Assembly (NCBI GenBank): GCA_027406905.1
Contig: DAHZHT010000005.1
Span: 50,080 to 114,079, forward strand
Source of the DNA: Elusimicrobiota bacterium
GTDB lineage: Bacteria; Elusimicrobiota; Elusimicrobia; UBA1565; UBA9628
Direction: 5' to 3'
DNA length: 64,000 nt
Both the position numbers and the translations under genes were made by a program. Under the pieces are notes generated by a model that saw nothing but the letters and a program-made list of their open reading frames with translations, had not been told where the DNA came from and did no database searches. How positions within the stretch are numbered: position 1 is the stretch's first letter; every line of letters begins with the position of its first letter. Shown piece by piece: positions 1 to 64,000 of the stretch.

Positions 1-2288
1 AAAAACATGCCTTAGTCCAAAGAGCGACCGGCCTTTTGGCGCCCTTCTGCGATAGAATTGGCGACTCCTTTAGAAAAGCCGGTTTTATCTCTTTTGACGG
101 TATATTGATTGAGGCCCGAAATCTACTTAAAGATAATCTAAAAATTCGAAGCGAAATCAAGCGCCGCTATCATTCATTCTTGGTGGATGAATTTCAAGAC
201 ACCGACCCTTTGCAAGGAGAAATTTTATTTCTCCTTGCGGAAGACCTCCATTCAACGGCTTTGGATTGGAAAAAAGTAACTCTGGGGCCGGGCCGAATTT
301 TCGTTGTTGGAGATCCCAAACAGTCGATCTATCGCTTTCGCGGGGCCGACATCGCCGCCTATCAAGATTTCACTCGAAAAATTTTATCTCAGCCGAAATC
401 CAAAGCCCTGTCTCTCAATCTCAATTTTAGAAGCAAAGCCGAAGTTTTGCGCCCGATCAATTCTCTATTTTCAAAGACGATGAAAGAAATCAAGGGGCTT
501 CAGGCCGCCCATCAAAATCTTGAAACCACGCAAAGTTTAAGTTCCGATCCCGCCTTTCAAATTATCAAGCTGAGTTTTTCCGGAGACTCGGCCAAATCCC
601 AGGATTTTCAAAAAGCGGAGGCGCAATGGATTTGTCAATGGATTGACGAAAATTGCGGGCCTCAAAAAAAATTCCGCTATAAAGATGTCGCCGTTCTCTG
701 GCGCACCCAATTGGGGAGTTCTTATTTAACTGAAGCCCTCAAGGACGCTCAAATCCCTTACGCCGCCCAGTTGAGAAATTCTCTTTATTCCTCTCAAGAG
801 TTTATTGATTTTATGAACCTCATTCGCGTTTTAGACGACCCTGACGATCAAATCGCCTTTAATGGAGTTTTGAGATCTCCGCTAACCGATACCAAAGACT
901 CAAATCTTACGCTTAATAAAATCAAGGGGAAAAGCGCGGAGGCTTTGGAAAAAACCCTCAGAAATCTTCGCTCTCAATTAGGACGGATACCGCTGCCTGT
1001 TTTTTTAGACCGCGTAATTAAAGAAACCGCCCTTCTTCCAATCGCGGCCAAAGCTTATCACGGCGCTCAAGCGGTGTCTAACATTCTCAAAGCCTCCCGC
1101 CTCGCCGAGGAAATCGCCAACAAAGAGGGATTGACCGCTCGGGAAATGATTGAGAGAGTCTTGCGGGAAGTTCAATCGGGAGAAGAAGAAGGCGAAAGCC
1201 CGCTAGCCGATGATTCGCTTGACTGCGTTCGGTTATTAACCATTCACAAAGCCAAAGGCCTCGAATTTCCCATCGTCTTTATCCCGCGAATATCTTCGCA
1301 AGGGCAATCCAATGAAATTCCTTTTTCTTTGGCGGACTGGAAAACCCAAACGGTTGGGTTTTATCTACCCAAGGCCAAAGCCGCTTCTTTAAATATGGCC
1401 GTCCTAAGAATCAGCGAAAGAGAACGGCTCAACCACGAGGCCCTGCGCCTTCTCTATGTAGGCCTTACCCGGGCCAAGGAAAAAATATTTCTCATTGGAG
1501 ATATGAGCTTTTCACCGGAAGATTATTGTTTCTCCCGGTTTTTATCGGCCGATTTAAGCCTGCCCTCCAAAGACATCAATGTCGATTCCTCGTTTTTAAA
1601 TCCCAAGCTGAATCGTCAAAAGCCTATAAAAAAAATCTCGATTACGCCAGAAAAATGGGCTTTAAAATGGAAAGACCGCTTTCAACCGACAAGCCTTGGG
1701 TCTCGCCCCTGGTCTTTAACCCCGACTCAAAACACAAGTCGCCTTTTTGACGAGACAGATTCGCTTCCCCGCTCAAATCAAGCCGCGGTTTTAGGGCAGC
1801 TTTGCCACGAGGCCTTACGAATTCTCGATTTTAAAAATCCCGGTGAGCTTCGGTCAATCATCCATCGCGCCGCGATTTTTCTATCACAACTGGATTTAAC
1901 CCCGCCGGAGCCAAAACTGATGGAAGAAGCTGAGCGATTAATTCACGACTTTTTGGGCTCCTCATCCGCTCAGACAATCATCCAATCCAAAATTCTAGGA
2001 AGAGAAATCCCGTTTGCCTACCAGGAAAGAGACTCCATTATCCGAGGGACAATCGATATGGTCTATCAAAATGGAAATGAAACGATAGTCGCCGATTATA
2101 AAACCGGACCGGCGCCTAAGTCTCAAGAAGAGGAGAAACTCGCTTTGAAACGATACCAATCTCAGGCCCGGATTTATCTTAAAGCCATTGAAAAAACCTT
2201 AGGGAAAAAAGCCAGGTTTCAACTTCTTTTCCTGCGCCGACCTGAAAGCCCGATATGGTATAATGAGAAAGACGTTTTTCAGGATTAA
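1..2288 (+). CDS. AddA/UvrD-family ATP-dependent helicase-nuclease, C-terminal ~750 aa only (5' end lies outside the window)
   Basis: Reading frame stays open to the window edge with no upstream in-frame stop. UvrD-type helicase motifs VDEFQDTDPLQ, GDPKQSIYRFRGA and TIHKAKGLEFPIVF are present. A C-terminal PD-(D/E)XK-like nuclease segment reads ...GTIDMVYQ...IVADYKTG. No Walker A motif, consistent with a missing N-terminus. Confidence 0.8.
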   Translation, partial: KHALVQRATGLLAPFCDRIGDSFRKAGFISFDGILIEARNLLKDNLKIRSEIKRRYHSFLVDEFQDTDPLQGEILFLLAEDLHSTALDWKKVTLGPGRIFVVGDPKQSIYRFRGADIAAYQDFTRKILSQPKSKALSLNLNFRSKAEVLRPINSLFSKTMKEIKGLQAAHQNLETTQSLSSDPAFQIIKLSFSGDSAKSQDFQKAEAQWICQWIDENCGPQKKFRYKDVAVLWRTQLGSSYLTEALKDAQIPYAAQLRNSLYSSQEFIDFMNLIRVLDDPDDQIAFNGVLRSPLTDTKDSNLTLNKIKGKSAEALEKTLRNLRSQLGRIPLPVFLDRVIKETALLPIAAKAYHGAQAVSNILKASRLAEEIANKEGLTAREMIERVLREVQSGEEEGESPLADDSLDCVRLLTIHKAKGLEFPIVFIPRISSQGQSNEIPFSLADWKTQTVGFYLPKAKAASLNMAVLRISERERLNHEALRLLYVGLTRAKEKIFLIGDMSFSPEDYCFSRFLSADLSLPSKDINVDSSFLNPKLNRQKPIKKISITPEKWALKWKDRFQPTSLGSRPWSLTPTQNTSRLFDETDSLPRSNQAAVLGQLCHEALRILDFKNPGELRSIIHRAAIFLSQLDLTPPEPKLMEEAERLIHDFLGSSSAQTIIQSKILGREIPFAYQERDSIIRGTIDMVYQNGNETIVADYKTGPAPKSQEEEKLALKRYQSQARIYLKAIEKTLGKKARFQLLFLRRPESPIWYNEKDVFQD

Positions 2289-2292
2289 ATTT

Positions 2293-2619
2293 ATGTTCTA
2301 TCATCTCATTTTAGCGATTCATGTCTCCGTCTGCGTCTTAATGATTCTGGTAGTTCTCCTTCAAACCGGGCGCGGAGCGGGACTAGCCCTTTTTGGGAGC
2401 TCGGGAGATTCGCTAATCACCACCCCGACCGGATCAAGTTTCATGCGCAATTTAACCGGGGCGCTGGCCGGAGCTTTTGCCTTTACCTCCCTTTTTCTCT
2501 CTCTGTTGTCGGCGAAAAGCGGAATGTCGAGCGTCACCTCTCGTTTTTCGCTTCCGAGCGCGCCGACAGCTCAACAGGCCCCCGCTACTCCACCTGCTTC
2601 TACTAATAAAAAGAAATAA
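2293..2619 (+). CDS. secG: preprotein translocase subunit SecG
   Basis: About 108 aa with two TM helices and the SecG signature LLQTGRGAGLALFGSSG. Internal ATG at 2293 is chosen because the longer ORF would overlap the upstream stop. Confidence 0.85.
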   Translation: MFYHLILAIHVSVCVLMILVVLLQTGRGAGLALFGSSGDSLITTPTGSSFMRNLTGALAGAFAFTSLFLSLLSAKSGMSSVTSRFSLPSAPTAQQAPATPPASTNKKK

Positions 2620-2629
2620 TTTCATTTAC

Positions 2630-2711
2630 GCGCGGGTGGCGGAACTGGCAGACGCGTACGTTTGAGGGGCGTATGCCGCAAGGCGTGAGGGTTCGAGTCC
2701 CTCCCCGCGCA
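2630..2711 (+). tRNA. tRNA-Leu, anticodon GAG, long variable arm, no encoded CCA
   Basis: Hand-folded: acceptor GCGCGGG/CCCGCGC; D-arm GGCGGAACTGGCAGACGCG typical of tRNA-Leu; anticodon stem TACGT/GCGTA with loop TTGAGGG; extra arm TGCCGCAAGGCGTGA; T-arm GAGGGTTCGAGTCCCTC. Sits directly after secG, as the leuU-type gene does in other bacteria. Confidence 0.85.
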
Positions 2712-2718
2712 AATTTTA

Positions 2719-3150
2719 ATGAGTTTAAAACCTATCTCCTTTAGCTGCCGCATCTACGGAATCCTGATCGAAAATAATAAAGTTCTGATGACGCGAAGCC
2801 GTTTTATCGACCGCGAATTCGTCAATTTTCCAGGAGGGGGTGTTGAAATCGGAGAGGCTCCGGAAGACGCCTTAATCAGGGAGTATCAAGAAGAAACCGG
2901 GCTCTCCATTAAAATCGGAAAAATTCTTTTTTCCAGCAAAAAACTTCATTTATCCACTCAAAGACCGATTCAAATCGTCAGCTCTTTTTGGAGAGTGGAA
3001 AAAACCGCAGGGAATCTCAAAGAAAACGGGAACAACGACGATGTGCTTAAGCTTTTTTGGGCCGAGATTTCTTCAATCCCAAAGAGCGAGATGTTCTCCT
3101 CCGATCGGGAGTTCGCCGATCTCTTGCCCGCTCTTCTTTCTTCAAACTGA
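2719..3150 (+). CDS. NUDIX hydrolase
   Basis: Nudix box GGGVEIGEAPEDALIREYQEETGL (GX5EX7REUXEEXGU). Confidence 0.8.
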   Translation: MSLKPISFSCRIYGILIENNKVLMTRSRFIDREFVNFPGGGVEIGEAPEDALIREYQEETGLSIKIGKILFSSKKLHLSTQRPIQIVSSFWRVEKTAGNLKENGNNDDVLKLFWAEISSIPKSEMFSSDREFADLLPALLSSN

Positions 3151-3496
3151 GAATTTTCCGAACATCCTCGGCAATTTGGCGTTTCAGTTCTTCTATTGAG
3201 TCAAATTTCTTTTGGTCCCGAATTTTTTTAATGAGAGAAACCTGGAGCTTGGCTCCATAGAGATTTCCTTTAAATCCCGGAATATAGACCTCAAAAACCC
3301 TTTTATTTCCCGCCACCGTGGGCCTTCGTCCTACGCTGACCGCCCCGAGCCGAACGCCCAGATTATCGCCGAAAACCTCGCCCGCATAAACCCCGTCTTT
3401 GGGTAAAACGGCCGGGCTGATTTTTAAATTAGCGGTGGGGTATCCCAGTTTTCGCCCGAGTTTATCTCCGGGCACGACCACTCCACAGTAGAACAT
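3047..3496 (-). CDS. ribF: riboflavin kinase, stand-alone RibF C-terminal domain with no FMN-adenylyltransferase domain
   Basis: GYPTANL and PTVAG motifs and end-to-end similarity to the RibF kinase half. Only 149 aa. Start codon overlaps the truB stop at 3496. Confidence 0.8.
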   Translation of the reverse strand: MFYCGVVVPGDKLGRKLGYPTANLKISPAVLPKDGVYAGEVFGDNLGVRLGAVSVGRRPTVAGNKRVFEVYIPGFKGNLYGAKLQVSLIKKIRDQKKFDSIEELKRQIAEDVRKILSLKKEERARDRRTPDRRRTSRSLGLKKSRPKKA

Positions 3497-4239
3497 CAGG
3501 ACTTGGTTTTTATTTCCGAAGCGACTTGAAACAATTTCATCGTTCCGGATTCCAGCAATTTTTTGATGTCTTCGGTCTTTAAATGCTTTAACGATTCAAA
3601 GTCAATGGCTTCATCCACGGAAAAAGGGCCAATTTTTTCTCTTCTTAAGGTTTGAACCATGGCCCCGCATCCGATCTTGGCTCCTATCGCTTCGGCTAGG
3701 GCGCGGACATAGGTGCCGCTGGAACAAAATAGTCGATTTTCAATCTCTCCGGTATGGGGATCGTAATTTAAGGCTTCCCATCGATAGACCGTCGATTTCC
3801 GCGGTTTTTCGGGAACGACGATTCCTTTGCGGGCATAATGGTACAGCGGTTTTCCTTTGTGCTTGACGGCGGAATAAATTGGCGCGGGAAGAGAAATCTC
3901 GCCCATATATTGGTCAAGAACGCGCTGAATTTCAGGCAATGTCAAAGCGGGGACGGGCTTTTTTTCAATAACGCGCCCGGTAATATCTCCGGAATCGGTG
4001 ATGACCCCGAGCTTGATTATCCCGTAATAAATCTTGTCCAAACCCTGCATATGGGCCTGGAGCTTGCGGGTTCTTCCCGCTAAAATAATCAGAAGCCCTG
4101 TCGCAAGCGGATCGAGAGTCCCGCAGTGTCCCGCCTTTTCATTTTTCGGAAAAAAACGCCTAAAGGCGCTCACCGCGTCATGAGAGGTCCATCCCACCGG
4201 CTTGTCAAACAAAATCATTCCCGCAAACTCGGGCTTCAC
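3496..4239 (-). CDS. truB: tRNA pseudouridine(55) synthase TruB
   Basis: GTLDPLATGLLIILAGRTRK catalytic-Asp motif plus PUA-like C-terminus. Canonical position after rbfA. Confidence 0.9.
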   Translation of the reverse strand: MKPEFAGMILFDKPVGWTSHDAVSAFRRFFPKNEKAGHCGTLDPLATGLLIILAGRTRKLQAHMQGLDKIYYGIIKLGVITDSGDITGRVIEKKPVPALTLPEIQRVLDQYMGEISLPAPIYSAVKHKGKPLYHYARKGIVVPEKPRKSTVYRWEALNYDPHTGEIENRLFCSSGTYVRALAEAIGAKIGCGAMVQTLRREKIGPFSVDEAIDFESLKHLKTEDIKKLLESGTMKLFQVASEIKTKS

Positions 4240-4580
4240 TCTTGATTCCTCAACTGATCCAATATTTTATCAATGCGGGAAGCCGTTGCGGGCGTCGCGT
4301 CATACTCAAAGATAAGCTCGGGCAAAATGCGGACGCTCCACTTTTGGCTCAGTTTTTGGCGCACATAGGGGGTAGCGCGAACAAGAGCTTTCTGGCAATT
4401 TATGCGCTGACGCGGGTTTCCCATCACCGAGTAAAAGACCCTCGCGGTTTTAATATCCCGTGATAAAACGATATCGGTGACGGTAATTAATCCCGAAAAC
4501 CCGGGATCTCGAATTGTCGGCAGAATAGCGACAATTTCCTTGCGAAGAAGTTCTTGAAGCCTATCGATCCTGGAAAACAA
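4236..4580 (-). CDS. rbfA: ribosome-binding factor A
   Basis: 114 aa KH-like protein. Sits in conserved infB-rbfA-truB order, with a 4-nt overlap with truB. Confidence 0.85.
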   Translation of the reverse strand: MFSRIDRLQELLRKEIVAILPTIRDPGFSGLITVTDIVLSRDIKTARVFYSVMGNPRQRINCQKALVRATPYVRQKLSQKWSVRILPELIFEYDATPATASRIDKILDQLRNQE

Positions 4581-4586
4581 GGCAGA

Positions 4587-7058
4587 TCAGGCGCTCTCAA
4601 GCCGCCGCGTTCGAGATTCTTTCACGAAAATTTCGAGAGTATCGCCTTGCTGATAAGAAACGTTCCCGTCAATTTGAATCCCGCATTCGAGATTTTTTTC
4701 TACTTCTTTGACCTCATCTTTAAAGCGCTTGAGATTAACGACCTTCCCCTCAAAAACTTTCGCTCCGTTGCGAATAACACGGGCAAACGCCCCGCGGGAA
4801 ACCTTCCCTTCCCGAACGAAAGAGCCCGCGACAAAGGCCTTTCCCTTGAGCGGAAAAATCTCCCTGACTTCCGCTTTTCCGACAACCACTTCCACAATTT
4901 CAGGAGCCAAAAGCCCTTCCAGCGCCGCTTTGACATCGGCAATTAAGTCGTAAATAATTTTGTAGGAACGAATTTCCACTTCTTCCCGCGCCGCCAGTTC
5001 TCGGGCCCGCGATTCGGAAGAGCTGTTAAATAAGAAGATAATCGCGTTTGAAGCCGAGGCCAAAAGAACATCCGACTCGTTAGCGCTTCCAAGTCCGGCA
5101 TGAACGATGCGCACCTGGCATTCCTTGGTCGATAAGCTCTCCAGGGAATCGCGCAAAGCCTGAAGCGAACCCTGAACGTCGGCTTTAAGAATAATATTTA
5201 AATCTTTTGTCACGGACCCCAGTTGGGATTTAAGACTGACCAGACTGACATGGCGTTGGTGGGCCAAAACCTGTTCGCGGTTGAGTTTTTGCCTCTCTTC
5301 CGCGATTTCCCGGGCTTCTTTTTCGCTTTTAACGACGCTGAAAATATCTCCGGCCTGAGGCGTTTTCGATAAACCGAGAACCTCCACCGGAGTCGCCGGC
5401 TCCGCTTTTTCAAGCCTTTTTCCGTGCTCATCGACGAGCGCCTTAACCTTTCCATGGCACAGACCCACAACCAAGGGATCTCCAATGTTGAGCACCCCGG
5501 ACTGAACAAGCAAGGTCGCCACGCTTCCTCTTTGAGGATCCATCTTCGCTTCCAAAACAATGCCGGAAGCCGCGCGATCATAATTAGCTTTCAAATCCAA
5601 AAGTTCGGCTTGAAGAGAAAGCATTTCCAGAAGATGATCGATATTGGTTTTTTTCTTGGCCGAGACATCGACAAAAATCGTTTTTCCGCCCCACTCCTCC
5701 GGATTAAGGCCGTGAAGGGCGAGATCCTGGCGAATCTTTTGCGGGTTCGCCCCGGGAAGATCGATCTTATTGACCGCGACTACGATTGGAACTCCGGCGG
5801 CTTTGGCGTGATCGATGGCTTCAATGGTCTGCGGCATAATTCCATCGACCGCGCTGACGACCAAAACCACGATATCGGTGACCTTGGCCCCGCGAGATCT
5901 CATGGCGGTAAACGCTTCGTGACCCGGAGTATCCAAGAAAACCAAAACGCCTTTCGGGGTCGCGACCTTATACGCTCCAATATGCTGGGTAATGCCGCCC
6001 GCCTCTCCGGTCGCGACATTGCTCGAGCGAATCGCGTCTAAAAGGGATGTTTTACCGTGATCGACATGCCCCATGACCGTAATAATGGGAGGCCGCGATT
6101 TTAAATTCTCCGAAGAATCTTTTTGCCCGCGGGCGGTCTCGATTTCCTCTTCTTTGTACATCGCCGTCACTTTCAACTCGTAATTAAATTCCTGGGCGAT
6201 AATCATCGCGGCGTCAATTTCAAGGCGCTGATTAATGGTGGCGAAGATTCCAAGGCTCATCAATTTTTTGATCAATTCATTGGGAGTAGCTTCCATTTTC
6301 TCGGCCAACTCTCGAACCGTGATGATGCTGGGAACTTCCAGAACCCTTAAAGCGGGTTTAGCCTGAACCGAGGGAGAAGCGGGCGGAGCGGAAAGATTAA
6401 GAGCGGGTTTGGCCCCGGATTGAGGTCTAGGTTGAGGCTTTGTCGGAAGAGGATGAGTCTTAATGACTGGCCTTGGCTGAGCCGGAGGAACCGCCTTTGG
6501 GGGAGCCGCCGGAAGAGGCGCGGTTTTAGGCGGAGATGAGGCCGGAGTCGATTTTGGAGTCGGCGCGGGCGGGGCTGTCGCAGCGGAAGCCTGCGGCGCA
6601 TTTTTCTTAGGCTCTTCCGCAACAGGCTTAGATGCCGCGGGGACGGGATGAACCTGAGCCACCGGAGCCGGAACCGGAGATTGAGCGGGAGAAACTGGGG
6701 GTTTTTCCTTGGCTACCGGATTGGGAGTTCCCTTAAACCCCGTCGCCGGAGCCAAGCGCGCCACTGAAGGAACCTGCCTGGCGGGCCCGGATTTCCGCTT
6801 GAATAAATCAAAAGCCGAAACTAAATGAGAAGTTGGGGGAGCAATCGAACCTTCCTCGCTTAAAGCCCTTTCTTCCGCGCGAGCCTTGACAATAGAAGGC
6901 TTGGCGGAAGTTTTTTTCTTGGGAGAATCCGACTTGGCTTTCTTTGTCGACTCTCCTTTCTCCAAAGTGGATTTTTTGGCGTGCGGAGTTTTGGCGGATT
7001 TTTTCTCTTTTTCAGCTTTTTCTTTAGGTTCAGAAGTTTTTTTGGCTTTGGGAGGCAT
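4587..7058 (-). CDS. infB: translation initiation factor IF-2 with Pro/Ala/Lys-rich low-complexity N-terminal region
   Basis: G-domain motifs GHVDHGKTSLLD, DTPGHEAF and NKID. Domain order matches IF-2. N-terminal ~300 aa is low complexity. Confidence 0.95.
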   Translation of the reverse strand: MPPKAKKTSEPKEKAEKEKKSAKTPHAKKSTLEKGESTKKAKSDSPKKKTSAKPSIVKARAEERALSEEGSIAPPTSHLVSAFDLFKRKSGPARQVPSVARLAPATGFKGTPNPVAKEKPPVSPAQSPVPAPVAQVHPVPAASKPVAEEPKKNAPQASAATAPPAPTPKSTPASSPPKTAPLPAAPPKAVPPAQPRPVIKTHPLPTKPQPRPQSGAKPALNLSAPPASPSVQAKPALRVLEVPSIITVRELAEKMEATPNELIKKLMSLGIFATINQRLEIDAAMIIAQEFNYELKVTAMYKEEEIETARGQKDSSENLKSRPPIITVMGHVDHGKTSLLDAIRSSNVATGEAGGITQHIGAYKVATPKGVLVFLDTPGHEAFTAMRSRGAKVTDIVVLVVSAVDGIMPQTIEAIDHAKAAGVPIVVAVNKIDLPGANPQKIRQDLALHGLNPEEWGGKTIFVDVSAKKKTNIDHLLEMLSLQAELLDLKANYDRAASGIVLEAKMDPQRGSVATLLVQSGVLNIGDPLVVGLCHGKVKALVDEHGKRLEKAEPATPVEVLGLSKTPQAGDIFSVVKSEKEAREIAEERQKLNREQVLAHQRHVSLVSLKSQLGSVTKDLNIILKADVQGSLQALRDSLESLSTKECQVRIVHAGLGSANESDVLLASASNAIIFLFNSSSESRARELAAREEVEIRSYKIIYDLIADVKAALEGLLAPEIVEVVVGKAEVREIFPLKGKAFVAGSFVREGKVSRGAFARVIRNGAKVFEGKVVNLKRFKDEVKEVEKNLECGIQIDGNVSYQQGDTLEIFVKESRTRRLESA

Positions 7059-7095
7059 AGGGTTATAATATCATTTTAGAAAAAACGAAAGGGGC

Positions 7096-8334
7096 TTAGG
7101 CCTTTTTCTCAAGACTCGCTTTGGCTTTCGCGATAATTTTTACCGCCATTTTATCGGAAATCCCTTCCACCTGGGTCAAAGATTCAACGCTTAATTCCGC
7201 GATTTTATTAACATCGGAAAAGCCCGCGCGAGCCAATAAATCCATCGTCTTGGAGCTTAAGCCCTCAATTTGCGGAAGAAGGGAATTTTCTTCCGACTTT
7301 TTCTCGATTTGAGACTTAATCTCAATATTCCAGCCAATCAACCGGCAAGCCAGATCTAAATTCTGGCCTTCCTTGCCGATGGCAATCGCGAACTGGGATT
7401 CCGGAACAAAAGCGATCGCTTTCTTGGCCGCGGCATCGATGATTTTAACCTGAGAAACCACCGCCGGAGACAAAGCGTTTGAAATAAGCTTCTCCGGCTC
7501 ATCGCTGTGAGCGATCAAATCAATTTTTTCTCCAGCCAACTCATTCATCAAGCTGCGAATTCTAGAGCCGCGCAACCCCACGCAAGCGCCAACCGGATCA
7601 ATTTGGGGATCATTCGATTTCACCAAAACCTTCGCCCTAAAGCCGGGGTCGCGAACAATGGAAATAATTGAAACCGTTTTGTCTTTAATCTCCGGCACTT
7701 CAATCTCAAGCAAACGCTCCAAGAAAAGAGGCGCCGCTCTCGACAAAAGAATCTGCGGAGATTGGGAGGCCCGGTCAACCCTTAAAATGACGCAACGAAC
7801 GCTCATCCCGACATTGTAGCGCTCGCGGCGAATCTGCTCTCGCATAGGGATAACGCCTTCCACTTTTCCCAAATCCACGACGATTGTGCGCTCGATAAAA
7901 CGATGAACCGACCCCACGGTCAACTGGCCTTCCTTGGGCTTGAATTCATCGTAGAGCTTATCTCTCTCGGATTCCCGCACCTTTTGGGTCAAAAGCTGCT
8001 TTGCGGTCTGGGCCGCAATGCGGGCAAAATCGGCGGCGGGAGCGGGAAAGCGAATCTCATCCCCAACCTGGGCGTCGGATTTTATTTTTCGCGCCTCTTC
8101 CAAACTCATTTCCATTTCGGAATCAAGCACGGCGTCCACCACTTTTTTAACGACGCGCGCTTGAAATTGCGCCGTTTCCGGGTCAATATTGGCCTCGATG
8201 ACGGCGTTTTTACCGACATATTTTCTCAACGAGCTGACTACCGCGCTCTCAATCATCTGGAGTATCTCGTTTTTTGGAATGCCCTTATCGCGCTCAATTT
8301 GTTCCAAAACAAGTATCAATTCCGATTTAGCCAT
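7096..8334 (-). CDS. nusA: transcription termination/antitermination factor NusA
   Basis: S1 and KH domains followed by C-terminal helix-hairpin-helix repeats. Position upstream of infB. Confidence 0.9.
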   Translation of the reverse strand: MAKSELILVLEQIERDKGIPKNEILQMIESAVVSSLRKYVGKNAVIEANIDPETAQFQARVVKKVVDAVLDSEMEMSLEEARKIKSDAQVGDEIRFPAPAADFARIAAQTAKQLLTQKVRESERDKLYDEFKPKEGQLTVGSVHRFIERTIVVDLGKVEGVIPMREQIRRERYNVGMSVRCVILRVDRASQSPQILLSRAAPLFLERLLEIEVPEIKDKTVSIISIVRDPGFRAKVLVKSNDPQIDPVGACVGLRGSRIRSLMNELAGEKIDLIAHSDEPEKLISNALSPAVVSQVKIIDAAAKKAIAFVPESQFAIAIGKEGQNLDLACRLIGWNIEIKSQIEKKSEENSLLPQIEGLSSKTMDLLARAGFSDVNKIAELSVESLTQVEGISDKMAVKIIAKAKASLEKKA

Positions 8335-8336
8335 AT

Positions 8337-8816
8337 TTAAATAGACAGATGGGCGGCTTCATTGAGGCGAGCCTCGTCAATTGCGTCAATGCTGAAAGAG
8401 AAAGTTTTCCCCTCGCACTCGAAAGCCACCTGCCCCTCCTGGCATCCCCGGATAATTCCGGAGAAATTTCGACGTCCCTCCAAAGGCTCTTTTAATTGAA
8501 TCTTGGCGGCTTTGCCGCTAAACCTCTGGAAATCTTTTTCTTTCTTGATAACGCGGTCGATTCCGGGAGAAGAGACTTCCAGGACATAAGAAGCCGACAA
8601 CGCTTTGGAAGAATCGATTAAACTGCCAATGCGATCGGAGAAATAGGCGCAATCATCGATGGAAACTCGCGGCAATTTATCAATATAAACCCTGAGAATC
8701 CATTGCGAGCCTTCCCGAACATACTCCAAGTCCACCAATTCCGCGCCTTCCTGTTCCAAGAGCGGGCTAATCAGCGTCTCAATTTTTGATAGATCCATAA
8801 TCTGCTCCAAAAGCAA
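8337..8816 (-). CDS. rimP: ribosome maturation factor RimP
   Basis: EVSSPGIDRVIKK motif. Position immediately upstream of nusA. Confidence 0.85.
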   Translation of the reverse strand: MLLEQIMDLSKIETLISPLLEQEGAELVDLEYVREGSQWILRVYIDKLPRVSIDDCAYFSDRIGSLIDSSKALSASYVLEVSSPGIDRVIKKEKDFQRFSGKAAKIQLKEPLEGRRNFSGIIRGCQEGQVAFECEGKTFSFSIDAIDEARLNEAAHLSI

Positions 8817-8871
8817 GGCCGCTCGAACTCCCGAGCGGCCTTAAGGCTCGTCTTATATTTATTATTGTATC

Positions 8872-9780
8872 TTATTTTACGGGCGATTTCCCAAGATTTT
8901 CGGCGAAATCACGAAGGCCCTCTTTTATTCCCCGCATCAAATAGCCAACCGCCTTTTGCAGACGATCCGTCTTTAACCCCGCCTTTAAGGGCCGTTTCGC
9001 CTTTTGCTTGAGCTGCGAAGTCGGAAGTCCTTGAATTAAACTGGGGTCCAATTTAAGAATCCGCGCCGCCTCTCGCGCAAAATCGAGACGGGAGATAAAA
9101 TCGGACCCCGCGGCATGGATGATTCCGCAGGCATCTACTTTAATCAAGTTCTCTAGGGCCAGGGCCAAATCCTGGGCATATGTCGGCGTCGCCCATTGAT
9201 CGGCAGCGACCAGCATCTTCTCTTTTTGAGAAAGCCTTTTAAGCAATTGCATCGTGAAATTGTTGCCGCCCGCCTGAAAACTATAGACAGTGGTCGTGCG
9301 AACCACCAGATTACTCTCTGAAGCCTCTAAAACGGCTTTTTCTCCTTTGAGCTTACTTTCTCCATAGACATTGAGAGGATGCGTCAAAGAGTTTTCATCA
9401 TAAGGGCCGCAGGTTCCGTCAAAAACATAATCGGTAGACAGGAAAACGAGCTTGCCGCCGGGAATTTTTTTCATCTCCCGTGCGATATCGGCAGGAGATT
9501 TTGAATTAATTTGAAAGGCTTTTTCCCGAGAGGATTCGCAACCCTCGACATCCGTCATGGCCCCGCAAATAATGGCGATATCCGGGCGAACGCGAGAGAC
9601 GACCGCTGCGGCTTCTCCTTCTTGAGACAAATCAAGAGGCGTAAGGCCAGAACTCAAGCGAGAAAAACCCGTGCCCAGGGTCTGGTATTTCTCGCCAGAA
9701 AAGACCTTGAGACACAACCGCCCCAACTGCCCGGTCGCCCCAATAACTAAAATTTTCTTAGGCGAAGAATAAATCATCAT
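8872..9780 (-). CDS. rfbD: dTDP-4-dehydrorhamnose reductase-like (RmlD family)
   Basis: KILVIGATGQLG Rossmann motif, STDYVF, PLNVYGESKLKGEK (YxxxK). Colinear with RmlD. Confidence 0.75.
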   Translation of the reverse strand: MMIYSSPKKILVIGATGQLGRLCLKVFSGEKYQTLGTGFSRLSSGLTPLDLSQEGEAAAVVSRVRPDIAIICGAMTDVEGCESSREKAFQINSKSPADIAREMKKIPGGKLVFLSTDYVFDGTCGPYDENSLTHPLNVYGESKLKGEKAVLEASESNLVVRTTTVYSFQAGGNNFTMQLLKRLSQKEKMLVAADQWATPTYAQDLALALENLIKVDACGIIHAAGSDFISRLDFAREAARILKLDPSLIQGLPTSQLKQKAKRPLKAGLKTDRLQKAVGYLMRGIKEGLRDFAENLGKSPVK

Positions 9781-9820
9781 TATTATTCTAACAAATCATT
9801 AAATTTGATAGGATGAAATC

Positions 9821-10654
9821 GTGCTTTCCTTATTTCTGTGTTTTTTATTTCCCGTTCTAACCGCGCCTTTGAAAGCGAGCGCTTTAGAAAGCTCTTTTGA
9901 TCTCAATCTCTATTCTCTATGGCCGCAATCTCCAGCGCCTGTTCCTCTGCCCAGCCCTTGGAATCTTGAGCCCCTTCCGGATTTTTTACCATCCCCGATA
10001 AAAACTTCCAAATCTAGAAATCCGGCCGTCTTCGTGCGTCTCAAATTGAGCATGAAAACCAAGAAAAGCCTCAAGGATTCTCTGATAGACCTGGGCTCAC
10101 AAGCGGGGTTTCACCCTGATGCCCGGTTTAATCCTGTGGTGGATGGGCCTTCGAAAAAAGCCTTTATCTGGGGATGGATTCTTCCATCCAATATCAAGCA
10201 GGTAGCTAAACTCCCGACGGTCGAGAAAATATCCTTTTCCGACCATAAGCGCGAAACCATGTCCCCCTCTTCTCAAGAAACCCTCATTGTCGGCCTGGAG
10301 GTCAATTCCTCAGTTTCTAAAACATTGTCGGAGGATCTTCCACGAATTGTCAAAAATACGGGGTTTAAAGTCCAAAAAAAAATCGGATATCAGCCGATTC
10401 CCCAATCCGATAAAATCGCCCTTTTATTCTTAGGGCAAATCCCGATATCCAATATTGATCGCCTTCTCAATCAGCGAAATGTCGTCAAGGTATTACCGCT
10501 CATGTCGCGCTCCAAAAGAGCTTCTCCAAGCAAGGCCAAAAGCCCGCCGCCTTCCGCTATAAGCGCAGTGGAGCAATTGATGTTTTGGGGCGGAGCGGCG
10601 GGGCTTTTGATTGGGTGTTGTTTTTTTTACCTTTTAAGGTTCATAAGACCATAA
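9821..10654 (+). CDS. hypothetical secreted Pro-rich protein with C-terminal hydrophobic anchor and basic tail
   Basis: N-terminal signal-peptide-like segment. Central PxP-rich region. C-terminal LMFWGGAAGLLIGCCFFYLL followed by RFIRP. Confidence 0.4.
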   Translation: MLSLFLCFLFPVLTAPLKASALESSFDLNLYSLWPQSPAPVPLPSPWNLEPLPDFLPSPIKTSKSRNPAVFVRLKLSMKTKKSLKDSLIDLGSQAGFHPDARFNPVVDGPSKKAFIWGWILPSNIKQVAKLPTVEKISFSDHKRETMSPSSQETLIVGLEVNSSVSKTLSEDLPRIVKNTGFKVQKKIGYQPIPQSDKIALLFLGQIPISNIDRLLNQRNVVKVLPLMSRSKRASPSKAKSPPPSAISAVEQLMFWGGAAGLLIGCCFFYLLRFIRP

Positions 10655-10661
10655 TCTACCA

Positions 10662-11420
10662 ATGAAAAGACGTTTCTCTGCGGCTTTTTTGCTTGGAATC
10701 ATTCTCGGTCTCGGGGGAGAGACTCTTCTTCTATCGAAAACTGCCTCGAGGCGTTTCGCCGATAATTTGAGGAGAGATTTCCGCGTTCTTTTCTTTATGC
10801 CGGAAAAATCATCGCCACAAACTCTCTTAAGCGCTCAAAAATCAGTGGGCGCAATAGCCGGAACCCAATCCTCCGTTTTAATTTCTCCGGAAAAAGCTCT
10901 CTCAATTCTCAAGCAAGCGGATCCAGAATTGGCGCAAAATCTTTCTTTCTTGCCCACAAATCCAATAGCGCCAATCGTCGAAGCGACTTTAAACAAGAAA
11001 GGCCTCCTCTCTTTTCAATCCTGGATGGCTCAGGCCGCCGCTCAACAAAAATGGACCGAAATACGTTATCAACCGGAAGAGCTTAAATCTATTTTAAGAC
11101 TCGGGCTATATCTGCGTTTTCTGACCGTGGCGCTGACCGCTCTTCTATGCCTTTCTTCTGTTTTGTTGGTTTTAGGAGTGATTTTCCCTCTCATGGTTTT
11201 TTCAAAACGCTCCCCGCGCAAGATGATTGAGCTTCTTTCTCTTAGCGCGAAAACTTTCGGGGTTTGCCTTGTCGGCGTCTGCCTTGGGGGAATTTTTTCC
11301 GCCGCTTTTGCCTGGCCCCTGGGCCGCGCCATAGAGTGGTGGAGGTGGCCTTCCCTTTTAACTCAAGCGATATTCATTATTCCTGCGGCGCTCTCGGGCG
11401 CGATTTTATGCGTTTGGTAA
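10662..11420 (+). CDS. FtsX-like permease (cell-division ABC transporter permease family)
   Basis: One N-terminal TM helix, a periplasmic loop, then three C-terminal TM helices. Sits immediately upstream of a coiled-coil M23 (EnvC-like) gene and ctpA. No FtsE-like ATPase gene is adjacent. Confidence 0.55.
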   Translation: MKRRFSAAFLLGIILGLGGETLLLSKTASRRFADNLRRDFRVLFFMPEKSSPQTLLSAQKSVGAIAGTQSSVLISPEKALSILKQADPELAQNLSFLPTNPIAPIVEATLNKKGLLSFQSWMAQAAAQQKWTEIRYQPEELKSILRLGLYLRFLTVALTALLCLSSVLLVLGVIFPLMVFSKRSPRKMIELLSLSAKTFGVCLVGVCLGGIFSAAFAWPLGRAIEWWRWPSLLTQAIFIIPAALSGAILCVW

Positions 11421-12514
11421 TCATCTCGTGGTTATTTTTATCTCCTGCCGCGCAAGCCAAACCCCTCAGTCGAAAACTGGGCGAGATAAAAAGAGAAATT
11501 CTCGAAACCAGAAGGACTATCCGCCATTACCAAAGAACGGAAAGCCGCTTAAGAAAAGACGCCAAATTTCTCAAGAGACAACATTTGACCAACCAAAAAA
11601 CCCTTCGGCGCCTGAAAAAACTTGAAACCTCCGTCAAAAATAAAGAACAGGATCTGGCCCTCCAGTTAAAATCTCTGCAAGAGGACTCTAATTTTTGGTC
11701 TGAAGAACTGAAAAAAAATATCCGGGCTTATTTTTCCGACATCGAAACCGGAGGCGGCTATCAAGGCGTGGATTTTCTTCAGCAGGAACAATTCCTAAGG
11801 TTTTCTCTCGTCAATGATTCCGCAATGCTCAAAGCTCTCAGCGGAAGCGCTCAAAAAACCGTCCAGGATAAACAAAAAACGGATGAGGTTAAAGAGGGAA
11901 TCATCGCGCAAAGCCAAAAAGCCATCGCGCAAAGCCAAAAACTCTCCGCCTCTTTTTCCCGCGAACAATCTCTCATCCAAAGCGTCGCCGCAAAAAAAAT
12001 CGCGGCATTAAAAAGAGAAAAGAAACTGGAAGAATCTGAAAAGGCCCTGACGCTCCTGTTAAAAAAATTTAATCACCGAAAGAGAATGCGCCCCATTAGA
12101 AAGATTTATCGCCCTCGCCCAGTCATAGGCCCCCACTCCTTGCCTTGGCCCGCGCGCGGCAAAGTTATCAGTTTCTTTGGAAAGGAAAAAAACCCCGAAC
12201 TGGAGACCTGGGTCATTCATCAGGGAATACTCCTTGAAACTCCGCCCCGTTCGCCAGTCCATAATGTCGCTTTAGGGCGGGTTATCTTTGCCGGACCATT
12301 CCGCTCTTACGGCCAAATCGTGATTATCGATTGCGGCCGCGAATTCTTCGCCATCTACGGACATTTGGGGTCCATTCTGGCGAGAACCGGGGAAACGGTT
12401 GGACGAGGACAAACCATTGGAACCACCTCTTCCGGCCCGCGCGCGGGGAATTTATATTTTGAGCTCCGGCAAGGGACCACCGCGCTTAATCCGCTTGGCT
12501 GGTTGAAAAAATAA
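11408..12514 (+). CDS. EnvC-like murein hydrolase activator (coiled-coil plus LytM/M23 domain)
   Basis: Signal peptide MRLVIISWLFLSPAAQA. Long coiled-coil region. C-terminal M23 domain GQIVIIDCGREFFAIYGHLGSILARTGETVGRGQTIG. Start moved to the internal ATG at 11408. Confidence 0.7.
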   Translation: MRLVIISWLFLSPAAQAKPLSRKLGEIKREILETRRTIRHYQRTESRLRKDAKFLKRQHLTNQKTLRRLKKLETSVKNKEQDLALQLKSLQEDSNFWSEELKKNIRAYFSDIETGGGYQGVDFLQQEQFLRFSLVNDSAMLKALSGSAQKTVQDKQKTDEVKEGIIAQSQKAIAQSQKLSASFSREQSLIQSVAAKKIAALKREKKLEESEKALTLLLKKFNHRKRMRPIRKIYRPRPVIGPHSLPWPARGKVISFFGKEKNPELETWVIHQGILLETPPRSPVHNVALGRVIFAGPFRSYGQIVIIDCGREFFAIYGHLGSILARTGETVGRGQTIGTTSSGPRAGNLYFELRQGTTALNPLGWLKK

Positions 12515-12526
12515 TATGATGATAAG

Positions 12527-13864
12527 ATGAGATCCCGCTTAGGAAAAACACACTGGACCATCCTGATCATTTCTTTTTTCTCTTTTTTCGCCGCGACTCT
12601 TTGTCTGCCCGCCCAAAGTCAAGTCATCGTATCTTCATCTTCCCAAGAAGGGCTTTCCGGGGATGAGACCTATAAAAAAATTAAAACCCTAGTCGATGTT
12701 CTGCATTACATTCGCGAAGACTATGTCGATCCGGTTTCAACCAAGCAATTGATGGACGGGGCTTTGTCGGGCATGGTTGACACCTTGGATCCTTTTTCTC
12801 AATATCTGGGCGTTGAAGCGGCCGGAGAAATGGACACCGAAACCAAGGGTCATTTTGACGGAGTGGGCCTTCAACTCAACGTGGATGGAGATTGGCTCAC
12901 CGTCATTACTCCCATTCCAGGGACCCCCGCCTACAGCGCTGGCATCTTGCCGGGAGATCGCTTGTCCGCGGTCAACGGGAAAACCACCAAGGATGCAACA
13001 TTAAACGAGATTCAAAAAGATCTATGGGGAAAACCCGGCAGCAAAGTGTCCTTAACAATTCTCCGGAAAGTTCCGGAGGGCAATTCCGAAATCTGGAAGC
13101 CTCTTAATTTTACGGTCGAAAGGAAAAACATAAAAATAGAAAGCGTTCACTCTCGAATGCTTCCTAATCACATCGGATACATTCGAATCGTGGAATTTAA
13201 CGCCAACACCGCCCGAGACGCCTTGCTCGCGCTTAATTCCTTGAAAAAACAAGGGATGACGAGCCTTATTTTAGACCTCAGGAATAATCCCGGCGGGCTT
13301 TTGTCCTCTGCGGTTCAGATCGCCTCATATTTCCTGGCCGGAAAAAAATTAATCGTCTATACGCAGGGAAGAAAACCTGACGATCGCGAGGAATTTAGAA
13401 GCTTTGAGACCGCTCCATTTCCCGATCTTCCGATGATCGTTTTAGTCAACGGAGGATCCGCCTCGGCGGCAGAGATCGTTTCTGGAGCGCTTCAAGACAA
13501 TCACCGCGCTCTATTGGTCGGCATGCGCACATATGGAAAAGCCAGCGTTCAATCCATCATTCCTCTCGATGACGGCTCCAGCCTTCGCCTGACTATCGCC
13601 CGCTACTATACCCCGTCCGGGCGCTCGATTCAGCGCAACGAGACAGACCACACTGGCGGAATTCTGCCCGACATTGTCGTCAATGTTCCACCCAACATTG
13701 AGGCCAAACTTTACGATCAGTGGGACATGATTTACGCGAAAAACCAGAAACCCCACTCAATGGTCGAGAAAAAATACCGCGTCCCGGACAAAATTCTCGA
13801 CCGCGCGGAAGAAATTCTCAAAGCCCGCAGCATCTTGGGAACACAGGGAAACGCCGCCCCTTGA
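12527..13864 (+). CDS. ctpA: carboxyl-terminal processing protease (S41 family, with PDZ domain)
   Basis: PDZ segment GILPGDRLSAVNGK. S41 catalytic region GGSASAAEIVSGALQD...GMRTYGKASVQS. Confidence 0.85.
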   Translation: MRSRLGKTHWTILIISFFSFFAATLCLPAQSQVIVSSSSQEGLSGDETYKKIKTLVDVLHYIREDYVDPVSTKQLMDGALSGMVDTLDPFSQYLGVEAAGEMDTETKGHFDGVGLQLNVDGDWLTVITPIPGTPAYSAGILPGDRLSAVNGKTTKDATLNEIQKDLWGKPGSKVSLTILRKVPEGNSEIWKPLNFTVERKNIKIESVHSRMLPNHIGYIRIVEFNANTARDALLALNSLKKQGMTSLILDLRNNPGGLLSSAVQIASYFLAGKKLIVYTQGRKPDDREEFRSFETAPFPDLPMIVLVNGGSASAAEIVSGALQDNHRALLVGMRTYGKASVQSIIPLDDGSSLRLTIARYYTPSGRSIQRNETDHTGGILPDIVVNVPPNIEAKLYDQWDMIYAKNQKPHSMVEKKYRVPDKILDRAEEILKARSILGTQGNAAP

Positions 13865-14904
13865 AAGTCCTAGGAATTGAAACCTCTTGCGATGAAACCT
13901 CGGCCGCTGTGGTCGATAAAAAACGGGGTATCTTGTCGAATGTCGTGATTTCTCAAATCCCTCTTCACCGTCCTTATCAAGGCGTCGTTCCGGAGTTAGC
14001 TTCAAGAGCCCATTTTAAAAAAATAGCTCCGGTCATAGAAGAAGCGTGCCTAAAGGCCGGAATTAAACAGCCGGACGCCGTCGCTTTTACTCAAGGTCCC
14101 GGGCTGATGGGATCTCTTCTGGTTGGAAGAGTCGCCGCCGAGACGCTGGGACGGATTTGGAATTGCCCCGTCATTGGAATCAATCATCTTGAGGGACATA
14201 TCTTCGCCGCCGAATTAGAGGGCAAAATTCGTTTTCCCTTACTGGCCCTGATTGTTTCGGGAGGGCATACCGACTTGGTTCTAGCTTTTAAGCCCGGGAA
14301 ATACCGGGTTCTAGGCCGGACCCGCGATGACGCCGCCGGAGAATGTTATGACAAAGCGGCAAAGATATTGGGATTGGGATATCCCGGCGGCCCCATCATC
14401 GACCGGCTTGCCAAGAGCGGAGATAAGAACTCTATTATTTTCCCGCGCCCTTATCTTGAAGGGACTTTTGATTTTTCCTTTTCGGGGCTTAAGACCGCTG
14501 TTCTCTACTACATCAACAAACGCCTTAAAAGACCGATGAACGCTAAAATCGAAAGTTCCAAAAAGCCCGTTTTAAAGCCGGAAGAAATTTCAAATATTTG
14601 CGCCGGGTTTCAAGAAGCCGTCTGCGAAACCCTCGTCCATAAGACCCTTGTCGCCGCGAAAAAATTTGGGATTCGCCAAATCGTCGTTGGAGGAGGCGTT
14701 TCCGCCAATAGCCGCCTAAGAGAAATGTTTATCGCGCGATGCCAGGAGCAAAAGATATCCGTCAGCCTTTCATCTCTAAAACTCTGCACCGACAACGGAG
14801 CGATGATCGCCCAAGTCGCCATTCATAAACTCTCATCGAAAGCCAAAAAGCGCTCTTCTGAGAGTAAAAGCGACCCCGCCCTTCCTTTTAAGAATTGGGC
14901 TTAG
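13861..14904 (+). CDS. tsaD: tRNA N6-threonylcarbamoyladenosine synthase TsaD
   Basis: MKVLGIETSCDETSAAV N-terminus, read with TTG as the start, which overlaps the ctpA stop. Kae1/TsaD family throughout. Confidence 0.85.
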   Translation: MKVLGIETSCDETSAAVVDKKRGILSNVVISQIPLHRPYQGVVPELASRAHFKKIAPVIEEACLKAGIKQPDAVAFTQGPGLMGSLLVGRVAAETLGRIWNCPVIGINHLEGHIFAAELEGKIRFPLLALIVSGGHTDLVLAFKPGKYRVLGRTRDDAAGECYDKAAKILGLGYPGGPIIDRLAKSGDKNSIIFPRPYLEGTFDFSFSGLKTAVLYYINKRLKRPMNAKIESSKKPVLKPEEISNICAGFQEAVCETLVHKTLVAAKKFGIRQIVVGGGVSANSRLREMFIARCQEQKISVSLSSLKLCTDNGAMIAQVAIHKLSSKAKKRSSESKSDPALPFKNWA

Positions 14905-14916
14905 GAAACTAAGGCG

Positions 14917-16023
14917 TTAAAAACCAACTAATTTTTTAAGCCTCGGAAGAGGCTCCATTCCTAAGCCCGCTCGAGCTTTCGAAAGGTCATAAAGGCCTTT
15001 GCGGCCAATAGACGGACCTTTCCAGAGTTTTCGGGAAAACCAAAGCGGGGTATCCAAATCGACGAAACTAAAATCTCCCCTCCCGCAGGCAAAATGGGCG
15101 GAGGCCGTCATGGCCAAAGCGGTCTCGATATTTCCTCCAATCATTAAAATCTTTCCTTTCTTTCGAGCCAAATCCGCGATTTGAATATTCTCGATGATTC
15201 CGCATTTCATGAGCTTAATATTGACGGCGGAGGGAAAAGAGCGGCGAAACAAATTTTGGACGGCTTTAAAACTGTAGGCGGATTCATCGGCGCAGACGGG
15301 AACCCCGCCGTATTTTTCGACATCAAAAAGCCCTTCCAAATCTTCTCTTTTAACCGGCTGCTCAAAAAGAGCCGGCAAAATCCCGCGCTTTTTTAAGCGC
15401 AGAAGAAAATCAAGAGCTTGTTTTGAAGAATAGCCCTGATTGGCGTCGATAATTAATCTCGCCTTGGGGGCCTCCGAAAGAACCGCCAAAACCCGCTTTT
15501 CATCCTCCGCCAAATCGCATCCCACCTTGATTTTGATCGTTTGAACCCCCAATCGCGCGATTTTTCGAGCCGCCAGGCGAGACTTTTCTGGCGGAATCAA
15601 GGTCACCGTCACGTCCGAAAAAACGCGTTTTTTCGCCCCACCCAAAAAAGATCTTAAAGGGATATTTTTAAACCGAGTCCAGGCGTCTAAGATCGCCATC
15701 TGAATGGCCGCGCGCGCGGCCCCGCGTTCCGGCGGCATTCGCCGATCGAGTTTCTTTAAAAAAGATTCGACATCAGCAATCGATTTTCCTTCCAGAAATG
15801 AAATCTCTTCAGTCAGCGCGCGATAAGTCAGATCTTGACTGTCCCCGTTAAAGGTCGTAGAGGGAGCGCCTTCGCCGTATCCGACAGCGCCGTCTTTAAG
15901 GCGCACGCGGACCAAGACATTACTGGTCTCGCTTTGAGAGCCCGAGGAAATGGGAAACGGCTCGTTTAAAGGTTCGTTTAGCCGCGCAACCAGAACTTGA
16001 GAGATGACGGGAGAATCTCTCAT
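14917..16023 (-). CDS. enolase-superfamily dipeptide epimerase (L-Ala-D/L-Glu epimerase-like)
   Basis: Mandelate racemase/muconate lactonizing enzyme fold with IKIKVG, IIDANQGY and FEQP-type metal-ligand motifs. Confidence 0.7.
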   Translation of the reverse strand: MRDSPVISQVLVARLNEPLNEPFPISSGSQSETSNVLVRVRLKDGAVGYGEGAPSTTFNGDSQDLTYRALTEEISFLEGKSIADVESFLKKLDRRMPPERGAARAAIQMAILDAWTRFKNIPLRSFLGGAKKRVFSDVTVTLIPPEKSRLAARKIARLGVQTIKIKVGCDLAEDEKRVLAVLSEAPKARLIIDANQGYSSKQALDFLLRLKKRGILPALFEQPVKREDLEGLFDVEKYGGVPVCADESAYSFKAVQNLFRRSFPSAVNIKLMKCGIIENIQIADLARKKGKILMIGGNIETALAMTASAHFACGRGDFSFVDLDTPLWFSRKLWKGPSIGRKGLYDLSKARAGLGMEPLPRLKKLVGF

Positions 16024-16919
16024 TGAGGAATCAACAAAATCTGCGCCAATTCGCCTAATCTCTCGCTATTTAAATTAAGCCCCGCGTTTTGATAGACCGC
16101 CATTAAATTGCGCAAAAGCCGCATCAAAATATGGGAATTAGAGACCGGTCTTAAAACGCTTGGATCATAACTAAACCCGTTTTGGGCCAAACGCTTGCGC
16201 ATTCCGGAAACGTCGAGGGTTTTATTTAAAATGGGATCCCAGAACAAAGACGGGCGCCCGAGCCCGACAATAAAATGGCCCGGAAGACCAATCCCGAAAG
16301 CTGGAATTTTAAGCCGGCGCGCCAATATCAGGAAAAGAATGGACAAGCTGAGGGGCGTTCCCCGCCGCATTTCAATGACCCGGTTTAAATAGTTATTGTC
16401 CGGATCGTAATAGTTTTCCTCATTAATGCGAAAGCCCATGGCGTTGGAAAGAAAGGAGTGGAGGCGCTTAAAGGCCGTCGTCGAATTTTCGGAAGAGGAA
16501 ATATCGCTTTTAATTTTATCCGCGACATGGTCCAACCACTTGCGATAAATCCTTTCATCGAGAAGGGGATAGGCAAAACGCGCGATCAAAAAAGCTCCTT
16601 TTTCCAAATCTCTCTTGGCTTCGCTTAAACGCGCGAATTTCTCAAATTCCTTTTTAGTTTCTCCAAAGACAACGTCTGAGATAAGCCCTTTGGCCTTTTC
16701 AAAAAGCGGAGGATGAGAACGCTCCAAATCCATCAAATAAGGGAGAATTGGCGCTCCGATTTTGAGGATATGATCTCTTACCAAGGAGGCGCTATTGGGC
16801 TCTTCGTCTTCAAGCAACAAGACCAGGCTTCTTAAATTGCGGTCTCTCCCGGTTTTTCCCGCGCGAGCCTTTGTCTTCTCCATACTGGATATTGTATCCC
16901 CTGCCGCTGACTTTTTCAA
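16020..16919 (-). CDS. SirB1/YchA (UPF0162) family transglutaminase-like protein
   Basis: RRGTPLSLSILFLILARRLKIPAFGIGLPGHFIVG matches the family core. Confidence 0.6.
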   Translation of the reverse strand: MKKSAAGDTISSMEKTKARAGKTGRDRNLRSLVLLLEDEEPNSASLVRDHILKIGAPILPYLMDLERSHPPLFEKAKGLISDVVFGETKKEFEKFARLSEAKRDLEKGAFLIARFAYPLLDERIYRKWLDHVADKIKSDISSSENSTTAFKRLHSFLSNAMGFRINEENYYDPDNNYLNRVIEMRRGTPLSLSILFLILARRLKIPAFGIGLPGHFIVGLGRPSLFWDPILNKTLDVSGMRKRLAQNGFSYDPSVLRPVSNSHILMRLLRNLMAVYQNAGLNLNSERLGELAQILLIPQ

Positions 16920-18568
16920 TATGCGCCGCTTCTTACGATATTGGCCGCCTGGATAGAGCCCGAAGCGGCGAGCAATTTGGATAAAATCTTGCGCCCCTCT
17001 AAATCATGGGTCAAATCGTAAACGAAAATCGAGTTTCCGGCGGTGAAAGCGGGAGTTCTCTTTTTAAGCCAGGAAAATACATTCTTATCGGAAAAATAGA
17101 CCGCCTGGAGATTGGTTTCCGAAATGGCGAAGAAAAGCGGCCCGGAATTATCCGGAAGGACCGTCCCATCGCGACGGTCGACATTGGAATAAAACGCCAG
17201 AGGAAAGTATCGGATTCCTTCATATGAGGGATCGGCGACCCCAAAATAAGAAAGAATGATCGGTGGATTGCCGCGCTTTTTTAGTTCCCGTCCCAAATCT
17301 TTCAAGCCCTGCCCCCAATCCAGGCTCGAGTCGGCGAGCAGATGATAACCGCCGCCAGGCCCTCCGGTCAACTCGTTAAAATAAACGAGATAATGGGGGT
17401 AGACCCGAAATACGCTCAACGCCGTCCAAAGCGCGGCAACGATGAAAGTGGCAGCAAACATCGCTTGAGAGAGTCGAAGTTTTAAAGCGGCGACGGCGCG
17501 AGCGGCAAAAACAATCAAAAAAGGATAAATGGGGAGAATATGGCGATAGCCGATATCGGTTTTAGAAATTAAGGCCGCGATAAAGTAAGCCACCGGGGGC
17601 ATTAATAGCCAAATCTCCCTCTCGGAAGGCTTTTTTAACGCCAAATAAATCCCAAGCGCGGCCAAAAGAAGGAGCGGAATCGGGGTTTTGACCGCGAGAG
17701 CCACAGGGAAAAAATCCCAGAATCCATTTTGGCTATAGCGGCCCCATAAAAAAGACGGACGGCCGTGACTGAGTCTTGTCAGTGTTTGCGCAAGCCCGCC
17801 CCAATAAAGGGAAAGACCGCTCAAGCGGTAAGCGAACGCAAGAATCAACGCCGCTAGAAAGACAAAAATGAGAATTTGAGAAATTTTTGGCTGGCGCTTG
17901 GGAGACACCCGCGCCTCGGTTAAAAGAGCGCTGACAATGACTATCGGAAGGATAATCATGCTAAATTTTGAGGCCAAAGCCCCTCCCAAACACAATCCGG
18001 ACAAGGCCCAATCACCAAAGCCGCGATGAGGGCGGGAAAGGAAAAAACAGGTCAAAAAGTAAAAGACAGCCGGCATCGCGTCGGTGGTCGCCAGCGCAAA
18101 ATTGGAAAAAATCGGCGGGCAAAAGGCGAGGAAAAAAGACGCCGCAAGAAAGGCCGTCTCCCGGCCCAAACTCCAAGACCAAATCAAAACTGCGGGAAAC
18201 AAAATTAAAAGAAGACTGATTAAATTCCAAATTCGGGCGGAATTAAGCAAGCGAGAAGCGTCAACCCGATTTTTATAGATGAATTGATCCGAAAAATTAT
18301 AAAGCCTCCCGAAATCGGGATTTAGGGTCATGGTGGAAGGATTTAAAAAAAGAAGCGGAAAAGCCCCCCATATTTCCGCTAAGGGAGGATGATCGCGCCA
18401 GTTCAGCGGCGGCAATTGGGTTTTAAGCGCGAGATATCCGCTCGCCAAATGGACGGGCTCGTCATAGGTCGCGGATGAATCTTCAATCTGGGAAATTCCA
18501 AAAAATACCGCGGTAAAAAACGCGGCCAAGGCCGCCGCTGCCAGCCCCATTATTTTCGCCTTCGACAC
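16916..18568 (-). CDS. GT-C fold glycosyltransferase (family 39, ArnT/PMT-like polyprenyl-phosphate-sugar-dependent transferase)
   Basis: More than 10 predicted TM helices. N-terminal loop with acidic motif typical of GT39. 550 aa. Confidence 0.65.
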   Translation of the reverse strand: MSKAKIMGLAAAALAAFFTAVFFGISQIEDSSATYDEPVHLASGYLALKTQLPPLNWRDHPPLAEIWGAFPLLFLNPSTMTLNPDFGRLYNFSDQFIYKNRVDASRLLNSARIWNLISLLLILFPAVLIWSWSLGRETAFLAASFFLAFCPPIFSNFALATTDAMPAVFYFLTCFFLSRPHRGFGDWALSGLCLGGALASKFSMIILPIVIVSALLTEARVSPKRQPKISQILIFVFLAALILAFAYRLSGLSLYWGGLAQTLTRLSHGRPSFLWGRYSQNGFWDFFPVALAVKTPIPLLLLAALGIYLALKKPSEREIWLLMPPVAYFIAALISKTDIGYRHILPIYPFLIVFAARAVAALKLRLSQAMFAATFIVAALWTALSVFRVYPHYLVYFNELTGGPGGGYHLLADSSLDWGQGLKDLGRELKKRGNPPIILSYFGVADPSYEGIRYFPLAFYSNVDRRDGTVLPDNSGPLFFAISETNLQAVYFSDKNVFSWLKKRTPAFTAGNSIFVYDLTHDLEGRKILSKLLAASGSIQAANIVRSGAY

Positions 18569-28188: not shown

Positions 28189-29265
28189 TTAGCTTCCACC
28201 GAGCGAAGACAATTCCCGGGAGGCTTCTTTTCGGTTTTCCGAATCCGGGTCGTTTTTGACCACCCACTGAAGAAAACCCCGATACTGCGCCGGATCCATC
28301 AACTCTTTAAGTTCAAGCCTGGCATTGGTGCGCCGGATAGGATCGGGATTGGTCTTGGCATAATGGACCAAGATGGGGATGACTTGGTGACTGCGAGAAG
28401 CGAAAAGGGCCGTTTCAATCATCATTCGCTCATCTTCATCGCCAAGGGCTTGATATTTTTTAATTAAATCCTTAATCTGATCTTCACTGGCCGAAATTCC
28501 CACCTTGATGGCTAATTGATGGCGGAGATTATTAGGCAAGCGATTGTTTTCGACGATGGCGAGCATCTGATTATATGATTTCTCCATGACGGACATTGGA
28601 ATTTCCGTAGCTGCGGCTTCATCGGCCATCGCCCGCTTGGCCGCGCTGCCGCTTTTGGCCCAATCGACCAGAAGCGGAAGGGTTTTGGACCAAAAACGAG
28701 AAGCGAGAATGCGGGCGACAGAAGGCGCCTGTTCGGCTTTTTTGACTATGAGTTTAAAGGCTTTGTCGCCTTCCCATAAAGCCAACGCGTCCAAGGCCTC
28801 ATAATGAGCGTCCCACATCCGCTTATCCTTGAGAAGCGTCGCCTGTTCGGGGCCGGAAAATTTAAATTTAGATTCCGCGATTTTCTCGATGATGGGAAGA
28901 GCCCTCTGGGAACGCAATTGAAAGGCCCCCTCAATGGCGAACATCAATATTTGGGGATCCTTATGCGATAAATAACCCAAGAAAACCGAGGCGAGTTCGC
29001 GATTGGGACCCTTGAGAAGAGAAAGGGAACTCATCACCGCGGCCTGAGGCAACGGTTGCGGATAGCGCATATAAAGATCGAAATCATATTGAACGTCAAT
29101 GGGGGTTGCGGGAGCGGTCTGGGAAATCTGTTTGAGTATTTTTTCCTTTTCGCCCTTGTCAATCGACTGATAATAAGAGCGGCAAAGAGAAACAATAGGG
29201 GGATGGTCCGGAGAAAACTGCTGCGCCCATAAGCTGGAACTAAGCAAGAAAAGAATGGTCGTCAT
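28189..29265 (-). CDS. hypothetical secreted HEAT/ARM-like repeat protein
   Basis: Signal peptide and alpha-helical repeat composition. 4-nt overlap with nagZ. Confidence 0.4.
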   Translation of the reverse strand: MTTILFLLSSSLWAQQFSPDHPPIVSLCRSYYQSIDKGEKEKILKQISQTAPATPIDVQYDFDLYMRYPQPLPQAAVMSSLSLLKGPNRELASVFLGYLSHKDPQILMFAIEGAFQLRSQRALPIIEKIAESKFKFSGPEQATLLKDKRMWDAHYEALDALALWEGDKAFKLIVKKAEQAPSVARILASRFWSKTLPLLVDWAKSGSAAKRAMADEAAATEIPMSVMEKSYNQMLAIVENNRLPNNLRHQLAIKVGISASEDQIKDLIKKYQALGDEDERMMIETALFASRSHQVIPILVHYAKTNPDPIRRTNARLELKELMDPAQYRGFLQWVVKNDPDSENRKEASRELSSLGGS

Positions 29266-30704
29266 TTGAGAATCACCTTTAACGCGGCTTCTATTTGAGA
29301 CTTCCTGTCTCCCGCCATATCAATGACGGCGGATTTTGAGTCAATCAACTTCAAATCGGCGTCGCCTCTCATCAAAAAAACCGTGGTTTTATCTGCCGCC
29401 ACTTTGTTGAGAAGATCTAAAACAGCTTTCTGGCCGGGAAAGCGCCGCGCCTCAAAGCAGAAAAATAAAATTTCCTTGGCACAGCGAATCTGAGAAAGCA
29501 TAGAACCAAGATTTTTGTTTTGAACCGGAGTTTCAATCAATTGAACATTTCCCTGGTTTAAAAGTCGGGCTTTTAGCCAGCGCGCCGGACCCTCGGAGCC
29601 GCCTTCAAAGGTAAACAGCGATTTTACTTCTGAAAGTTTTGGAAACAATGCCAATATAGGGCCTTGTCTTTTTTCCAAAGGGAAATTTTTTTCCCCCGAA
29701 CTTAAAACGCGAACCGACTTTTGAGAAATCCAAGCCGCCAGGCGGTTTCCATGAAGAGAATCGGGGTTTTTGCGATTCTTTCTTTGAGTCAAAATAGAGT
29801 CAATTTTTTCTCTGAAAGGAAATTTTCTCACCGCCTCTTGTACCTGAGCATGAAGCCCAAAATCGGGGTGAGAGAGAATCAATAGATCATGCCCCGCTTG
29901 ACAGGCTTGGGTAGCCGCCTCAGCGGCGCTTAAACCGCTTTTTAAAACCGCTCCCATTGAAAGGTCATCTGAAATGACCAGGCCCTTAAATCCCAACTTT
30001 TTCTTTAAAAGCCCGGTCACGATTTTTTTTGAGAATGTGGCGAGTTTTGAGTCTAGAGCCGGATAATGGATATGCGAGGTCATCACGCAATGAACCCCCG
30101 CTTTAAACGCGGCTAAAAACGGCGGCAAATGACGCTTAAAAATAAGCGCGCGAGAATCAGCGATTTTAGGAATTGAGACATGAGGGTCTAAGCGCGCGTC
30201 TCCCATTCCGGGAAAATGTTTCGCGCAGGCCCAAACATGATGATCCTCAAGCCCGCGAATAAAATTCGCGCCATAGAGAGAAACCGTTTTCGGATCTTCT
30301 CCAAAGGAACGAATTCCAATCCCGGGGTTATCCGATGAACCGCTTAAATCCATGACCGGAGCGAAATTAATTGAGATGCCCACGCTTGAGAGTTCAAGAG
30401 CCATTTGGCGGCCCACCGCATAAGAGAGATCCGGGTTTCCCGTTCTCCCCAACGCTTGCGCGCTGGGAAAAGGGGTCACTCCTCTTGAAAAGCGCGTGAC
30501 ATTTCCCCCCTCATGATCGATAGCCCAAAGGAGCGGCTTTCCCAAGGATTGATTGATGTCTGAAATCAGAGTTTTTAATTGGCGCGGAGAGTCAATATTG
30601 CGGGCTAATAGTAAAATCCCCGCAGGGTTAATCGCTTTGAGATGGGAAACCAAGGCGCGGCTTACCTTCTTTCCCTCAATTCCTATAATCAAAGGGCTAT
30701 ACAT
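29262..30704 (-). CDS. nagZ: beta-N-acetylhexosaminidase (GH3, NagZ-like) with extra C-terminal domain
   Basis: GH3 N-domain with KHFPGMGDARLDPHVSIP and AGHDLLIL-type segments. Confidence 0.8.
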   Translation of the reverse strand: MYSPLIIGIEGKKVSRALVSHLKAINPAGILLLARNIDSPRQLKTLISDINQSLGKPLLWAIDHEGGNVTRFSRGVTPFPSAQALGRTGNPDLSYAVGRQMALELSSVGISINFAPVMDLSGSSDNPGIGIRSFGEDPKTVSLYGANFIRGLEDHHVWACAKHFPGMGDARLDPHVSIPKIADSRALIFKRHLPPFLAAFKAGVHCVMTSHIHYPALDSKLATFSKKIVTGLLKKKLGFKGLVISDDLSMGAVLKSGLSAAEAATQACQAGHDLLILSHPDFGLHAQVQEAVRKFPFREKIDSILTQRKNRKNPDSLHGNRLAAWISQKSVRVLSSGEKNFPLEKRQGPILALFPKLSEVKSLFTFEGGSEGPARWLKARLLNQGNVQLIETPVQNKNLGSMLSQIRCAKEILFFCFEARRFPGQKAVLDLLNKVAADKTTVFLMRGDADLKLIDSKSAVIDMAGDRKSQIEAALKVILK

Positions 30705-30749
30705 TTAAGAAATCCTAACATTTTGTAGAATGGGATTAAGGAGAATCTC

Positions 30750-31193
30750 ATGGATTCCGAAACTGGAAGCGCCTGCCGCTTGTCGGGAAGCTCGGACGAT
30801 TTAGAAACGATAAAAAAAATCCTGGCCTATAAGACGATCGCGGTCGTCGGCTGTTCTCCCAAGCCCGAGCGCCCCAGCCACTCCGTCGCCGCCTATCTAA
30901 AGGAAGAAGGCTATAAAATTATCCCGGTCAACCCGGGGCACAAGGAAATTCTCGGCGAAAAATGTTACCCGTCTCTTCTCGACATCCCCGGGCCGGTAGA
31001 CGTGGTCGACGTTTTCAGAAGATCGGAAGAGGTCTTGCCGGTCATTGAGGAAGCGATTTTGATTAAGGCCAAGGCTCTTTGGCTTCAAGACGGAATTTCC
31101 CATCCCGAAGGGGAAGCTCGCGCCAAAAAAGCCGGGATACTCGTGATTTCAAACGATTGCCTCGGCCGCCGGCGCTCTCAAATCAAGTCTTAA
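30750..31193 (+). CDS. CoA-binding domain protein (YccU-like)
   Basis: KTIAVVGCSPKPERPSHSVAAYL...YKIIPVNP. Confidence 0.75.
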   Translation: MDSETGSACRLSGSSDDLETIKKILAYKTIAVVGCSPKPERPSHSVAAYLKEEGYKIIPVNPGHKEILGEKCYPSLLDIPGPVDVVDVFRRSEEVLPVIEEAILIKAKALWLQDGISHPEGEARAKKAGILVISNDCLGRRRSQIKS

Positions 31194-31784
31194 TTATTTT
31201 TTCCGGGTTAAGCGCCAGCCCAGCGGGAGAAGCCCGGCGGAGAGAATGGATTTAAGAATATCACCGATCAAAAACGGGTAAAACCCTTTGGCAAGAAGGC
31301 TTCCCTTGGAAACGTATAAAGAAAGAACGACCAGGCCGAAGGCCAAAATCACGAAACTCCCCAATATCATTTGGAAGAAAGCGGTCAAAGGATCACGGTC
31401 CCAGCCGCGCTCGGATAACAGGCCCACCAAATAAGACGCCGGGATAAAGCCGATCAGATACCCTCCGGTCGCTCCAAAAAGAACATGCCAGCCGGAAGAG
31501 GCTCCGGCAAAAAACGGAAACCCCAAAATTCCTAAAACGAGATAGAGACCGACGCTCGCCAACGCCCGGCGCGGCCCCAAGAGCGCAGCGGCATAGAGAA
31601 CCCCAAATGTCGAACCGGTCAAGGGAACGGGAGTGAAAGGAAGCGGAATCGTAATTTGAGCGCACAGGGCGATCAAAAGGGAAGCCCCCAAAACCCAAAG
31701 GGCCGAAGGAACGCTCATTAGTTTTGGAGACAAGTTTTCCGAAAGAGAAAGACAGCGAGAGCCGGACACCATTGAGGAATTCAT
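31194..31784 (-). CDS. bioY: BioY-family biotin transporter S-component
   Basis: ITIPLPFTPVPLTGSTFGVLYAAALLGPRRALASVGLYLVLGILGFPFFAG. Confidence 0.8.
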   Translation of the reverse strand: MNSSMVSGSRCLSLSENLSPKLMSVPSALWVLGASLLIALCAQITIPLPFTPVPLTGSTFGVLYAAALLGPRRALASVGLYLVLGILGFPFFAGASSGWHVLFGATGGYLIGFIPASYLVGLLSERGWDRDPLTAFFQMILGSFVILAFGLVVLSLYVSKGSLLAKGFYPFLIGDILKSILSAGLLPLGWRLTRKK

Positions 31785-31817
31785 AGTTTCATTTTACCTT
31801 TTTCCGACTGAAAATAC

Positions 31818-31850
31818 AAAACCCGCCGAAAAAATTCAGCGGGTTTTGTT
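31818..31850 (-). terminator. rho-independent terminator downstream of cspA
   Basis: Stem ACCCGC / GCGGGT with a 12-nt loop. T-runs flank the stem on both strands. Confidence 0.6.
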
Positions 31851-31872
31851 TAAGAACGCCTAGTGAAGGCGC

Positions 31873-32076
31873 TTAGAGCTTTTTAACGTTGGTCGCTCTG
31901 GGACCTTTGTCCGACTGCTGGATTTCGAACTCAACCGATTGATTCTCGGCCAAGGTTTTGAATCCATCGCCTGTAATGGCGCTGTGATGGACAAACAAGT
32001 CCTTGGACCCGTCGTCCGGGGTGATGAACCCGAAGCCCTTCTGATCATTGAACCACTTCACTTTTCCTGTAGGCAT
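31873..32076 (-). CDS. cspA: cold-shock protein (CspA family)
   Basis: [34 protein letters not shown] contains the RNP1 and RNP2 motifs. Confidence 0.95.
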
Positions 32077-32222
32077 TCCTGTTACTATCCTCTTTATGTT
32101 ACTGACAATGGCCGCGCAATTCGCGGCTGGCCTTTTTGGGGCCTGCTTTTATTATAGCACGAATTTTAGCGATTTCGACGAAAAAACTGTGTAGTAAAAA
32201 TATTGATGTGTTTTAGTCAAAT
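32077..32222 (-). promoter_or_regulatory. probable long 5' UTR and promoter region of cspA
   Basis: About 145 nt of noncoding sequence upstream of cspA. Long structured 5' UTRs are typical of csp genes. No motif was verified. Confidence 0.35.
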
Positions 32223-33725
32223 TTAGGACGCTTCCAAAATTTTTCTCTTGAGGATAACCCTCATTGATCTTCTGGTTTCATCAACGGCGATCTGGCCAAA
32301 TTTTTGTTTAAGCATTTCTAAAAAACCCGGGTCAGAATGGTATTTCATCCAGGCATAATCGCGGAAAGATAAAACCTCTTTTGCGCTCAGATGTTTTGTC
32401 GGCAATGGAAGGGTGTGATACGAATGTTGGGAAAAACCAGAGTAGCTCTTCGGCAGTTCCCAACCCGCTTTTTTAGCCATTCCATGCAGAGGGCTTCCCG
32501 GATAGGCCATCGCGGAATAAAAATTGGCCTCCTCCGTTCTCATTTCAAGCGCCAAATTCAACGTGGCTTGCATGCTTGACTGATCATCCTCCGGAAGGCC
32601 GAAAATATAGTTGGCGATGACGTTAATTCCGTGTTCTCTTATTTTTCTAACAACAGAGCGAATGTCAACGTCCTCAAATCGACCCTTGGTCACATCTTTG
32701 CGCACAAGAGAATTTGCGCTTTCAATTCCCAAGGCCAGCCAGTTGATTCCGGCCTTTTTCATCGTCTCAAGATAGCGATCCTTGACCGTATCCACTCTGG
32801 AATAACACCAAATATTAAAATTGTATCCTCGCTCAATAATAAGCTGGCACAGTTCTAAAAAATGATTCGGATTAAGAACAAAAAGCTCATCGGCAATTTT
32901 GATGTTCTTAATTCCTTGAGAGGCGAAATAATCGAAATCTCTGATAATATGTTTGGGATCCCAATAACGAAAAATAGCGCTCCCATCAGAAAATTCATTT
33001 TTTTGCCGATTGATGATATTGATCATGCAGAAAGAGCATTTCATTGGGCAGCCGAGACTTGTGTAAAGGGCCGCAAAAGGCTGCCTTTGAGATTGATTCG
33101 GATAAGAATGCCAGAGCGAAGTCCTATAATTTTTCATGGGAAGCAAATCCCAGGCGACTCCAGGCAAATCTTTTGGTAAATCTTCCTTGGCCACGATCGG
33201 AGAGGGAGAATTGAAAATGACTTTTCCGTTCTCTCTGTAACCGAGCCCAAGCACTTTGTCCAATCGATCGGAAAGATTTCCAGCTAAAAGGTTAGACAGG
33301 GTGTAAACTCCTTCGTTTTGACAAACAAAGTCTATGCTGGGATGCTTCCCCATCACTTCTTGAGGCAAGGCCGCGACATGTCCACCCACAAAAATAATTT
33401 TAATTTCCGGGAAATTCTTCTTAAGATGATCCGCCAGAGCCGTGGCTCCCTCCATATTCTGAGAACTCGCGGAAGGTTGCTGTCCATAAACCACGAAACA
33501 GGCAAGGCGGGGATTCAGATTTATAGTATGGGAAACGGCTTCATCATCCGTTAAGCGCAATGCTTCACAATCCAAGAGGTCAACGCGGTATCCTTTCATG
33601 CGACAGTGAGAGGCAAGCATTCCGGCCCAGATGGGCGGTTCAATCGCGGAGAAATCCTCGCTTAAATCCTGATAAACGCGATGTCCCGAATTGGAATGAA
33701 TAAAAAGAACATCAAGTTGATTCAT
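32223..33725 (-). CDS. cobalamin (B12)-binding radical SAM enzyme (class-B-like)
   Basis: N-terminal B12-binding Rossmann-like region. CxxxCxxC as CPMKCSFC. 500 aa. Confidence 0.75.
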   Translation of the reverse strand: MNQLDVLFIHSNSGHRVYQDLSEDFSAIEPPIWAGMLASHCRMKGYRVDLLDCEALRLTDDEAVSHTINLNPRLACFVVYGQQPSASSQNMEGATALADHLKKNFPEIKIIFVGGHVAALPQEVMGKHPSIDFVCQNEGVYTLSNLLAGNLSDRLDKVLGLGYRENGKVIFNSPSPIVAKEDLPKDLPGVAWDLLPMKNYRTSLWHSYPNQSQRQPFAALYTSLGCPMKCSFCMINIINRQKNEFSDGSAIFRYWDPKHIIRDFDYFASQGIKNIKIADELFVLNPNHFLELCQLIIERGYNFNIWCYSRVDTVKDRYLETMKKAGINWLALGIESANSLVRKDVTKGRFEDVDIRSVVRKIREHGINVIANYIFGLPEDDQSSMQATLNLALEMRTEEANFYSAMAYPGSPLHGMAKKAGWELPKSYSGFSQHSYHTLPLPTKHLSAKEVLSFRDYAWMKYHSDPGFLEMLKQKFGQIAVDETRRSMRVILKRKILEAS

Positions 33726-33830
33726 GAGCTTTCTGATTTTAGCATACCCTGAAGCCTGAAAATTGTGTTTATCCTTTAATGATATAATAGACTCTATGAA
33801 AGAAATATTTTCCTATCCGGCCTTGCCCTG

Positions 33831-34826
33831 ATGAAGGCTCCTTTTTATTCCTCTCTCTCTAGCGGCATGAGAGATTGGAAGCTCTACCGACTCATGCTTA
33901 AAATCAGGATGTCGGAGCAGAAAATTATTGATATTTATCCGAGCGATAAAATACAGAGCCCCATTCATCTTTCGATAGGACAAGAAGCCGTGGCTGCCGG
34001 TGTTTGTCTCGCCCTTAAATCCAGCGATCGAATTTATGGCACATACCGGGGACATGGAATTTACATTGCAAAGGGGGGAGATCTTGGGAAGATGTTCTCC
34101 GAGCTCTACGGAAAAGAAACCGGCTGTTCCAGAGGAAAAGGGGGATCCATGCATCTCTCCGCTCCGGAAGTCGGATTAGTCGGATGTTCAGCGATTGTTG
34201 GCAGTTTTATTCCCGTAGCCACGGGAGACGCTTTGGCCGCTCAAATGCGAAAAGATTCTCGCGTGGTCTGTTCGTTTTTTGGAGATGGAGCCGTTGATGA
34301 GGGCGTTTTTTTTGAAAGCGTTAATTTCGCCATTCTTAAAAATCTTCCCATTGTTTATGTTTGCGAGAACAATGGCTATGCGATCCACTCAAAAGTTTTG
34401 GATCGCCACAAACAGCCTTCCCTCGCCCGTCTCGTCTCTGGTCTCGGCTTGATTGGAAAACGCCATGATGGGAATGACGCTCCTGTCGTTTTTAAAACAA
34501 TGAGCCAAGCCATCACTCAAGCGCGTAAAGGCAAAGGCCCCGTTTTCCTGGAATATATGACCAATCGATGGCATGAACATGTCGGCCCCGGAACAGATTA
34601 TCAGGAGTCTTATCACTCCCCCAAAGACAAAGAAAATAATTCGCGCAATGACCCCATCAAAAAAATGGAAAAAATTTTGAAAAAACGGAAGGGATTTTCA
34701 CTCAGGGCGGATATTCTCAAGAAAGAAATTCAAAATGAGATAGACCAGGCCGTCAATTTCGCGGAGAAAAGCCCTTTCCCGTCCCTTCAGTCGCTTTATC
34801 ATGATCTTTATGCGGAGTCTCGATGA
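33831..34826 (+). CDS. thiamine-diphosphate-dependent dehydrogenase E1 alpha-like subunit
   Basis: ThDP-binding motif GDGAVDEGVFFESVNFA...CENNGYAI. Similar to pyruvate/acetoin dehydrogenase E1 alpha. Confidence 0.8.
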   Translation: MKAPFYSSLSSGMRDWKLYRLMLKIRMSEQKIIDIYPSDKIQSPIHLSIGQEAVAAGVCLALKSSDRIYGTYRGHGIYIAKGGDLGKMFSELYGKETGCSRGKGGSMHLSAPEVGLVGCSAIVGSFIPVATGDALAAQMRKDSRVVCSFFGDGAVDEGVFFESVNFAILKNLPIVYVCENNGYAIHSKVLDRHKQPSLARLVSGLGLIGKRHDGNDAPVVFKTMSQAITQARKGKGPVFLEYMTNRWHEHVGPGTDYQESYHSPKDKENNSRNDPIKKMEKILKKRKGFSLRADILKKEIQNEIDQAVNFAEKSPFPSLQSLYHDLYAESR

Positions 34827-35854
34827 AAAGGATGAATTACGGCCAAGCTATTCGTTCGGCGCTTCTCCATTCCATGGAACAAGATTCCTCTATTTTTATC
34901 ATGGGAATTGGAGTTGACGATCACAAGGCTGTTTTTGGAACAACGGCTGGATTGGTTGGGCGTTTTGGGAGAAATCGCGTTTTTGACACCCCCATTTCAG
35001 AATCTGGAATGACGGGCATCGCCATAGGAGCGGCCTTGGCGGGCATGAAGCCAATCCATATTCATATTCGCTCCGATTTCCTTTATCTTGCCATGGATCA
35101 GATCGCCAACATCGCCGCCAAGTGGTCTTCCATGTTTGGAGGCAACGCTTCCGTCCCGTTAGTCATTCGCTCCATCGTTGGACGAAGTTGGGGGCAAGGG
35201 GCGCAGCATTCTCAAAGCTTGCAATCGCTCTTTATGCATATTCCAGGCCTTAAGGTTCTCATGCCGACAACACCTTCCGAGGCGCAAGGCCTTCTTATCG
35301 CGGCGATCCAAGATCCTAACCCCGTACTAATTTTTGAGCATCGGCTTCTCTATGATATTATCGGAGATGTTCCCGATACGCCGACTGCGTTGCCGCTTGG
35401 CCGCGCGATAATTCGCCGAAAAGGAAGCGATATGACTCTTGTCGCCGGATCATATATGGCGGTAGAAAGCTTAAAGGCCGCAGAGTTTCTGTCCAAACAT
35501 GGCGTGGAGGCGGAAATTGTAGATCCAGTGTCTCTTGTCCCCCTGGATGAAAATAGAATTTTAGCATCCGTCGCAAAAACGGGGAGGGTCATCGTTATTG
35601 ATTCCAGCTGGACCACTTGCGGAATGAGCGCCGAGATCGCCGCCCTTATCGTTGAAAAAGGATTTCATTTCCTCAAAGCTCCGATACGCCGTCTTGGAAT
35701 GCAGCCCGTTGTCTGCCCCGTGAGCAAACCCCTGGAAGCAGCTTTCTATCCTAACGCAAAACTGATTGCCGCAGAGGCATTAACAATGCTGGGACGGGAT
35801 TTCCCAAAAACTCCCGCGCCTGAATTGCTCAACACGTTCAAAGGACCTTTTTAA
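34823..35854 (+). CDS. E1 beta-like (transketolase-type pyrimidine-binding and C-terminal domains) subunit
   Basis: Similar to 2-oxoacid dehydrogenase E1 beta. 4-nt overlap with the E1 alpha gene. Confidence 0.8.
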   Translation: MKRMNYGQAIRSALLHSMEQDSSIFIMGIGVDDHKAVFGTTAGLVGRFGRNRVFDTPISESGMTGIAIGAALAGMKPIHIHIRSDFLYLAMDQIANIAAKWSSMFGGNASVPLVIRSIVGRSWGQGAQHSQSLQSLFMHIPGLKVLMPTTPSEAQGLLIAAIQDPNPVLIFEHRLLYDIIGDVPDTPTALPLGRAIIRRKGSDMTLVAGSYMAVESLKAAEFLSKHGVEAEIVDPVSLVPLDENRILASVAKTGRVIVIDSSWTTCGMSAEIAALIVEKGFHFLKAPIRRLGMQPVVCPVSKPLEAAFYPNAKLIAAEALTMLGRDFPKTPAPELLNTFKGPF

Positions 35855-35855
35855 C

Positions 35856-37028
35856 ATGTTGCGCTATTACCTTGCTGAAGATACTATTAACCATTCCGAT
35901 GTTGACCGGCTTATCTCTTGGCTTAAAACCTATCCGCGCCTGACCAAGGGAGAAGTGACCCTTGATTTTGAGAACAAATGGGGACAATGGCTCGGGCGCG
36001 AATATTCCATCTTTTGCAATTCCGGCTCTTCCGCCAATCTTCTTATGTTTTACGCCCTTCTTCTCTCAAAGCGTTTAAAAAATAAAAAAATTATCGTCCC
36101 AAGCGTTGGCTGGGTCACTTCAGTGGCGCCAGCCATTCAATTCGGTTTTGAGCCCATTATGTGTGAGGCCGATCCTGAAACATTTGGCCTTGATCTTTCT
36201 CACCTGGAAATCCTGCTCAAACGTCATCGCCCCGGGGCGGTCATGCTTGTTCAGGTCTTGGGCGTTCCCCACAAAATGGACGAAATATTGAAACTTAAAA
36301 AGCGCTATGGGTTTCTTCTGCTTGAAGATGCCTGCGCCGCCGTTGGCGCTGAGTATCATGGAAACAAAGTGGGAACATTCGGAGATATGGCCAGTTTTTC
36401 CTACTATTTTGGGCACCAATTTTCCACGATTGAAGGGGGAATGGTTTCAACGAACGATAAGCACCTGGCAGACCTTTTGTTGATGTTGCGCAGTCACGGC
36501 TGGAGCAAGGATTTAGATGCGACAACTCATAAAAAATTAATTCGACAATATCGTGTTGATGATTTCCACAGTCCGTTTGTATTTTATGAGCCGGGGTTTA
36601 ATCTCCGATCAACCGATCTTAACGCCTATATTGGATTAGGCCAGATAGAAAAACTGTCCATGATCATAAAGGCTCGCCAAAAAAATCACTCTCAATATTT
36701 AAATCGCCTCGGTGATTATTTTTACACGCAAAAATGGGACAAAGAATCTCGCGTTTGCAGCATTTCATTTGGTCTTCTCGCAAAAAACAGAAGTGAGCGC
36801 GCGGCGGTTGTCTCGGCCCTTAACTCCCATGGAATTGAAACTAGAATTTTCTCCGCTGGAAACTTGGGCCTTCACCCTTTTTGGGTCAAGCGATACGGCA
36901 AGGCAAGTTTTCCTTTCGCCGATCGAATTCACCACACGGGATTTTTCCTTCCCAACAACCCCTCGCTTTCAGCCAAAAACATTGATTTTATATCGGATGT
37001 CGTTCTTGCCGCCGCTTTAAGAACATGA
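35856..37028 (+). CDS. DegT/ColD-family PLP enzyme, predicted nucleotide-sugar 3-dehydratase (catalytic Lys position replaced by His)
   Basis: Segment VGTFGDMASFSYYFGHQFSTIEGGMV...LRSHGWSKDLD resembles the ColD/E1 dehydratase subgroup of DegT proteins, where His replaces the Schiff-base Lys. Confidence 0.65.
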   Translation: MLRYYLAEDTINHSDVDRLISWLKTYPRLTKGEVTLDFENKWGQWLGREYSIFCNSGSSANLLMFYALLLSKRLKNKKIIVPSVGWVTSVAPAIQFGFEPIMCEADPETFGLDLSHLEILLKRHRPGAVMLVQVLGVPHKMDEILKLKKRYGFLLLEDACAAVGAEYHGNKVGTFGDMASFSYYFGHQFSTIEGGMVSTNDKHLADLLLMLRSHGWSKDLDATTHKKLIRQYRVDDFHSPFVFYEPGFNLRSTDLNAYIGLGQIEKLSMIIKARQKNHSQYLNRLGDYFYTQKWDKESRVCSISFGLLAKNRSERAAVVSALNSHGIETRIFSAGNLGLHPFWVKRYGKASFPFADRIHHTGFFLPNNPSLSAKNIDFISDVVLAAALRT

Positions 37029-37111
37029 AGAAAATTGCCCGCAAAACAAATCGCGTTCTCATTACTGGAATTGGGGACGGAATGACCAAGATGAGACGAA
37101 GGAAATCATAG
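37025..37111 (+). pseudogene. 28-codon stub of a Rossmann-fold (NAD(P)-binding) gene truncated by the IS remnant
   Basis: MKKIARKTNRVLITGIGDGMTKMRRRKS*. The ATG overlaps the stop of the ColD-like gene (ATGA). GxGxxG-like ITGIGDG is followed by immediate divergence and a stop. Confidence 0.5.
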
Positions 37112-37950
37112 GGCGAGTTCCGTTATGCCGATTTCAATCGTGAATCCGCTCAATTGGGGTTTTTTCACCGGGAAATAATTAGTTGTTGAGGGGCACTGGT
37201 GTCCGGGGAAAATCAGAACTCGAAGCATAGTTGAGGTTCCGTATTCCGCAACATGGATAATTTTCTCTCCGGTAGCCGCAGCAAATCGATCAGGCTGAGG
37301 CGATCCAAAAGGGTATTCTGAACGAGCTGTTGGAGCGGACAAGCGAGCGATGAAAGCGACATTGAAACTTGATGTAGGCCAGGAGCAAAAAGTACGTCAT
37401 GGACGCCCAAACCTGCGTGAGCACGGCGTTCTTGGAGGTGCCGAGGAACGTCTTTATCCGAAGGTGCGGCGTGATCCACTTGAAGAAAAGCTCCAGACAG
37501 AGGTCGATAGTGCCGGAATCGAAAGCGCACACGGGGTTTTTGAAGCGAAATTGATGATTGGGGGCGATGGCCTGGCAGCGCTCCAGAAGCTGGTAGAAGA
37601 GTTTCTCCATGATGCGGGAATCGCGTTTGGCGTTGGCGTCGGCCAAGGTCGATCGCTTCACGGCGGGCAATCCCCAGGTGGTAGAGCTTGGGCTCCTGGG
37701 TCTCCAGGGCGGTCTGGATGTCGCACAGGCTATTCTTGTTGGCGGCTTGAGCATACAGCAGCACCGTCAGTTGGTTCCAGGTCGAGAACTTTTTGACGTA
37801 ATGGTCTCCGCCGAAGTCGGAAACGGCTTGGTCGAACTGATGTCGGGGCAAAAGCGTCAACAACTGGTTCATGATTGTGTTAGAATACATTTGAAGAGTC
37901 CTCCGTCGGTATATTTAGCTTGCTCAGCACAAGTATTCTGCCAATGATGG
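37112..37950 (-). mobile_element. IS4-family insertion sequence remnant (3'-truncated)
   Basis: Two consecutive minus-strand reading frames give an IS4-family transposase N-terminal half (LLPRHQFDQAVSDFGGDHYVKKFSTWNQLTVLLYAQAANKNSLCDIQT; RSTLADANAKRDSRIMEKLFYQLLERC). No catalytic DDE C-terminal half. No inverted repeats identified. Confidence 0.65.
37213..37890 (-). pseudogene. frameshifted, truncated IS4-family transposase
   Basis: Covers ORFs 37213..37890 and 37290..37754, which are in different frames. Together they span about 250 aa, where a full-length transposase is more than 400 aa. Confidence 0.65.
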
Positions 37951-37998
37951 AGGATTCTTCGCTTTTAACCGGACACGAGTGATTGAGGGGCCAAATTT

Positions 37999-38937
37999 AT
38001 GAGAATGCGTATTTTTTTGACTGGCGGTAGCGGAATGGTTGGCAGAAATTTTCTTGAACATTCTGCCATAAGCGGATTCGATGTACTCGCCCCACACAGG
38101 AATGAGCTTAACTTGTTGGATTTTCAGGCAGTGACGGCATACGTTCGCGCACATAACCCTGATATTGTCATTCATGCCGCCGGTCGAGTGGGCGGTATTG
38201 AGGCCAATATGCGGGAGCCTGTTCGCTTTCTGATGGAAAACATGGATATGGGGCGCAATGTTGTTTTGGCGGCGCGTTCCATCGGAGTAAAGAAATTGTT
38301 GAATCTGGGGAGTTCTTGCATGTATCCTAGGAATGCCCCTAATCCACTGCATGAAGACATGGTGCTGAGCGGCGAACTAGAGCCAACCAATGAAGGATAT
38401 GCGCTTGCCAAGGTTGTTGTCGCGCGTCTATGTGAATATATTTCTCGCGAGAATCCGGAATATAAATACAAGACATTAATCCCGTGCAATCTCTATGGCC
38501 GCTATGACAACTTCGAACCATCGCGATCGCATTTGATGCCGGCAATTATTCATAAAATCCAAGAGGCTAAGTCCTCTGGATCAAGTGAAGTCACAATATG
38601 GGGTAATGGTATCGCGCGGCGAGAATTTATGTACGCTGGCGATTTGGCGGATTGCTTGATTGAGTCCGTTCGTCGTTTTGATAGTCTTCCCAATGTTATG
38701 AATGTGGGCGTTGGAGAAGATGCCAGCGTTGATGATTACTACAAAACCACTGCTGAAGTTATCGGTTATGGAGGCAAATTCACGCATGACTTAACCAAAC
38801 CGGTTGGAATGATGCGTAAGTTAGTATCGACGCAGAGGGCACAAGAGTGGGGATGGCGCGCTACAACTTCTTTGCGCGAAGGAATCAGGAAAGCATATGA
38901 CTTTTATGTGCAAGCATCAAAATTGAGAGTGGTATAA
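37999..38937 (+). CDS. fcl: GDP-L-fucose synthase family 3,5-epimerase/4-reductase (Fcl/ColC-like)
   Basis: Colinear with Fcl: MRIFLTGGSGMVGRN, LGSSCMYP, LEPTNEGYALAK, NLYGRYDNFEPSRSHLMPA, TIWGNGIARREF. Confidence 0.85.
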   Translation: MRMRIFLTGGSGMVGRNFLEHSAISGFDVLAPHRNELNLLDFQAVTAYVRAHNPDIVIHAAGRVGGIEANMREPVRFLMENMDMGRNVVLAARSIGVKKLLNLGSSCMYPRNAPNPLHEDMVLSGELEPTNEGYALAKVVVARLCEYISRENPEYKYKTLIPCNLYGRYDNFEPSRSHLMPAIIHKIQEAKSSGSSEVTIWGNGIARREFMYAGDLADCLIESVRRFDSLPNVMNVGVGEDASVDDYYKTTAEVIGYGGKFTHDLTKPVGMMRKLVSTQRAQEWGWRATTSLREGIRKAYDFYVQASKLRVV

Positions 38938-39046
38938 ATGGAAAACTATTACACTCTAGCCAGCACGACATGGAATGAGTCGGAACACTGGCGTATTCGA
39001 GTGGAAAAAAGATGGAAAGAGGCTTAGGGTTCTGCGGTAGAATAAA

Positions 39047-39991
39047 ATGAAAAAAGAAAAAATACTCATAACGGGGGGAGCGGGATACCTTGGATCGGTG
39101 ATGACTCGCCTTTTCCTTGAAACAGGCTATCACGTGCTTGTTCTGGATAATTTTATGTATGGACAATCCAGCCTTCTGGATTTTTGTGTTTTTGATTCTT
39201 TTGAAGTTGTGCGTGGAGACTGCCGCGATGAAGCTCTTATGAAAGGCCTCATCAAGGACGTGGATGCGGTCATTCCCTTGGCCGCATTGGTTGGCGCCCC
39301 TATCTGCAACCGCGATAAAATCGCCGCTGCGACCACCAATAGAGACGCGATCCAAATGCTCTGCCGCATAGCCGCCCCATCTCAAAAAATTCTTTTCCCC
39401 GTCACAAACAGCGGATATGGAATAGGAGAGAAAGGGAAATTTTGCACCGAGGAGAGTCCGCTGCGGCCAATTTCTTTTTACGGCCAAACAAAGGTTGAAG
39501 CGGAAAAAGCCATCTTGGATCGAGGCAATGGAATAACTTTTAGATTAGCGACAGCCTTTGGCGCTTCCCCCCGGATGCGAATGGATCTCCTGGTCAACGA
39601 TTTTGTCTACCGCGCGCTGGTGGACCGAGCTCTCATAGTGTTTGAGGGACACTTTAAGCGTAATTATATCCATGTCAGGGATATCGCGCGAGTTTTTCTT
39701 CATGGATTAAATAATTTCGAGACGATGAAAAATCAAACCTACAACGTGGGTCTTGAAGATGCCAACCTTTCAAAAATTGAGCTCTGCGCTCTTATTCAAA
39801 AAACTCTTCCGCAATTTGTCTATCACCAAGCGGAGATAGGAGAAGATCCCGATAAGCGCGATTACATCGTTTCTAACGCAAAAATACTCGCCACGGGATT
39901 TAAGCCCCAATGGAGCATCGAACGCGGAATCAAGGAACTCATTAAATGTTACACCGCTCTTGGAAAGGTCAATCTCTATGGAAATATTTAG
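39047..39991 (+). CDS. NAD-dependent epimerase/dehydratase (extended SDR)
   Basis: ILITGGAGYLGS Rossmann motif and YGQTKVEAEK (YxxxK). Lacks the T(D/E)xVYG motif of 4,6-dehydratases. Confidence 0.7.
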   Translation: MKKEKILITGGAGYLGSVMTRLFLETGYHVLVLDNFMYGQSSLLDFCVFDSFEVVRGDCRDEALMKGLIKDVDAVIPLAALVGAPICNRDKIAAATTNRDAIQMLCRIAAPSQKILFPVTNSGYGIGEKGKFCTEESPLRPISFYGQTKVEAEKAILDRGNGITFRLATAFGASPRMRMDLLVNDFVYRALVDRALIVFEGHFKRNYIHVRDIARVFLHGLNNFETMKNQTYNVGLEDANLSKIELCALIQKTLPQFVYHQAEIGEDPDKRDYIVSNAKILATGFKPQWSIERGIKELIKCYTALGKVNLYGNI

Positions 39992-39997
39992 AACCCG

Positions 39998-40993
39998 ATG
40001 ATCATCACTCGAACTCCCTTTCGCATGTCTTTTTTTGGCGGCGGAACGGATTATCCCGATTGGTATCGTGAGCATGGCGGAGCGGTTGTCGCCGCGACTA
40101 TCGACAAATATTGTTACATCACCTGCCGCTATTTGCCACCGTTTTTTAATTACAAGAGCCGCATTCTCTATTCAAAGATAGAATTAGTCGAAAATAATTC
40201 AAAAATTGAACATCCCGCCGTCCGCGCCGTTTTATCCGAATTGGGCATCGATTCAGGATTAGAAATTCATCATGATGGAGATCTTCCCGCCCGCACGGGT
40301 CTTGGTTCAAGTTCGGCTTTTCTTGTAGGCCTTCTCCATGCTATTTCCGCTTTAAAAAATCGAATGTCAACAAAAATGGAACTGGCAAAGACGGCGATAC
40401 ACGTTGAACAAACCGTGCTGAAAGAGAATGTCGGCTGCCAAGATCAGGTCATTACCGCCTTTGGCGGATTACAACGCATCGATTTTCAAAAAAGGGGCGA
40501 TATTCATATCAACCCCATTGTTATCAGCGAAGAGCGGCTGAAATTCCTGGAAAGTTCGGTCCTTCTCTATTTTACCGGCTTTTCCCGTATTGCCTCGGAA
40601 ATTGTTAAAGAGCAACTACAAAACATTCCTCAAAAAGCCCACGAGCTTTTACGCATTCGCGAGATGGTCGATGAATCAATTGAAATCCTCTCTGGAAATG
40701 GCGATTTAAACGAGTTTGGCAAACTCCTGGATGAAAGCTGGGAGCTTAAAAGAAGGCTCAGCTCCAAGGTTTCCTCCCCTGCTATTGATGAAATCTATAA
40801 AGCCGCGAAATCAGCCGGGGCTTTGGGCGGAAAAATCATGGGCGCCGGCGGCGGGGGATTTATGATGTTGTTTGCCCCCCCCGAAGCTCATCCGCGCATT
40901 CATGAAAAGCTAAAACATCTTTTAAGAATCCCCTTTCATTTTGAAAACGAGGGCAGTCACATTATTTACTATCACCCCAATGGAGGTCGCTAA
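39998..40993 (+). CDS. GHMP-family sugar kinase (heptose-7-phosphate kinase HddA / fucokinase-like)
   Basis: N-terminal TPFRMSFFGGGTDYPDWY and GHMP motif PARTGLGSSSAFLVGLL. Confidence 0.7.
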   Translation: MIITRTPFRMSFFGGGTDYPDWYREHGGAVVAATIDKYCYITCRYLPPFFNYKSRILYSKIELVENNSKIEHPAVRAVLSELGIDSGLEIHHDGDLPARTGLGSSSAFLVGLLHAISALKNRMSTKMELAKTAIHVEQTVLKENVGCQDQVITAFGGLQRIDFQKRGDIHINPIVISEERLKFLESSVLLYFTGFSRIASEIVKEQLQNIPQKAHELLRIREMVDESIEILSGNGDLNEFGKLLDESWELKRRLSSKVSSPAIDEIYKAAKSAGALGGKIMGAGGGGFMMLFAPPEAHPRIHEKLKHLLRIPFHFENEGSHIIYYHPNGGR

Positions 40994-41693
40994 CGCCATC
41001 GAAGTAGATGCCATAATTCTTTGCGGAGGGCAAGGCCGCCGCCTCGTGAAAGTTCTCCCTGACTTGCCTAAAGCTCTTGCCCCTATTGGAAACAAATCTT
41101 TCCTCGATATTCTACTCGACTACGCTGTCCAAGAAGGACTGCGGCGTTTTATTTTTTGCCTTGGACACCGCGCAAGCGCCATAGAAGAGAGATTAAGCGC
41201 GCGGCAGGATTGCGATATCGTTTTTTCAAAAGAGACCGTTCCGCTTGGGACCGCTGGCGCTCTCAAATTATGCGAACCATTGAGAAGAAGTCGAACATCC
41301 CTAGTGATGAATGGCGACTCTCTATGCAATTTCAACATCAAGGAGTTTCTTAAAGCCCATGTAGAAAATAACGCTTCGGCAAGCGTCGCGGCGGTCATGG
41401 CGCCCGATAGAGATGACGGCGGATTTATCGAGTTCGCAAAGGATTATCAGATCACGCGATTTAATGAAAAATATGGAAGCGCGAAATATATTAACGCTGG
41501 AGTTTACGCGCTCAACTCCGAGCTTTGGGGGAAAATTCCCCCAGAGCGACCCTGTTCCATCGAGAAAGACGTCTTCCCGCAACTCGTGGGACACGGCCTT
41601 TTCGCCTGGCCCACTCACGCGCCACTTTTTGACATTGGAACTCCGGAACGCCTTGAGGCTTTTCGGCTCTTATATGCTAGTAGAGATCCTTGA
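40980..41693 (+). CDS. sugar-1-phosphate nucleotidyltransferase (HddC / GDP-sugar pyrophosphorylase-like)
   Basis: AIILCGGQGRRL...LPKALAPIGNKSFLD. About 238 aa. Overlaps the kinase gene end. Confidence 0.7.
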   Translation: MEVANAIEVDAIILCGGQGRRLVKVLPDLPKALAPIGNKSFLDILLDYAVQEGLRRFIFCLGHRASAIEERLSARQDCDIVFSKETVPLGTAGALKLCEPLRRSRTSLVMNGDSLCNFNIKEFLKAHVENNASASVAAVMAPDRDDGGFIEFAKDYQITRFNEKYGSAKYINAGVYALNSELWGKIPPERPCSIEKDVFPQLVGHGLFAWPTHAPLFDIGTPERLEAFRLLYASRDP

Positions 41694-42876
41694 TTTTATC
41701 GCAGACATGCTCCGCGAATGGAATCGCACAGGTAAATCCGGGCGAAACGGCGTTGAGCACGTGCAGGGAGCGATTGTCTCCTTCGACGACAAAATCCATC
41801 TCGAGCTTCATTGTCTCGATATTCAACAGCTGGGCGCGCATGCCTGGCAGCCCCCATTTCCTGAAATTTTCAGGCCGCACTCCTTTCAATAAACGCCCCG
41901 CCAAAGCGGCCATTCTCTGCGCGGAATACTTTTGGAATTCCTCCAGGGCCAACCTCTTAAAATCAAAATCTGAATAAAAGAGAAGTCCTATATTTCTTGC
42001 CGTGATTTCAAGCATTTCTTTAAGAGAAAAGCCCTCCAGGCCCGCGTACTGCTCTCTCCAAAACGCCGGGATGGCCGTTGGACCAATATGGACGTTTCCA
42101 TTCGCCGCGAGGGTAAAGTGAACTCCGAGAAAGGGATTGCGGATATCGGGCACGGGATAGACATTCGTCCGAACGGAACCGACAGGCTCTGTCGAATTAA
42201 GATAAAGCCCTTTAAAAGGCACGATGCGGTGACGCTGTGAAAACCCAAAATCGCGAGCGATTTTATCAGCATAGAGGCCCGCCGCGTTGACCACATATCC
42301 CGCTTTGATAACTCCGGCGCTCGTGCGTACGCCATTAGGACCCACGGACAAATAGGCTTCATTTTCTCGAATATCGACCCCCTCGCTGATTGCGTCTTGG
42401 CGCAGAGATTCCATGACTTGAAACGGGTCGACCGTGGATGTCGTAGGGGAGAAAAGGGCTTTTTCATAAGTCAAGACTCGAGGTTCTATCTCTTGAGCTT
42501 CTTTCGAACTCAACATCCAAAGCGGAACCCCATTGGCTTTTCCTCGACGCATTAGTTCCTCAAGGGCCAGAATATCCTCGGGACCCTGGGCGACGACCAG
42601 TTTCCCGCAGCGGTTGAGTGGAATATTTTTATCCTCGCAATAACGAGTCAAGGCTTTGTTCCCCGATCTAGCCAATTGAGCTTTTAAGCTGTCGGGAAAA
42701 TAATAAAATCCGGCATGGATGACGCCGCTATTGCGCCCGCTGGCATGGAGGCCGCATCTCTTCTCTTTTTCCAGAACGGCGACGGAACAGTCCGGATGGA
42801 GAACTTTAAGTTCTCGGGATATTTGTATCCCGATGATTCCACCGCCGATAACGACAAAATCCCGCGATTCTATCAC
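41677..42876 (-). CDS. FAD-dependent oxidoreductase, L-2-hydroxyglutarate oxidase (LhgO)-like
   Basis: DFVVIGGGIIGIQISRELKVLHPDCSVAVLEKE...GLHASGRNSGVIHAGFYY, consistent with the LhgO/DAO family. Confidence 0.7.
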   Translation of the reverse strand: MIESRDFVVIGGGIIGIQISRELKVLHPDCSVAVLEKEKRCGLHASGRNSGVIHAGFYYFPDSLKAQLARSGNKALTRYCEDKNIPLNRCGKLVVAQGPEDILALEELMRRGKANGVPLWMLSSKEAQEIEPRVLTYEKALFSPTTSTVDPFQVMESLRQDAISEGVDIRENEAYLSVGPNGVRTSAGVIKAGYVVNAAGLYADKIARDFGFSQRHRIVPFKGLYLNSTEPVGSVRTNVYPVPDIRNPFLGVHFTLAANGNVHIGPTAIPAFWREQYAGLEGFSLKEMLEITARNIGLLFYSDFDFKRLALEEFQKYSAQRMAALAGRLLKGVRPENFRKWGLPGMRAQLLNIETMKLEMDFVVEGDNRSLHVLNAVSPGFTCAIPFAEHVCDKIKDLY

Positions 42877-42882
42877 GATCTC

Positions 42883-44127
42883 TCAGGAATTTTGCTGGAG
42901 TTCGGAAGATGGAAATATCCGCGAAAGAGCGGCTCCGGAGAAAATAATCAATAGGGCTAAGGCTGGAAGCTGGTAGCGATTGTCCCAATACCCGACGAAA
43001 ATGTGAAGACTGTAGTAGCAAAATCCCGCAAAGGCAAGAGTAGAAGCTATTGTCCAATTTGTACGCCGTAAATACATTTCCCAAAAGGCAAGAATCAAGG
43101 TCGCTAGTTCAAAAACCCAAAGGACAGCCCTAATCACAATGGGCCCCCAACGTCCTTCTTGGCGATAAACGGAAATGGGTTGATCAATCCCGAACATCGC
43201 CGAATGGCTGGTCAACCAAAAATGAATCAGGCGAGACGGGAGTTTAAAGATCAATCGCGGCCAATTGGCTTTATAATTATTCAAGGCCATCCGATAAAAT
43301 TCGGCATCCGTCTCGATCTCGCTTCTCCCCACGGCCACCTGTTTTTGGACTGCCCCAACGTCGAGAGGGCGGGAAAGCTGCGAACCGCACCAAAGCGCGG
43401 GCCCTCCCCCTGTCGCCACCGGAATCCAAACTCCCATGACCTGTTTGTTTCTCAAAGACCAAGGAAGAAGCGTTAAGTAGGCGCACAGGAGAACTCCCGC
43501 AAGATGCCGCAACAGGCGCGGTTTTTTATGATGGAAAAGAAGAATAAGGAATGCGGCTCCTGGAGGAAATAAAATAAGGCTGGGCCGACAGAGAATCGCC
43601 AGTCCAAGCACAAAGCCCGCGAAAGCAAACAACCACTCCAGATTTTTCTTTAAATTTGACTCAAAAGCGTAAAGTAAAAGACAAAGGGCGGACGACCATG
43701 TCATGATAAACAGAGTCTCCGTCATAATTTCCGCGGTATAAGCGATAAAAACAGGATGAAGAGCGTAAAAGGCCGCCCCAAAAATCGCTCCCCTGCGTTC
43801 ATTGAGAGCATAAAGACCAAAAAGATAGATAAGCCCGATCGTTATTGTGTCTAAGAATGCTTGCGCTGCGCGCGCGTAAAACCACGGCCTATTGGAAAGC
43901 ATGACAAAAATAGAAAGGAATGCCGGATATAAAGGAGGGCGTATCGCCGTAGGCTGATTTCTAATCATGGAAAATTCGCCATGGAGGGCTATATTTTGGG
44001 CAATGCCGGCATACTCTACGCTATCTCCCAACAAAGGCGCCGATCTTTTTACCACCACCATGCTGATTCGAAGGATAAATCCCATGACCAAAACAATAAA
44101 CAAAGGATTTCTTAAAAAATTTTTCAT
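42883..44127 (-). CDS. GT-C fold glycosyltransferase (family 39 ArnT/PMT-like), second copy
   Basis: Polytopic membrane protein. Start set at MKNFLRNPLFIVLVMGF, whose ATG overlaps the GT2 stop (ATGA). Confidence 0.6.
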   Translation of the reverse strand: MKNFLRNPLFIVLVMGFILRISMVVVKRSAPLLGDSVEYAGIAQNIALHGEFSMIRNQPTAIRPPLYPAFLSIFVMLSNRPWFYARAAQAFLDTITIGLIYLFGLYALNERRGAIFGAAFYALHPVFIAYTAEIMTETLFIMTWSSALCLLLYAFESNLKKNLEWLFAFAGFVLGLAILCRPSLILFPPGAAFLILLFHHKKPRLLRHLAGVLLCAYLTLLPWSLRNKQVMGVWIPVATGGGPALWCGSQLSRPLDVGAVQKQVAVGRSEIETDAEFYRMALNNYKANWPRLIFKLPSRLIHFWLTSHSAMFGIDQPISVYRQEGRWGPIVIRAVLWVFELATLILAFWEMYLRRTNWTIASTLAFAGFCYYSLHIFVGYWDNRYQLPALALLIIFSGAALSRIFPSSELQQNS

Positions 44128-44840
44128 TTCGATCCCTTCCGCCGCCAATAGAAAATTTCTCGAAGGATCTGTGCCATATAGGCTAAACCCCAACGCACAA
44201 TTTGGAGCTTCCGGTCTCCGCCTAGGCGCTTTGGCTCATCTCCAGGAATTTCCGTCACTCTCAGACGTGTTTTTGCGCAGCGGACGGAAAGGATAGGTTC
44301 CCAACTGATGCGTGTACAAAAAAATTTCTCCGGCGTGTAGGTCGAGTCCTTATCTAAATCAAGCAACCCAATAAGGTCTTTCTTATACGCGCGATACATG
44401 ACCATGGCGTCAGTGTATTGTCCGCCAAAAAGGAAGTTGATTGTATAGGTAAAAAGCCAATTGCCAAAAGCGGTCATGAAATCATCATCTTCGCTTTTGG
44501 CGCCGGCCAGGTAGCGAGACACAATCACCATGTCATAACCTTCTTTGATTTTCTCAATCAATGGGGGAATTAATTCTGGGAGAGAATTCCCATCAGGGCT
44601 GAAGGTGATAATGACATCACCTTTGATTAAGCTCATTGCTTCCAAATAGCCATGGCGCAACCCGCGCTCTTTCTGAACGATAACATCAAATCCCTGAGAA
44701 TGACAATACCCCACCGTGCCATCATTAGAGCCGCCATCAAGGACTAAAATTTGGTCAACCCAACGGCGATCAATAAGCGGCATAATTTGACGCATCCCAA
44801 TTTCTTCATTTAAGACTGGAACCAAAAGGGTGGTCTTCAT
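44124..44840 (-). CDS. GT2 polyprenyl-phosphate sugar synthase (ArnC/DPM1-like)
   Basis: VPVLNEE...ILVLDGGSNDGT...DxD-type motifs. 238 aa. Confidence 0.75.
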   Translation of the reverse strand: MKTTLLVPVLNEEIGMRQIMPLIDRRWVDQILVLDGGSNDGTVGYCHSQGFDVIVQKERGLRHGYLEAMSLIKGDVIITFSPDGNSLPELIPPLIEKIKEGYDMVIVSRYLAGAKSEDDDFMTAFGNWLFTYTINFLFGGQYTDAMVMYRAYKKDLIGLLDLDKDSTYTPEKFFCTRISWEPILSVRCAKTRLRVTEIPGDEPKRLGGDRKLQIVRWGLAYMAQILREIFYWRRKGSK

Positions 44841-45203
44841 GGACTTTAGGATTAGATCTGACTCTGGATAAAACTATTCCGCGACGCCTCCGGATTTCGA
44901 ATCCGCGTTTTCGGCTGGGATAAGCAGGTCCAATTCGATTCCCTTAACGACCGCCTCTGTTCCATTGGATCCGTGGGGTTTTTGGAGCACATTGTTTAGG
45001 CCATTCTGAATTGGTTATTGTTGATGCTGATATTATTTAGCATTATCATGTGTTGTTGAGCAAATTTTTTATGCATTAAACATCAGCTTGCGGAATCGCC
45101 GTCCCAGGCAAATTCCGGATTATGGGCATTCATCCAAAAGACAAACACTCCCCGGATAAGAAGCGCTACCAGAAATATAAACCCGGCAATGGGAAAAGGT
45201 TTT

Positions 45204-45707
45204 TTAGTCTCTAGGAGGCTCAAACTTTTCCTTCAACCTTTTTGAGATATCTGGCGGCACGAAAGAATCGACGGAAGCCCCCAGGCGGGCCACTTCCTTG
45301 ACCATCGAAGAGGCGAAATAGGTGTATCTCTCATCGGGCATCAAAAAAACCGTCTCAACGTCGGGGTAAAGGGTCCGATTAAAAGAGGCCAACTGAAACT
45401 CATAATCCATATCGCTGACCACTCTTAAACCCCTAATCAACACCTGAATTCCTTTTTCGCGAAGATAATCCACCAATAGCCCCGAAAAGACGTCCGCTTC
45501 GGCGTTGGGAATTTTATTGATCGCCCCGCGAAGCATCTCGAGGCGCTCTTGAGCCGAAAAAGTGTGTTTTTTGGCCGGATTATCCGCCACGGCCACCAGC
45601 ACCCGCTCGAACATTTTTGCGGCGCGAAAAACAATATCTAAATGCCCCAAGGTGGGAGGATCAAAGCTCCCGGGATAGACCGCAATACGGTTCTTTAAAT
45701 TAGGCAT
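45204..45707 (-). CDS. coaD: phosphopantetheine adenylyltransferase
   Basis: IAVYPGSFDPPTLGHLDIV. Confidence 0.9.
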   Translation of the reverse strand: MPNLKNRIAVYPGSFDPPTLGHLDIVFRAAKMFERVLVAVADNPAKKHTFSAQERLEMLRGAINKIPNAEADVFSGLLVDYLREKGIQVLIRGLRVVSDMDYEFQLASFNRTLYPDVETVFLMPDERYTYFASSMVKEVARLGASVDSFVPPDISKRLKEKFEPPRD

Positions 45708-45765
45708 ATGGAGAATCTACAAAAAAATAAGCGGGAAAGGCTGGCTTTTTGCTAACATCGTTTCA

Positions 45766-46974
45766 GTGCTTATTTTGGAATCGGTCGCTCTCGCTTTCGC
45801 GTTTCTTATGTCATTATTTACTTTTATGCGCTTGTTTTCCCGACATTCCAATCGTCAAACCACAGCAAAAAATAATTCCGCGGACGTTCTGGGTTGGGAA
45901 AAATTAGATCAGCTTTTGGATATGCTTTCAACTCTCCAAGAAGAAGGCGTCTCCTATTCGGGACTGGTTTCGAGAGAAGATTTCGGAAAAGCGGTTTTGA
46001 AAGCCTCCTGTCGGCTGATGAACTGCGAAAGAGGCTCCATCATGCTCTGGGAAGAAAGCGGCGGGCATCTCAAAATCGTCGCGGCCATTCCGGAGACGGG
46101 AAAACCCCAGACTCTTTTTCTTAAACCCGGAGAAGGAATCGCCGGAGAGGCGTTCTCGAAAGCTCAGACCATTTTCATCGAAGACCCTTCTTCCGACCCG
46201 CGATACCTGTCTTCCCAAAACCACGCTCATCCGTTTTTATCAATGCCGCTTTTAATTCAGTCAAAGCCGATAGGAGTTCTCAATCTTCATGCCACCGGAA
46301 ACGCGGCTCCTTTTAAAGACCATAACGCGAAATTTCTAAAGATTCTCGCTTCCGAAGCGGCCATCACATTCCACAATTTAGAACTCTTTGAGCGTTTGGA
46401 AACTTTTTATCTTGAAATGGTCAAGACTCTCGCCCGCGCGGTTGATTCCAAAGATCACTATACCCATGAGCACTCCGACCGGGCTTCCAGCAGGGCTAAA
46501 AGGCTGGCTAAGGCCCTTGATCTTGATCCGGTCTATGCCCGCTACGTCGAATATGCGGCGCTACTCCACGATATCGGGAAAATCGGCATTGATGAAGCCA
46601 TTCTCAACAAACCTGGGAAATTGACGGCGGAAGAATACGAAGAGATGAAAAAACATCCCTTGATCGGGCATCAAATATTGGCTCCGGTCAAGTTTTTAGG
46701 CCCGGTCGCGCAGATGGTTCTCCACCACCAAGAATGGTATGACGGACGCGGATATCCCAGCGGCCTTAAAGGAGAAAAAATACCGCTCGGCTCTCGCATT
46801 GTCGCCGTCATAGACGCTTGGGACGCCATGACCTCCGATCGCCCCTACCGAAAAGCCTTGGGACGGGAAAAAGCCATCGCGGAATTGCAAAAAGGGGCGG
46901 GAACGCAATTTGATCCCGCCGTGGTCGCGGCCTTTCTTAAAATAGAAGCCGAAGAAGGACTTGCCTTTAAGTAA
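45766..46974 (+). CDS. GAF-domain HD-GYP phosphodiesterase
   Basis: N-terminal TM helix, a GAF-like region, then HD-GYP motifs HSDRAS, HDIGKIGI and HHQEWYDGRGYP. Confidence 0.75.
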   Translation: MLILESVALAFAFLMSLFTFMRLFSRHSNRQTTAKNNSADVLGWEKLDQLLDMLSTLQEEGVSYSGLVSREDFGKAVLKASCRLMNCERGSIMLWEESGGHLKIVAAIPETGKPQTLFLKPGEGIAGEAFSKAQTIFIEDPSSDPRYLSSQNHAHPFLSMPLLIQSKPIGVLNLHATGNAAPFKDHNAKFLKILASEAAITFHNLELFERLETFYLEMVKTLARAVDSKDHYTHEHSDRASSRAKRLAKALDLDPVYARYVEYAALLHDIGKIGIDEAILNKPGKLTAEEYEEMKKHPLIGHQILAPVKFLGPVAQMVLHHQEWYDGRGYPSGLKGEKIPLGSRIVAVIDAWDAMTSDRPYRKALGREKAIAELQKGAGTQFDPAVVAAFLKIEAEEGLAFK

Positions 46975-47666
46975 TGCTGACTATCGTGCCTACCCCCATC
47001 GGGAATCTAGGCGATATGGGGACCCGCGCGCTTGAAGCACTCAAAAAAGCTTCTATCATTTATTGCGAAGACACCCGAAGAACGCGAATCCTTACTTCTT
47101 ATTTTGGAATTTCATCTCCGCTTAAACGATACGACGAATATAACCCCAAAATTTTAAGGCAAATGATCGATGAGCTCAAAAGCGGAAAACATCTCGCCTT
47201 GGTTTCTGACGGCGGCCTTCCAGGCATCTCCGACCCCGGGCACAAGATCGTGGCCTTGGCCCGAAGAGAAAAAATAGAAGTTTCGGCGATTCCCGGCCCC
47301 AGCGCGGTCGTAACGGCCCTGGCCGCTTCCGGCCTTCCCGCCGATTCTTTTATTTTTTTGGGTTTCTTACCCAGAGCCCCCGGAAAACGAAAGCGTATTT
47401 TGGAAAGTTTTGTCACTATTCAGAGAACCATCGTTATTTACGAATCTCCTTTCCGCGTCAAAAATCTGATGAGAGAGCTTTCGGATGTTTTTATTCCGAC
47501 GGCCCAGTGCGCGGTCGCCCGAGAAATTTCTAAAATACATGAGGAGTGGTTTTATGGGGCCCTCAGCGAGGTCTCAGACCAATTACAAGCGAGAGAAATA
47601 GTTCTTGGAGAGTTTGTCGTGATGATTCATCCCAAAGGAGACTTATTTCATGGGCCTCAAAGTTGA
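46974..47666 (+). CDS. rsmI: 16S rRNA (cytidine1402-2'-O)-methyltransferase RsmI
   Basis: Tetrapyrrole-methylase fold. IVPTPIGNLGDMG...IIYCEDTRRT. Confidence 0.85.
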   Translation: MLTIVPTPIGNLGDMGTRALEALKKASIIYCEDTRRTRILTSYFGISSPLKRYDEYNPKILRQMIDELKSGKHLALVSDGGLPGISDPGHKIVALARREKIEVSAIPGPSAVVTALAASGLPADSFIFLGFLPRAPGKRKRILESFVTIQRTIVIYESPFRVKNLMRELSDVFIPTAQCAVAREISKIHEEWFYGALSEVSDQLQAREIVLGEFVVMIHPKGDLFHGPQS

Positions 47667-48327
47667 TACGAAGATTTTTCATTTAGGGGATACCGGAAAG
47701 TTTCCGGAAGAATCCATTCAAACCTTGGCCGCAGCCGCAAAGGCCTGCCGAATCATCATCTTTCCGACCGACACCGTTTACGGCGTGGGCTCGACCGGCC
47801 TTATCAAGGCCGCTTCCCGACGCATTTATCAGATTAAAGCTCGCCCCAGCGTCAAGCCACTTCCGGTGTTAGTCTGGTCGGTTGAAGAAGCCAAAAAATG
47901 GGTTCAATGGACCGAACAGGCGGAGAAATTATCGAAAAAGTTTTGGCCCGGGGCTTTAACCTTGGTCTTAAAGCCCACGCAACAAGGAAAAATATTGACC
48001 TTTCCGGAATATCAGACGGTCGCCATTCGCGTTCCCAACCACCCTTTACTCGCCGAAATTATCAAGGCCTCGGGAGCGCCTTGGGTGTCAACTAGCGCCA
48101 ATATTTCCGGCTCCCCGGCGCTGTCTAAGGGAGAAGACGTGATTTCCACTTTCCGGGGAGTCGTCGATTATATCGTCGCGGCCGGAAATACCCCGGGCGG
48201 AGAATCCAGCGTCATTGACGCGACCGGAAAAACTATTCGCATTTTGAGGGAAGGAATAATTTCCGCATCTGAGGCTTTCGCCGTTTGCCCCCCAGAAACC
48301 GCCTCACAAGCTGGAGTTCAAAAATGA
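47650..48327 (+). CDS. tsaC: L-threonylcarbamoyladenylate synthase (YrdC/TsaC)
   Basis: [12 protein letters not shown] motif. About 225 aa, YrdC-like. Confidence 0.8.
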
Positions 48328-49589
48328 GCTCTATTCTCGAAAGCCAAGACCCTGAAATTTACCGCGCCATCCGTCTTGAAAATGAAAGGCAAAGAGATAA
48401 TCTCGAACTCATCGCCTCCGAAAATTATGTCTCCCCTGCGGTCTTAGAAGCCCAAGGATCGATTCTAACCAATAAATACGCCGAGGGATATCCGGGAAAA
48501 CGCTATTACGGCGGCTGTGAATTCGTGGATATCGCGGAAAAACTGGCGATTGAACGGGCGCAAACCCTTTTTCACGCCGAGCACGCCAACGTTCAGCCCC
48601 ATTCAGGAACCCAGGCCAATATGGCGGTCTATCTTTCGGTTCTAAAGCCCGGAGACGCGGTCATGGGTCTCAACCTGGCCCACGGGGGACATCTCTCCCA
48701 CGGACATCCCCTCAATTTCTCGGGAAAATATTTCAATATCATTCCCATTAACGTATCGAGGGAAACCGAGCTGATTGATTATGACGAAGCTGAGCGTTCG
48801 GCCTTGGAACACAAGCCGCGCTTGATTTTTGCCGGAGCCTCGAACTATTCCCGTCAATTCGACTGGACGCGCCTTAAAAAGATCGCGGACTCCGTGGGAG
48901 CTTTTTTTGCCGCCGATGTCGCCCATTACGCGGGGCTTATCGCCGCAGGAATCTATCCCTCTCCCGTGCCCTTGGCGGATTTTGTCACCTCGACAACCCA
49001 TAAAACCCTCCGCGGACCCAGAGGCGGGCTCATTCTTTCCAAATCCGCCCATCAAGCGAATCTCGACAAAATCATGTTTCCGGGAATTCAAGGCGGACCC
49101 TTGATGCATATTATCGCGGCCAAGGCCGTCTGCTTTGGAGAAGCCCTCAAGCCGGAATTTCGACAATACCAGGCCCAAATCTTAGCCAATGCCCGCAAAC
49201 TGGCGGAGGAACTAAAATCGAAGGGCTTCCGGATCGTCGCGGGTGGCACCGACTGCCATTTATTTTCCGTCGACCTTCGAGCCAAGAATATCACTGGAAA
49301 AGAAGCCGAAGAGGCTTTGGATAAAGCCGGAATTACCGTCAATAAAAATTCAATCCCCTATGATCCGCAAAAGCCTTTTATCGCCTCCGGAATCCGTATT
49401 GGAACTCCGGCCATCACGACTCGCGGGATGAAAGAAAACGAGATGACCCATATCGCAAGCCTCATTGATGAAGCTTTGTTAAAATCCAAGGATGAAGCCA
49501 GACTTCAAGCGATTAGGGGCGAGGTTAAAAAACTCTGTTCTCGCTTTCCGGTTCCGACGCAGGAAAATTTAAAAGTCGCCGCTATTTAA
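48324..49589 (+). CDS. glyA: serine hydroxymethyltransferase
   Basis: [15 protein letters not shown]-Lys motif. Full-length colinearity with GlyA. Start moved to the internal ATG at 48324. Confidence 0.95.
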
Positions 49590-49615
49590 TAAAATAAACA
49601 AGTAAAGGAAATCTC

Positions 49616-50491
49616 ATGAAATCATCTTCTAACAAAAAAGCTAAGGTAGGAATTATCGGGGGAAGCGGCCTTTATGATATGGACGGATTCTCCAACAAGC
49701 GCCTGCTTAAGATAAAAACCCCTTTTGGGGAGCCTTCCGCTCCCTTGATTTTAGGCGAGATTTCCGGAGTTCCCTGCGCTTTTTTGGCGCGGCACGGAAA
49801 TGGACACACCGTTTTGCCGCAAGAAATCAATGTGCGGGCCAATATCTGGGCGCTTAAATCGGTCGGCGTTGAACGATTGATCGGGATCACCGCAGTCGGA
49901 TCTTTAAAAGAAGAAATCGCTCCGCGGCATTTCGTTTTTCCAGACCAGATTTTTGATCTGACCCATGGCCGCGCCGCCACTTTCTTTGGAAACGGAATCG
50001 TCGCCCACACGGCTTTTCACACCCCGTTTTGCCTCGATCAATCAAAAATTCTTTTTGAAAAATCAAAAGCCCTGGGAGTTTCGACTCATCAAGGAGGAAC
50101 CTACCTCTGCATGCAGGGGCCTCTTTTTTCGACCAAGGCCGAATCACGTTTCTACAAGGGTCTCGGATTCTCCGTCATCGGCATGACGGCCGCAACCGAG
50201 GCAAAACTCGCCAGAGAAGCAGAACTGTGTTATTCCCTAATCAGCCTGGTCACCGATTATGATTGTTGGAAAGACGGAGAAGAAGTTTCCGCCGACATCG
50301 TGACCTCCGTCATGCATGACAATTCCAAGAACGCTCAAAAGCTTCTTATTTCGGCTATCTCCGATATCGCCAAGCGCGATCCCCAATGCTCTTGCCCCCA
50401 AGCCATGAAACACTCAATTGTCACCGCTCCAAAAGCCATTAAGCCTTCGGCGAAAAAGAAACTGTCCTTGATTATTGGGAAATATATTTAA
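49616..50491 (+). CDS. mtnP: S-methyl-5'-thioadenosine phosphorylase / PNP-family
   Basis: VGIIGGSGLY...ARHGNGH...VIGMTAATEAKLAREAE. Confidence 0.85.
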   Translation: MKSSSNKKAKVGIIGGSGLYDMDGFSNKRLLKIKTPFGEPSAPLILGEISGVPCAFLARHGNGHTVLPQEINVRANIWALKSVGVERLIGITAVGSLKEEIAPRHFVFPDQIFDLTHGRAATFFGNGIVAHTAFHTPFCLDQSKILFEKSKALGVSTHQGGTYLCMQGPLFSTKAESRFYKGLGFSVIGMTAATEAKLAREAELCYSLISLVTDYDCWKDGEEVSADIVTSVMHDNSKNAQKLLISAISDIAKRDPQCSCPQAMKHSIVTAPKAIKPSAKKKLSLIIGKYI

Positions 50492-50922
50492 TGCCTCAAG
50501 GCCGCAAGACGCTAAGCCGAGCTCAAAAAAATAAGCTCATTGAGCTTTCCCTCAAAGCGCGCAAAAGCGCCTATTGTCCCTATTCCCATTATGCAGTCGG
50601 CGCGGCGGTTTTAACCTCCTCCGGAAAAATTTATTCCGGATGCAATGTCGAAAATTCTTCTTATGGTCTGAGTATCTGCGCGGAAAGAAACGCCATTTTT
50701 AACGCCGTCGCTTGCGGAGATAAAAAAATAACCGCTCTCTGTGTTGCGACCAAATCGCCCAAACCCTGCGGGGCTTGCCGCCAGGTACTCATGGAGTTTG
50801 CCGGGCACGCGAGCCCGGTTTTATTAGTGGATGTCTCTCTAAAAGACCCCTTCTCCAACGTGTTAGAAACGACCGCCGCCCATTTGTTGCCTTGGGCCTT
50901 TGTCTTTCACCAGAGAAAATAA
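50491..50922 (+). CDS. cdd: cytidine deaminase
   Basis: CAERNAI and PCGACRQ zinc-ligand motifs. Confidence 0.85.
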   Translation: MPQGRKTLSRAQKNKLIELSLKARKSAYCPYSHYAVGAAVLTSSGKIYSGCNVENSSYGLSICAERNAIFNAVACGDKKITALCVATKSPKPCGACRQVLMEFAGHASPVLLVDVSLKDPFSNVLETTAAHLLPWAFVFHQRK

Positions 50923-50990
50923 AACCCAAAATCCAGCCCCCTGATTTTTAAAATTGCTAGAATGAGCATGGGCGTCTCAAGGAAACAATC

Positions 50991-51383
50991 ATGAAAACAG
51001 AAGAGATTAAAGAGATTCTTAATTGGGTCAAAAGCACGGATTTAACTCAGGTCTCCCTTAAAGAAAAGGGCTCCGGGTTTGGGTTTTCGACTTCAGAACA
51101 TGCCGATGAATCCTTCGCGGAAATGCCCGCTCCTCGCTATCAATGCGTATCGGCCCCGGCGATAGGAACTTTTCATTGGTCTCAGCCAGGGCGTCCGCAA
51201 AAAGTAGAGGAAGGAATTTCTCTTCCCGCGGAAGAAGCGCTCGGGTATATCGAAACCTTGCCGGGAAAAACCGTTCCGGTTAAAACCCCCTCCTCCGGCA
51301 AAGTGGCTCGCATCTTAGTTGAAGAATCAAGCCCCGTCGCTTACGGACAAGCCTTGATTTTTATCGAGCCAGACGGAAAATAA
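50991..51383 (+). CDS. accB: biotin carboxyl carrier protein-like (AccB) with non-canonical biotinylation hairpin
   Basis: AccB-like N-terminus. C-terminal biotinyl-domain fold ends in ...SSGKVARILVEESSPVAYGQALIFIE, but E-A-M-K-M is replaced by IETLPGKT. Sits immediately upstream of accC. Confidence 0.7.
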   Translation: MKTEEIKEILNWVKSTDLTQVSLKEKGSGFGFSTSEHADESFAEMPAPRYQCVSAPAIGTFHWSQPGRPQKVEEGISLPAEEALGYIETLPGKTVPVKTPSSGKVARILVEESSPVAYGQALIFIEPDGK

Positions 51384-51385
51384 TC

Positions 51386-52735
51386 GTGTTTAAAAAAATT
51401 TTGATCGCCAATAGAGGCGAAATAGCTCTTCGCGTCATTCGCGCCTGTCGCGAAATGGGCATCCAATCGGTCGCCGTTTACTCCGAAGCCGATCGCGAAT
51501 CCATGCATGTCCGGATGGCCGATGAGGCTTATTGCATTGGCCCGGCCCCAGCCAAACAGAGCTATCTTAATTTTGAAGCTATTTTAACGGCGGCGCGCAT
51601 TAGCCAAGCCGAAGCCATTCACCCCGGGTATGGGTTTCTTTCTGAAAATGCCGATTTTGCCGAGGTCTGCGGCGCAAACGGAATTGTTTTTATCGGTCCC
51701 TCGGCTTCCGCTATCCGAAAGCTCGGCTATAAAAGCGCCGCTAAAGCCTTGGCCCGAGAAGCGAGCGTTCCGGTCGTCCCGGGAACCCAGGGCCTCGTTG
51801 ATGAACATTTCATGAAGGAAGCTCAGGCCGTGGGTTTTCCGGTCATGGTCAAAGCCGCCTCTGGCGGCGGCGGCAAAGGGCTCAGGCTTGTCCGCGATCC
51901 CAAAGATTTAGAAGCGCAGCTCAAACTCGCTCAAAGCGAGGCCCAAGCCGCTTTTGGAGACGGCTCCGTTTATATCGAGAAATTTATCGAACGCCCACGG
52001 CACGTGGAAATTCAAATCGCCGCCGATAATTTCGGAAACGTCGTCGCTTTCCCTGAAAGAGACTGCACCGTTCAAAGGCGGCATCAAAAATTAATCGAGG
52101 AATCGCCTTCCCCTAAGGTCACTCCCGAAATCCGCGCGAAAATGCAGGAAGCCGCGCGGAAATTGGCCCTGACCGCGAAGTATTCCAATGTCGGCACCGT
52201 CGAATTTTTGCTAGACCCAAACGGCAATTTCTATTTTATCGAGGTCAATACCCGGCTTCAAGTCGAACATCCGGTCACCGAATCCGTCACCGGTCTTGAT
52301 CTCGTCAACACCCAAATTCGCCTAGCCGCAGGCGAAAAGCTTCCGTTTGACCAAGCGCGAGCCTCTGAAATTCATTTTCATTCCATAGAGCACCGAATCA
52401 ACGCCGAGGACCCGGACAATAATTTTGCGCCGTCTCCGGGAAAAATTTCGGAAGTCATTTTTCCGGGCGGCTGCGGAGTGCGTCTTGACACTCATATTTA
52501 TTCGGGATACACCGTCCCCAGTTTTTACGACAGCCTTATCGCCAAACTCATCGTTTTTTCTTCCGACAGAAATAACGCCGTCAAAAGAAGTCTTCGCGCT
52601 CTGTCGGAGCTTCAGACCCCGGGAGTTAAGACGACCAGGGATTTCCATAAAAAAGTCCTTTCCCACCAAGATTTTATCTCCGGAGATTTTGACACTTCCT
52701 TTGTTGAGAAATATTTCCTTCCCGCCAACCATTAA
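51386..52735 (+). CDS. accC: biotin carboxylase
   Basis: ATP-grasp motifs and full-length colinearity with AccC (MFKKILIANRGEIALRVIRAC...). Confidence 0.95.
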   Translation: MFKKILIANRGEIALRVIRACREMGIQSVAVYSEADRESMHVRMADEAYCIGPAPAKQSYLNFEAILTAARISQAEAIHPGYGFLSENADFAEVCGANGIVFIGPSASAIRKLGYKSAAKALAREASVPVVPGTQGLVDEHFMKEAQAVGFPVMVKAASGGGGKGLRLVRDPKDLEAQLKLAQSEAQAAFGDGSVYIEKFIERPRHVEIQIAADNFGNVVAFPERDCTVQRRHQKLIEESPSPKVTPEIRAKMQEAARKLALTAKYSNVGTVEFLLDPNGNFYFIEVNTRLQVEHPVTESVTGLDLVNTQIRLAAGEKLPFDQARASEIHFHSIEHRINAEDPDNNFAPSPGKISEVIFPGGCGVRLDTHIYSGYTVPSFYDSLIAKLIVFSSDRNNAVKRSLRALSELQTPGVKTTRDFHKKVLSHQDFISGDFDTSFVEKYFLPANH

Positions 52736-52775
52736 AAATCTGCGGGTTTATCTCTTTTTACTCGCTTTTTTTCTG

Positions 52776-53357
52776 ATGCCGAAAGCGACCCTGTCTTGCC
52801 CCAATCTAATAGATTGTTCCCCTCAAAGCCCGCGCATTAGCGGACCATGGGCTATTTTTACGACCCCTTATTTCCCGCTGGCGATGACGACTCTTACCGC
52901 CGGAAGCGCGATCTGGGATGGAGCCCAAACGCGCTTTGGAAAAACTCTTTGGCAAAGTCTTGATTCCGCCGTTATCGCCTCTGTTTCCAACACCGGAATG
53001 AAATATGCCTTCCAAAGGGCCCGGCCGACCCAGGACCTCGGAGCCAACGCCTGGTTTTCCGGGCCTCAGAGCCAAAGTTTTCCCTCCAGCGACGTGTCTA
53101 ACACTGCGGCCCTTGTCTCTCCTTTTATTTATGAATACGGATCGGATCATCCGATGGTGTATCTTTTGACTCTTTTGCCCGTGGCGGACGCGGCAGCCCG
53201 AGTAGAAGCGCGCGGGCATTACCCGACAGACACTATTGGCGGCATGGCCTTAGGTTTTGCCAGCGGCTGGGCGGCCAGGCATTTTTTCAAATCGCCGTTT
53301 ACCTTGCAGATTATTCCGGGGAGAGACTGGTCTGTTGGAATATCGCGAAAATTCTAA
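52776..53357 (+). CDS. PAP2-family phosphatase (lipid phosphate phosphatase-like)
   Basis: KYAFQRARP (KX6RP) and ARVEARGHYPTD (SRX5HX3D-like). Start moved from the ORF-track TTG at 52425, which overlaps accC, to the first internal ATG. That coordinate is plus or minus 1 nt. Confidence 0.6.
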   Translation: MPKATLSCPNLIDCSPQSPRISGPWAIFTTPYFPLAMTTLTAGSAIWDGAQTRFGKTLWQSLDSAVIASVSNTGMKYAFQRARPTQDLGANAWFSGPQSQSFPSSDVSNTAALVSPFIYEYGSDHPMVYLLTLLPVADAAARVEARGHYPTDTIGGMALGFASGWAARHFFKSPFTLQIIPGRDWSVGISRKF

Positions 53358-54040
53358 TTAGCGGAATCTTCTAGGACAAATTGAAAAGTCGTCCCGCCGC
53401 AAACGATAATATCTCCGTCCTTTAAGAGGGTAGCGGCGGTGATTTTCTCGCCATTGACAAGGGGATATCCGGAAACGACCGGAATTAAGACATACCCCTC
53501 GGGTTTGCGGTAAATAGAAGCGACCACCTCGGGAGCCGAGCCGAAAAACCCCGTTCCTTTAATGGGGATTTGAACGCGATCGGATTTGCCGATATAGGTT
53601 GAAAGTCCTTTAAGCTCGTAATCAGGCGGGCCCTCCAAGCCCTTTAACACCCGCAAGCGTCCGAGTTTGGACGGAGTTTTGGCCGACTGAGCCAGAATTT
53701 CGGATTGTTTCTCCGGAGTTAGGAAAACAGTTTTATCTCCCGCTGCGGGAGCGGGATCTCGGATAAAGACCAATGAGTGTTTGGCGATTCCAATAACGTC
53801 TTCATGATGAAGCCCGCATTTTTTAATTCGCTTTTCATTGACATAGGTTCCATTGGTCGAATCGAGGTCCTCGACATAATAGGTTTCTCCTTCCAGCGTA
53901 ATTTTACAGTGATTGGAAGAGATGGCGGGATTGTCAATGACAATATCGTTATTCGGGGCTCTCCCAACCAGGAGAGGGCCTTTATTTAAATTGATTTCCT
54001 TAAGCACCGCCACGTTAAACTTAAGAAGAAGCTTTGGCAT
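53354..54040 (-). CDS. tandem FHA-domain protein
   Basis: N-terminal FHA: LLVGRAPNNDIVIDNPAISSNHCKI...YVEDLDSTNGTYVN. A second, degenerate FHA-like domain lies in the C-terminal half. Confidence 0.75.
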   Translation of the reverse strand: MPKLLLKFNVAVLKEINLNKGPLLVGRAPNNDIVIDNPAISSNHCKITLEGETYYVEDLDSTNGTYVNEKRIKKCGLHHEDVIGIAKHSLVFIRDPAPAAGDKTVFLTPEKQSEILAQSAKTPSKLGRLRVLKGLEGPPDYELKGLSTYIGKSDRVQIPIKGTGFFGSAPEVVASIYRKPEGYVLIPVVSGYPLVNGEKITAATLLKDGDIIVCGGTTFQFVLEDSAN

Positions 54041-54839
54041 TCTTTCCTTTAAGGATCGATTTCATTTTAGACCACGAAGCCCCCAAGGCCGATTTTTCTC
54101 CGCCTTGTTCCACTCGGGCGACTACAACCGTGATATTATCAATTCCACCGGCTCCATTCGCTTCCGAAACCAAATTCGCGGCCATATTTTTAACGTCTTC
54201 TTGGCGCGATAAAATTTCTTGGATACGAAAATCCGCGACCATTTTAGTGAGCCCATCAGAAGCCAGTAAAATGATGTCCCTATAAAAGAGAGGGTGCGTG
54301 GAAACATCGACTTCCACATCCGGGTTAGAGCCCACCGCGCGAGTTAAAAGATTTTGAAGTTCTGAAGTTGCGGCTTCTTCTTCACGGAGAAGACCTCTTC
54401 TGATTTGTTCCCGGACGACGGAGTGATCTTCGGTCAGGCAGGATAACACGCCTTGCCTTAAAATATATCCGCGGCTGTCTCCCACATGCGCGATGGTCAA
54501 GGTCTTCCCATCGCCGCAAGCGCACACAAGAGTGGTTCCCATTCCGGCATCCTTGCTCATCAAGCGCCCTTTTTCATAGACAAGTCTGTTGGCCGCTTTA
54601 ACCGCAGCCTCTAAATCGGCGGCGGAAACCCGGTATTCATCATCAGAACATTTCTGTATCAAAAAATCTTTTACTAAAGAAACCGCCAAAGAGCTTGCCA
54701 CCTCTCCGGAATTGTGCCCACCCATCCCGTCGGCGACGATAAAAATACCTTTATTGCCGTCGAAGAAAAATGAGTCCTCGTTATTATTTCTTACCCGTCC
54801 AATATCTGTCAGCCCCGCCGCTTGAAAAAGAGGCTTCAT
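54021..54839 (-). CDS. PP2C-family Ser/Thr phosphatase
   Basis: GLTDIGRVRNNNED, IVADGMGGHNSGEVAS, DGLT. Confidence 0.85.
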   Translation of the reverse strand: MKPLFQAAGLTDIGRVRNNNEDSFFFDGNKGIFIVADGMGGHNSGEVASSLAVSLVKDFLIQKCSDDEYRVSAADLEAAVKAANRLVYEKGRLMSKDAGMGTTLVCACGDGKTLTIAHVGDSRGYILRQGVLSCLTEDHSVVREQIRRGLLREEEAATSELQNLLTRAVGSNPDVEVDVSTHPLFYRDIILLASDGLTKMVADFRIQEILSRQEDVKNMAANLVSEANGAGGIDNITVVVARVEQGGEKSALGASWSKMKSILKGKNAKASS

Positions 54840-57406
54840 GCCTGGACCTTAAGAACTCCGTAGCAAGCGCGGATATCGCGGGCCAACTCCGCCGCGCTTT
54901 GATATCTCGCCTCCGGGTTTTTTGCCAAACCCCGGTTTAAAATCGCCGACACCGATGGCGGAAGAGAAGGCGCGATCGAAAGAGGATCGGGATGGGGATC
55001 GTTGGCGATTTGAAAGAGAAGCGCCCCAATTCCATCTCCTCCTTTAAACGGCTTTTCTCCGGTCAAAAGTTCAAAAAGAACCACGCTGAGGGAAAAAATA
55101 TCCGAGCGCCCATCGACTTTTTTTCCAGCGACCTGCTCAGGACTCATATAAGCGGGCGTTCCCATCACGGTTCCAGTCGCCGTCTTAGAAGAGGTCATGA
55201 CGCGGGCGATTCCAAAATCAGCGACGCGAAGACTTCCGTCTTTGAGAATCATGATATTAGCGGGTTTAATATCTCGATGGACAACTCCCTGCTGATGGGC
55301 ATAGGCCAAAGCGTCCGCCACGGTCGCGACATATTCCATCGCCGATTTCAGTGGAATCAAATGCCCCTTTTCAGTGTAAGCCGCTAAACTTTGCCCTTCC
55401 AAAAACTCCATGGCGATATAGGCCACGTCATCTTCTTCTCCGGCGTCAAAAATGCGGATGATATTGGGATGATTTAATTTCCCCGCCGCCTCCGCTTCCC
55501 GGAAAAATCTCTCTTTAATTTCCTTGACGGATTGAGGATCCGCCTCTTCTCCAAGGCTCATCGTCTTAATCGCGACCCAACGGTTAATTTTAGGGTCCTT
55601 GCCTAAATAGACAATCCCCATCGCGCCGCGGCCCAATTCTTTTTGAATTTCGTATCGGCCCAGGGTTGGCTTGGCCGCTCCCGCGGCGATGACGACGGTT
55701 CCTTCCTTTTTAGAGCCGATAGAGCTCTTTAAAACCGCCCCACTGGCGGCGGATTTAAGAACCGTCATTTTAGATTGAATATCTTTATACTTGGGGTCTT
55801 TCTTAGCGATCAAATCCAAAACCGAAGCGGCCTTGGCGAATTGCCTCTTTCGCTCAAAATCCAAGGCGAGATTGTAAAGGATTTCCTTCATCGCCTCATC
55901 CAGAGGACATAGGCGAAACTTCTCAAAAGCGAGATCGAGCATCCCTTGCCCCTGAAAGGAAAGTCCCAGCATCTTATTGGTCTCAATGGCGGAAGCCTCA
56001 ACCAATTCCTTGCCTTTTTCGGTCACAAAAAATCGCCGGACAACCCCAATCAAATATCCTAAAGCCAGTAAAACGGCCGGATAGCTGGTTTTAACCCATT
56101 CCCCTAGAAGGAAAAAATAACTTCCCGCGCCCAAAATGAACACAAACAATATAAAACTCAGCGCAAAACCCCAGAAAGCGGAAAGAAAAGGCAACGCTAG
56201 GATCACAAAAGCCCCAACCAAGGCAATCAAGCCCCATTCTAATTTGGGCGCCCACGGCGGGCGGGAGATAAAGCGATTTTCCAAAATATTAGAGGTAATA
56301 TTGGCCAGGACCTCGACCGGCGGAATTAAAGGGGCCAAGGGAGTGGCATATGGAGTAGCGATGCCGGTGGCAGTGAGGCCCACCAGGACAATCTTATTTT
56401 TAAACGCCTCCATATCCACGTGTCCATCCATCACGTCGCTAAAAGAATAGTATCTAAAGGTTCGATAAGGCCCATTAAACAAGATCATCATCTGGCTTTT
56501 GGAATTGAGAGGAATATGGGTCTGGGCAAAATCGACGGATTGACCTTGAGAAAAAGTCGCCGAAGAGGGCGATAATTTCTCGAAAGCCAAGGCCAGGGCC
56601 AAGGAATAGGCCGGAATATAGGAATTTTTATAGCGCATGACGGGATAAACCCGCCTTAAAATTCCATCGGAGTCCGGTTTTAGATTGGCGTGTCCAACGC
56701 CAAGGGCGGCTTGAGCGAAAATAGCGATTGGATACGCCGGATCAAAGCCCTTTGGGATGAGCGATTGGTTCATGCCAGGCGTCACCGCCAAACGAACGCT
56801 CGCGCTTGAAAATAGAGGAGGAGTCGCTGCGGCTTGGGAATGTTCATATCCTCTTTCGGTAAAAACAAGCGGCAAAACGACATTCCCGGATTTTTCAATC
56901 GCCGAGGCCAGGCGCGCATCCGCATCTAAGCGAACTTCCTCGGATGAAATCAAGGCCTCAAATAAATGATGCTGATCAAAAATTTTGCGAGATGAGGTCA
57001 AGCGCTGGTAATTCTCGCTAATGGTTTGAAGAGCCTTGATGCCGCGGTCATTTTCCGGTTCGGAATAGATAATATCAAGGCCGATAACTCCCGCCTGCGC
57101 CTCTTTGAGCTTATCCAAGAGTTTCGCAATTCTGGTTCGAGGCCAGGGCCAGCGCCCCAACTGCTCAATTGAATTATTGTCAATCGCGATAATGGCCATT
57201 TCCCGGCCGGAGCTCAAGTCCTGGCGAAGAGTGGACCTCCAGTCATAGAATTTGCGCTCAAAAGACCTAAAAGCGGGAAAGGCCGCAGGAAAGCGATAGC
57301 CCAAAGAAACGCAGGAGGTCAAAAAAACCCCTAATAAAAGATCCCAGACAAGTCCTTTCTTTCTCAACATTATTTTAAGGCCGCTTCCAAAAGTGTAGCG
57401 GAACAA
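54836..57406 (-). CDS. CHASE2-sensor transmembrane Ser/Thr protein kinase
   Basis: C-terminal Hanks kinase with GRGAMGIVYLG, VAIK, HRDIKPANIM and DFGIAR. N-terminal ~400-aa extracytoplasmic CHASE2-like region followed by TM helices. ATGA overlap with the PP2C gene. Confidence 0.85.
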   Translation of the reverse strand: MFRYTFGSGLKIMLRKKGLVWDLLLGVFLTSCVSLGYRFPAAFPAFRSFERKFYDWRSTLRQDLSSGREMAIIAIDNNSIEQLGRWPWPRTRIAKLLDKLKEAQAGVIGLDIIYSEPENDRGIKALQTISENYQRLTSSRKIFDQHHLFEALISSEEVRLDADARLASAIEKSGNVVLPLVFTERGYEHSQAAATPPLFSSASVRLAVTPGMNQSLIPKGFDPAYPIAIFAQAALGVGHANLKPDSDGILRRVYPVMRYKNSYIPAYSLALALAFEKLSPSSATFSQGQSVDFAQTHIPLNSKSQMMILFNGPYRTFRYYSFSDVMDGHVDMEAFKNKIVLVGLTATGIATPYATPLAPLIPPVEVLANITSNILENRFISRPPWAPKLEWGLIALVGAFVILALPFLSAFWGFALSFILFVFILGAGSYFFLLGEWVKTSYPAVLLALGYLIGVVRRFFVTEKGKELVEASAIETNKMLGLSFQGQGMLDLAFEKFRLCPLDEAMKEILYNLALDFERKRQFAKAASVLDLIAKKDPKYKDIQSKMTVLKSAASGAVLKSSIGSKKEGTVVIAAGAAKPTLGRYEIQKELGRGAMGIVYLGKDPKINRWVAIKTMSLGEEADPQSVKEIKERFFREAEAAGKLNHPNIIRIFDAGEEDDVAYIAMEFLEGQSLAAYTEKGHLIPLKSAMEYVATVADALAYAHQQGVVHRDIKPANIMILKDGSLRVADFGIARVMTSSKTATGTVMGTPAYMSPEQVAGKKVDGRSDIFSLSVVLFELLTGEKPFKGGDGIGALLFQIANDPHPDPLSIAPSLPPSVSAILNRGLAKNPEARYQSAAELARDIRACYGVLKVQA

Positions 57407-57519
57407 TCGCTTTCTGTCAACCCGAAATTTTAGGCCGCTTAGGTAAAAATAGCCCAGAATTGAGCGGCAGGAATATCAAAACTATTGACAACATCCGCAG
57501 CTCCTGCAATACTAAATTG

Positions 57520-59499
57520 ATGTTTCCAAAGAGACTCCTTCTGTTTTGGGCGCTGGCGATTTTAATTTTTGGCGGCGTCCCTCATCTTTTCGCGAAAGAT
57601 TCATCACAACCTCTCAATCTCCAGACCCTCGCCATTCCAAAAGCGGAAAAAAATAATTTCCTCTGCCTTGGCTACCGCTTTGAAGCGGAGCATCTCCGCG
57701 CGCCGGATGGGCATCTAGTCACCGAGGAAGAATACGCCCAAGACACAAAACAAGCCTTTAATTACAAGCGTTGGATCAAATCCTTTCTCTCAAAACAGAA
57801 GTCCTCGATATCCCCTGATCAGGAAGAATCAGAAATGGGAGGGAGACTGGTCAATCACAACTACCGTCTCGATCCCGAAACCGCGCATGTCCTTTCGCCG
57901 GAATACCGGGCTCTCGACATTATTGAAGGAAAATGTCTGTTTAGGCGCTTATTCAGCGCGCGGTCAAGCCACCTTTCCCAAACATCCATCGAAAGCGCTG
58001 CGGCGGAAATCGGCTATACCCAAAAGATCTGCGCTCAGTTCCCCGAATCTTGCGCCCAGCAAAAAAAACTTCTCGAGAAAAAACTAAATCTCTTCGCGGC
58101 CCAGGACCCCGCGCTTAAAAGACTCCTCAAATCAGATCCTAATTTCCAAGCGAATCTCATGGGCGCCTACCAAAAACTCCGAGCGCGGTTTGATGGAGAA
58201 CAAAAGCCCTCTTCGCTCATTAATAGGGCTCTCGGAAAATATTCGACCAACCTAGAACCTCTTCCCGCTTACAATGCTCGGGAGAATTTCATCAGCCACT
58301 CTCTCCAAAAACAGGTAATCGCCAAACTTTCGCGCAATCCGGAGGGACACAAGGTTTTAGAACGCCTTAAGGTCAACGGCAAAATCGTCCTTCCTCCTAT
58401 TTTTGTCTTGGAAACCCGCAATTCGGGAGCGTTTTACCAGTGGACTCCGCAAGGAGATCGCGTGGTTTTAAACGCCGACTATGTTTTTGAAGGGCTACCT
58501 AACGAGAAAAAACTGATCTCTGATTTTAGAGCCGGGAATCGCTATCTCGCGAAGCACCCCGAAGCTCTCAAGGGCTATCTCGAGAAATACGACAATGTTT
58601 TAGCTCATGAACTCACCCATACCTGGCAGGAAAGAAAGGATCATTTGAGTTCTCTCGCTTCTGTCAATCTCCTGCCCGGACGCGACTATATTGAAGAGGA
58701 GAAAGAAGCTTTTTTAACCGAAGCGCGCTATCTCTCATATGCCGCGCTTAAAAACCCGAAGAAAGCCATGGAGCGCCCTTATTTCTATGGAAGAGTCCTT
58801 CCCTTCCTTCACAACCCCCGGCAATTTTCGGACAGCGTCCAAGATACCTATATGTTTCTCTATGGTTCAAATGTCGCGACTTTTAAAACCGCCGAAAAAA
58901 TCACGTGGGAACAAAAAGAGATTGATAAAAATCTGGCCGCTCCCCCGCCCGAGGCAAGCGTCTTAACCGCGTCTCTTTCAGCCACAGACGCTCAAAAAAT
59001 AACCCGCTGGCTTAAAGCAAAACTTAGTCTCGCCAGCGACTCTAAGGAGTTTGCCAAAGCAAGCTCCCTCAGCCGCGATTATGACAGGCGAATAGGAAAA
59101 TTAATCGCCGACTCCGGCGGGTTGATACAAAAAACGACAAGAAAACTCGGAGAATGGGATACGGCTCAGGCGTTTAAAGCGCGAAATCCTTATATCAAGA
59201 TTGGCTACTTAACGGACGCAATGCGGTATGGTAAAAACACGGCGCCGGAAATAGATTCTCTTCTTAAAAAGAAAGGCCTCCGCCGCGACCAGGCGGTAAA
59301 GGAGATGATTCATTTGGCAAAAAATATGGCGCTTAAAAGTCATGGGACCGAATCAAGCAGTCAAGCGATTAATTTTCGCGACCTCCTCCAAGGAGTTCAG
59401 TATTTACGCGCCTCATCCGCAGGCGAAATATCTTCTCAAATTAATTGGATATGGTCCTGCGGCGCCTATGGGAAAAATTGCGAGCGCTTGGAAAAATGA
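57520..59499 (+). CDS. secreted hypothetical protein with HExxH(+E) zinc-metallopeptidase-like motif
   Basis: Signal peptide MFPKRLLLFWALAILIFGGVPHLFA. VLAHELTHTWQ with EEEKEAF about 28 aa downstream. No wider family recognised. Confidence 0.45.
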   Translation: MFPKRLLLFWALAILIFGGVPHLFAKDSSQPLNLQTLAIPKAEKNNFLCLGYRFEAEHLRAPDGHLVTEEEYAQDTKQAFNYKRWIKSFLSKQKSSISPDQEESEMGGRLVNHNYRLDPETAHVLSPEYRALDIIEGKCLFRRLFSARSSHLSQTSIESAAAEIGYTQKICAQFPESCAQQKKLLEKKLNLFAAQDPALKRLLKSDPNFQANLMGAYQKLRARFDGEQKPSSLINRALGKYSTNLEPLPAYNARENFISHSLQKQVIAKLSRNPEGHKVLERLKVNGKIVLPPIFVLETRNSGAFYQWTPQGDRVVLNADYVFEGLPNEKKLISDFRAGNRYLAKHPEALKGYLEKYDNVLAHELTHTWQERKDHLSSLASVNLLPGRDYIEEEKEAFLTEARYLSYAALKNPKKAMERPYFYGRVLPFLHNPRQFSDSVQDTYMFLYGSNVATFKTAEKITWEQKEIDKNLAAPPPEASVLTASLSATDAQKITRWLKAKLSLASDSKEFAKASSLSRDYDRRIGKLIADSGGLIQKTTRKLGEWDTAQAFKARNPYIKIGYLTDAMRYGKNTAPEIDSLLKKKGLRRDQAVKEMIHLAKNMALKSHGTESSSQAINFRDLLQGVQYLRASSAGEISSQINWIWSCGAYGKNCERLEK

Positions 59500-60113
59500 T
59501 AAAAAAAACGCTGCCGTTTTTATTACTGATCGCTCTACTCTGGGCGGCATGTTCTAAAGGCTCCGCGGGAACTCCTAAAAAAAATGGAAATCAAGCGGAA
59601 AACGCCGAAGTTATCTACTCGGATCCCCAGCGCTCTTTCTCTTGCTCAATTCCCGGTTCTTGGGGGGTTGACGAAACGGAAGCCGGCGGGATTTACTCAA
59701 CCGTTAATTTTCACAGTCCGGGGCAAACATCCACGATCCGGATCGAGCGCTATATCAAAGGAACGGTTGCCGGGAATGACACGCCCAAGGAGTACATCCG
59801 CAACAGGCGGCTTGACGCGATGGAGCCAGAGACCGGCGGCTATTTTCGCGAAAAACCTTTCCCCCTCCGAAACAAGAAGGGATTTCATTTCGTAACGGTC
59901 GAGGCAGTCCCCCAAATGCCTCAGCCCTGGAACGGAACAAAGGAAGCCTATGGAACCAAGACGACCGCCTTGCGCGATGAAGAAGTCGTCTTGCCGGATA
60001 CGAACGGCTTCTATGTCATCGCCTATATTTGCGATCCTAAAATCAGTTGCAATCAGGAAACTGTCTTTCAAAACGTCGTCAAGACCTTCGCTATCAATGC
60101 GGCTAAAAAGTGA
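59496..60113 (+). CDS. hypothetical lipoprotein
   Basis: Lipobox LLWAAC-S after the signal peptide. ATG overlaps the stop of the upstream HExxH gene (ATGA). Confidence 0.5.
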   Translation: MIKKTLPFLLLIALLWAACSKGSAGTPKKNGNQAENAEVIYSDPQRSFSCSIPGSWGVDETEAGGIYSTVNFHSPGQTSTIRIERYIKGTVAGNDTPKEYIRNRRLDAMEPETGGYFREKPFPLRNKKGFHFVTVEAVPQMPQPWNGTKEAYGTKTTALRDEEVVLPDTNGFYVIAYICDPKISCNQETVFQNVVKTFAINAAKK

Positions 60114-60181
60114 GGATATCGGCGCAAAATCTCTAAAGCGCACCCGCGATTAAAAGGCGCAATTGATTGAAGAAGCAGACT

Positions 60182-60652
60182 CTAGCGGCGAACCAGGAAG
60201 GTGACCCAAGAACTCTCTTCCCCAAGGTATTTTTCGTACACCAATCCCTCATTGGGAGCGTAGAATCTTTCAATGGAACCGGTGTTTTTATCGGTCGCTA
60301 CAACCTTGAGACAATGATCAACGAGTCCGCTCGGGGTTTGGATTGAGGCGTTTAAAGATTCGACGCTGCAATATGGATAGCGGCTTGAGTCGTCCCATTC
60401 GTCATGGATATTGGGAGAAGCGGGAAGAAGCAGATGCCCTCGAGAATGAACGCCCGCCCGATCTTTGATGATTTCGTAGGTGAACGGCGGGTTTCCCATC
60501 CATCTTTCCTTTATCGTGGCCACGAACTCTCCGCCATTCTGTTTGAGAGAACTCAGCTCGCGCACGGTTTGACCGATGGCGGGAGGCTCGCTGAAGGTGA
60601 TGCTGACATAAATCCAGAGTTTTCCCGAAGATAAAGGATAGTAATCAGGCAT
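60182..60652 (-). CDS. hypothetical cytoplasmic protein
   Basis: 156-aa ORF 18 nt downstream of the PLD-like gene on the same strand. No recognisable motif. Confidence 0.35.
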   Translation of the reverse strand: MPDYYPLSSGKLWIYVSITFSEPPAIGQTVRELSSLKQNGGEFVATIKERWMGNPPFTYEIIKDRAGVHSRGHLLLPASPNIHDEWDDSSRYPYCSVESLNASIQTPSGLVDHCLKVVATDKNTGSIERFYAPNEGLVYEKYLGEESSWVTFLVRR

Positions 60653-60669
60653 GAATTTCTCCCAGAAAC

Positions 60670-62643
60670 TTAACTATTTTTTGGATTTTCCGACTCCGGG
60701 TTGGGGCGAGTCGGGGTTTGCAACAAATCGGGCTCTGTTGCCATACTCCAAAGGGCCTCAAGATAATTTGTGATGGAAGCAAGGTAGCCGCCTTTAAGGT
60801 AGAGGGTATTTTCGAAATTATTGCGAGTCCCGTTGACACTCATATTGGTTGACCCTGTCGCCACGATCCCATCGCCTTTGGGATCGCCTATAACCAGCTT
60901 ATTGTGGAATAAACCATCATTGTTGAGACCCGAAATAACGCGCACCTGCGCGCCCGCTTCCTTGAGATGCCGCATGGCGGCAATCGAAGCCGCATTATGG
61001 GATTGCCGTTGATCGGCCAGAATCCGAACCGGCAGGCCGGAACCCAAACGATCCAAAAGCTCTGACATCATGGAAGGCCAAGGATAAAAAGCGAACATTC
61101 CAATGAATATTTCTTGTTTCGCGGCCTTGACAATTTGAATCCAGGCGTCATCGGTTCCTCCCTCAGGAGAAAAAGAGGCGACGGGAAGAGAAACGCCATT
61201 GAAACTTTGACCCAGCGAATCATCCGCGGGAATGGGGGATTGAATACTAGGCTCTTCGGGATCAAGATCCTCTGAAAAAGTGCGCGCGATGCTTTTCATC
61301 CAGGTAAAATTCTTTTGGTAGAGATCAATGAGTTTCTGGTCGTCAATTAAAACGACATTTTCCCAATTGCTGGCCTGGGTGTGAGCGGAATAATTGTAGG
61401 ATCCTGTCTGTAATATTCTCGAGGTTTGGCCATTGGGAAGAGGGATATTCCAAAGGCGATATTTTGAGTGTTGGATCCCGATTCTCCCCAAACCTTTTAG
61501 GATAGAAATCTGCAAGTTTTTATTTCCCGCGAGATAGGCGTCAACCAACTTTTGGAGTTGGGGACTACGAGTCTGATGGAACTCTTGATTTTCCCGTCCC
61601 ATTTTCTCAGGAAACATATTTGAATAATCCACGATAATGTCATAGGATTTCCCTTGCTTAATTCCCTCGAGTATGGAATCAACGTCTTGGTCCAAGGTCT
61701 CTTCATACATCGCGATTTGGGTTTGTTGGCTGGCAAGATTGGCGCGAGCTAAAATTGAGGGAATGTCATCTCCGACTTCTCCTCCCGGACGATTAGGGAA
61801 GAGCGTTCTCGCTACGGATTGGCCAGCAATGTTGATGGTGTCTTTTCCATCCAGAGCGGGGAAATTCAACATTCTGGAAGCCAAAGAAGAAGCTGGAATT
61901 TGTTTTTCAGCGGGCCGGTCAAGTTCCTGCGCTGCGGAAAGGTCATAGAAAGAAAAATTTCTCATGAGCTGCCAAGCATAAGACCCCTCTTTTGGATTTT
62001 GACCACTTTTCCAAAACGGTTTGAGAGTTTCAGTAATATGGCGCACTTGCGCCGAAGTCAGGTCACGACTGATGCTTTTGACCAACTCCTTCTGGCTCTT
62101 GCTGATGGCATAAATTTTGGCCAAAGGAAGGAGAGCGGCATCTAAGTCTTTTGAGGCGTTGAAGGCGCCCGGGGAAACCGAAGAATTGGTTTGTTTTTGA
62201 AATTCCTTATAATAGGCTTTTAAAGCGGAGAAAACTTTGGGGGCGGACGCTTTTTGAGCTTCTTTAAGGCGAGAAGATATTTTCGCGACTAACGCCTGGC
62301 GCGTATTTTCATCAGTTGAAGCGGCGGCCGCCGCAATGTCTTCTTTTAATTGAGAAACAGATTCCGGAGAAAGCTCATTGAGAATGGGCGAGAGTAAAAC
62401 AGGGGCTAAATAAGAATTCCGAGAGAAAATACCGAGGTCCATTCCGCCAGAATTTCCAGAAAATTCTTTCCAAGTTCCAAGGGTTTCAAAAGTAGGTAGC
62501 GCAGCGGACAGGGAACCAGAATTGAAGAGGGGCTGTGAAAACAGCGGCGACATACCAACTGGTTCCTCGCTGACCTCAGCGCTCCAGGCCACAGAAGAGA
62601 GGCAGAAAAGCAAAACAAAAATCTTAACAACAGAACGATGCAT
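60670..62643 (-). CDS. secreted phospholipase D-superfamily protein (two HKD motifs) with ~350-aa N-terminal extension
   Basis: Signal peptide MHRSVVKIFVLLFCLSSVAWSA. HKD-like motifs IQHSKYRLWN...GSYNYS and LFHNKLVIGD...GSTNMS. Confidence 0.65.
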   Translation of the reverse strand: MHRSVVKIFVLLFCLSSVAWSAEVSEEPVGMSPLFSQPLFNSGSLSAALPTFETLGTWKEFSGNSGGMDLGIFSRNSYLAPVLLSPILNELSPESVSQLKEDIAAAAASTDENTRQALVAKISSRLKEAQKASAPKVFSALKAYYKEFQKQTNSSVSPGAFNASKDLDAALLPLAKIYAISKSQKELVKSISRDLTSAQVRHITETLKPFWKSGQNPKEGSYAWQLMRNFSFYDLSAAQELDRPAEKQIPASSLASRMLNFPALDGKDTINIAGQSVARTLFPNRPGGEVGDDIPSILARANLASQQTQIAMYEETLDQDVDSILEGIKQGKSYDIIVDYSNMFPEKMGRENQEFHQTRSPQLQKLVDAYLAGNKNLQISILKGLGRIGIQHSKYRLWNIPLPNGQTSRILQTGSYNYSAHTQASNWENVVLIDDQKLIDLYQKNFTWMKSIARTFSEDLDPEEPSIQSPIPADDSLGQSFNGVSLPVASFSPEGGTDDAWIQIVKAAKQEIFIGMFAFYPWPSMMSELLDRLGSGLPVRILADQRQSHNAASIAAMRHLKEAGAQVRVISGLNNDGLFHNKLVIGDPKGDGIVATGSTNMSVNGTRNNFENTLYLKGGYLASITNYLEALWSMATEPDLLQTPTRPNPESENPKNS

Positions 62644-62831
62644 GGAAGGCTCCTTTGAGGCTCTTCGAAAAATCCACTCCATCCATAGATTTATTTTAAG
62701 CGATTTTGCTCAAGTTCAATAGGGCCAAAGGGCCTAGACAGGTTTCAGCAAAAGGCCTAGATGAAAAGAAGTTTGAGATGATTTGATGCGAACTCTTGAG
62801 ACTCCTTCGGTAAAAATATAGAATAGGAGTC

Positions 62832-63017
62832 ATGAAGAGACGAGATTTGGTTAAATATCTCACCGACAACGGATGCGTGCTGATACGAGAAGGCGGGAAA
62901 TACTCCATTTATCAAAATCCCGTCAATCAAAAAGAAGTCCCCATCACCCGGCACCCCGAAATGGAAGATTTCGCGGCCCGGAAAGTCTGTAAGCAGCTCG
63001 GCCTTCCCCCGATTTAA
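62832..63017 (+). CDS. hicA: HicA-family mRNA-interferase toxin (YcfA-like)
   Basis: 61 aa. KRRDLVKYLTDNGCVLIREGGKYSIYQNP...VPITRHP fits HicA. Confidence 0.65.
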   Translation: MKRRDLVKYLTDNGCVLIREGGKYSIYQNPVNQKEVPITRHPEMEDFAARKVCKQLGLPPI

Positions 63018-63029
63018 AGGCTTTCCAGC

Positions 63030-63188
63030 CTAACGACGGATTAAAACAACCATCGAGTAGCCAAGAAAAATTCCGACAATGCCGGCAATTCCGGCCAATG
63101 TCGGCGGAGCCGGAACCGGCAAGCGCAAAAACCCAAAAAGAAAACCGCACCCGGCGCCGCTGATTAGACTCAGAATAATCGTTTTCAT
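63030..63188 (-). CDS. 52-aa two-TM small membrane protein translationally coupled to the upstream GT2
   Basis: Not in the ORF track because it is under 60 aa. MKTIILSLISGAGCGFLFGFLRLPVPAPPTLAGIAGIVGIFLGYSMVVLIRR. Its ATG overlaps the GT2 stop (ATGA). Confidence 0.4.
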   Translation of the reverse strand: MKTIILSLISGAGCGFLFGFLRLPVPAPPTLAGIAGIVGIFLGYSMVVLIRR

Positions 63189-63892
63189 GGATTCATTCTA
63201 ACAAGTTTCATCAATCTAAAAATCAGGAGAAGATGAGCGCGCAATTCTCTATATAAATTTAATTTCGATTTTCCGTATTGGCGGTTTTCCAACGCCGCCG
63301 GAATTTCCGAAACTTTGAACCCGCAAATCCAAAAAAGGGCCGCAATCTCGGCGTTAATTTCAAAGCCCTCGCTTTGAACAGCGAGGCTTTTTAGACAAGA
63401 ACTCCGGTATAAGCGGAAAATGGAGGTAAAAGAAGAGAAGGGAATTCCACAAGCCCAGCGGTAGGAAAAATTAGCCAGACGGCTTAAAGCGCGTCTCCAG
63501 AACAACACCTGGGAAGCGAATTCATCTCCTATCCACGGAGAACCCGAAACCATATCGGATAAATTGCGCCTTTGATTTTCTATTAGCCGAGGAATCTGCC
63601 GCGGAGAAAAGGTTAAATCCGCGTCCAAAGCCAAAATCCATTCCCCCGCGGATGCGGCAAAACCGCTTTTAAGCGCTTTTCCCAAGCCCCGGTTTTCCCG
63701 ATGAATGATTAGTTTGATTTCTTGAGATTTTTCAAACCGCCTTAATATCTCTTGACTTCCATCGTTAGAGCCGTCGTCAACGACAATAAGCTCAAACTCT
63801 TCGCCAAGCGACTTTAAAATTGGAAAAAGAGATTCTGGAAAGCGGGCGATATTTTCTCGTTCATTGAAGCATGGAATGACAATTGAAATCAC
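63185..63892 (-). CDS. GT2 polyprenyl-phosphate glycosyltransferase (GtrB/ArnC/DPM1-like), second copy
   Basis: ISIVIPCFNEREN...IVVDDGSNDGS...DAD. Confidence 0.75.
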   Translation of the reverse strand: MISIVIPCFNERENIARFPESLFPILKSLGEEFELIVVDDGSNDGSQEILRRFEKSQEIKLIIHRENRGLGKALKSGFAASAGEWILALDADLTFSPRQIPRLIENQRRNLSDMVSGSPWIGDEFASQVLFWRRALSRLANFSYRWACGIPFSSFTSIFRLYRSSCLKSLAVQSEGFEINAEIAALFWICGFKVSEIPAALENRQYGKSKLNLYRELRAHLLLIFRLMKLVRMNP

Positions 63893-64000
63893 GATTTACC
63901 GTCTTTTCGATTGCGTCATTGATTTTCAAGAACCGTCCGTCATAAAAACCGCAACGGCAAAGGTTTGTATCAATTAAACGAGGCCCCAACTTAAATTAGG

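Follow-up and report, generated by a model that had tools for sequence, protein, structure and literature searches.

A kinase and nucleotidyltransferase gene pair that probably activates the sugar for a GDP-heptose tailoring operon in an Elusimicrobiota bacterium

The closest described counterparts of the gene pair considered here are HddA and HddC, a GHMP kinase and a small nucleotidyltransferase (NTase) of ~230 aa. Mutation at R13, D22, S118-S120, Q162 and D163 abolished the activity of the HddA-type enzyme WcbL (PMC4691232), and in Yersinia HddC (YpHddC) Glu80 of the EXXPLGT(G/A)GA motif hydrogen-bonds guanine (PMC6981941). HddC-type enzymes also take mannose 1-phosphate, the substrate on which YpHddC was assayed (PMC6981941). 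A second point of comparison is Fkp, the Bacteroides L-fucokinase/fucose-1-phosphate guanylyltransferase, a single polypeptide of ~950 aa, NTase at the N-terminus and kinase at the C-terminus, that acts on a free 6-deoxyhexose.

For the steps that follow activation, the nearest model is Campylobacter jejuni. Cj1427, Cj1430 and Cj1428 of HS:2 are the C4-dehydrogenase, C3/C5-epimerase and C4-reductase, respectively, and HS:5 has a C3-dehydratase. Cj1427 is an alpha-ketoglutarate-dependent C4-dehydrogenase of GDP-heptose that holds its NADH tightly and releases L-2-hydroxyglutarate as a by-product; in vitro, Cj1427 and the C3-dehydratase together yield GDP-D-glycero-3-deoxy-4-keto-heptose (PMC10680097). 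In the YerE (yersiniose), AviB1/AviB2 and Pau11/Pau12 systems, a His-type dehydratase supplies a 3-deoxy-4-keto NDP-sugar that a TPP enzyme then uses, and AviB1/AviB2 set the precedent for a two-protein TPP branching enzyme (PMC4753412). Finally, in serine synthesis SerA and D-2-hydroxyglutarate dehydrogenase form a cosubstrate cycle: alpha-ketoglutarate accepts the hydride from the first enzyme and is re-formed from 2-hydroxyglutarate by the second, a flavoenzyme (PMC9504171). Among the open-access papers searched, only the C. jejuni work bears on the cassette described below or on a link between its neighbouring oxidase and sugars, an absence that is weak evidence. Here these systems are compared with a 64-kb stretch of DNA from an Elusimicrobiota bacterium (the window), whose relevant features are listed in Table 1.

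Anatomy of the gene pair and its upstream neighbour

The kinase frame opens with ATG at 39998, begins MIITRTPFRMSFFGGGTDYP and closes with TAA at 40991-40993. The NTase frame runs from ATG at 40980 to a stop at 41691-41693 and contains ILCGGQGRRL; its 238 codons include the stop, so the protein has 237 residues rather than the 238 given in an earlier, sequence-only reading of this DNA. That reading put the overlap between the two frames at about 14 nt, and it is exactly that (40980-40993). The longest possible NTase frame starts at TTG 40941 (250 aa). The ATG at 40980 is supported as the start by an orthologue in locus L082 that aligns from window position 40986 and by the 4-nt kinase/NTase overlaps found in orthologues. 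Both genes, with the same overlap, are present in a strain of 99% DNA identity (L174/L175), and an NTase gene immediately follows that of the kinase in 52 of the 74 related loci with room for one. Overlap of this kind, 14 nt here and 4 nt in relatives, would couple translation and keep kinase and NTase in step.

The stop codon of a Cj1427-like gene falls 6 nt before the kinase start. Its product, an extended short-chain dehydrogenase/reductase (SDR), matches 6VO6/6VO8 with an E-value of 1.7e-114 (56% identity over 309 residues), the next PDB match standing at 1e-22, and 66 of 80 related loci have a homologue. The sequence-only reading regarded a 4,6-dehydratase as missing from the locus, with deoxysugar import as the only way around it. 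This was mistaken, as a Cj1427-type C4-dehydrogenase sits immediately upstream. Since such an enzyme makes a 4-keto intermediate without 6-deoxygenation, the ColD-like and Fcl-like enzymes of the locus need no dehydratase. A search of the window for a GMD-type 4,6-dehydratase, with a 334-aa SDR of relatives as query, gave only weak matches, to the two known SDR genes.

Table 1. Features of the window around the kinase/NTase pair, with the evidence for each assignment
Feature	Position	Strand	Evidence
B12-binding radical SAM enzyme	32223..33725	-	Pfam B12-binding and Radical_SAM
PDH-E1 alpha-like (33831-34826) and beta-like (34823-35854) TPP enzyme	33831..35854	+	Pfam
ColD-type PLP/PMP-dependent GDP-4-keto-sugar 3-dehydratase	35856..37028	+	PDB ColD 2GMS 1.3e-54
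Replacement segment, 1.9 kb: IS remnant and fcl-like gene	37073..38981		blastn against L174
Degraded IS transposase fragment, DUF4372 N-terminal domain	37213..37890	-	Pfam PF14294 2.2e-25
GDP-L-fucose-synthase-like SDR, predicted 3,5-epimerase/4-reductase of GDP-4-keto sugar	37999..38937	+	PDB Fcl 6e-77
Cj1427-type extended SDR, predicted alpha-ketoglutarate-dependent GDP-heptose C4-dehydrogenase	39047..39991	+	PDB homology
GHMP sugar kinase, 331 aa	39998..40993	+	Pfam GHMP N and C domains
Sugar-1-phosphate nucleotidyltransferase, predicted heptose-1-phosphate guanylyltransferase (HddC-like), 237 aa	40980..41693	+	Pfam NTP_transferase
L-2-hydroxyglutarate oxidase/dehydrogenase homologue	41677..42876	-	NCBIfam NF008726
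PMT_2 (ArnT-like GT-C) glycosyltransferase	42883-44193	-	Pfam PMT_2 5.3e-16
GT2 polyprenyl-phosphate sugar synthase-like protein	44124-44840	-	Pfam Glycos_transf_2 3.5e-14; NCBIfam AglJ-like 83 bits

Family placement and probable substrate of the pair

Both GHMP domains are present in the kinase at scores far beyond chance (GHMP_kinases_N, PF00288, 3e-15; GHMP_kinases_C, PF08544, 3e-14). Its top NCBIfam match is HddA (NF049969) at 139.7 bits, below the cut-off of 600, compared with 97.9 bits on the Fkp model NF009948 (cut-off 721). By these models it is nearer to HddA-type kinases than to Fkp or to the mevalonate kinase and galactokinase families, the last two having been raised in the sequence-only reading as homes that would place the kinase outside NDP-sugar synthesis. 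The PDB matches follow a similar order, with 3K85 at 3e-41, WcbL at 1e-36, Cj1425 at 3e-32 and Fkp at about 1e-16 (62-66 bits). On the HddA model, Cj1425 scores 636 bits, WcbL 378 and 3K85 433, these being PDB sequences rebuilt from alignments with their termini missing, and YpHddC reaches 185.8 bits on the HddC model NF049965, whose cut-off is 300. Because the characterised WcbL and YpHddC fail as well, the equivalog cut-offs are uninformative as a membership test.

In a neighbour-joining tree, which is therefore rough, the kinase falls outside the characterised HddA group, in a distinct sister clade, with Fkp as the outgroup. Members of the clade are 53-78% identical across more than eight phyla. 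The kinase itself shares 29-33% identity with WcbL, Cj1425 and 3K85, which are 50-53% identical to one another, and 3K85, from Bacteroides, groups with the proteobacterial HddA enzymes. Cross-phylum identities of 53-78% against about 30% to HddA indicate that the split is paralogous and not taxonomic. A separate clade of this breadth and distance may act on a different substrate.

At the level of residues, the essential WcbL positions R13, D22, S118-S120, Q162 and D163 are all kept, as R9, D18, S104-S106, Q148 and D149 of the kinase, and the R, D, Q and D of this set are invariant in 19 clade members. Gln162 of WcbL, suggested as a heptose-specificity marker in the paper describing that enzyme, was considered and rejected in this role: Fkp carries the same Q-D pair, so the pair cannot tell heptose from hexose. 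Turning to the NTase, its Pfam match is NTP_transferase (PF00483, 4.9e-24), and mannose-1-phosphate guanylyltransferases outscore HddC slightly as its match, both in NCBIfam (110.6 against 92.1 bits, the latter on NF049965) and in the PDB (7WHR 2e-25; Yersinia HddC 5XHW 7e-25). G17-Q-G-R-R21 aligns with 10-GLGTR-14 of YpHddC as the GXGXR motif, K31 matches K24, and E85, within ETVPLGTAGA, matches the guanine-binding Glu80. In the loop-4 motif L(S/A/G)X(S/G), F59-C60-L61-G62 stands opposite L52-S53-L54-S55 of YpHddC and fits at the last position alone.

The pair thus resembles HddA/HddC in its two protein types and in the catalytic Arg and Asp, Ser-rich ATP loop, Gln-Asp pair, GXGXR motif and guanine-binding Glu, as well as in being linked with an enzyme that modifies GDP-heptose at C4 and, among orthologues, with GmhA and GmhB. 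It differs in its low identity to known HddA kinases and its NCBIfam scores, in the kinase-then-NTase order with overlapping frames that is a trait of this cassette, and in having neither gmhA nor gmhB in the locus; in the strict sense, kinase and NTase stand outside the characterised HddA/HddC clades, in a distinct sister clade. With Fkp it shares a GHMP C1 kinase joined to a guanylyltransferase, the N-terminal GG(G/W)TD motif and the Q-D pair, although here these are two genes with the kinase first. Of the two identities offered in the sequence-only reading, the HddA/HddC-like one holds up on residues, families and GmhA/GmhB context, and that of a split Fkp for deoxyhexose salvage is not supported, given the outgroup position and much lower scores of Fkp.

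By tblastn with the E. coli proteins, gmhA and gmhB are absent from the whole 64-kb window, and neither has a Pfam match among ORFs of at least 150 aa in positions 1-54839, nested ORFs excepted (ORFs past 54839 were covered by tblastn only). A supply of heptose 7-phosphate is assumed for this reason. The GmhB gene of C. jejuni likewise lies outside the heptose cluster (PMC10680097). Several orthologous loci, with kinases 53-67% identical to that of the window, do carry these genes: L014 and L034 have GmhA-GmhB-Fcl-Cj1427-like-kinase operons, L008 and L039 place the kinase orthologue beside GmhA, and L010 has the order kinase-NTase-GmhB. Fusions beside the kinase orthologue exist in both orders, NTase::GmhB in L038 and L041 and GmhB::NTase in L079.

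It is very unlikely that the pair serves hexose salvage, in which the kinase would phosphorylate C1 of a free hexose (mannose or a 6-deoxyhexose) as the Fkp kinase domain does, the NTase would form a GDP-hexose such as GDP-mannose, and the Cj1427-like enzyme would oxidise it at C4. In keeping with such a route, the window lacks gmhA and gmhB, the NTase has its top NCBIfam and PDB hits among mannose-1-phosphate guanylyltransferases, WcbL crystals bind mannose and YpHddC was assayed on mannose 1-phosphate; however, Fkp scores far lower and roots outside the clade, and a 7-phosphatase, found beside or fused to the orthologous enzymes, would have no role in it. Bacteria also usually produce mannose 1-phosphate by a mutase, with no need of a kinase. 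From these comparisons we infer a heptose substrate and guanine nucleotide specificity, and the pair probably serves as the sugar-activating part of an operon that tailors GDP-heptose.

The conserved cassette and its tailoring genes

The kinase/NTase pair provides the entry step of a conserved cassette, whose other members are the Cj1427-like SDR, a His-type ColD-like 3-dehydratase, a PDH-E1-like TPP enzyme, a B12-radical-SAM enzyme and an Fcl-like reductase. The predicted pathway occurs in Elusimicrobiota, Omnitrophota, Planctomycetota, Chloroflexota, CPR bacteria and some Proteobacteria. Each of the flanking ColD-like, Fcl-like and Cj1427-like enzymes belongs to a GDP-sugar family. In the ColD-type enzyme, His187 stands opposite the catalytic His188 of ColD, a site that is Lys in aminotransferases; PDB structures of the H188N and H188K mutants confirm the position, and 48 of 50 DegT homologues from cassette loci have His there. 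The window shares with the C. jejuni systems a Cj1427 orthologue, a 3-dehydratase and a reductase, the last two here of ColD type and the Fcl family, and has them next to the activation genes. The dehydrogenase and 3-dehydratase combined only in vitro in the C. jejuni work (PMC10680097) occur together naturally in the window, which has no separate cupin epimerase and adds the E1-like, radical-SAM and lineage-limited oxidase genes.

The E1-like pair matches E1_dh (1.2e-57) and Transket_pyr/Transketolase_C in Pfam and lies below or near the PDH cut-offs in NCBIfam, with no E2 or E3 gene adjacent. By analogy with the two-subunit Avi/Pau type, which it resembles in form, it is predicted to add a two-carbon (acetyl) branch to the 4-keto sugar. 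As in the YerE, Avi and Pau systems it would follow a His-type dehydratase, although its predicted substrate is a GDP-heptose that keeps O6 and not a CDP- or dTDP-6-deoxyhexose. The Omnitrophota variant of the cassette has shorter split TPP proteins.

The radical-SAM enzyme has HpnJ as its top NCBIfam match, far under the cut-off at 148.6 bits. In 53 related loci a homologue of 69-76% identity immediately precedes the kinase gene. This placement, together with the paralogous split between the kinase clade and HddA, would suit a kinase whose substrate is another sugar phosphate or one already modified, such as a radical-SAM-altered heptose phosphate or a different anomer or epimer. Such a substrate is nonetheless unlikely, since the kinase keeps the sugar-contacting residues of WcbL and, both here and in related Elusimicrobia, the radical-SAM gene stands apart on the opposite strand.

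The Fcl-like SDR scores 309.9 bits on the NCBIfam Fcl model (cut-off 500), and its gene sits within a segment that has taken the place of another SDR gene. By blastn at 99% identity, L174 1-1493 corresponds to window 35580-37072 and L174 2396-4634 to 38982-41220; between them, the replacement segment stands in place of about 900 bp of the 331-aa GMD/Rmd-like SDR gene of L174. The IS transposase fragment within the segment is overlapped by ORFs in other frames, including one of 154 aa on the same strand.

Taking GDP-heptose activation as the function of the pair, a pathway can be proposed. GmhA, presumably encoded elsewhere in the genome, would provide the seven-carbon sugar phosphate, and a GmhB-type phosphatase, also encoded elsewhere, would take off the 7-phosphate; the kinase and NTase would turn the sugar phosphate into GDP-heptose. 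The Cj1427-type dehydrogenase would then oxidise C4, passing hydride through its bound NADH to alpha-ketoglutarate and releasing L-2-hydroxyglutarate, after which the ColD-type enzyme would 3-deoxygenate the 4-keto sugar while converting glutamate to alpha-ketoglutarate. The later steps follow in a predicted order: probably C-branching by the E1-like enzyme, radical-SAM modification and reduction by the Fcl-like SDR.

The neighbouring oxidase and the meaning of the cassette

Convergent with the NTase, and overlapping its 3' end by 17 nt, is a gene for an L-2-hydroxyglutarate oxidase homologue, the last of a minus-strand glycosyltransferase operon. It passes the family model NF008726 narrowly (307.1 bits against 299) and is 34% identical to E. 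coli LhgD over its full length (6e-55). The PMT_2 and GT2 genes of the same operon (42883..44840) encode probable users of the cassette sugar or a lipid-linked form of it. An oxidase orthologue of 74-75% identity occupies the same position in L082, L083, L088 and L171; a second lineage (four contigs) keeps the same convergent NTase/oxidase junction with different genes past the oxidase. The oxidase is absent from seven closer relatives (L084-L087, L089, L172 and L173) and from all 80 more distant cassette loci of the genome collection. Due to the latter absence it was rejected as a conserved cassette member and is regarded as specific to certain lineages.

A wider view comes from a metagenome scan seeded with the oxidase, in which only one family adjoins it more often than Cj1427-like SDRs, present in 11 of the 65 loci that have 1.2 kb of flank or more. 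The pairing recurs in three further architectures of NDP-sugar cluster and at no fewer than six separate positions in the oxidase tree, and in two of the three architectures Cj1427 is the best match of the SDR in the whole PDB. Independent oxidase lineages (312-340 bits) adjoin Cj1427-like SDRs in CDP-glucose-type and RmlC/RmlD-type clusters, and no 4,6-dehydratase is found in the visible flanks of these clusters. Cj1427 gives off L-2-hydroxyglutarate as its by-product, and no fewer than six other lineages have such an oxidase gene next to a Cj1427-like SDR; these gene neighbourhoods suggest that the oxidase recycles the cosubstrate of Cj1427-type enzymes. By returning L-2-hydroxyglutarate to alpha-ketoglutarate, it would pull C4 oxidation forward and avert a build-up of L-2-hydroxyglutarate. 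The scheme recalls SerA coupling, except that the by-product is the L enantiomer, the setting is sugar-nucleotide tailoring and the coupling is read from gene neighbourhoods only.

There is close to an even chance, however, that the adjacency is coincidental or reflects another flavoenzyme role, such as oxidation of a lipid-linked sugar for the GT2 and PMT_2 proteins. The narrow pass on the family model is compatible with this, as are co-transcription with glycosyltransferases in place of sugar-nucleotide genes and absence from the 80 distant and seven closer loci. The junction kept in two lineages with differing genes past the oxidase, and the independent oxidases beside Cj1427-like SDRs in clusters with no visible 4,6-dehydratase, argue for recycling instead. 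The combined proposal, that the pair opens a widespread, mobile and undescribed GDP-heptose pathway and that the oxidase is a dedicated recycling partner of Cj1427-type "ping-pong" NDP-sugar 4-dehydrogenases, is put forward tentatively, as somewhat less than an even prospect.

Alone, the kinase/NTase pair is an ordinary sugar-activation module, and its importance comes from the genes attached to it. With it comes a large sister group of HddA that is still uncharacterised. Since this clade moves between phyla with a fixed tailoring set, an unknown sugar derived from heptose is probably displayed by many bacteria that have yet to be cultivated. If the proposal is true, that sugar would be a new 3-deoxy, C4-branched, radical-SAM-modified higher-carbon sugar for LPS or other envelope glycans. 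For Cj1427, alpha-ketoglutarate is a candidate oxidant in vivo, a role that the recurrent neighbourhood link with the oxidase makes directly testable. If it is borne out, the link would provide the first genomic evidence for alpha-ketoglutarate/L-2-hydroxyglutarate as the physiological redox couple of Cj1427-type enzymes, one that would extend to CDP- and RmlC/RmlD-type clusters without a 4,6-dehydratase. The link also suggests that NDP-4-keto sugars with O6 retained may be made in this way more generally.

The kinase and nucleotidyltransferase pair

Both reading frames lie where the sequence-only reading had placed them, with a 14-nt overlap, as seen from longest-ORF calls and the sequence itself, and a strain that is 99% identical in DNA has the same pair. 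The nucleotidyltransferase had been given as 238 aa, which holds for its codons if the stop is included, while the protein has 237 residues. Its likely start is ATG 40980 rather than TTG 40941, which opens a longer ORF, since the alignment to the orthologue in L082, a related locus, begins at 40986 and orthologues have a 4-nt kinase/nucleotidyltransferase overlap. Pfam identifies GHMP_kinases_N (3e-15) and GHMP_kinases_C (3e-14) in the kinase and NTP_transferase (4.9e-24) in its partner.

At the level of function, as distinct from strict family membership, the pair probably works as HddA and HddC. This part of the sequence-only reading is supported by the nearest families, the conserved residues and the presence of GmhA and GmhB in orthologous cassettes. 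Of the NCBIfam models, HddA scores highest for the kinase (139.7 bits), above Fkp (97.9 bits) and also above the mevalonate kinase and galactokinase models, the two families whose closer homology had been named as counting against the proposal. In the PDB, its best matches are the heptose kinase 3K85 of Bacteroides (3e-41), WcbL of B. pseudomallei (1e-36) and Cj1425 of C. jejuni (3e-32), against approximately 1e-16 for the Fkp structure. WcbL loses activity in each of the mutants R13A, D22A, S118A/S119A/S120A, Q162L and D163A (PMC4691232); the equivalent positions here are R9, D18, S104-106, Q148 and D149, and these are kept in every clade member examined. Since Fkp shares the Q-D pair, that feature is no proof of heptose specificity. 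The nucleotidyltransferase is matched best, in NCBIfam and the PDB, by enzymes of the GDP-mannose pyrophosphorylase type and by Yersinia HddC. Its GXGXR motif spans G17-R21, and E85 aligns with Glu80 of YpHddC, which hydrogen-bonds guanine N1 and N2 (PMC6981941).

Kinase and nucleotidyltransferase both score below their equivalog cut-offs (139.7 of 600 bits for HddA; 92.1 of 300 for HddC). These failures say little about function, since characterised enzymes fail too: with PDB sequences reconstructed from printed alignments, termini missing, Cj1425 passes (636) while WcbL (378), 3K85 (433) and, for HddC, YpHddC (186 of 300) do not.

Databases contain more than 8,000 relatives of the kinase, and an exhaustive search at E<=1e-30 gave 2,947 clusters at 50% identity. 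Its closest named relatives are Elusimicrobia MAG proteins (70-78% identity), which points to an Elusimicrobiota origin for the window. In a neighbour-joining tree, its clade-mates (53-70% identity) come from Elusimicrobiota, Omnitrophota, Planctomycetota, Chloroflexota, CPR phyla, Acidobacteriota and Alphaproteobacteria. The phylogenetic placement that had been proposed as a check puts this clade not inside the characterised HddA enzymes but as their sister, with Fkp outside. Identity to HddA enzymes is 29-33%, against 50-53% among the HddA enzymes themselves. The split is not taxonomic, since Bacteroides 3K85 falls with the proteobacterial HddA enzymes. The alternative of a split fucokinase/pyrophosphorylase is rejected on the outgroup position of Fkp and its weaker NCBIfam and PDB matches.

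The conserved cassette and heptose genes in orthologous loci

It is the orthologous gene context that points to the probable substrate of the pair. Scanning a genome collection with the kinase gave 80 loci, and the context evidence comes from MAGs and metagenome contigs throughout. The table includes the number of loci sharing each cassette gene.

Features of the window, with the number of the 80 kinase loci that carry each cassette gene
Feature	Position	Strand	Loci (of 80)	Remarks
RmlD-like dTDP-4-dehydrorhamnose reductase homologue	8872-9780	-		Stand-alone, adjoining rimP-nusA-infB; rmlA, rmlB and rmlC not nearby
Second PMT_2-family glycosyltransferase (550 aa), then transglutaminase-like, then mandelate-racemase/enolase-family protein	16020-18568	-		
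HNH endonuclease and calcineurin-like metallophosphoesterase genes	18660-20215	+		4-nt overlap; perhaps a small mobile pair or one related to defence
B12-binding radical SAM	32223-33725	-	65	Best NCBIfam HpnJ, 149 bits, far below cut-off
E1 alpha/beta-like pair	33831-35854	+	24 (alpha), 17 (beta)	PDH-E1-like; in sugar operon without E2 or E3 partner
ColD-type DegT gene	35856-37028		62	2GMS, 1.3e-54; His187 at catalytic His188 position; locus count is for DegT-family enzymes
Segment with IS remnant and Fcl-like gene	37073-38981		60 (Fcl-like SDR)	1.9 kb
Degraded IS, DUF4372 transposase fragment	37213-37890			Within the segment
Cj1427-like SDR	39047-39991		66	Stop 6 nt before kinase; PDB 6VO6, E 1.7e-114
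GHMP kinase	39998-40993	+		ATG 39998, TAA 40991-40993; 331 aa; N-terminus MIITRTPFRMSFFGGGTDYP
Nucleotidyltransferase	40980-41693	+	60	Directly 3' of kinase in 52 of 74 loci with room
L-2-hydroxyglutarate oxidase homologue	41677-42876	-		Convergent; 17-nt overlap with nucleotidyltransferase 3' end
Oxidase operon	41677-44840	-		Oxidase last, with GT2 (AglJ/ArnC-like) and PMT_2 (ArnT-like GT-C) glycosyltransferases

Several of the orthologous cassettes include heptose genes. The order GmhA-GmhB-Fcl-Cj1427-like-kinase occurs in L014 and L034, GmhA lies within the operon in L008 and L039, and L010 has the order kinase-nucleotidyltransferase-GmhB. The nucleotidyltransferase is fused to a C-terminal GmhB next to or near the kinase in L038 (11189-12427) and L041 (14587-15834), and to an N-terminal GmhB adjoining the kinase in L079 (11005-12282). 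These proteins are bifunctional, the GmhB part being a GmhB-type HAD phosphatase. Fusions of a nucleotidyltransferase with a 7-phosphatase in both orders would be difficult to account for if the kinase made anything other than a 1,7-bisphosphate. Neither gmhA nor gmhB was found in the 64-kb window, a situation similar to that of C. jejuni, where gmhB is not part of the capsule cluster (PMC10680097).

Many loci without E1-like genes have shorter split TPP proteins instead; in many Omnitrophota cassettes these are about 200 aa each and occupy the E1-pair position. Omnitrophota cassettes are also surrounded by GT9 heptosyltransferase-like genes (just below the NCBIfam cut-off) and an apparent LptD (by eye). 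In L020, L021, L025, L043 and other Omnitrophota loci (13-20 kb), the cassette sits inside an apparent LPS region that also holds GT4 genes, UDP-glucose-dehydrogenase-like genes (by eye) and a separate GmhB.

Tailoring enzymes and strain variation

The roles of the tailoring enzymes are inferred. The Cj1427-like SDR is 56% identical to Cj1427, and its next best PDB match is at 1e-22. From this predicted Cj1427-type enzyme, 4-keto chemistry would begin without 6-deoxygenation and an imported deoxysugar would be unneeded; the earlier idea of a missing 4,6-dehydratase bypassed by such import is rejected, as the SDR immediately upstream would supply the 4-keto step. A histidine at the ColD His188 position is found in 48 of 50 cassette DegT homologues. 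A C4-dehydrogenase and a 3-dehydratase have been combined in vitro to make GDP-D-glycero-3-deoxy-4-keto-heptose, with products called novel (PMC10680097), whereas in the window Cj1427-like and ColD-like genes are natural neighbours. The E1-like pair resembles the AviB1/AviB2 and Pau11/Pau12 systems, for which C4-acetyl branch addition from pyruvate has been proposed (PMC4753412). The B12-radical-SAM protein is without a close named relative; it is 69-76% identical to Omnitrophota copies, above the 58-60% of the kinase.

In L174, from the strain with 99% DNA identity, the ColD-like gene and the Cj1427-like gene are separated by one for a 331-aa GMD/Rmd-like SDR. The segment carrying the Fcl-like gene precisely replaces approximately 900 bp of its interior (L174 1494-2395). 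The final sugar-tailoring enzyme thus seems to have been exchanged at strain level, so that the last tailoring step would differ between strains.

A candidate by-product oxidase

The convergent gene scores above the NCBIfam cut-off for L-2-hydroxyglutarate oxidase (307 bits against 299), and its product shares 34% identity with E. coli LhgD. Cj1427 has a tightly bound NADH that is re-oxidised by alpha-ketoglutarate, yielding L-2-hydroxyglutarate (PMC10680097). The oxidase may recycle this by-product of the Cj1427-type reaction, by analogy with the coupling of SerA and D-2-hydroxyglutarate dehydrogenase (PMC9504171), and we put the chances of this at roughly even.

Orthologues (74-75% identity) hold the same convergent position in L082, L083, L088 and L171, which form one second lineage with approximately 69% DNA identity to the window and different genes past the oxidase; the oxidase was not found in the 80 more distant cassette loci nor in seven closer ones. 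In the L082 lineage, it ends an operon of GT4, methyltransferase, LPG_synthase_TM and Wzy_C genes.

A metagenome scan seeded with the oxidase gave 65 loci whose flanks extend for at least 1.2 kb, and among these Cj1427-like SDRs were the second commonest neighbour family (11 loci). Three architectures pair the two genes: RfbF-oxidase-SDR-RmlC-like, oxidase-RmlC-SDR-RmlD-Gfo and RfbF-oxidase-SDR-cupin-PseC-like, with oxidases of 312-340 bits. In the PDB, the SDRs of two architectures match Cj1427 best (98.5 against 80.9 bits; 134.6 against 82.7 bits), and for the SDR of the third it ranks second. No 4,6-dehydratase was seen in the visible flanks of these clusters, and a rough tree places the SDR-associated oxidases at six or more separate positions. 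Oxidase equivalogs directly beside Cj1427-like SDRs occur in L091, L105, L108, L109, L111, L112, L131, L151, L152 and L158, all NDP-sugar clusters, with genes of the RfbF-type cytidylyltransferase, RmlC/RmlD-like and PseC-like kinds among the neighbours. The kinase and nucleotidyltransferase pair is itself ordinary; the interest lies in the cassette and in its possible link to the oxidase.

Follow-up and report, generated by a model that had tools for sequence, protein, structure and literature searches.

The flavoprotein encoded at 41677..42876 is probably a genuine L-2-hydroxyglutarate (L-2-HG) oxidase/dehydrogenase that has been recruited to a surface-glycan cluster, where it would recycle alpha-ketoglutarate for a Cj1427-like SDR. 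The window, that is, the whole stretch of DNA that was analyzed, comprises 64,000 nucleotides from an Elusimicrobiota bacterium. In it, the flavoprotein gene is the last of three on the minus strand:

44840..44124, minus strand: GT2 (DPM1/ArnC-like), ATG at 44840, stop at 44124, 238 aa, PF00535 E 3.5e-14
44127..42883, minus strand: GT-C (minimal, PMT_2), ATG at 44127, stop at 42883, 414 aa, PF13231
42876..41677, minus strand: LhgO/L2HGDH-family FAD flavoprotein, GTG at 42876, stop at 41677, 399 aa, PF01266 DAO

Reading frames and domain matches confirm this arrangement as given in the preliminary description: the GT-C start overlaps the GT2 stop in an ATGA, and a 6-nt spacer (GAGATC) separates GT-C from the flavoprotein gene. 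Sequences identical to all three products are recorded in a public protein collection. It had also been suggested that the flavoprotein might oxidize or epimerize the polyprenyl-phosphate sugar between its synthesis by GT2 and its transfer by GT-C, through DprE1-like chemistry. The short spacing behind GT-C suggests co-transcription and favors this idea, which we nevertheless regard as very improbable given the active site and the gene neighborhoods described below.

The flavoprotein matches the DAO domain PF01266 over residues 6-393 (E 4e-54) and carries the GxGxxG motif as GGGIIG at residues 11-16. Among PDB entries, Drosophila L2HGDH matches it best (8w75, E 4e-58), and the L2HGDH fold is of the GR2 type, not PCMH (PMC10726252). 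Mutagenesis has shown that the five L-2-HG-binding side chains of the Drosophila enzyme (dmL2HGDH) matter (PMC10726252). All five are kept: S50, H54, Y240, H253, and R347 align with Ser88, His92, Tyr289, His302, and Arg393. The DAO fold, the GxGxxG motif, and the five L-2-HG/2-OG-binding side chains are common to LhgO of E. coli and P. putida and to L2HGDH of Drosophila (8w75) and human. Domain searches gave DAO-type domains only, and no VAO/PCMH-type FAD-binding domain of the DprE1 type was found. A DAO/GR2 fold in which every L-2-HG-binding residue is kept, the Arg that contacts the C5 carboxylate among them, argues against a lipid-linked sugar as the substrate. Judged from its sequence, the protein looks like an L-2-HG oxidase/dehydrogenase that would regenerate alpha-ketoglutarate.

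The flavoprotein passes the NCBIfam LhgO model NF008726 narrowly, scoring 307.1 bits where the cutoff is 299. It belongs to a clade distinct from canonical LhgO, with 47-74% identity within the clade across phyla and only 31-38% identity to the canonical LhgO genes recovered in this analysis. Its context is a glycan cluster, whereas the known contexts of LhgO are csiD-gabDTP or lhgR. The marginal score, a type 2 glycerol-3-phosphate oxidase as the second-best family model, and the presence of uncharacterized enzymes in the cluster would all fit an enzyme that acts on another 2-hydroxy acid or polyol of the pathway, such as a heptose side-chain hydroxyl or the product of a thiamine-dependent step. 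We consider such a substrate quite unlikely: the positions of His302 and Arg393, kept here as His253 and Arg347, help to separate L2HGDH from GlpO and DAAO (PMC10726252), and other clusters have a canonical LhgO gene (at least 540 bits) in this very place.

In function, the evidence links the flavoprotein to a convergent operon on the plus strand (37999..41693) rather than to GT-C. The 3' ends of that operon and of the flavoprotein gene overlap by 17 nt, a feature missing from the preliminary description, and the operon comprises four genes:

37999..38937, plus strand: GDP-L-fucose-synthase-like SDR (epimerase/4-reductase type, Cj1428 class), NF047922 310 bits, cutoff 500
39047..39991, plus strand: Cj1427-like SDR, proposed NDP-sugar C4-dehydrogenase, PDB 6vo6/6vo8
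39998..40993, plus strand: GHMP sugar kinase, HddA-like, PF00288 and PF08544; NF049969 HddA E 1.5e-40, under the equivalog cutoff
40941..41693, plus strand: sugar-1-phosphate nucleotidyltransferase, ManC/HddC-like, PF00483; alternative ATG at 40980

The Cj1427-like SDR matches 6vo6/6vo8 over its full length (E 1.7e-114, 385 bits; next-best PDB match 1e-22) and is 55% identical to C. jejuni Cj1427 over 310 residues. Cj1427 is a GDP-heptose C4-dehydrogenase whose bound NADH is reoxidized by alpha-ketoglutarate to yield L-2-HG, in a ping-pong mechanism (PMC10680097). By analogy, we propose that the window SDR uses alpha-ketoglutarate as its oxidant and yields L-2-HG. The other SDR (37999..38937) matches GDP-L-fucose synthases in the PDB (6e-77), and the nucleotidyltransferase matches the mannose-1-P guanylyltransferase (E 9e-32) and HddC (E 4e-26) models, both under their cutoffs. 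Since the kinase and the nucleotidyltransferase score far under the HddA and HddC equivalog cutoffs, a heptose is only a candidate for the sugar.

LhgO-family genes track Cj1427-like genes well beyond this window. They occur in 28 of the 80 metagenome loci anchored on Cj1427-like genes (26/68 after dereplication), and in 17 of those 28 (17/80) LhgO is the gene immediately upstream, in the same orientation. Of the 13 loci that extend 8 kb or more to each side, 9 have LhgO within 8 kb. The LhgO genes at these loci are canonical by NF008726 (540-552 bits), with every site residue conserved. When the flavoprotein clade is taken as the starting point, SDRs are the commonest neighboring family (17/84 loci, adjacent in 12). 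Loci L004, L011, L018, and L048 contain Cj1427-like genes at 54-61% identity, and for the distant SDR of L006, the one sampled, Cj1427 leads the PDB matches by a wide margin. The closest homologues of the flavoprotein (74% identity), in L088, L169, and L170, are convergent with NTP-GHMP-Cj1427-like genes, as in the window.

These counts bear on a second alternative, a housekeeping lhgO (for general L-2-HG repair or glutarate/lysine catabolism) that lies beside the glycan cluster by chance. Most members of the flavoprotein clade do occur in other contexts, after an Aminotran_3 gene in Nitrospira, like the known gabT-lhgO neighborhoods (PMC8206213), or before an Ldh_2-family gene in Bacteroidales, and clade neighbors differ across phyla. 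By our rough estimate, however, a single-copy gene would fall in such an interval with a chance of ~1%, to be set against the frequencies within 8 kb and in direct adjacency given above, and the association involves two or more LhgO clades and several gene orders. A chance neighbor is thus unlikely. The preliminary description had offered plain 2-hydroxyacid metabolism as another option; it had the chemistry right and missed the most likely role, service to the neighboring sugar-nucleotide pathway.

The three-gene order was not found around GT-C orthologues. In five neighborhoods of GT-C orthologues, GT2 is present in 5/5 and heptose-cluster genes in 4/5, and the flavoprotein is in 0/5. In L088, the gene upstream of the flavoprotein homologue is a translationally coupled GT4, not a GT-C. 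Both observations count against oxidation of a lipid-linked sugar. In that idea's favor, a 65%-identical flavoprotein in a related Elusimicrobiota locus, L171, also precedes a PMT_2 GT-C and GT2, but that pair is not orthologous to the one in the window (phmmer 2e-8 and 6e-4). Within 10 kb of the L171 flavoprotein there is no Cj1427-like SDR, and a role in alpha-ketoglutarate recycling leaves this locus unexplained. Three of the GT-C-orthologue loci (L166, L168, and L174) have the heptose cluster without any LhgO, with a Cj1427-like gene in view in L166 and L168; in these cases, then, the recycler is either not required or supplied by a gene outside the locus.

The claim that GT2 and GT-C form a lipid-carrier glycosylation pair held up, as both proteins resemble the expected enzymes and the pair is kept in all five neighborhoods. 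GT-C scores 59.8 bits against PF13231 PMT_2 (cutoff 26.1), and in a Foldseek search with its AlphaFold model (pLDDT 92.6), the top 44 PDB matches are all GT-C enzymes (AglB, Pmt4, ArnT, PglB, AftB, ALG). Its D35, in the GDSVEY motif of the first extracytoplasmic loop, is at least 90% conserved among 26 homologues; we presume a catalytic role by analogy with ArnT and PMT. ArnT orthology was rejected (NF009784 20 bits, cutoff 567), so the protein is a GT-C but not ArnT; unlike ArnT/PMT types, it has only 414 aa and no large soluble periplasmic domain. GT2 has four PDB matches, all to DPMS (5mlz, 1e-9) or ArnC, and its best NCBIfam matches, AglJ and dolichyl-phosphate hexose transferase, are both under cutoffs. 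C-terminal transmembrane helices like those of ArnC/GtrB were not found in its 238 aa, where matches end at about residue 170-227. ArnC and GtrB are longer, and we take the window GT2 to resemble the short DPM1 type that lacks these helices. In L166, L168, L173, and L174, the gene just before the GT-C orthologue is a GT2 orthologue (69-73% identity). A GT2 whose solved relatives are DPMS/ArnC together with a GT-C-fold membrane enzyme is the combination common to ArnC-ArnT, GtrB-GtrC, and DPM1-PMT, and we propose that the window GT2 is a polyprenyl-phosphate sugar synthase. No flippase gene was identified.

Our best reading of 32223..44840 is one surface-glycan cluster of the Elusimicrobiota genome, whose remaining genes are as follows:

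32223..33725, minus strand: B12-binding radical SAM enzyme, PF02310 and PF04055
33831..35854, plus strand: thiamine-diphosphate E1 alpha (33831..34826) and E1 beta (34823..35854), PF00676, PF02779, and PF02780
35856..37028, plus strand: ColD-like PLP/PMP-dependent 3-dehydratase (DegT family), PDB ColD 2gms 1.3e-54, RfbH model 2e-62
37213..37890, minus strand: IS4-family transposase remnant (DUF4372) inside the cluster, PF14294 E 2e-25, NF033592 weak

In the ColD-like protein, a His matches His188 of ColD ("FGHQF" versus "YSHHI" in the alignment). The E1 pair is retained along with the cluster in L088, L092, L099, L166, L168, and L174 and possibly adds a two-carbon branch to the keto-sugar. The radical SAM enzyme is probably a C-methyltransferase; its gene adjoins GT2/GT-C orthologues in L166, L167, L168, and L174, and also in L018 and L164. 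The genes of the cluster are shared with L018, L092, and L166. The C. jejuni capsular heptose pathway (HddA, HddC, Cj1427, Cj1428, and the HS:5 C3-dehydratase), for which the logic of heptose modification is published (PMC10680097), resembles the window cluster in the Cj1427-like SDR, the fucose-synthase-like reductase, a GHMP kinase, a nucleotidyltransferase, and the ColD-like 3-dehydratase, although the kinase and the nucleotidyltransferase score under the HddA and HddC cutoffs. Relative to that pathway, LhgO, the E1 pair, the radical SAM enzyme, and the GT2/GT-C export pair are additions. Neither gmhA nor gmhB was identified in the cluster.

The mechanism we propose would proceed as follows, with all steps inferred from homology and published biochemistry behind the Cj1427 and L2HGDH chemistries only. 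The Cj1427-like SDR would oxidize C4 of a GDP-sugar, and its bound NADH would be reoxidized by alpha-ketoglutarate, producing one L-2-HG per turnover. The flavoprotein would return L-2-HG to alpha-ketoglutarate and pass the electrons to quinone or O2, which would regenerate the cosubstrate, pull sugar oxidation forward, and clear a potential inhibitor. The ColD-like enzyme would remove the sugar 3-OH, and the E1 pair, the radical SAM enzyme, and the fucose-synthase-like reductase may modify the sugar further. Once complete, the sugar would be loaded onto polyprenyl phosphate by GT2 and handed by the minimal GT-C to an acceptor on the outer side of the inner membrane. In this view, the flavoprotein, GT2, and GT-C genes would be co-transcribed as members of one cluster, and not because the flavoprotein acts on the lipid-linked sugar.

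A known parallel exists in P. aeruginosa, where WbpB converts alpha-ketoglutarate to D-2-HG and full O-antigen production needs D2HGDH (PMC8651671). The WbpB-D2HGDH and SerA-D2HGDH couples of P. aeruginosa and E. coli share with our proposal a tightly bound NADH, alpha-ketoglutarate as the oxidant, and a flavoprotein recycler (PMC8651671; PMC9504171). They differ in that D-2-HG is formed there and L-2-HG is proposed here, and the partner families are unrelated (GFO_IDH_MocA and PCMH-type FAD, versus SDR and DAO-type in the window). The recycler lies inside the glycan cluster in the window, whereas it is encoded elsewhere in the genome for WbpB and SerA. We found no report of an L-2-HG version of this coupling in the searchable literature.

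Taken jointly, 32223..44840 may encode an undescribed pathway for a 3-deoxy, C-branched and/or C-methylated heptose with GT2/GT-C export and an alpha-ketoglutarate/L-2-HG shuttle, a composite reading that we hold tentatively and at less than even chances. If it is true, the pathway recurs with variable gene content in contigs from Elusimicrobiota, Verrucomicrobiota, and uncultured bacteria, and it would start from a GDP-sugar, export a polyprenyl-phosphate sugar, and attach it by a minimal 414-aa GT-C. The shuttle would be self-contained: alpha-ketoglutarate would come from the ColD-like enzyme, be reduced by the Cj1427-like SDR, and be restored by LhgO, wiring sugar-nucleotide oxidation to the respiratory chain. 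It would then also reach CDP-sugars, through the distant Cj1427-family SDRs that lie beside LhgO in loci of Nitrospira and proteobacteria.

A minor observation concerns a second GT-C-like sequence. Directly past the coaD stop, 45086..45205 on the minus strand translates as KKPFPIAGFIFLVALLIRGVFVFWMNAHNPEFAWDGDSAS*. Judged by eye, it resembles TM1 and the GDS loop in the GT-C of the window, and it is probably what is left of the N-terminal part of another, truncated GT-C gene.

The three minus-strand open reading frames of the preliminary description are present as it gave them, with ORF calls and Pfam assignments in agreement:

44840..44124, minus strand: GT2, 238 aa, Pfam Glycos_transf_2
44127..42883, minus strand: GT-C, 414 aa, Pfam PMT_2, its ATG overlapping the GT2 stop as ATGA
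42876..41677, minus strand: flavoprotein, 399 aa, GTG start, Pfam DAO

Six bases separate the GT-C gene from the flavoprotein gene. An Rfam scan of 30000..47000 returned no RNA match, and a scan for promoters and terminators yielded generic consensus matches only. The source genome is an Elusimicrobiota one, and every named relative of the window's IF-2 falls in this phylum.

By every test available, the flavoprotein is predicted to be an L-2-hydroxyglutarate (L-2-HG) enzyme. It scored 307 bits against a cutoff of 299 for the NCBIfam L-2-hydroxyglutarate oxidase (LhgO) family, just above the threshold, and its closest solved relative is the Drosophila dehydrogenase L2HGDH (8w75, E 4e-58). In the Drosophila enzyme, the side chains of Ser88, His92, Tyr289, His302, and Arg393 bind 2-oxoglutarate, and mutating any of these residues abolishes or impairs activity (PMC10726252). 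Residues S50, H54, Y240, H253, and R347 of the window flavoprotein align with these five. Its FAD domain is of the DAO type; the FAD-binding fold of L2HGDH-type enzymes is GR2, not PCMH/VAO (PMC10726252).

The flavoprotein gene lies tail to tail with a plus-strand operon, overlapping it by 17 nt, an arrangement on which the preliminary description did not remark:

37999..38937, plus strand: GDP-fucose-synthase-like SDR
39047..39991, plus strand: second SDR, Cj1427-like
39998..40993, plus strand: GHMP (sugar) kinase
40941..41693, plus strand: sugar-1-phosphate nucleotidyltransferase

The second SDR matched Cj1427, the GDP-heptose C4-dehydrogenase of Campylobacter jejuni (6vo6/6vo8), with an E value of 1.7e-114 and 55% identity over 310 residues, and the next-best solved protein was far behind at 1e-22. 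Cj1427 uses a ping-pong mechanism in which alpha-ketoglutarate reoxidises the tightly bound NADH, yielding L-2-hydroxyglutarate (PMC10680097). We regard cosubstrate recycling for the Cj1427-type dehydrogenase as the best explanation of the flavoprotein, and as a rather probable one.

The association was assessed from both sides. Among eighty metagenome loci with Cj1427-like homologues 66-77% identical, an LhgO-family gene was found in 28 (26/68 after dereplication at 95% nucleotide identity), and in 9 of the 13 loci having at least 8 kb on both flanks; by our own estimate, chance would place a single-copy gene within such an interval in roughly 1% of loci. The LhgO gene is directly upstream on the same strand in 17 loci, with a gap of about 47 nt where measured. 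Identity between these genes and the window flavoprotein is only 31-38%. The three that were scored in NCBIfam all exceeded the LhgO cutoff, two at canonical values (540 and 552 bits) and that of locus L092 at 360 bits, and the complete substrate-residue set is kept in 25/25 full-length genes. Several clusters have no LhgO gene nearby.

The flavoprotein-anchored survey covered eighty window-clade loci from genomes (46-65% identity) and a few loci from protein look-up. SDRs were the commonest neighbour family, present in 17 of 84 loci and adjacent in 12. Four of them, in L004 (Elusimicrobia), L011 (Caldisericaceae), L018 (Terrimicrobiaceae), and L048, share 54-61% identity with the window SDR; the remaining ones share 27-34%. 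The nearest flavoprotein homologues (74% identity; loci L088, L169, and L170) converge on nucleotidyltransferase, GHMP, and Cj1427-like genes in exactly the window arrangement; in L088, a GT4, not a GT-C, is translationally coupled upstream of the homologue. One SDR of the distant set was tested, that of L006, and Cj1427 was by far its best solved match (7e-30 vs 4e-15).

SDRs of 27-34% identity lie directly downstream of window-clade LhgO in L006 (11258..12286), L007, L012, L021, L032, L037, and L075. The genomes concerned are those of Nitrospira, Gammaproteobacteria, Chlorobiaceae, and Campylobacterales, and an RfbF-like glucose-1-phosphate cytidylyltransferase is frequently close by; the same alpha-ketoglutarate/L-2-HG shuttle may operate here on CDP-sugars.

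Many clade members occur in other contexts, such as Nitrospira loci with Aminotran_3, and this variety is consistent with repeated recruitment of a general L-2-HG enzyme. A distinct conserved pairing was seen in L054 (2634..3725) and 13 other Bacteroidales loci, where an Ldh_2-family dehydrogenase resembling sulfolactate, malate, or ureidoglycolate dehydrogenases immediately follows window-clade LhgO. L171 belongs to a related Elusimicrobiota genome. Its flavoprotein (65% identity) comes before a PMT_2/GT2 pair that differs from the window pair, and before WbpA/WbpB-like genes:

1821..12877, one strand: LhgO-like, PMT_2, GT2, ADH, GT2/radical-SAM fusion, UDP-sugar 6-dehydrogenase, GFO_IDH_MocA (WbpB-like), SDR, C-methyltransferase

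A Cj1427-like SDR is absent within 10 kb of this flavoprotein, and the recycler explanation does not account for the L171 gene set. Comparison led us to reject its SDR as a hidden Cj1427 homologue. We also rejected the WbpB-like gene as a recurring partner, as it was seen only in L171 and its duplicates.

The glycosyltransferases were examined separately. The GT-C belongs to a small family, its close orthologues numbering 21 (42-55% identity); when the window GT-C was compared with 165 loci by tblastn and phmmer, L092 and another comparison locus, L002, alone matched, both weakly. A sequence-profile search of the PDB gave no meaningful match, and a fold comparison was therefore needed: the top 44 PDB fold matches of the predicted model (pLDDT 92.6) were GT-C enzymes (44/44). 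The solved relatives of the GT2 are dolichyl-phosphate mannose synthase and ArnC only.

Across five neighbourhoods of GT-C orthologues, an orthologous GT2 always adjoins the GT-C (69-73% identity in four, 46% in L167). The B12 radical SAM gene is found in 4/5 and the thiamine-dependent E1 alpha/beta pair in 4/5, three of the latter also having a ColD-like gene; the Cj1427-like, GHMP, and nucleotidyltransferase genes form one operon in two (L166 and L168). A DAO-family gene was found in 0/5, so the GT2-GT-C-flavoprotein order is not conserved across these five neighbourhoods. From these shared genes and the missing DAO gene, we conclude that the GT2-GT-C pair is part of the same modified-sugar cluster, to which the flavoprotein is accessory. 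The same absence, with the retained L-2-HG site residues, leaves unsupported the earlier proposal that the flavoprotein oxidises or epimerises a lipid-linked sugar. L018 and L092 have all cluster components in other gene orders, the L092 LhgO coming from a different clade.

The whole cluster can be summarized as follows:

32223..44840: B12 radical SAM, E1 alpha and beta, ColD-like 3-dehydratase, IS4 remnant, the four-gene operon, and the trio

The ColD-like 3-dehydratase best matched 2gms (1e-54) and has a His at the ColD His188 position. It is separated from the fucose-synthase-like gene by an IS4-family transposase remnant (DUF4372, 225 aa; 37213..37890, minus strand), which hints at cluster rearrangement or horizontal acquisition. 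The C. jejuni C3-dehydratase takes the Cj1427 product, converting glutamate to alpha-ketoglutarate and ammonia (PMC10680097). This precedent and the cluster gene content lead us to propose a flow in which a GDP-sugar would be oxidised at C4, consuming alpha-ketoglutarate, and LhgO would turn L-2-HG back into alpha-ketoglutarate. The keto-sugar would be 3-deoxygenated and then modified further, the GT2 would load it onto polyprenyl phosphate, and the GT-C would pass it from this carrier to an acceptor. Gene presence, homologies, residue conservation, and associations are direct observations; we infer the sugar identity, the E1 and radical SAM roles, and the acceptor.

Related recycling is known from Pseudomonas aeruginosa, where WbpB holds NADH tightly and converts alpha-ketoglutarate to D-2-HG, and where D2HGDH loss lowers O-antigen (PMC8651671); SerA and D2HGDH are coupled likewise (PMC9504171). 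The likeness lies in alpha-ketoglutarate-coupled recycling, whereas the WbpB product is D-2-HG and L-2-HG is proposed here. We found no report in the searchable literature of an L-enantiomer counterpart built into glycan clusters, and the primary Cj1427 papers may contain an earlier remark. A published lhgO neighbourhood analysis names only csiD, gabT, gabD, gabP, csiR, and lhgR (PMC8206213), and the open-access C. jejuni review does not mention the fate of L-2-HG from Cj1427.

Alpha-ketoglutarate was discovered as the Cj1427 oxidant in vitro. LhgO in Cj1427-type operons of several phyla is independent genomic evidence that it is the physiological oxidant and that cells need a dedicated recycler. 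If this is true, catalytic alpha-ketoglutarate plus LhgO should keep sugar oxidation going, and without the recycler, less glycan should be made and L-2-HG levels should go up. For annotation, LhgO-like genes within glycan clusters can be labelled cosubstrate recyclers. The cluster itself points to a modified-sugar pathway that is uncharacterised and whose GT-C is a very small enzyme.

Elsewhere in the window, a 40-codon ORF fragment, KKPFPIAGFIFLVALLIRGVFVFWMNAHNPEFAWDGDSAS* (45086..45205, minus strand), directly follows the coaD stop. Its translation is similar to the first transmembrane helix plus GDS loop of the GT-C in the window. The fragment, which is followed by an AT-rich spacer and the GT2 start, is probably what remains of another, truncated GT-C gene. 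Downstream of a second PMT_2 GT-C (550 aa; 16916..18568, minus strand) lie a transglutaminase-like gene (16020..16919, minus strand) and an enolase-superfamily MR_MLE gene (14917..16023, minus strand). Finally, the genes at 53354..57406 (minus strand) look like a compact eukaryote-like signalling operon: first a CHASE2 Ser/Thr protein kinase (856 aa), then a PP2C phosphatase and an FHA-domain protein.

Follow-up and report, generated by a model that had tools for sequence, protein, structure and literature searches.

Serratia plymuthica SpPLD (PDB 7E0M) is a secreted, compact Pfam PLDc_2 protein with two HKD motifs. It lacks an N-terminal helical domain, no partner gene has been described for it, and what it acts on in nature has yet to be established. 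Nuc, the periplasmic endonuclease of pKM101 (PDB 1BYR), and Helicobacter NucT carry a single HKD motif in chains of about 155 residues and are homodimers. The mammalian 5'-3' exonucleases PLD3 and PLD4 (PDB 8V08) and the poxvirus F13/K4-type proteins come from eukaryotes or viruses and are palmitoylated or type II membrane proteins. In barnase-barstar and the NucA-NuiA pair of Anabaena, a secreted nuclease is encoded alongside its cytoplasmic inhibitor. We are aware of no HKD nuclease with a protein inhibitor, nor, to our knowledge, has an inhibitor or chaperone of the kind considered below been described for the phospholipase-D (PLD) superfamily.The locus analysed here, in a window of 64,000 nucleotides (the whole stretch of DNA under study) from an Elusimicrobiota bacterium, is a real bicistronic operon of an Elusimicrobia-type bacterium, in which the gene for a two-lobed HKD protein is followed by that for a small protein, orf156. 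The HKD protein resembles SpPLD in being an apparently secreted, compact two-HKD PLDc_2 protein, at only 15% identity, and differs from it in having both an N-terminal helical domain and a partner gene. It is not of the Nuc/NucT type, as two fused, diverged lobes and the N-terminal domain make up a single 657-residue chain, and its identity of about 15% to PLD3/PLD4 and the F13/K4 type implies no orthology. As in barnase-barstar and NucA-NuiA, one operon carries the gene for an exported hydrolase and, after it, a small partner gene whose product has no signal peptide; the likeness is however one of gene arrangement, the window pair having no sequence or fold relationship to either. A literature search found no papers on PLD-like proteins of Elusimicrobia.

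The operon and export of the HKD protein

Both genes lie on the minus strand of the window, the first in an ORF at 60670..62682 (670 aa counted from the first ATG) and the second at 60182..60652 (156 aa). These coordinates agree with an earlier account of the same DNA made from its letters and ORFs (the sequence-only reading), which had put the intergenic gap at 18 nt; the measured gap is 17 nt. The reading frame of the first gene is open upstream to the ATG at 62682. Its true start is almost certainly Met14, with its ATG at 62643, because an AAGGAG ribosome-binding site (RBS) lies 6 nt upstream, a database protein of 657 residues is 99% identical, and the family alignment begins there. Residue numbers below follow the longer frame.

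62650..62655, minus strand: RBS AAGGAG, read from the sequence, 6 nt 5' of the Met14 ATG (62643..62641)
60670..62643, minus strand: gene for the exported two-lobed HKD protein, 657 aa from Met14, assigned from the ORF, PLDc_2, the 99%-identical 657-aa protein and the family alignment
62581..62643, minus strand: Sec-type signal peptide, residues 14-34 (MHRSVVKIFVLLFCLSSVAWS then AE), read from the sequence and kept across the family
61921..62406, minus strand: family-specific N-terminal helical domain, residues 93-254, a predicted bundle with long helices at 125-165, 171-191 and 195-226
61273..61839, minus strand: HKD lobe 1, residues 282-470, with H405-x-K407-x4-N412, then G427-S428-x-N430 (61393..61470) and N439-W-E441-N
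60742..61185, minus strand: HKD lobe 2, residues 500-647, with H593-x-K595-x4-D600, then G610-S611-x-N613 (60844..60906) and N622-F-E624-N
60653..60669, minus strand: intergenic spacer of 17 nt, with a GGGAGA RBS (60658..60663) 5 nt ahead of the orf156 ATG
60182..60652, minus strand: orf156, lineage-specific signal-less partner protein of 156 aa, assigned from the ORF, its homologues and its predicted fold

No terminator was found in the window sequence between the enzyme gene and orf156. The surrounding genes are of housekeeping character, encoding SHMT, biotin carboxylase, a Ser/Thr kinase, PP2C and FHA proteins. An orphan HicA toxin gene adjoins the pair, and upstream in the window lies a GT2 glycosyltransferase gene that is not kept beside the pair in other genomes.

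The Sec-type export signal claimed for the HKD protein is present at residues 14-34, its cleavage site placed by the -3/-1 rule, and it is shared by the family: almost all relatives, distant ones included, have an N-terminal signal peptide. Nuc and NucT likewise have an export signal. Export as a lipoprotein was rejected, since the cysteine of the signal peptide is neither conserved nor set in a lipobox, as was export by the Tat pathway, since the sequence holds no twin-arginine motif. The HKD protein would thus be periplasmic or extracellular, the signal peptide suggesting a destination beyond the inner membrane.

The HKD protein and its relatives

The HKD protein is a member of the phospholipase-D (HKD) superfamily, Pfam PLDc_2, which matches it in two stretches with an E-value of 1.2e-28 and 100 bits (cut-off 27), far beyond chance; the bilobal alpha/beta PLD fold is likewise found. 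Both motifs quoted in the sequence-only reading are there, H405-S-K407-YRLWN412 with G427-S428-Y-N430 in lobe 1, and H593-N-K595-LVIGD600 with G610-S611-T-N613 in lobe 2, which was aligned to Nuc (1byr). In lobe 1 the Asp of the motif is replaced by Asn (N412) in all family members. The catalytic H, K, S, N and E of both lobes are kept in 11 close and 30 distant relatives, with H405, K407, S428, N430 and E441 invariant or nearly so among 30 diverse relatives, and from these intact motifs the two-lobed protein should be a catalytically competent phosphodiesterase. A search of 30 relatives for accessory domains matched only PLD-clan families and gave no informative fusions.

Ahead of the lobes lies the lineage-specific region that the sequence-only reading had noticed and had made too long, at 350 residues: lobe 1 begins near residue 282, leaving about 245 residues (~35-280). 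The stretch from 45 to 280 is basic (pI ~9.3), and comparison of the predicted helical bundle at 93-254 with the PDB gave no specific structural match. The catalytic lobes of the clade that includes the window gene (clade A, below) have a pI of ~5.1-5.3, and the whole mature protein 5.6; clade B is basic.

Several memberships were considered and rejected. The protein is no cardiolipin synthase by score (TIGR04265, 23.6 bits against a cut-off of 290; PRK12452, 16.2 against 787) and no cardiolipin or phosphatidylserine synthase by context, as no locus has lipid-synthesis neighbours and a cleavable signal peptide takes the place of N-terminal transmembrane helices. Pfam gave no PF00614 match. Orthology to these synthases in a conserved housekeeping context, which the sequence-only reading had named as grounds for giving up its interpretation, was accordingly not found. 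The protein also falls short of the NucT equivalog (NF010492, 37.8 bits against 297) and of DISARM DrmC (48.3 bits against 133), with no DrmA/B, methylase or Dpd genes nearby; PADLOC matches to the defence PLD proteins PbeA and DpdK are weak and partial, and an intracellular defence role is excluded because the protein is exported. A T6SS Tle5/PldA effector with Tli5 immunity would call for vgrG, hcp or PAAR linkage and a periplasmic immunity protein, neither of which was found.

The family is confined to Elusimicrobia metagenome-assembled genomes (MAGs) and forms two paralogous clades. In clade A, orf156 follows every gene found (the window, L014, L001/L008 and L007/L018). The pair thus occurs in four lineages, and synteny comparison shows the flanks of the other loci to be unlike those of the window, so that nothing beyond the two genes is common to them; in L001 the reading frames overlap by 4 nt, and in L018 they are 9 nt apart. 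No orf156 homologue stands beside clade B genes or those of distant relatives. Clade B genes lie instead directly downstream, on the same strand, of a gene for an exported S1/P1 nuclease in L009, L010, L011, L012 and L016 (PF02265, E 1e-46 to 1e-48; its signal peptide ends just before WGPEGH), with a gap of 10-24 nt in four of the five, the start in L012 being unclear. A metagenome scan for distant relatives (9 high-GC loci, 32-35% identity) revealed no conserved context, their neighbours being unrelated housekeeping genes (2OG dioxygenase, QRPTase, PBP, U32 peptidase, OYE). At L014 the enzyme gene is broken by a DDE transposase and a frameshift and the small gene is intact, on a low-coverage MAG contig that may be mis-assembled.

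The small protein orf156

orf156 is a real, conserved gene, because homologues 57-80% identical hold the same position, beside clade A genes, in other genomes. The absence of a signal peptide from this 156-residue protein, remarked on from the sequence, is confirmed and extends to all its homologues. Two large-database searches found only 4 clusters of the family among 5.8e9 proteins, and sequence and profile searches of Pfam, NCBIfam, PADLOC and the PDB yielded no meaningful match, even with E-values of up to 10 admitted. The protein is predicted to be all-beta, the best AF2 model having a pLDDT of 67 and the other four ~50. With moderate confidence, the fold is predicted to be a YmcC/LolA-like beta half-barrel, comparison with the PDB giving matches also to LolB, LprG, lipovitellin and ApoB modules. 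Closest in predicted fold are BF2203 (PDB 3FZX, 'YmcC-like fold') and BDI_3050 (PDB 4FVS) of Bacteroidales, of the LolA/LolB/LprG class. Proteins of this type are exported or lipoproteins of unknown function (a literature search found none for 4FVS/BDI_3050), whereas orf156 is signal-less and has no detectable sequence similarity to them; neither sequence, export signal nor lipobox places it in the LolA/LolB/YmcC-like class. Its family has a conserved acidic loop, [DE]xW[DE]D.SRYP, at residues 83-93.

The suggestion that the small ORF encodes a partner is strongly supported by its conserved linkage to clade A. orf156 may be a dedicated cytoplasmic partner of the clade A enzyme, perhaps an inhibitor.

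Substrate and the role of the partner

The HKD protein is probably a nuclease rather than a lipase, because Nuc, NucT, DrmC and Zucchini are the proteins closest to it in sequence and because its sister paralogue shares an operon with an S1/P1 nuclease gene at five loci. An NPP-type phosphodiesterase gene adjacent at L017 leans the same way. Sequence comparison with the PDB puts the periplasmic endonuclease Nuc (E 4e-8) and Zucchini first, curated models rank DrmC (48 bits) above NucT (38 bits) and cardiolipin synthase (24 bits), and its nearest folds are Serratia SpPLD and human exonuclease PLD4. Both lobes carry the 'GS' form and the N-x-E-N element, as in Nuc; PMC8004604 reports GS for the nucleases of the superfamily and GG for the lipid PLDs of Streptomyces and humans. 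Of the functions offered by the sequence-only reading, that of a nuclease is therefore favoured by the relatives and the paralogue's operon, and that of an antibacterial phospholipase effector is disfavoured. Against a nuclease count the acidic lobes of clade A, unusual for a nucleic-acid enzyme, and the fact that the S1/P1 linkage belongs to the paralogue and not to the window gene. The predicted fold of orf156 is moreover typical of lipid or lipoprotein binders and suits a lipid reading no less well than inhibition; and, were the partner a self-protection inhibitor, clade B might be expected to need one too, yet has none.

Our best reading, held tentatively, is of an exported HKD nuclease and a cytoplasmic partner, its inhibitor or holder, encoded in one operon. 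The enzyme would belong to a compact Nuc / SpPLD / PLD3-4-like branch with a lineage-specific basic helical domain set before the lobes. The histidine of one lobe would attack the phosphodiester to form a phospho-histidine intermediate, and that of the other would protonate the leaving group. With nucleic acid as the most likely substrate, it would be a periplasmic or extracellular nuclease scavenging DNA or RNA. orf156, closely spaced and presumably co-transcribed with the enzyme gene, would act on the enzyme as a stoichiometric inhibitor or holder, rendering it harmless or keeping it fit for export until Sec moves it across the membrane, on the logic of barnase-barstar and NucA-NuiA. That orf156 is the first protein inhibitor of an HKD nuclease, its acidic loop at 83-93 plugging the active-site cleft before translocation, is a more specific proposal and a distinctly unlikely one.

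The resemblance of the orf156 model to lipid-binding LolA, LolB, LprG, lipovitellin and ApoB modules raises the prospect, unlikely but to be taken seriously, of an envelope lipid enzyme. It would work in the periplasm or the outer membrane, hydrolysing or transphosphatidylating phospholipids or some other phosphodiester linked to lipid, while orf156, from the cytoplasmic side, would bind the lipid that the enzyme acts on or releases. Anionic membranes are a possible binding target of the helical domain, which is basic and looks amphipathic, and at several loci a gene for a membrane FtsH-like protease lies upstream of clade B. Such an arrangement would however place lipid binder and enzyme in separate compartments, and cardiolipin synthases are consistently less similar to the protein than HKD proteins of the nuclease type are. 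The missing PF00614 match, the absence of a linked lipid-metabolism gene from every locus and the tight linkage of the paralogue to an S1/P1 nuclease gene all point the same way. An improbable alternative separates the two genes, orf156 being functionally unrelated or a generic export chaperone and the enzyme acting on another phosphodiester polymer (polyphosphate-like, teichoic-acid-like or capsule linkages). The GT2 gene upstream in the window would fit this, but it is not conserved beside the pair elsewhere and polysaccharide genes are linked nowhere else, while linkage in four lineages, in overlapping or nearly abutting frames, argues against coincidence.

It is highly improbable that the pair is a toxin-immunity system, with the HKD enzyme, lipase or nuclease, a weapon against neighbouring bacteria and orf156 its cognate immunity protein, a possibility that the sequence-only reading had raised for a phospholipase effector. 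The two genes do form a self-contained cassette, kept together although the window and L001/L007/L018 have different flanks, orf156 has an extremely narrow distribution, a HicA gene stands beside the pair in the window, and the intact small gene next to a disrupted enzyme gene at L014 recalls orphan immunity genes, though possible mis-assembly of that low-coverage contig weakens the last point. Neither the window nor any other locus has T6SS, T7SS, CDI, Rhs or PAAR genes or polymorphic-toxin features, however, and the window neighbourhood is housekeeping. At 64% and 62% identity, enzyme and partner diverge equally and at a moderate pace, neither being hypervariable, each genome has one copy and no immunity-gene arrays, and a protein giving immunity to an exported toxin that acts on the envelope would be looked for in the periplasm, which orf156, lacking a signal peptide, should not reach.

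Should the nuclease reading prove correct, the Elusimicrobia, a phylum little studied and for the most part uncultured, possess lineage-specific exported enzymes that degrade nucleic acids, and the HKD enzyme exists as two paralogues, of which one is paired with an S1/P1 nuclease, which bears on nucleotide and phosphate scavenging. orf156 would then be a new protein family tied specifically to an HKD enzyme and possibly a useful reagent, and, were it an inhibitor, the pair would be a new barstar-like nuclease and inhibitor confined to Elusimicrobia. The catalytic domain, for its part, is recognisable as belonging to a very large and well-known superfamily, and the interest is specialist, not general.

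Anatomy and family of the exported enzyme

The gene of the phospholipase-D-superfamily (PLD-like) protein and its small downstream neighbour, orf156, are arranged as follows:

60670..62682, minus strand: PLD-like ORF, 670 aa from the first ATG
17-nt spacer, minus strand: between the PLD-like gene and orf156, containing a GGGAGA ribosome-binding site
60182..60652, minus strand: orf156, 156 aa

Both ORFs and the HKD motifs quoted in the sequence-only reading are real, and its description is essentially correct. Two segments of the protein match Pfam PLDc_2 (E 1.2e-28; 100 bits, cut-off 27), with H405-S-K-YRLWN then GSYN in the first lobe and H593-N-K-LVIGD then GSTN in the second. Translation most likely begins at Met14 (ATG at 62643), given an AAGGAG 6 nt ahead, a 99% identical database protein of 657 aa and the family alignment. 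Residues 14-34 form a Sec signal peptide of typical form; a twin-arginine signal was rejected, as was a lipobox, because its Cys varies within the family alignment.

In the AlphaFold2 model, built from an 11-sequence family alignment (pLDDT 70, pTM 0.69), residues 35-92 show little order and hold an invariant QP.F element, residues 93-254 form a confident helical bundle (pLDDT 80-90), and a disordered linker leads to the two alpha/beta lobes (residues 282-470 and 500-647).

Fold comparison of the PLD-like protein
Serratia SpPLD (7e0m): 27.2
Human PLD4 exonuclease: 24.5
Vaccinia F13: 23.4
PssA: 21.8
Streptomyces PLD: 18
Nuc, per lobe: 16.3

Thirteen full-length relatives came from a word-indexed search of 5.8 billion proteins. 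HMMER, run exhaustively on 1.84 billion representatives, gave 1037 relatives at E<1e-3 but only 30 at E<1e-30; just four of these (P0018, P0030, P0034 and P0053) also align with some of the helical region. Every named source is an Elusimicrobia MAG, and the proteins are annotated hypothetical. In 30 diverse relatives no domain outside the PLD clan was found, and almost every one starts with a signal peptide. Across these 30, H405, K407, S428, N430 and E441 of lobe 1 and H593, K595, D600, S611, N613 and E624 of lobe 2 are invariant or nearly so, from which an active enzyme is expected. Within the HKD phosphodiesterase family this is an uncharacterised variant restricted to Elusimicrobia. Its catalytic module is ordinary for the superfamily; what is unusual is the lineage-specific helical N-terminal domain and the small cytoplasmic partner, which is strictly linked and otherwise unknown.

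Likely substrate and the sister clade

In sequence, the protein leans towards the nucleases among the characterised members of the superfamily. Of the solved relatives, the periplasmic endonuclease Nuc matches best (E 2e-7 for the protein by itself, 4e-8 when the family profile is used) and Zucchini comes next; DrmC and NucT models score above cardiolipin synthase models, all far under their cut-offs. Both lobes have the GS motif form, found in nuclease members as against GG in the lipid PLDs of Streptomyces and humans, and the SpPLD pocket loops have been described as nuclease-like (PMC8004604), a comparison that is a weak indicator here; an N-x-E-N element also aligns with that of Nuc. The strongest contextual argument comes from the paralogous clade B, whose genes form a tight operon with an exported S1/P1 nuclease gene at five loci. 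From this similarity, the model scores, the GS and N-x-E-N motifs and the sister operon we favour an exported (periplasmic or extracellular) nuclease, at roughly even odds, with action on a lipid substrate as the main alternative. Orthology to cardiolipin or phosphatidylserine synthase in a housekeeping context, which the sequence-only reading had named as evidence against itself, is contradicted by scores 10-50 times under the cut-offs, the lack of transmembrane anchors and loci without lipid-synthesis context. PADLOC gave only weak matches (DrmC, PbeA, DpdK); membership of DISARM or another defence PLD system was rejected, the scores being under cut-off, the partner genes absent and the protein exported.

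Several MAGs carry two PLD-like copies, and loci of both clades occur in GCA_027401815.1. Neighbour-joining separates clade A (the window protein, P0002 and P0003) from clade B (P0004-P0013). The two clades have the same catalytic residues yet differ sharply in charge, clade A (the same three) having a pI of 5.5-6.0 against 8.2-9.5 for most of the clade B proteins compared (P0008-P0012); this difference could point to distinct substrates or compartments.

Clade B genes lie near tgt-queA without an orf156-type partner. The S1/P1 gene (PF02265, E 1e-46 to 1e-48, full model length) is directly upstream on the same strand in L009, L010, L011, L012 and L016, with a gap of 10-24 nt in four of the five (the L012 start is ambiguous), and its signal peptide stops just ahead of WGPEGH, the would-be mature N-terminus. 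Ahead of this block is an FtsH-like AAA/M41 protease gene; in L004 it stands immediately before the PLD-like gene and overlaps it by 8 nt (L004 5237..8008; L011 865..3675; L010 108..2366). Its product is unusually long (about 920-940 aa), with some 490 N-terminal residues without assigned domain, opening with a signal-like segment, an AAA domain from about residue 515 and an M41 peptidase domain from about 730. At L017 an NPP-type phosphodiesterase gene adjoins the PLD-like gene. Near clade B genes, queA-tgt has a conserved neighbour encoding an ankyrin-repeat/caspase-like (Peptidase_C14) protein of about 687 aa (L004 13833..15896; L016 9823..9853).

The clade A gene pair and its partner

An orf156 homologue (57-80% identity) follows every clade A gene found, with a 4-nt overlap of reading frames in L001 and gaps of 9-17 nt elsewhere. 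A profile search of the window and 28 loci found family members beside clade A genes and none away from them. In L001, L007 and L018 the pair has a TRAP-transporter/LOG/TPR block on one side and a Usp gene on the other. The window shares nothing with these loci but the pair itself: upstream are an apparently orphan HicA gene and a GT2 gene, and downstream a lipoprotein gene in convergent orientation and the gene of a secreted HExxH protein. All homologues share the same start Met and none has a signal peptide, so the orf156 protein is predicted to stay cytoplasmic while its operon partner is exported.

Barnase-barstar and NucA-NuiA are pairs of a secreted hydrolase and a cytoplasmic inhibitor, and the arrangement here is alike. 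Our preferred reading, by this analogy, is that orf156 would act as a cytoplasmic inhibitor of the exported hydrolase encoded in its operon; the interest of the pair would rise if the orf156 protein proved to inhibit an HKD nuclease. A role as lipid binder or chaperone would agree just as well with the predicted fold (a YmcC/LolA-like beta half-barrel, at moderate confidence). A T6SS Tle5-type effector with immunity protein was rejected, secretion-system genes being absent from the window and the other loci, orf156 not periplasmic and hypervariability not seen. A toxin-immunity pair more generally would agree with L014, where the enzyme gene is broken and the small gene intact, but this contig is a low-coverage MAG fragment and we give it little weight. 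L014 (1..4067) holds the closest clade A relative, 89% identical towards the C-terminus and 79% identical for residues 134-395. A 598-aa DDE transposase ORF (PF01609) interrupts its gene near residue 134, and there is a frameshift near residue 395. Another fragment, at 3..155 and more diverged, matches residues 145-195. The broken gene may be a pseudogene or a product of misassembly.

Window neighbours

The following genes surround the pair:

62832..63017, plus strand: HicA-type toxin, 61 aa (PF07927, E 6e-9), divergent from the PLD-like gene
63030..63188, minus strand: hydrophobic ORF, 52 aa, matching DUF1427 weakly (E 2e-4); the GT2 glycosyltransferase gene (63185..63892) is immediately upstream of it
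59445..60113, plus strand: probable lipoprotein, 222 aa, weak PsbP-like match (E 1e-4), convergent to the operon
57460..59499, plus strand: 679-aa protein with signal peptide and zinc-protease-like HELTH (HExxH) motif, convergent to the operon
53354..57406, minus strand: signalling cluster in one directional block, with CHASE2-Ser/Thr kinase (856 aa), PP2C phosphatase and FHA-domain genes

No HicB antitoxin ORF was recognisable beside the HicA gene, which thus appears to be an orphan. The HELTH protein had no Pfam or NCBIfam match, and neither its gene nor the lipoprotein gene is kept beside the pair in other genomes. Just upstream of the signalling cluster, the other strand carries genes for a PAP2 phosphatase and a biotin carboxylase.
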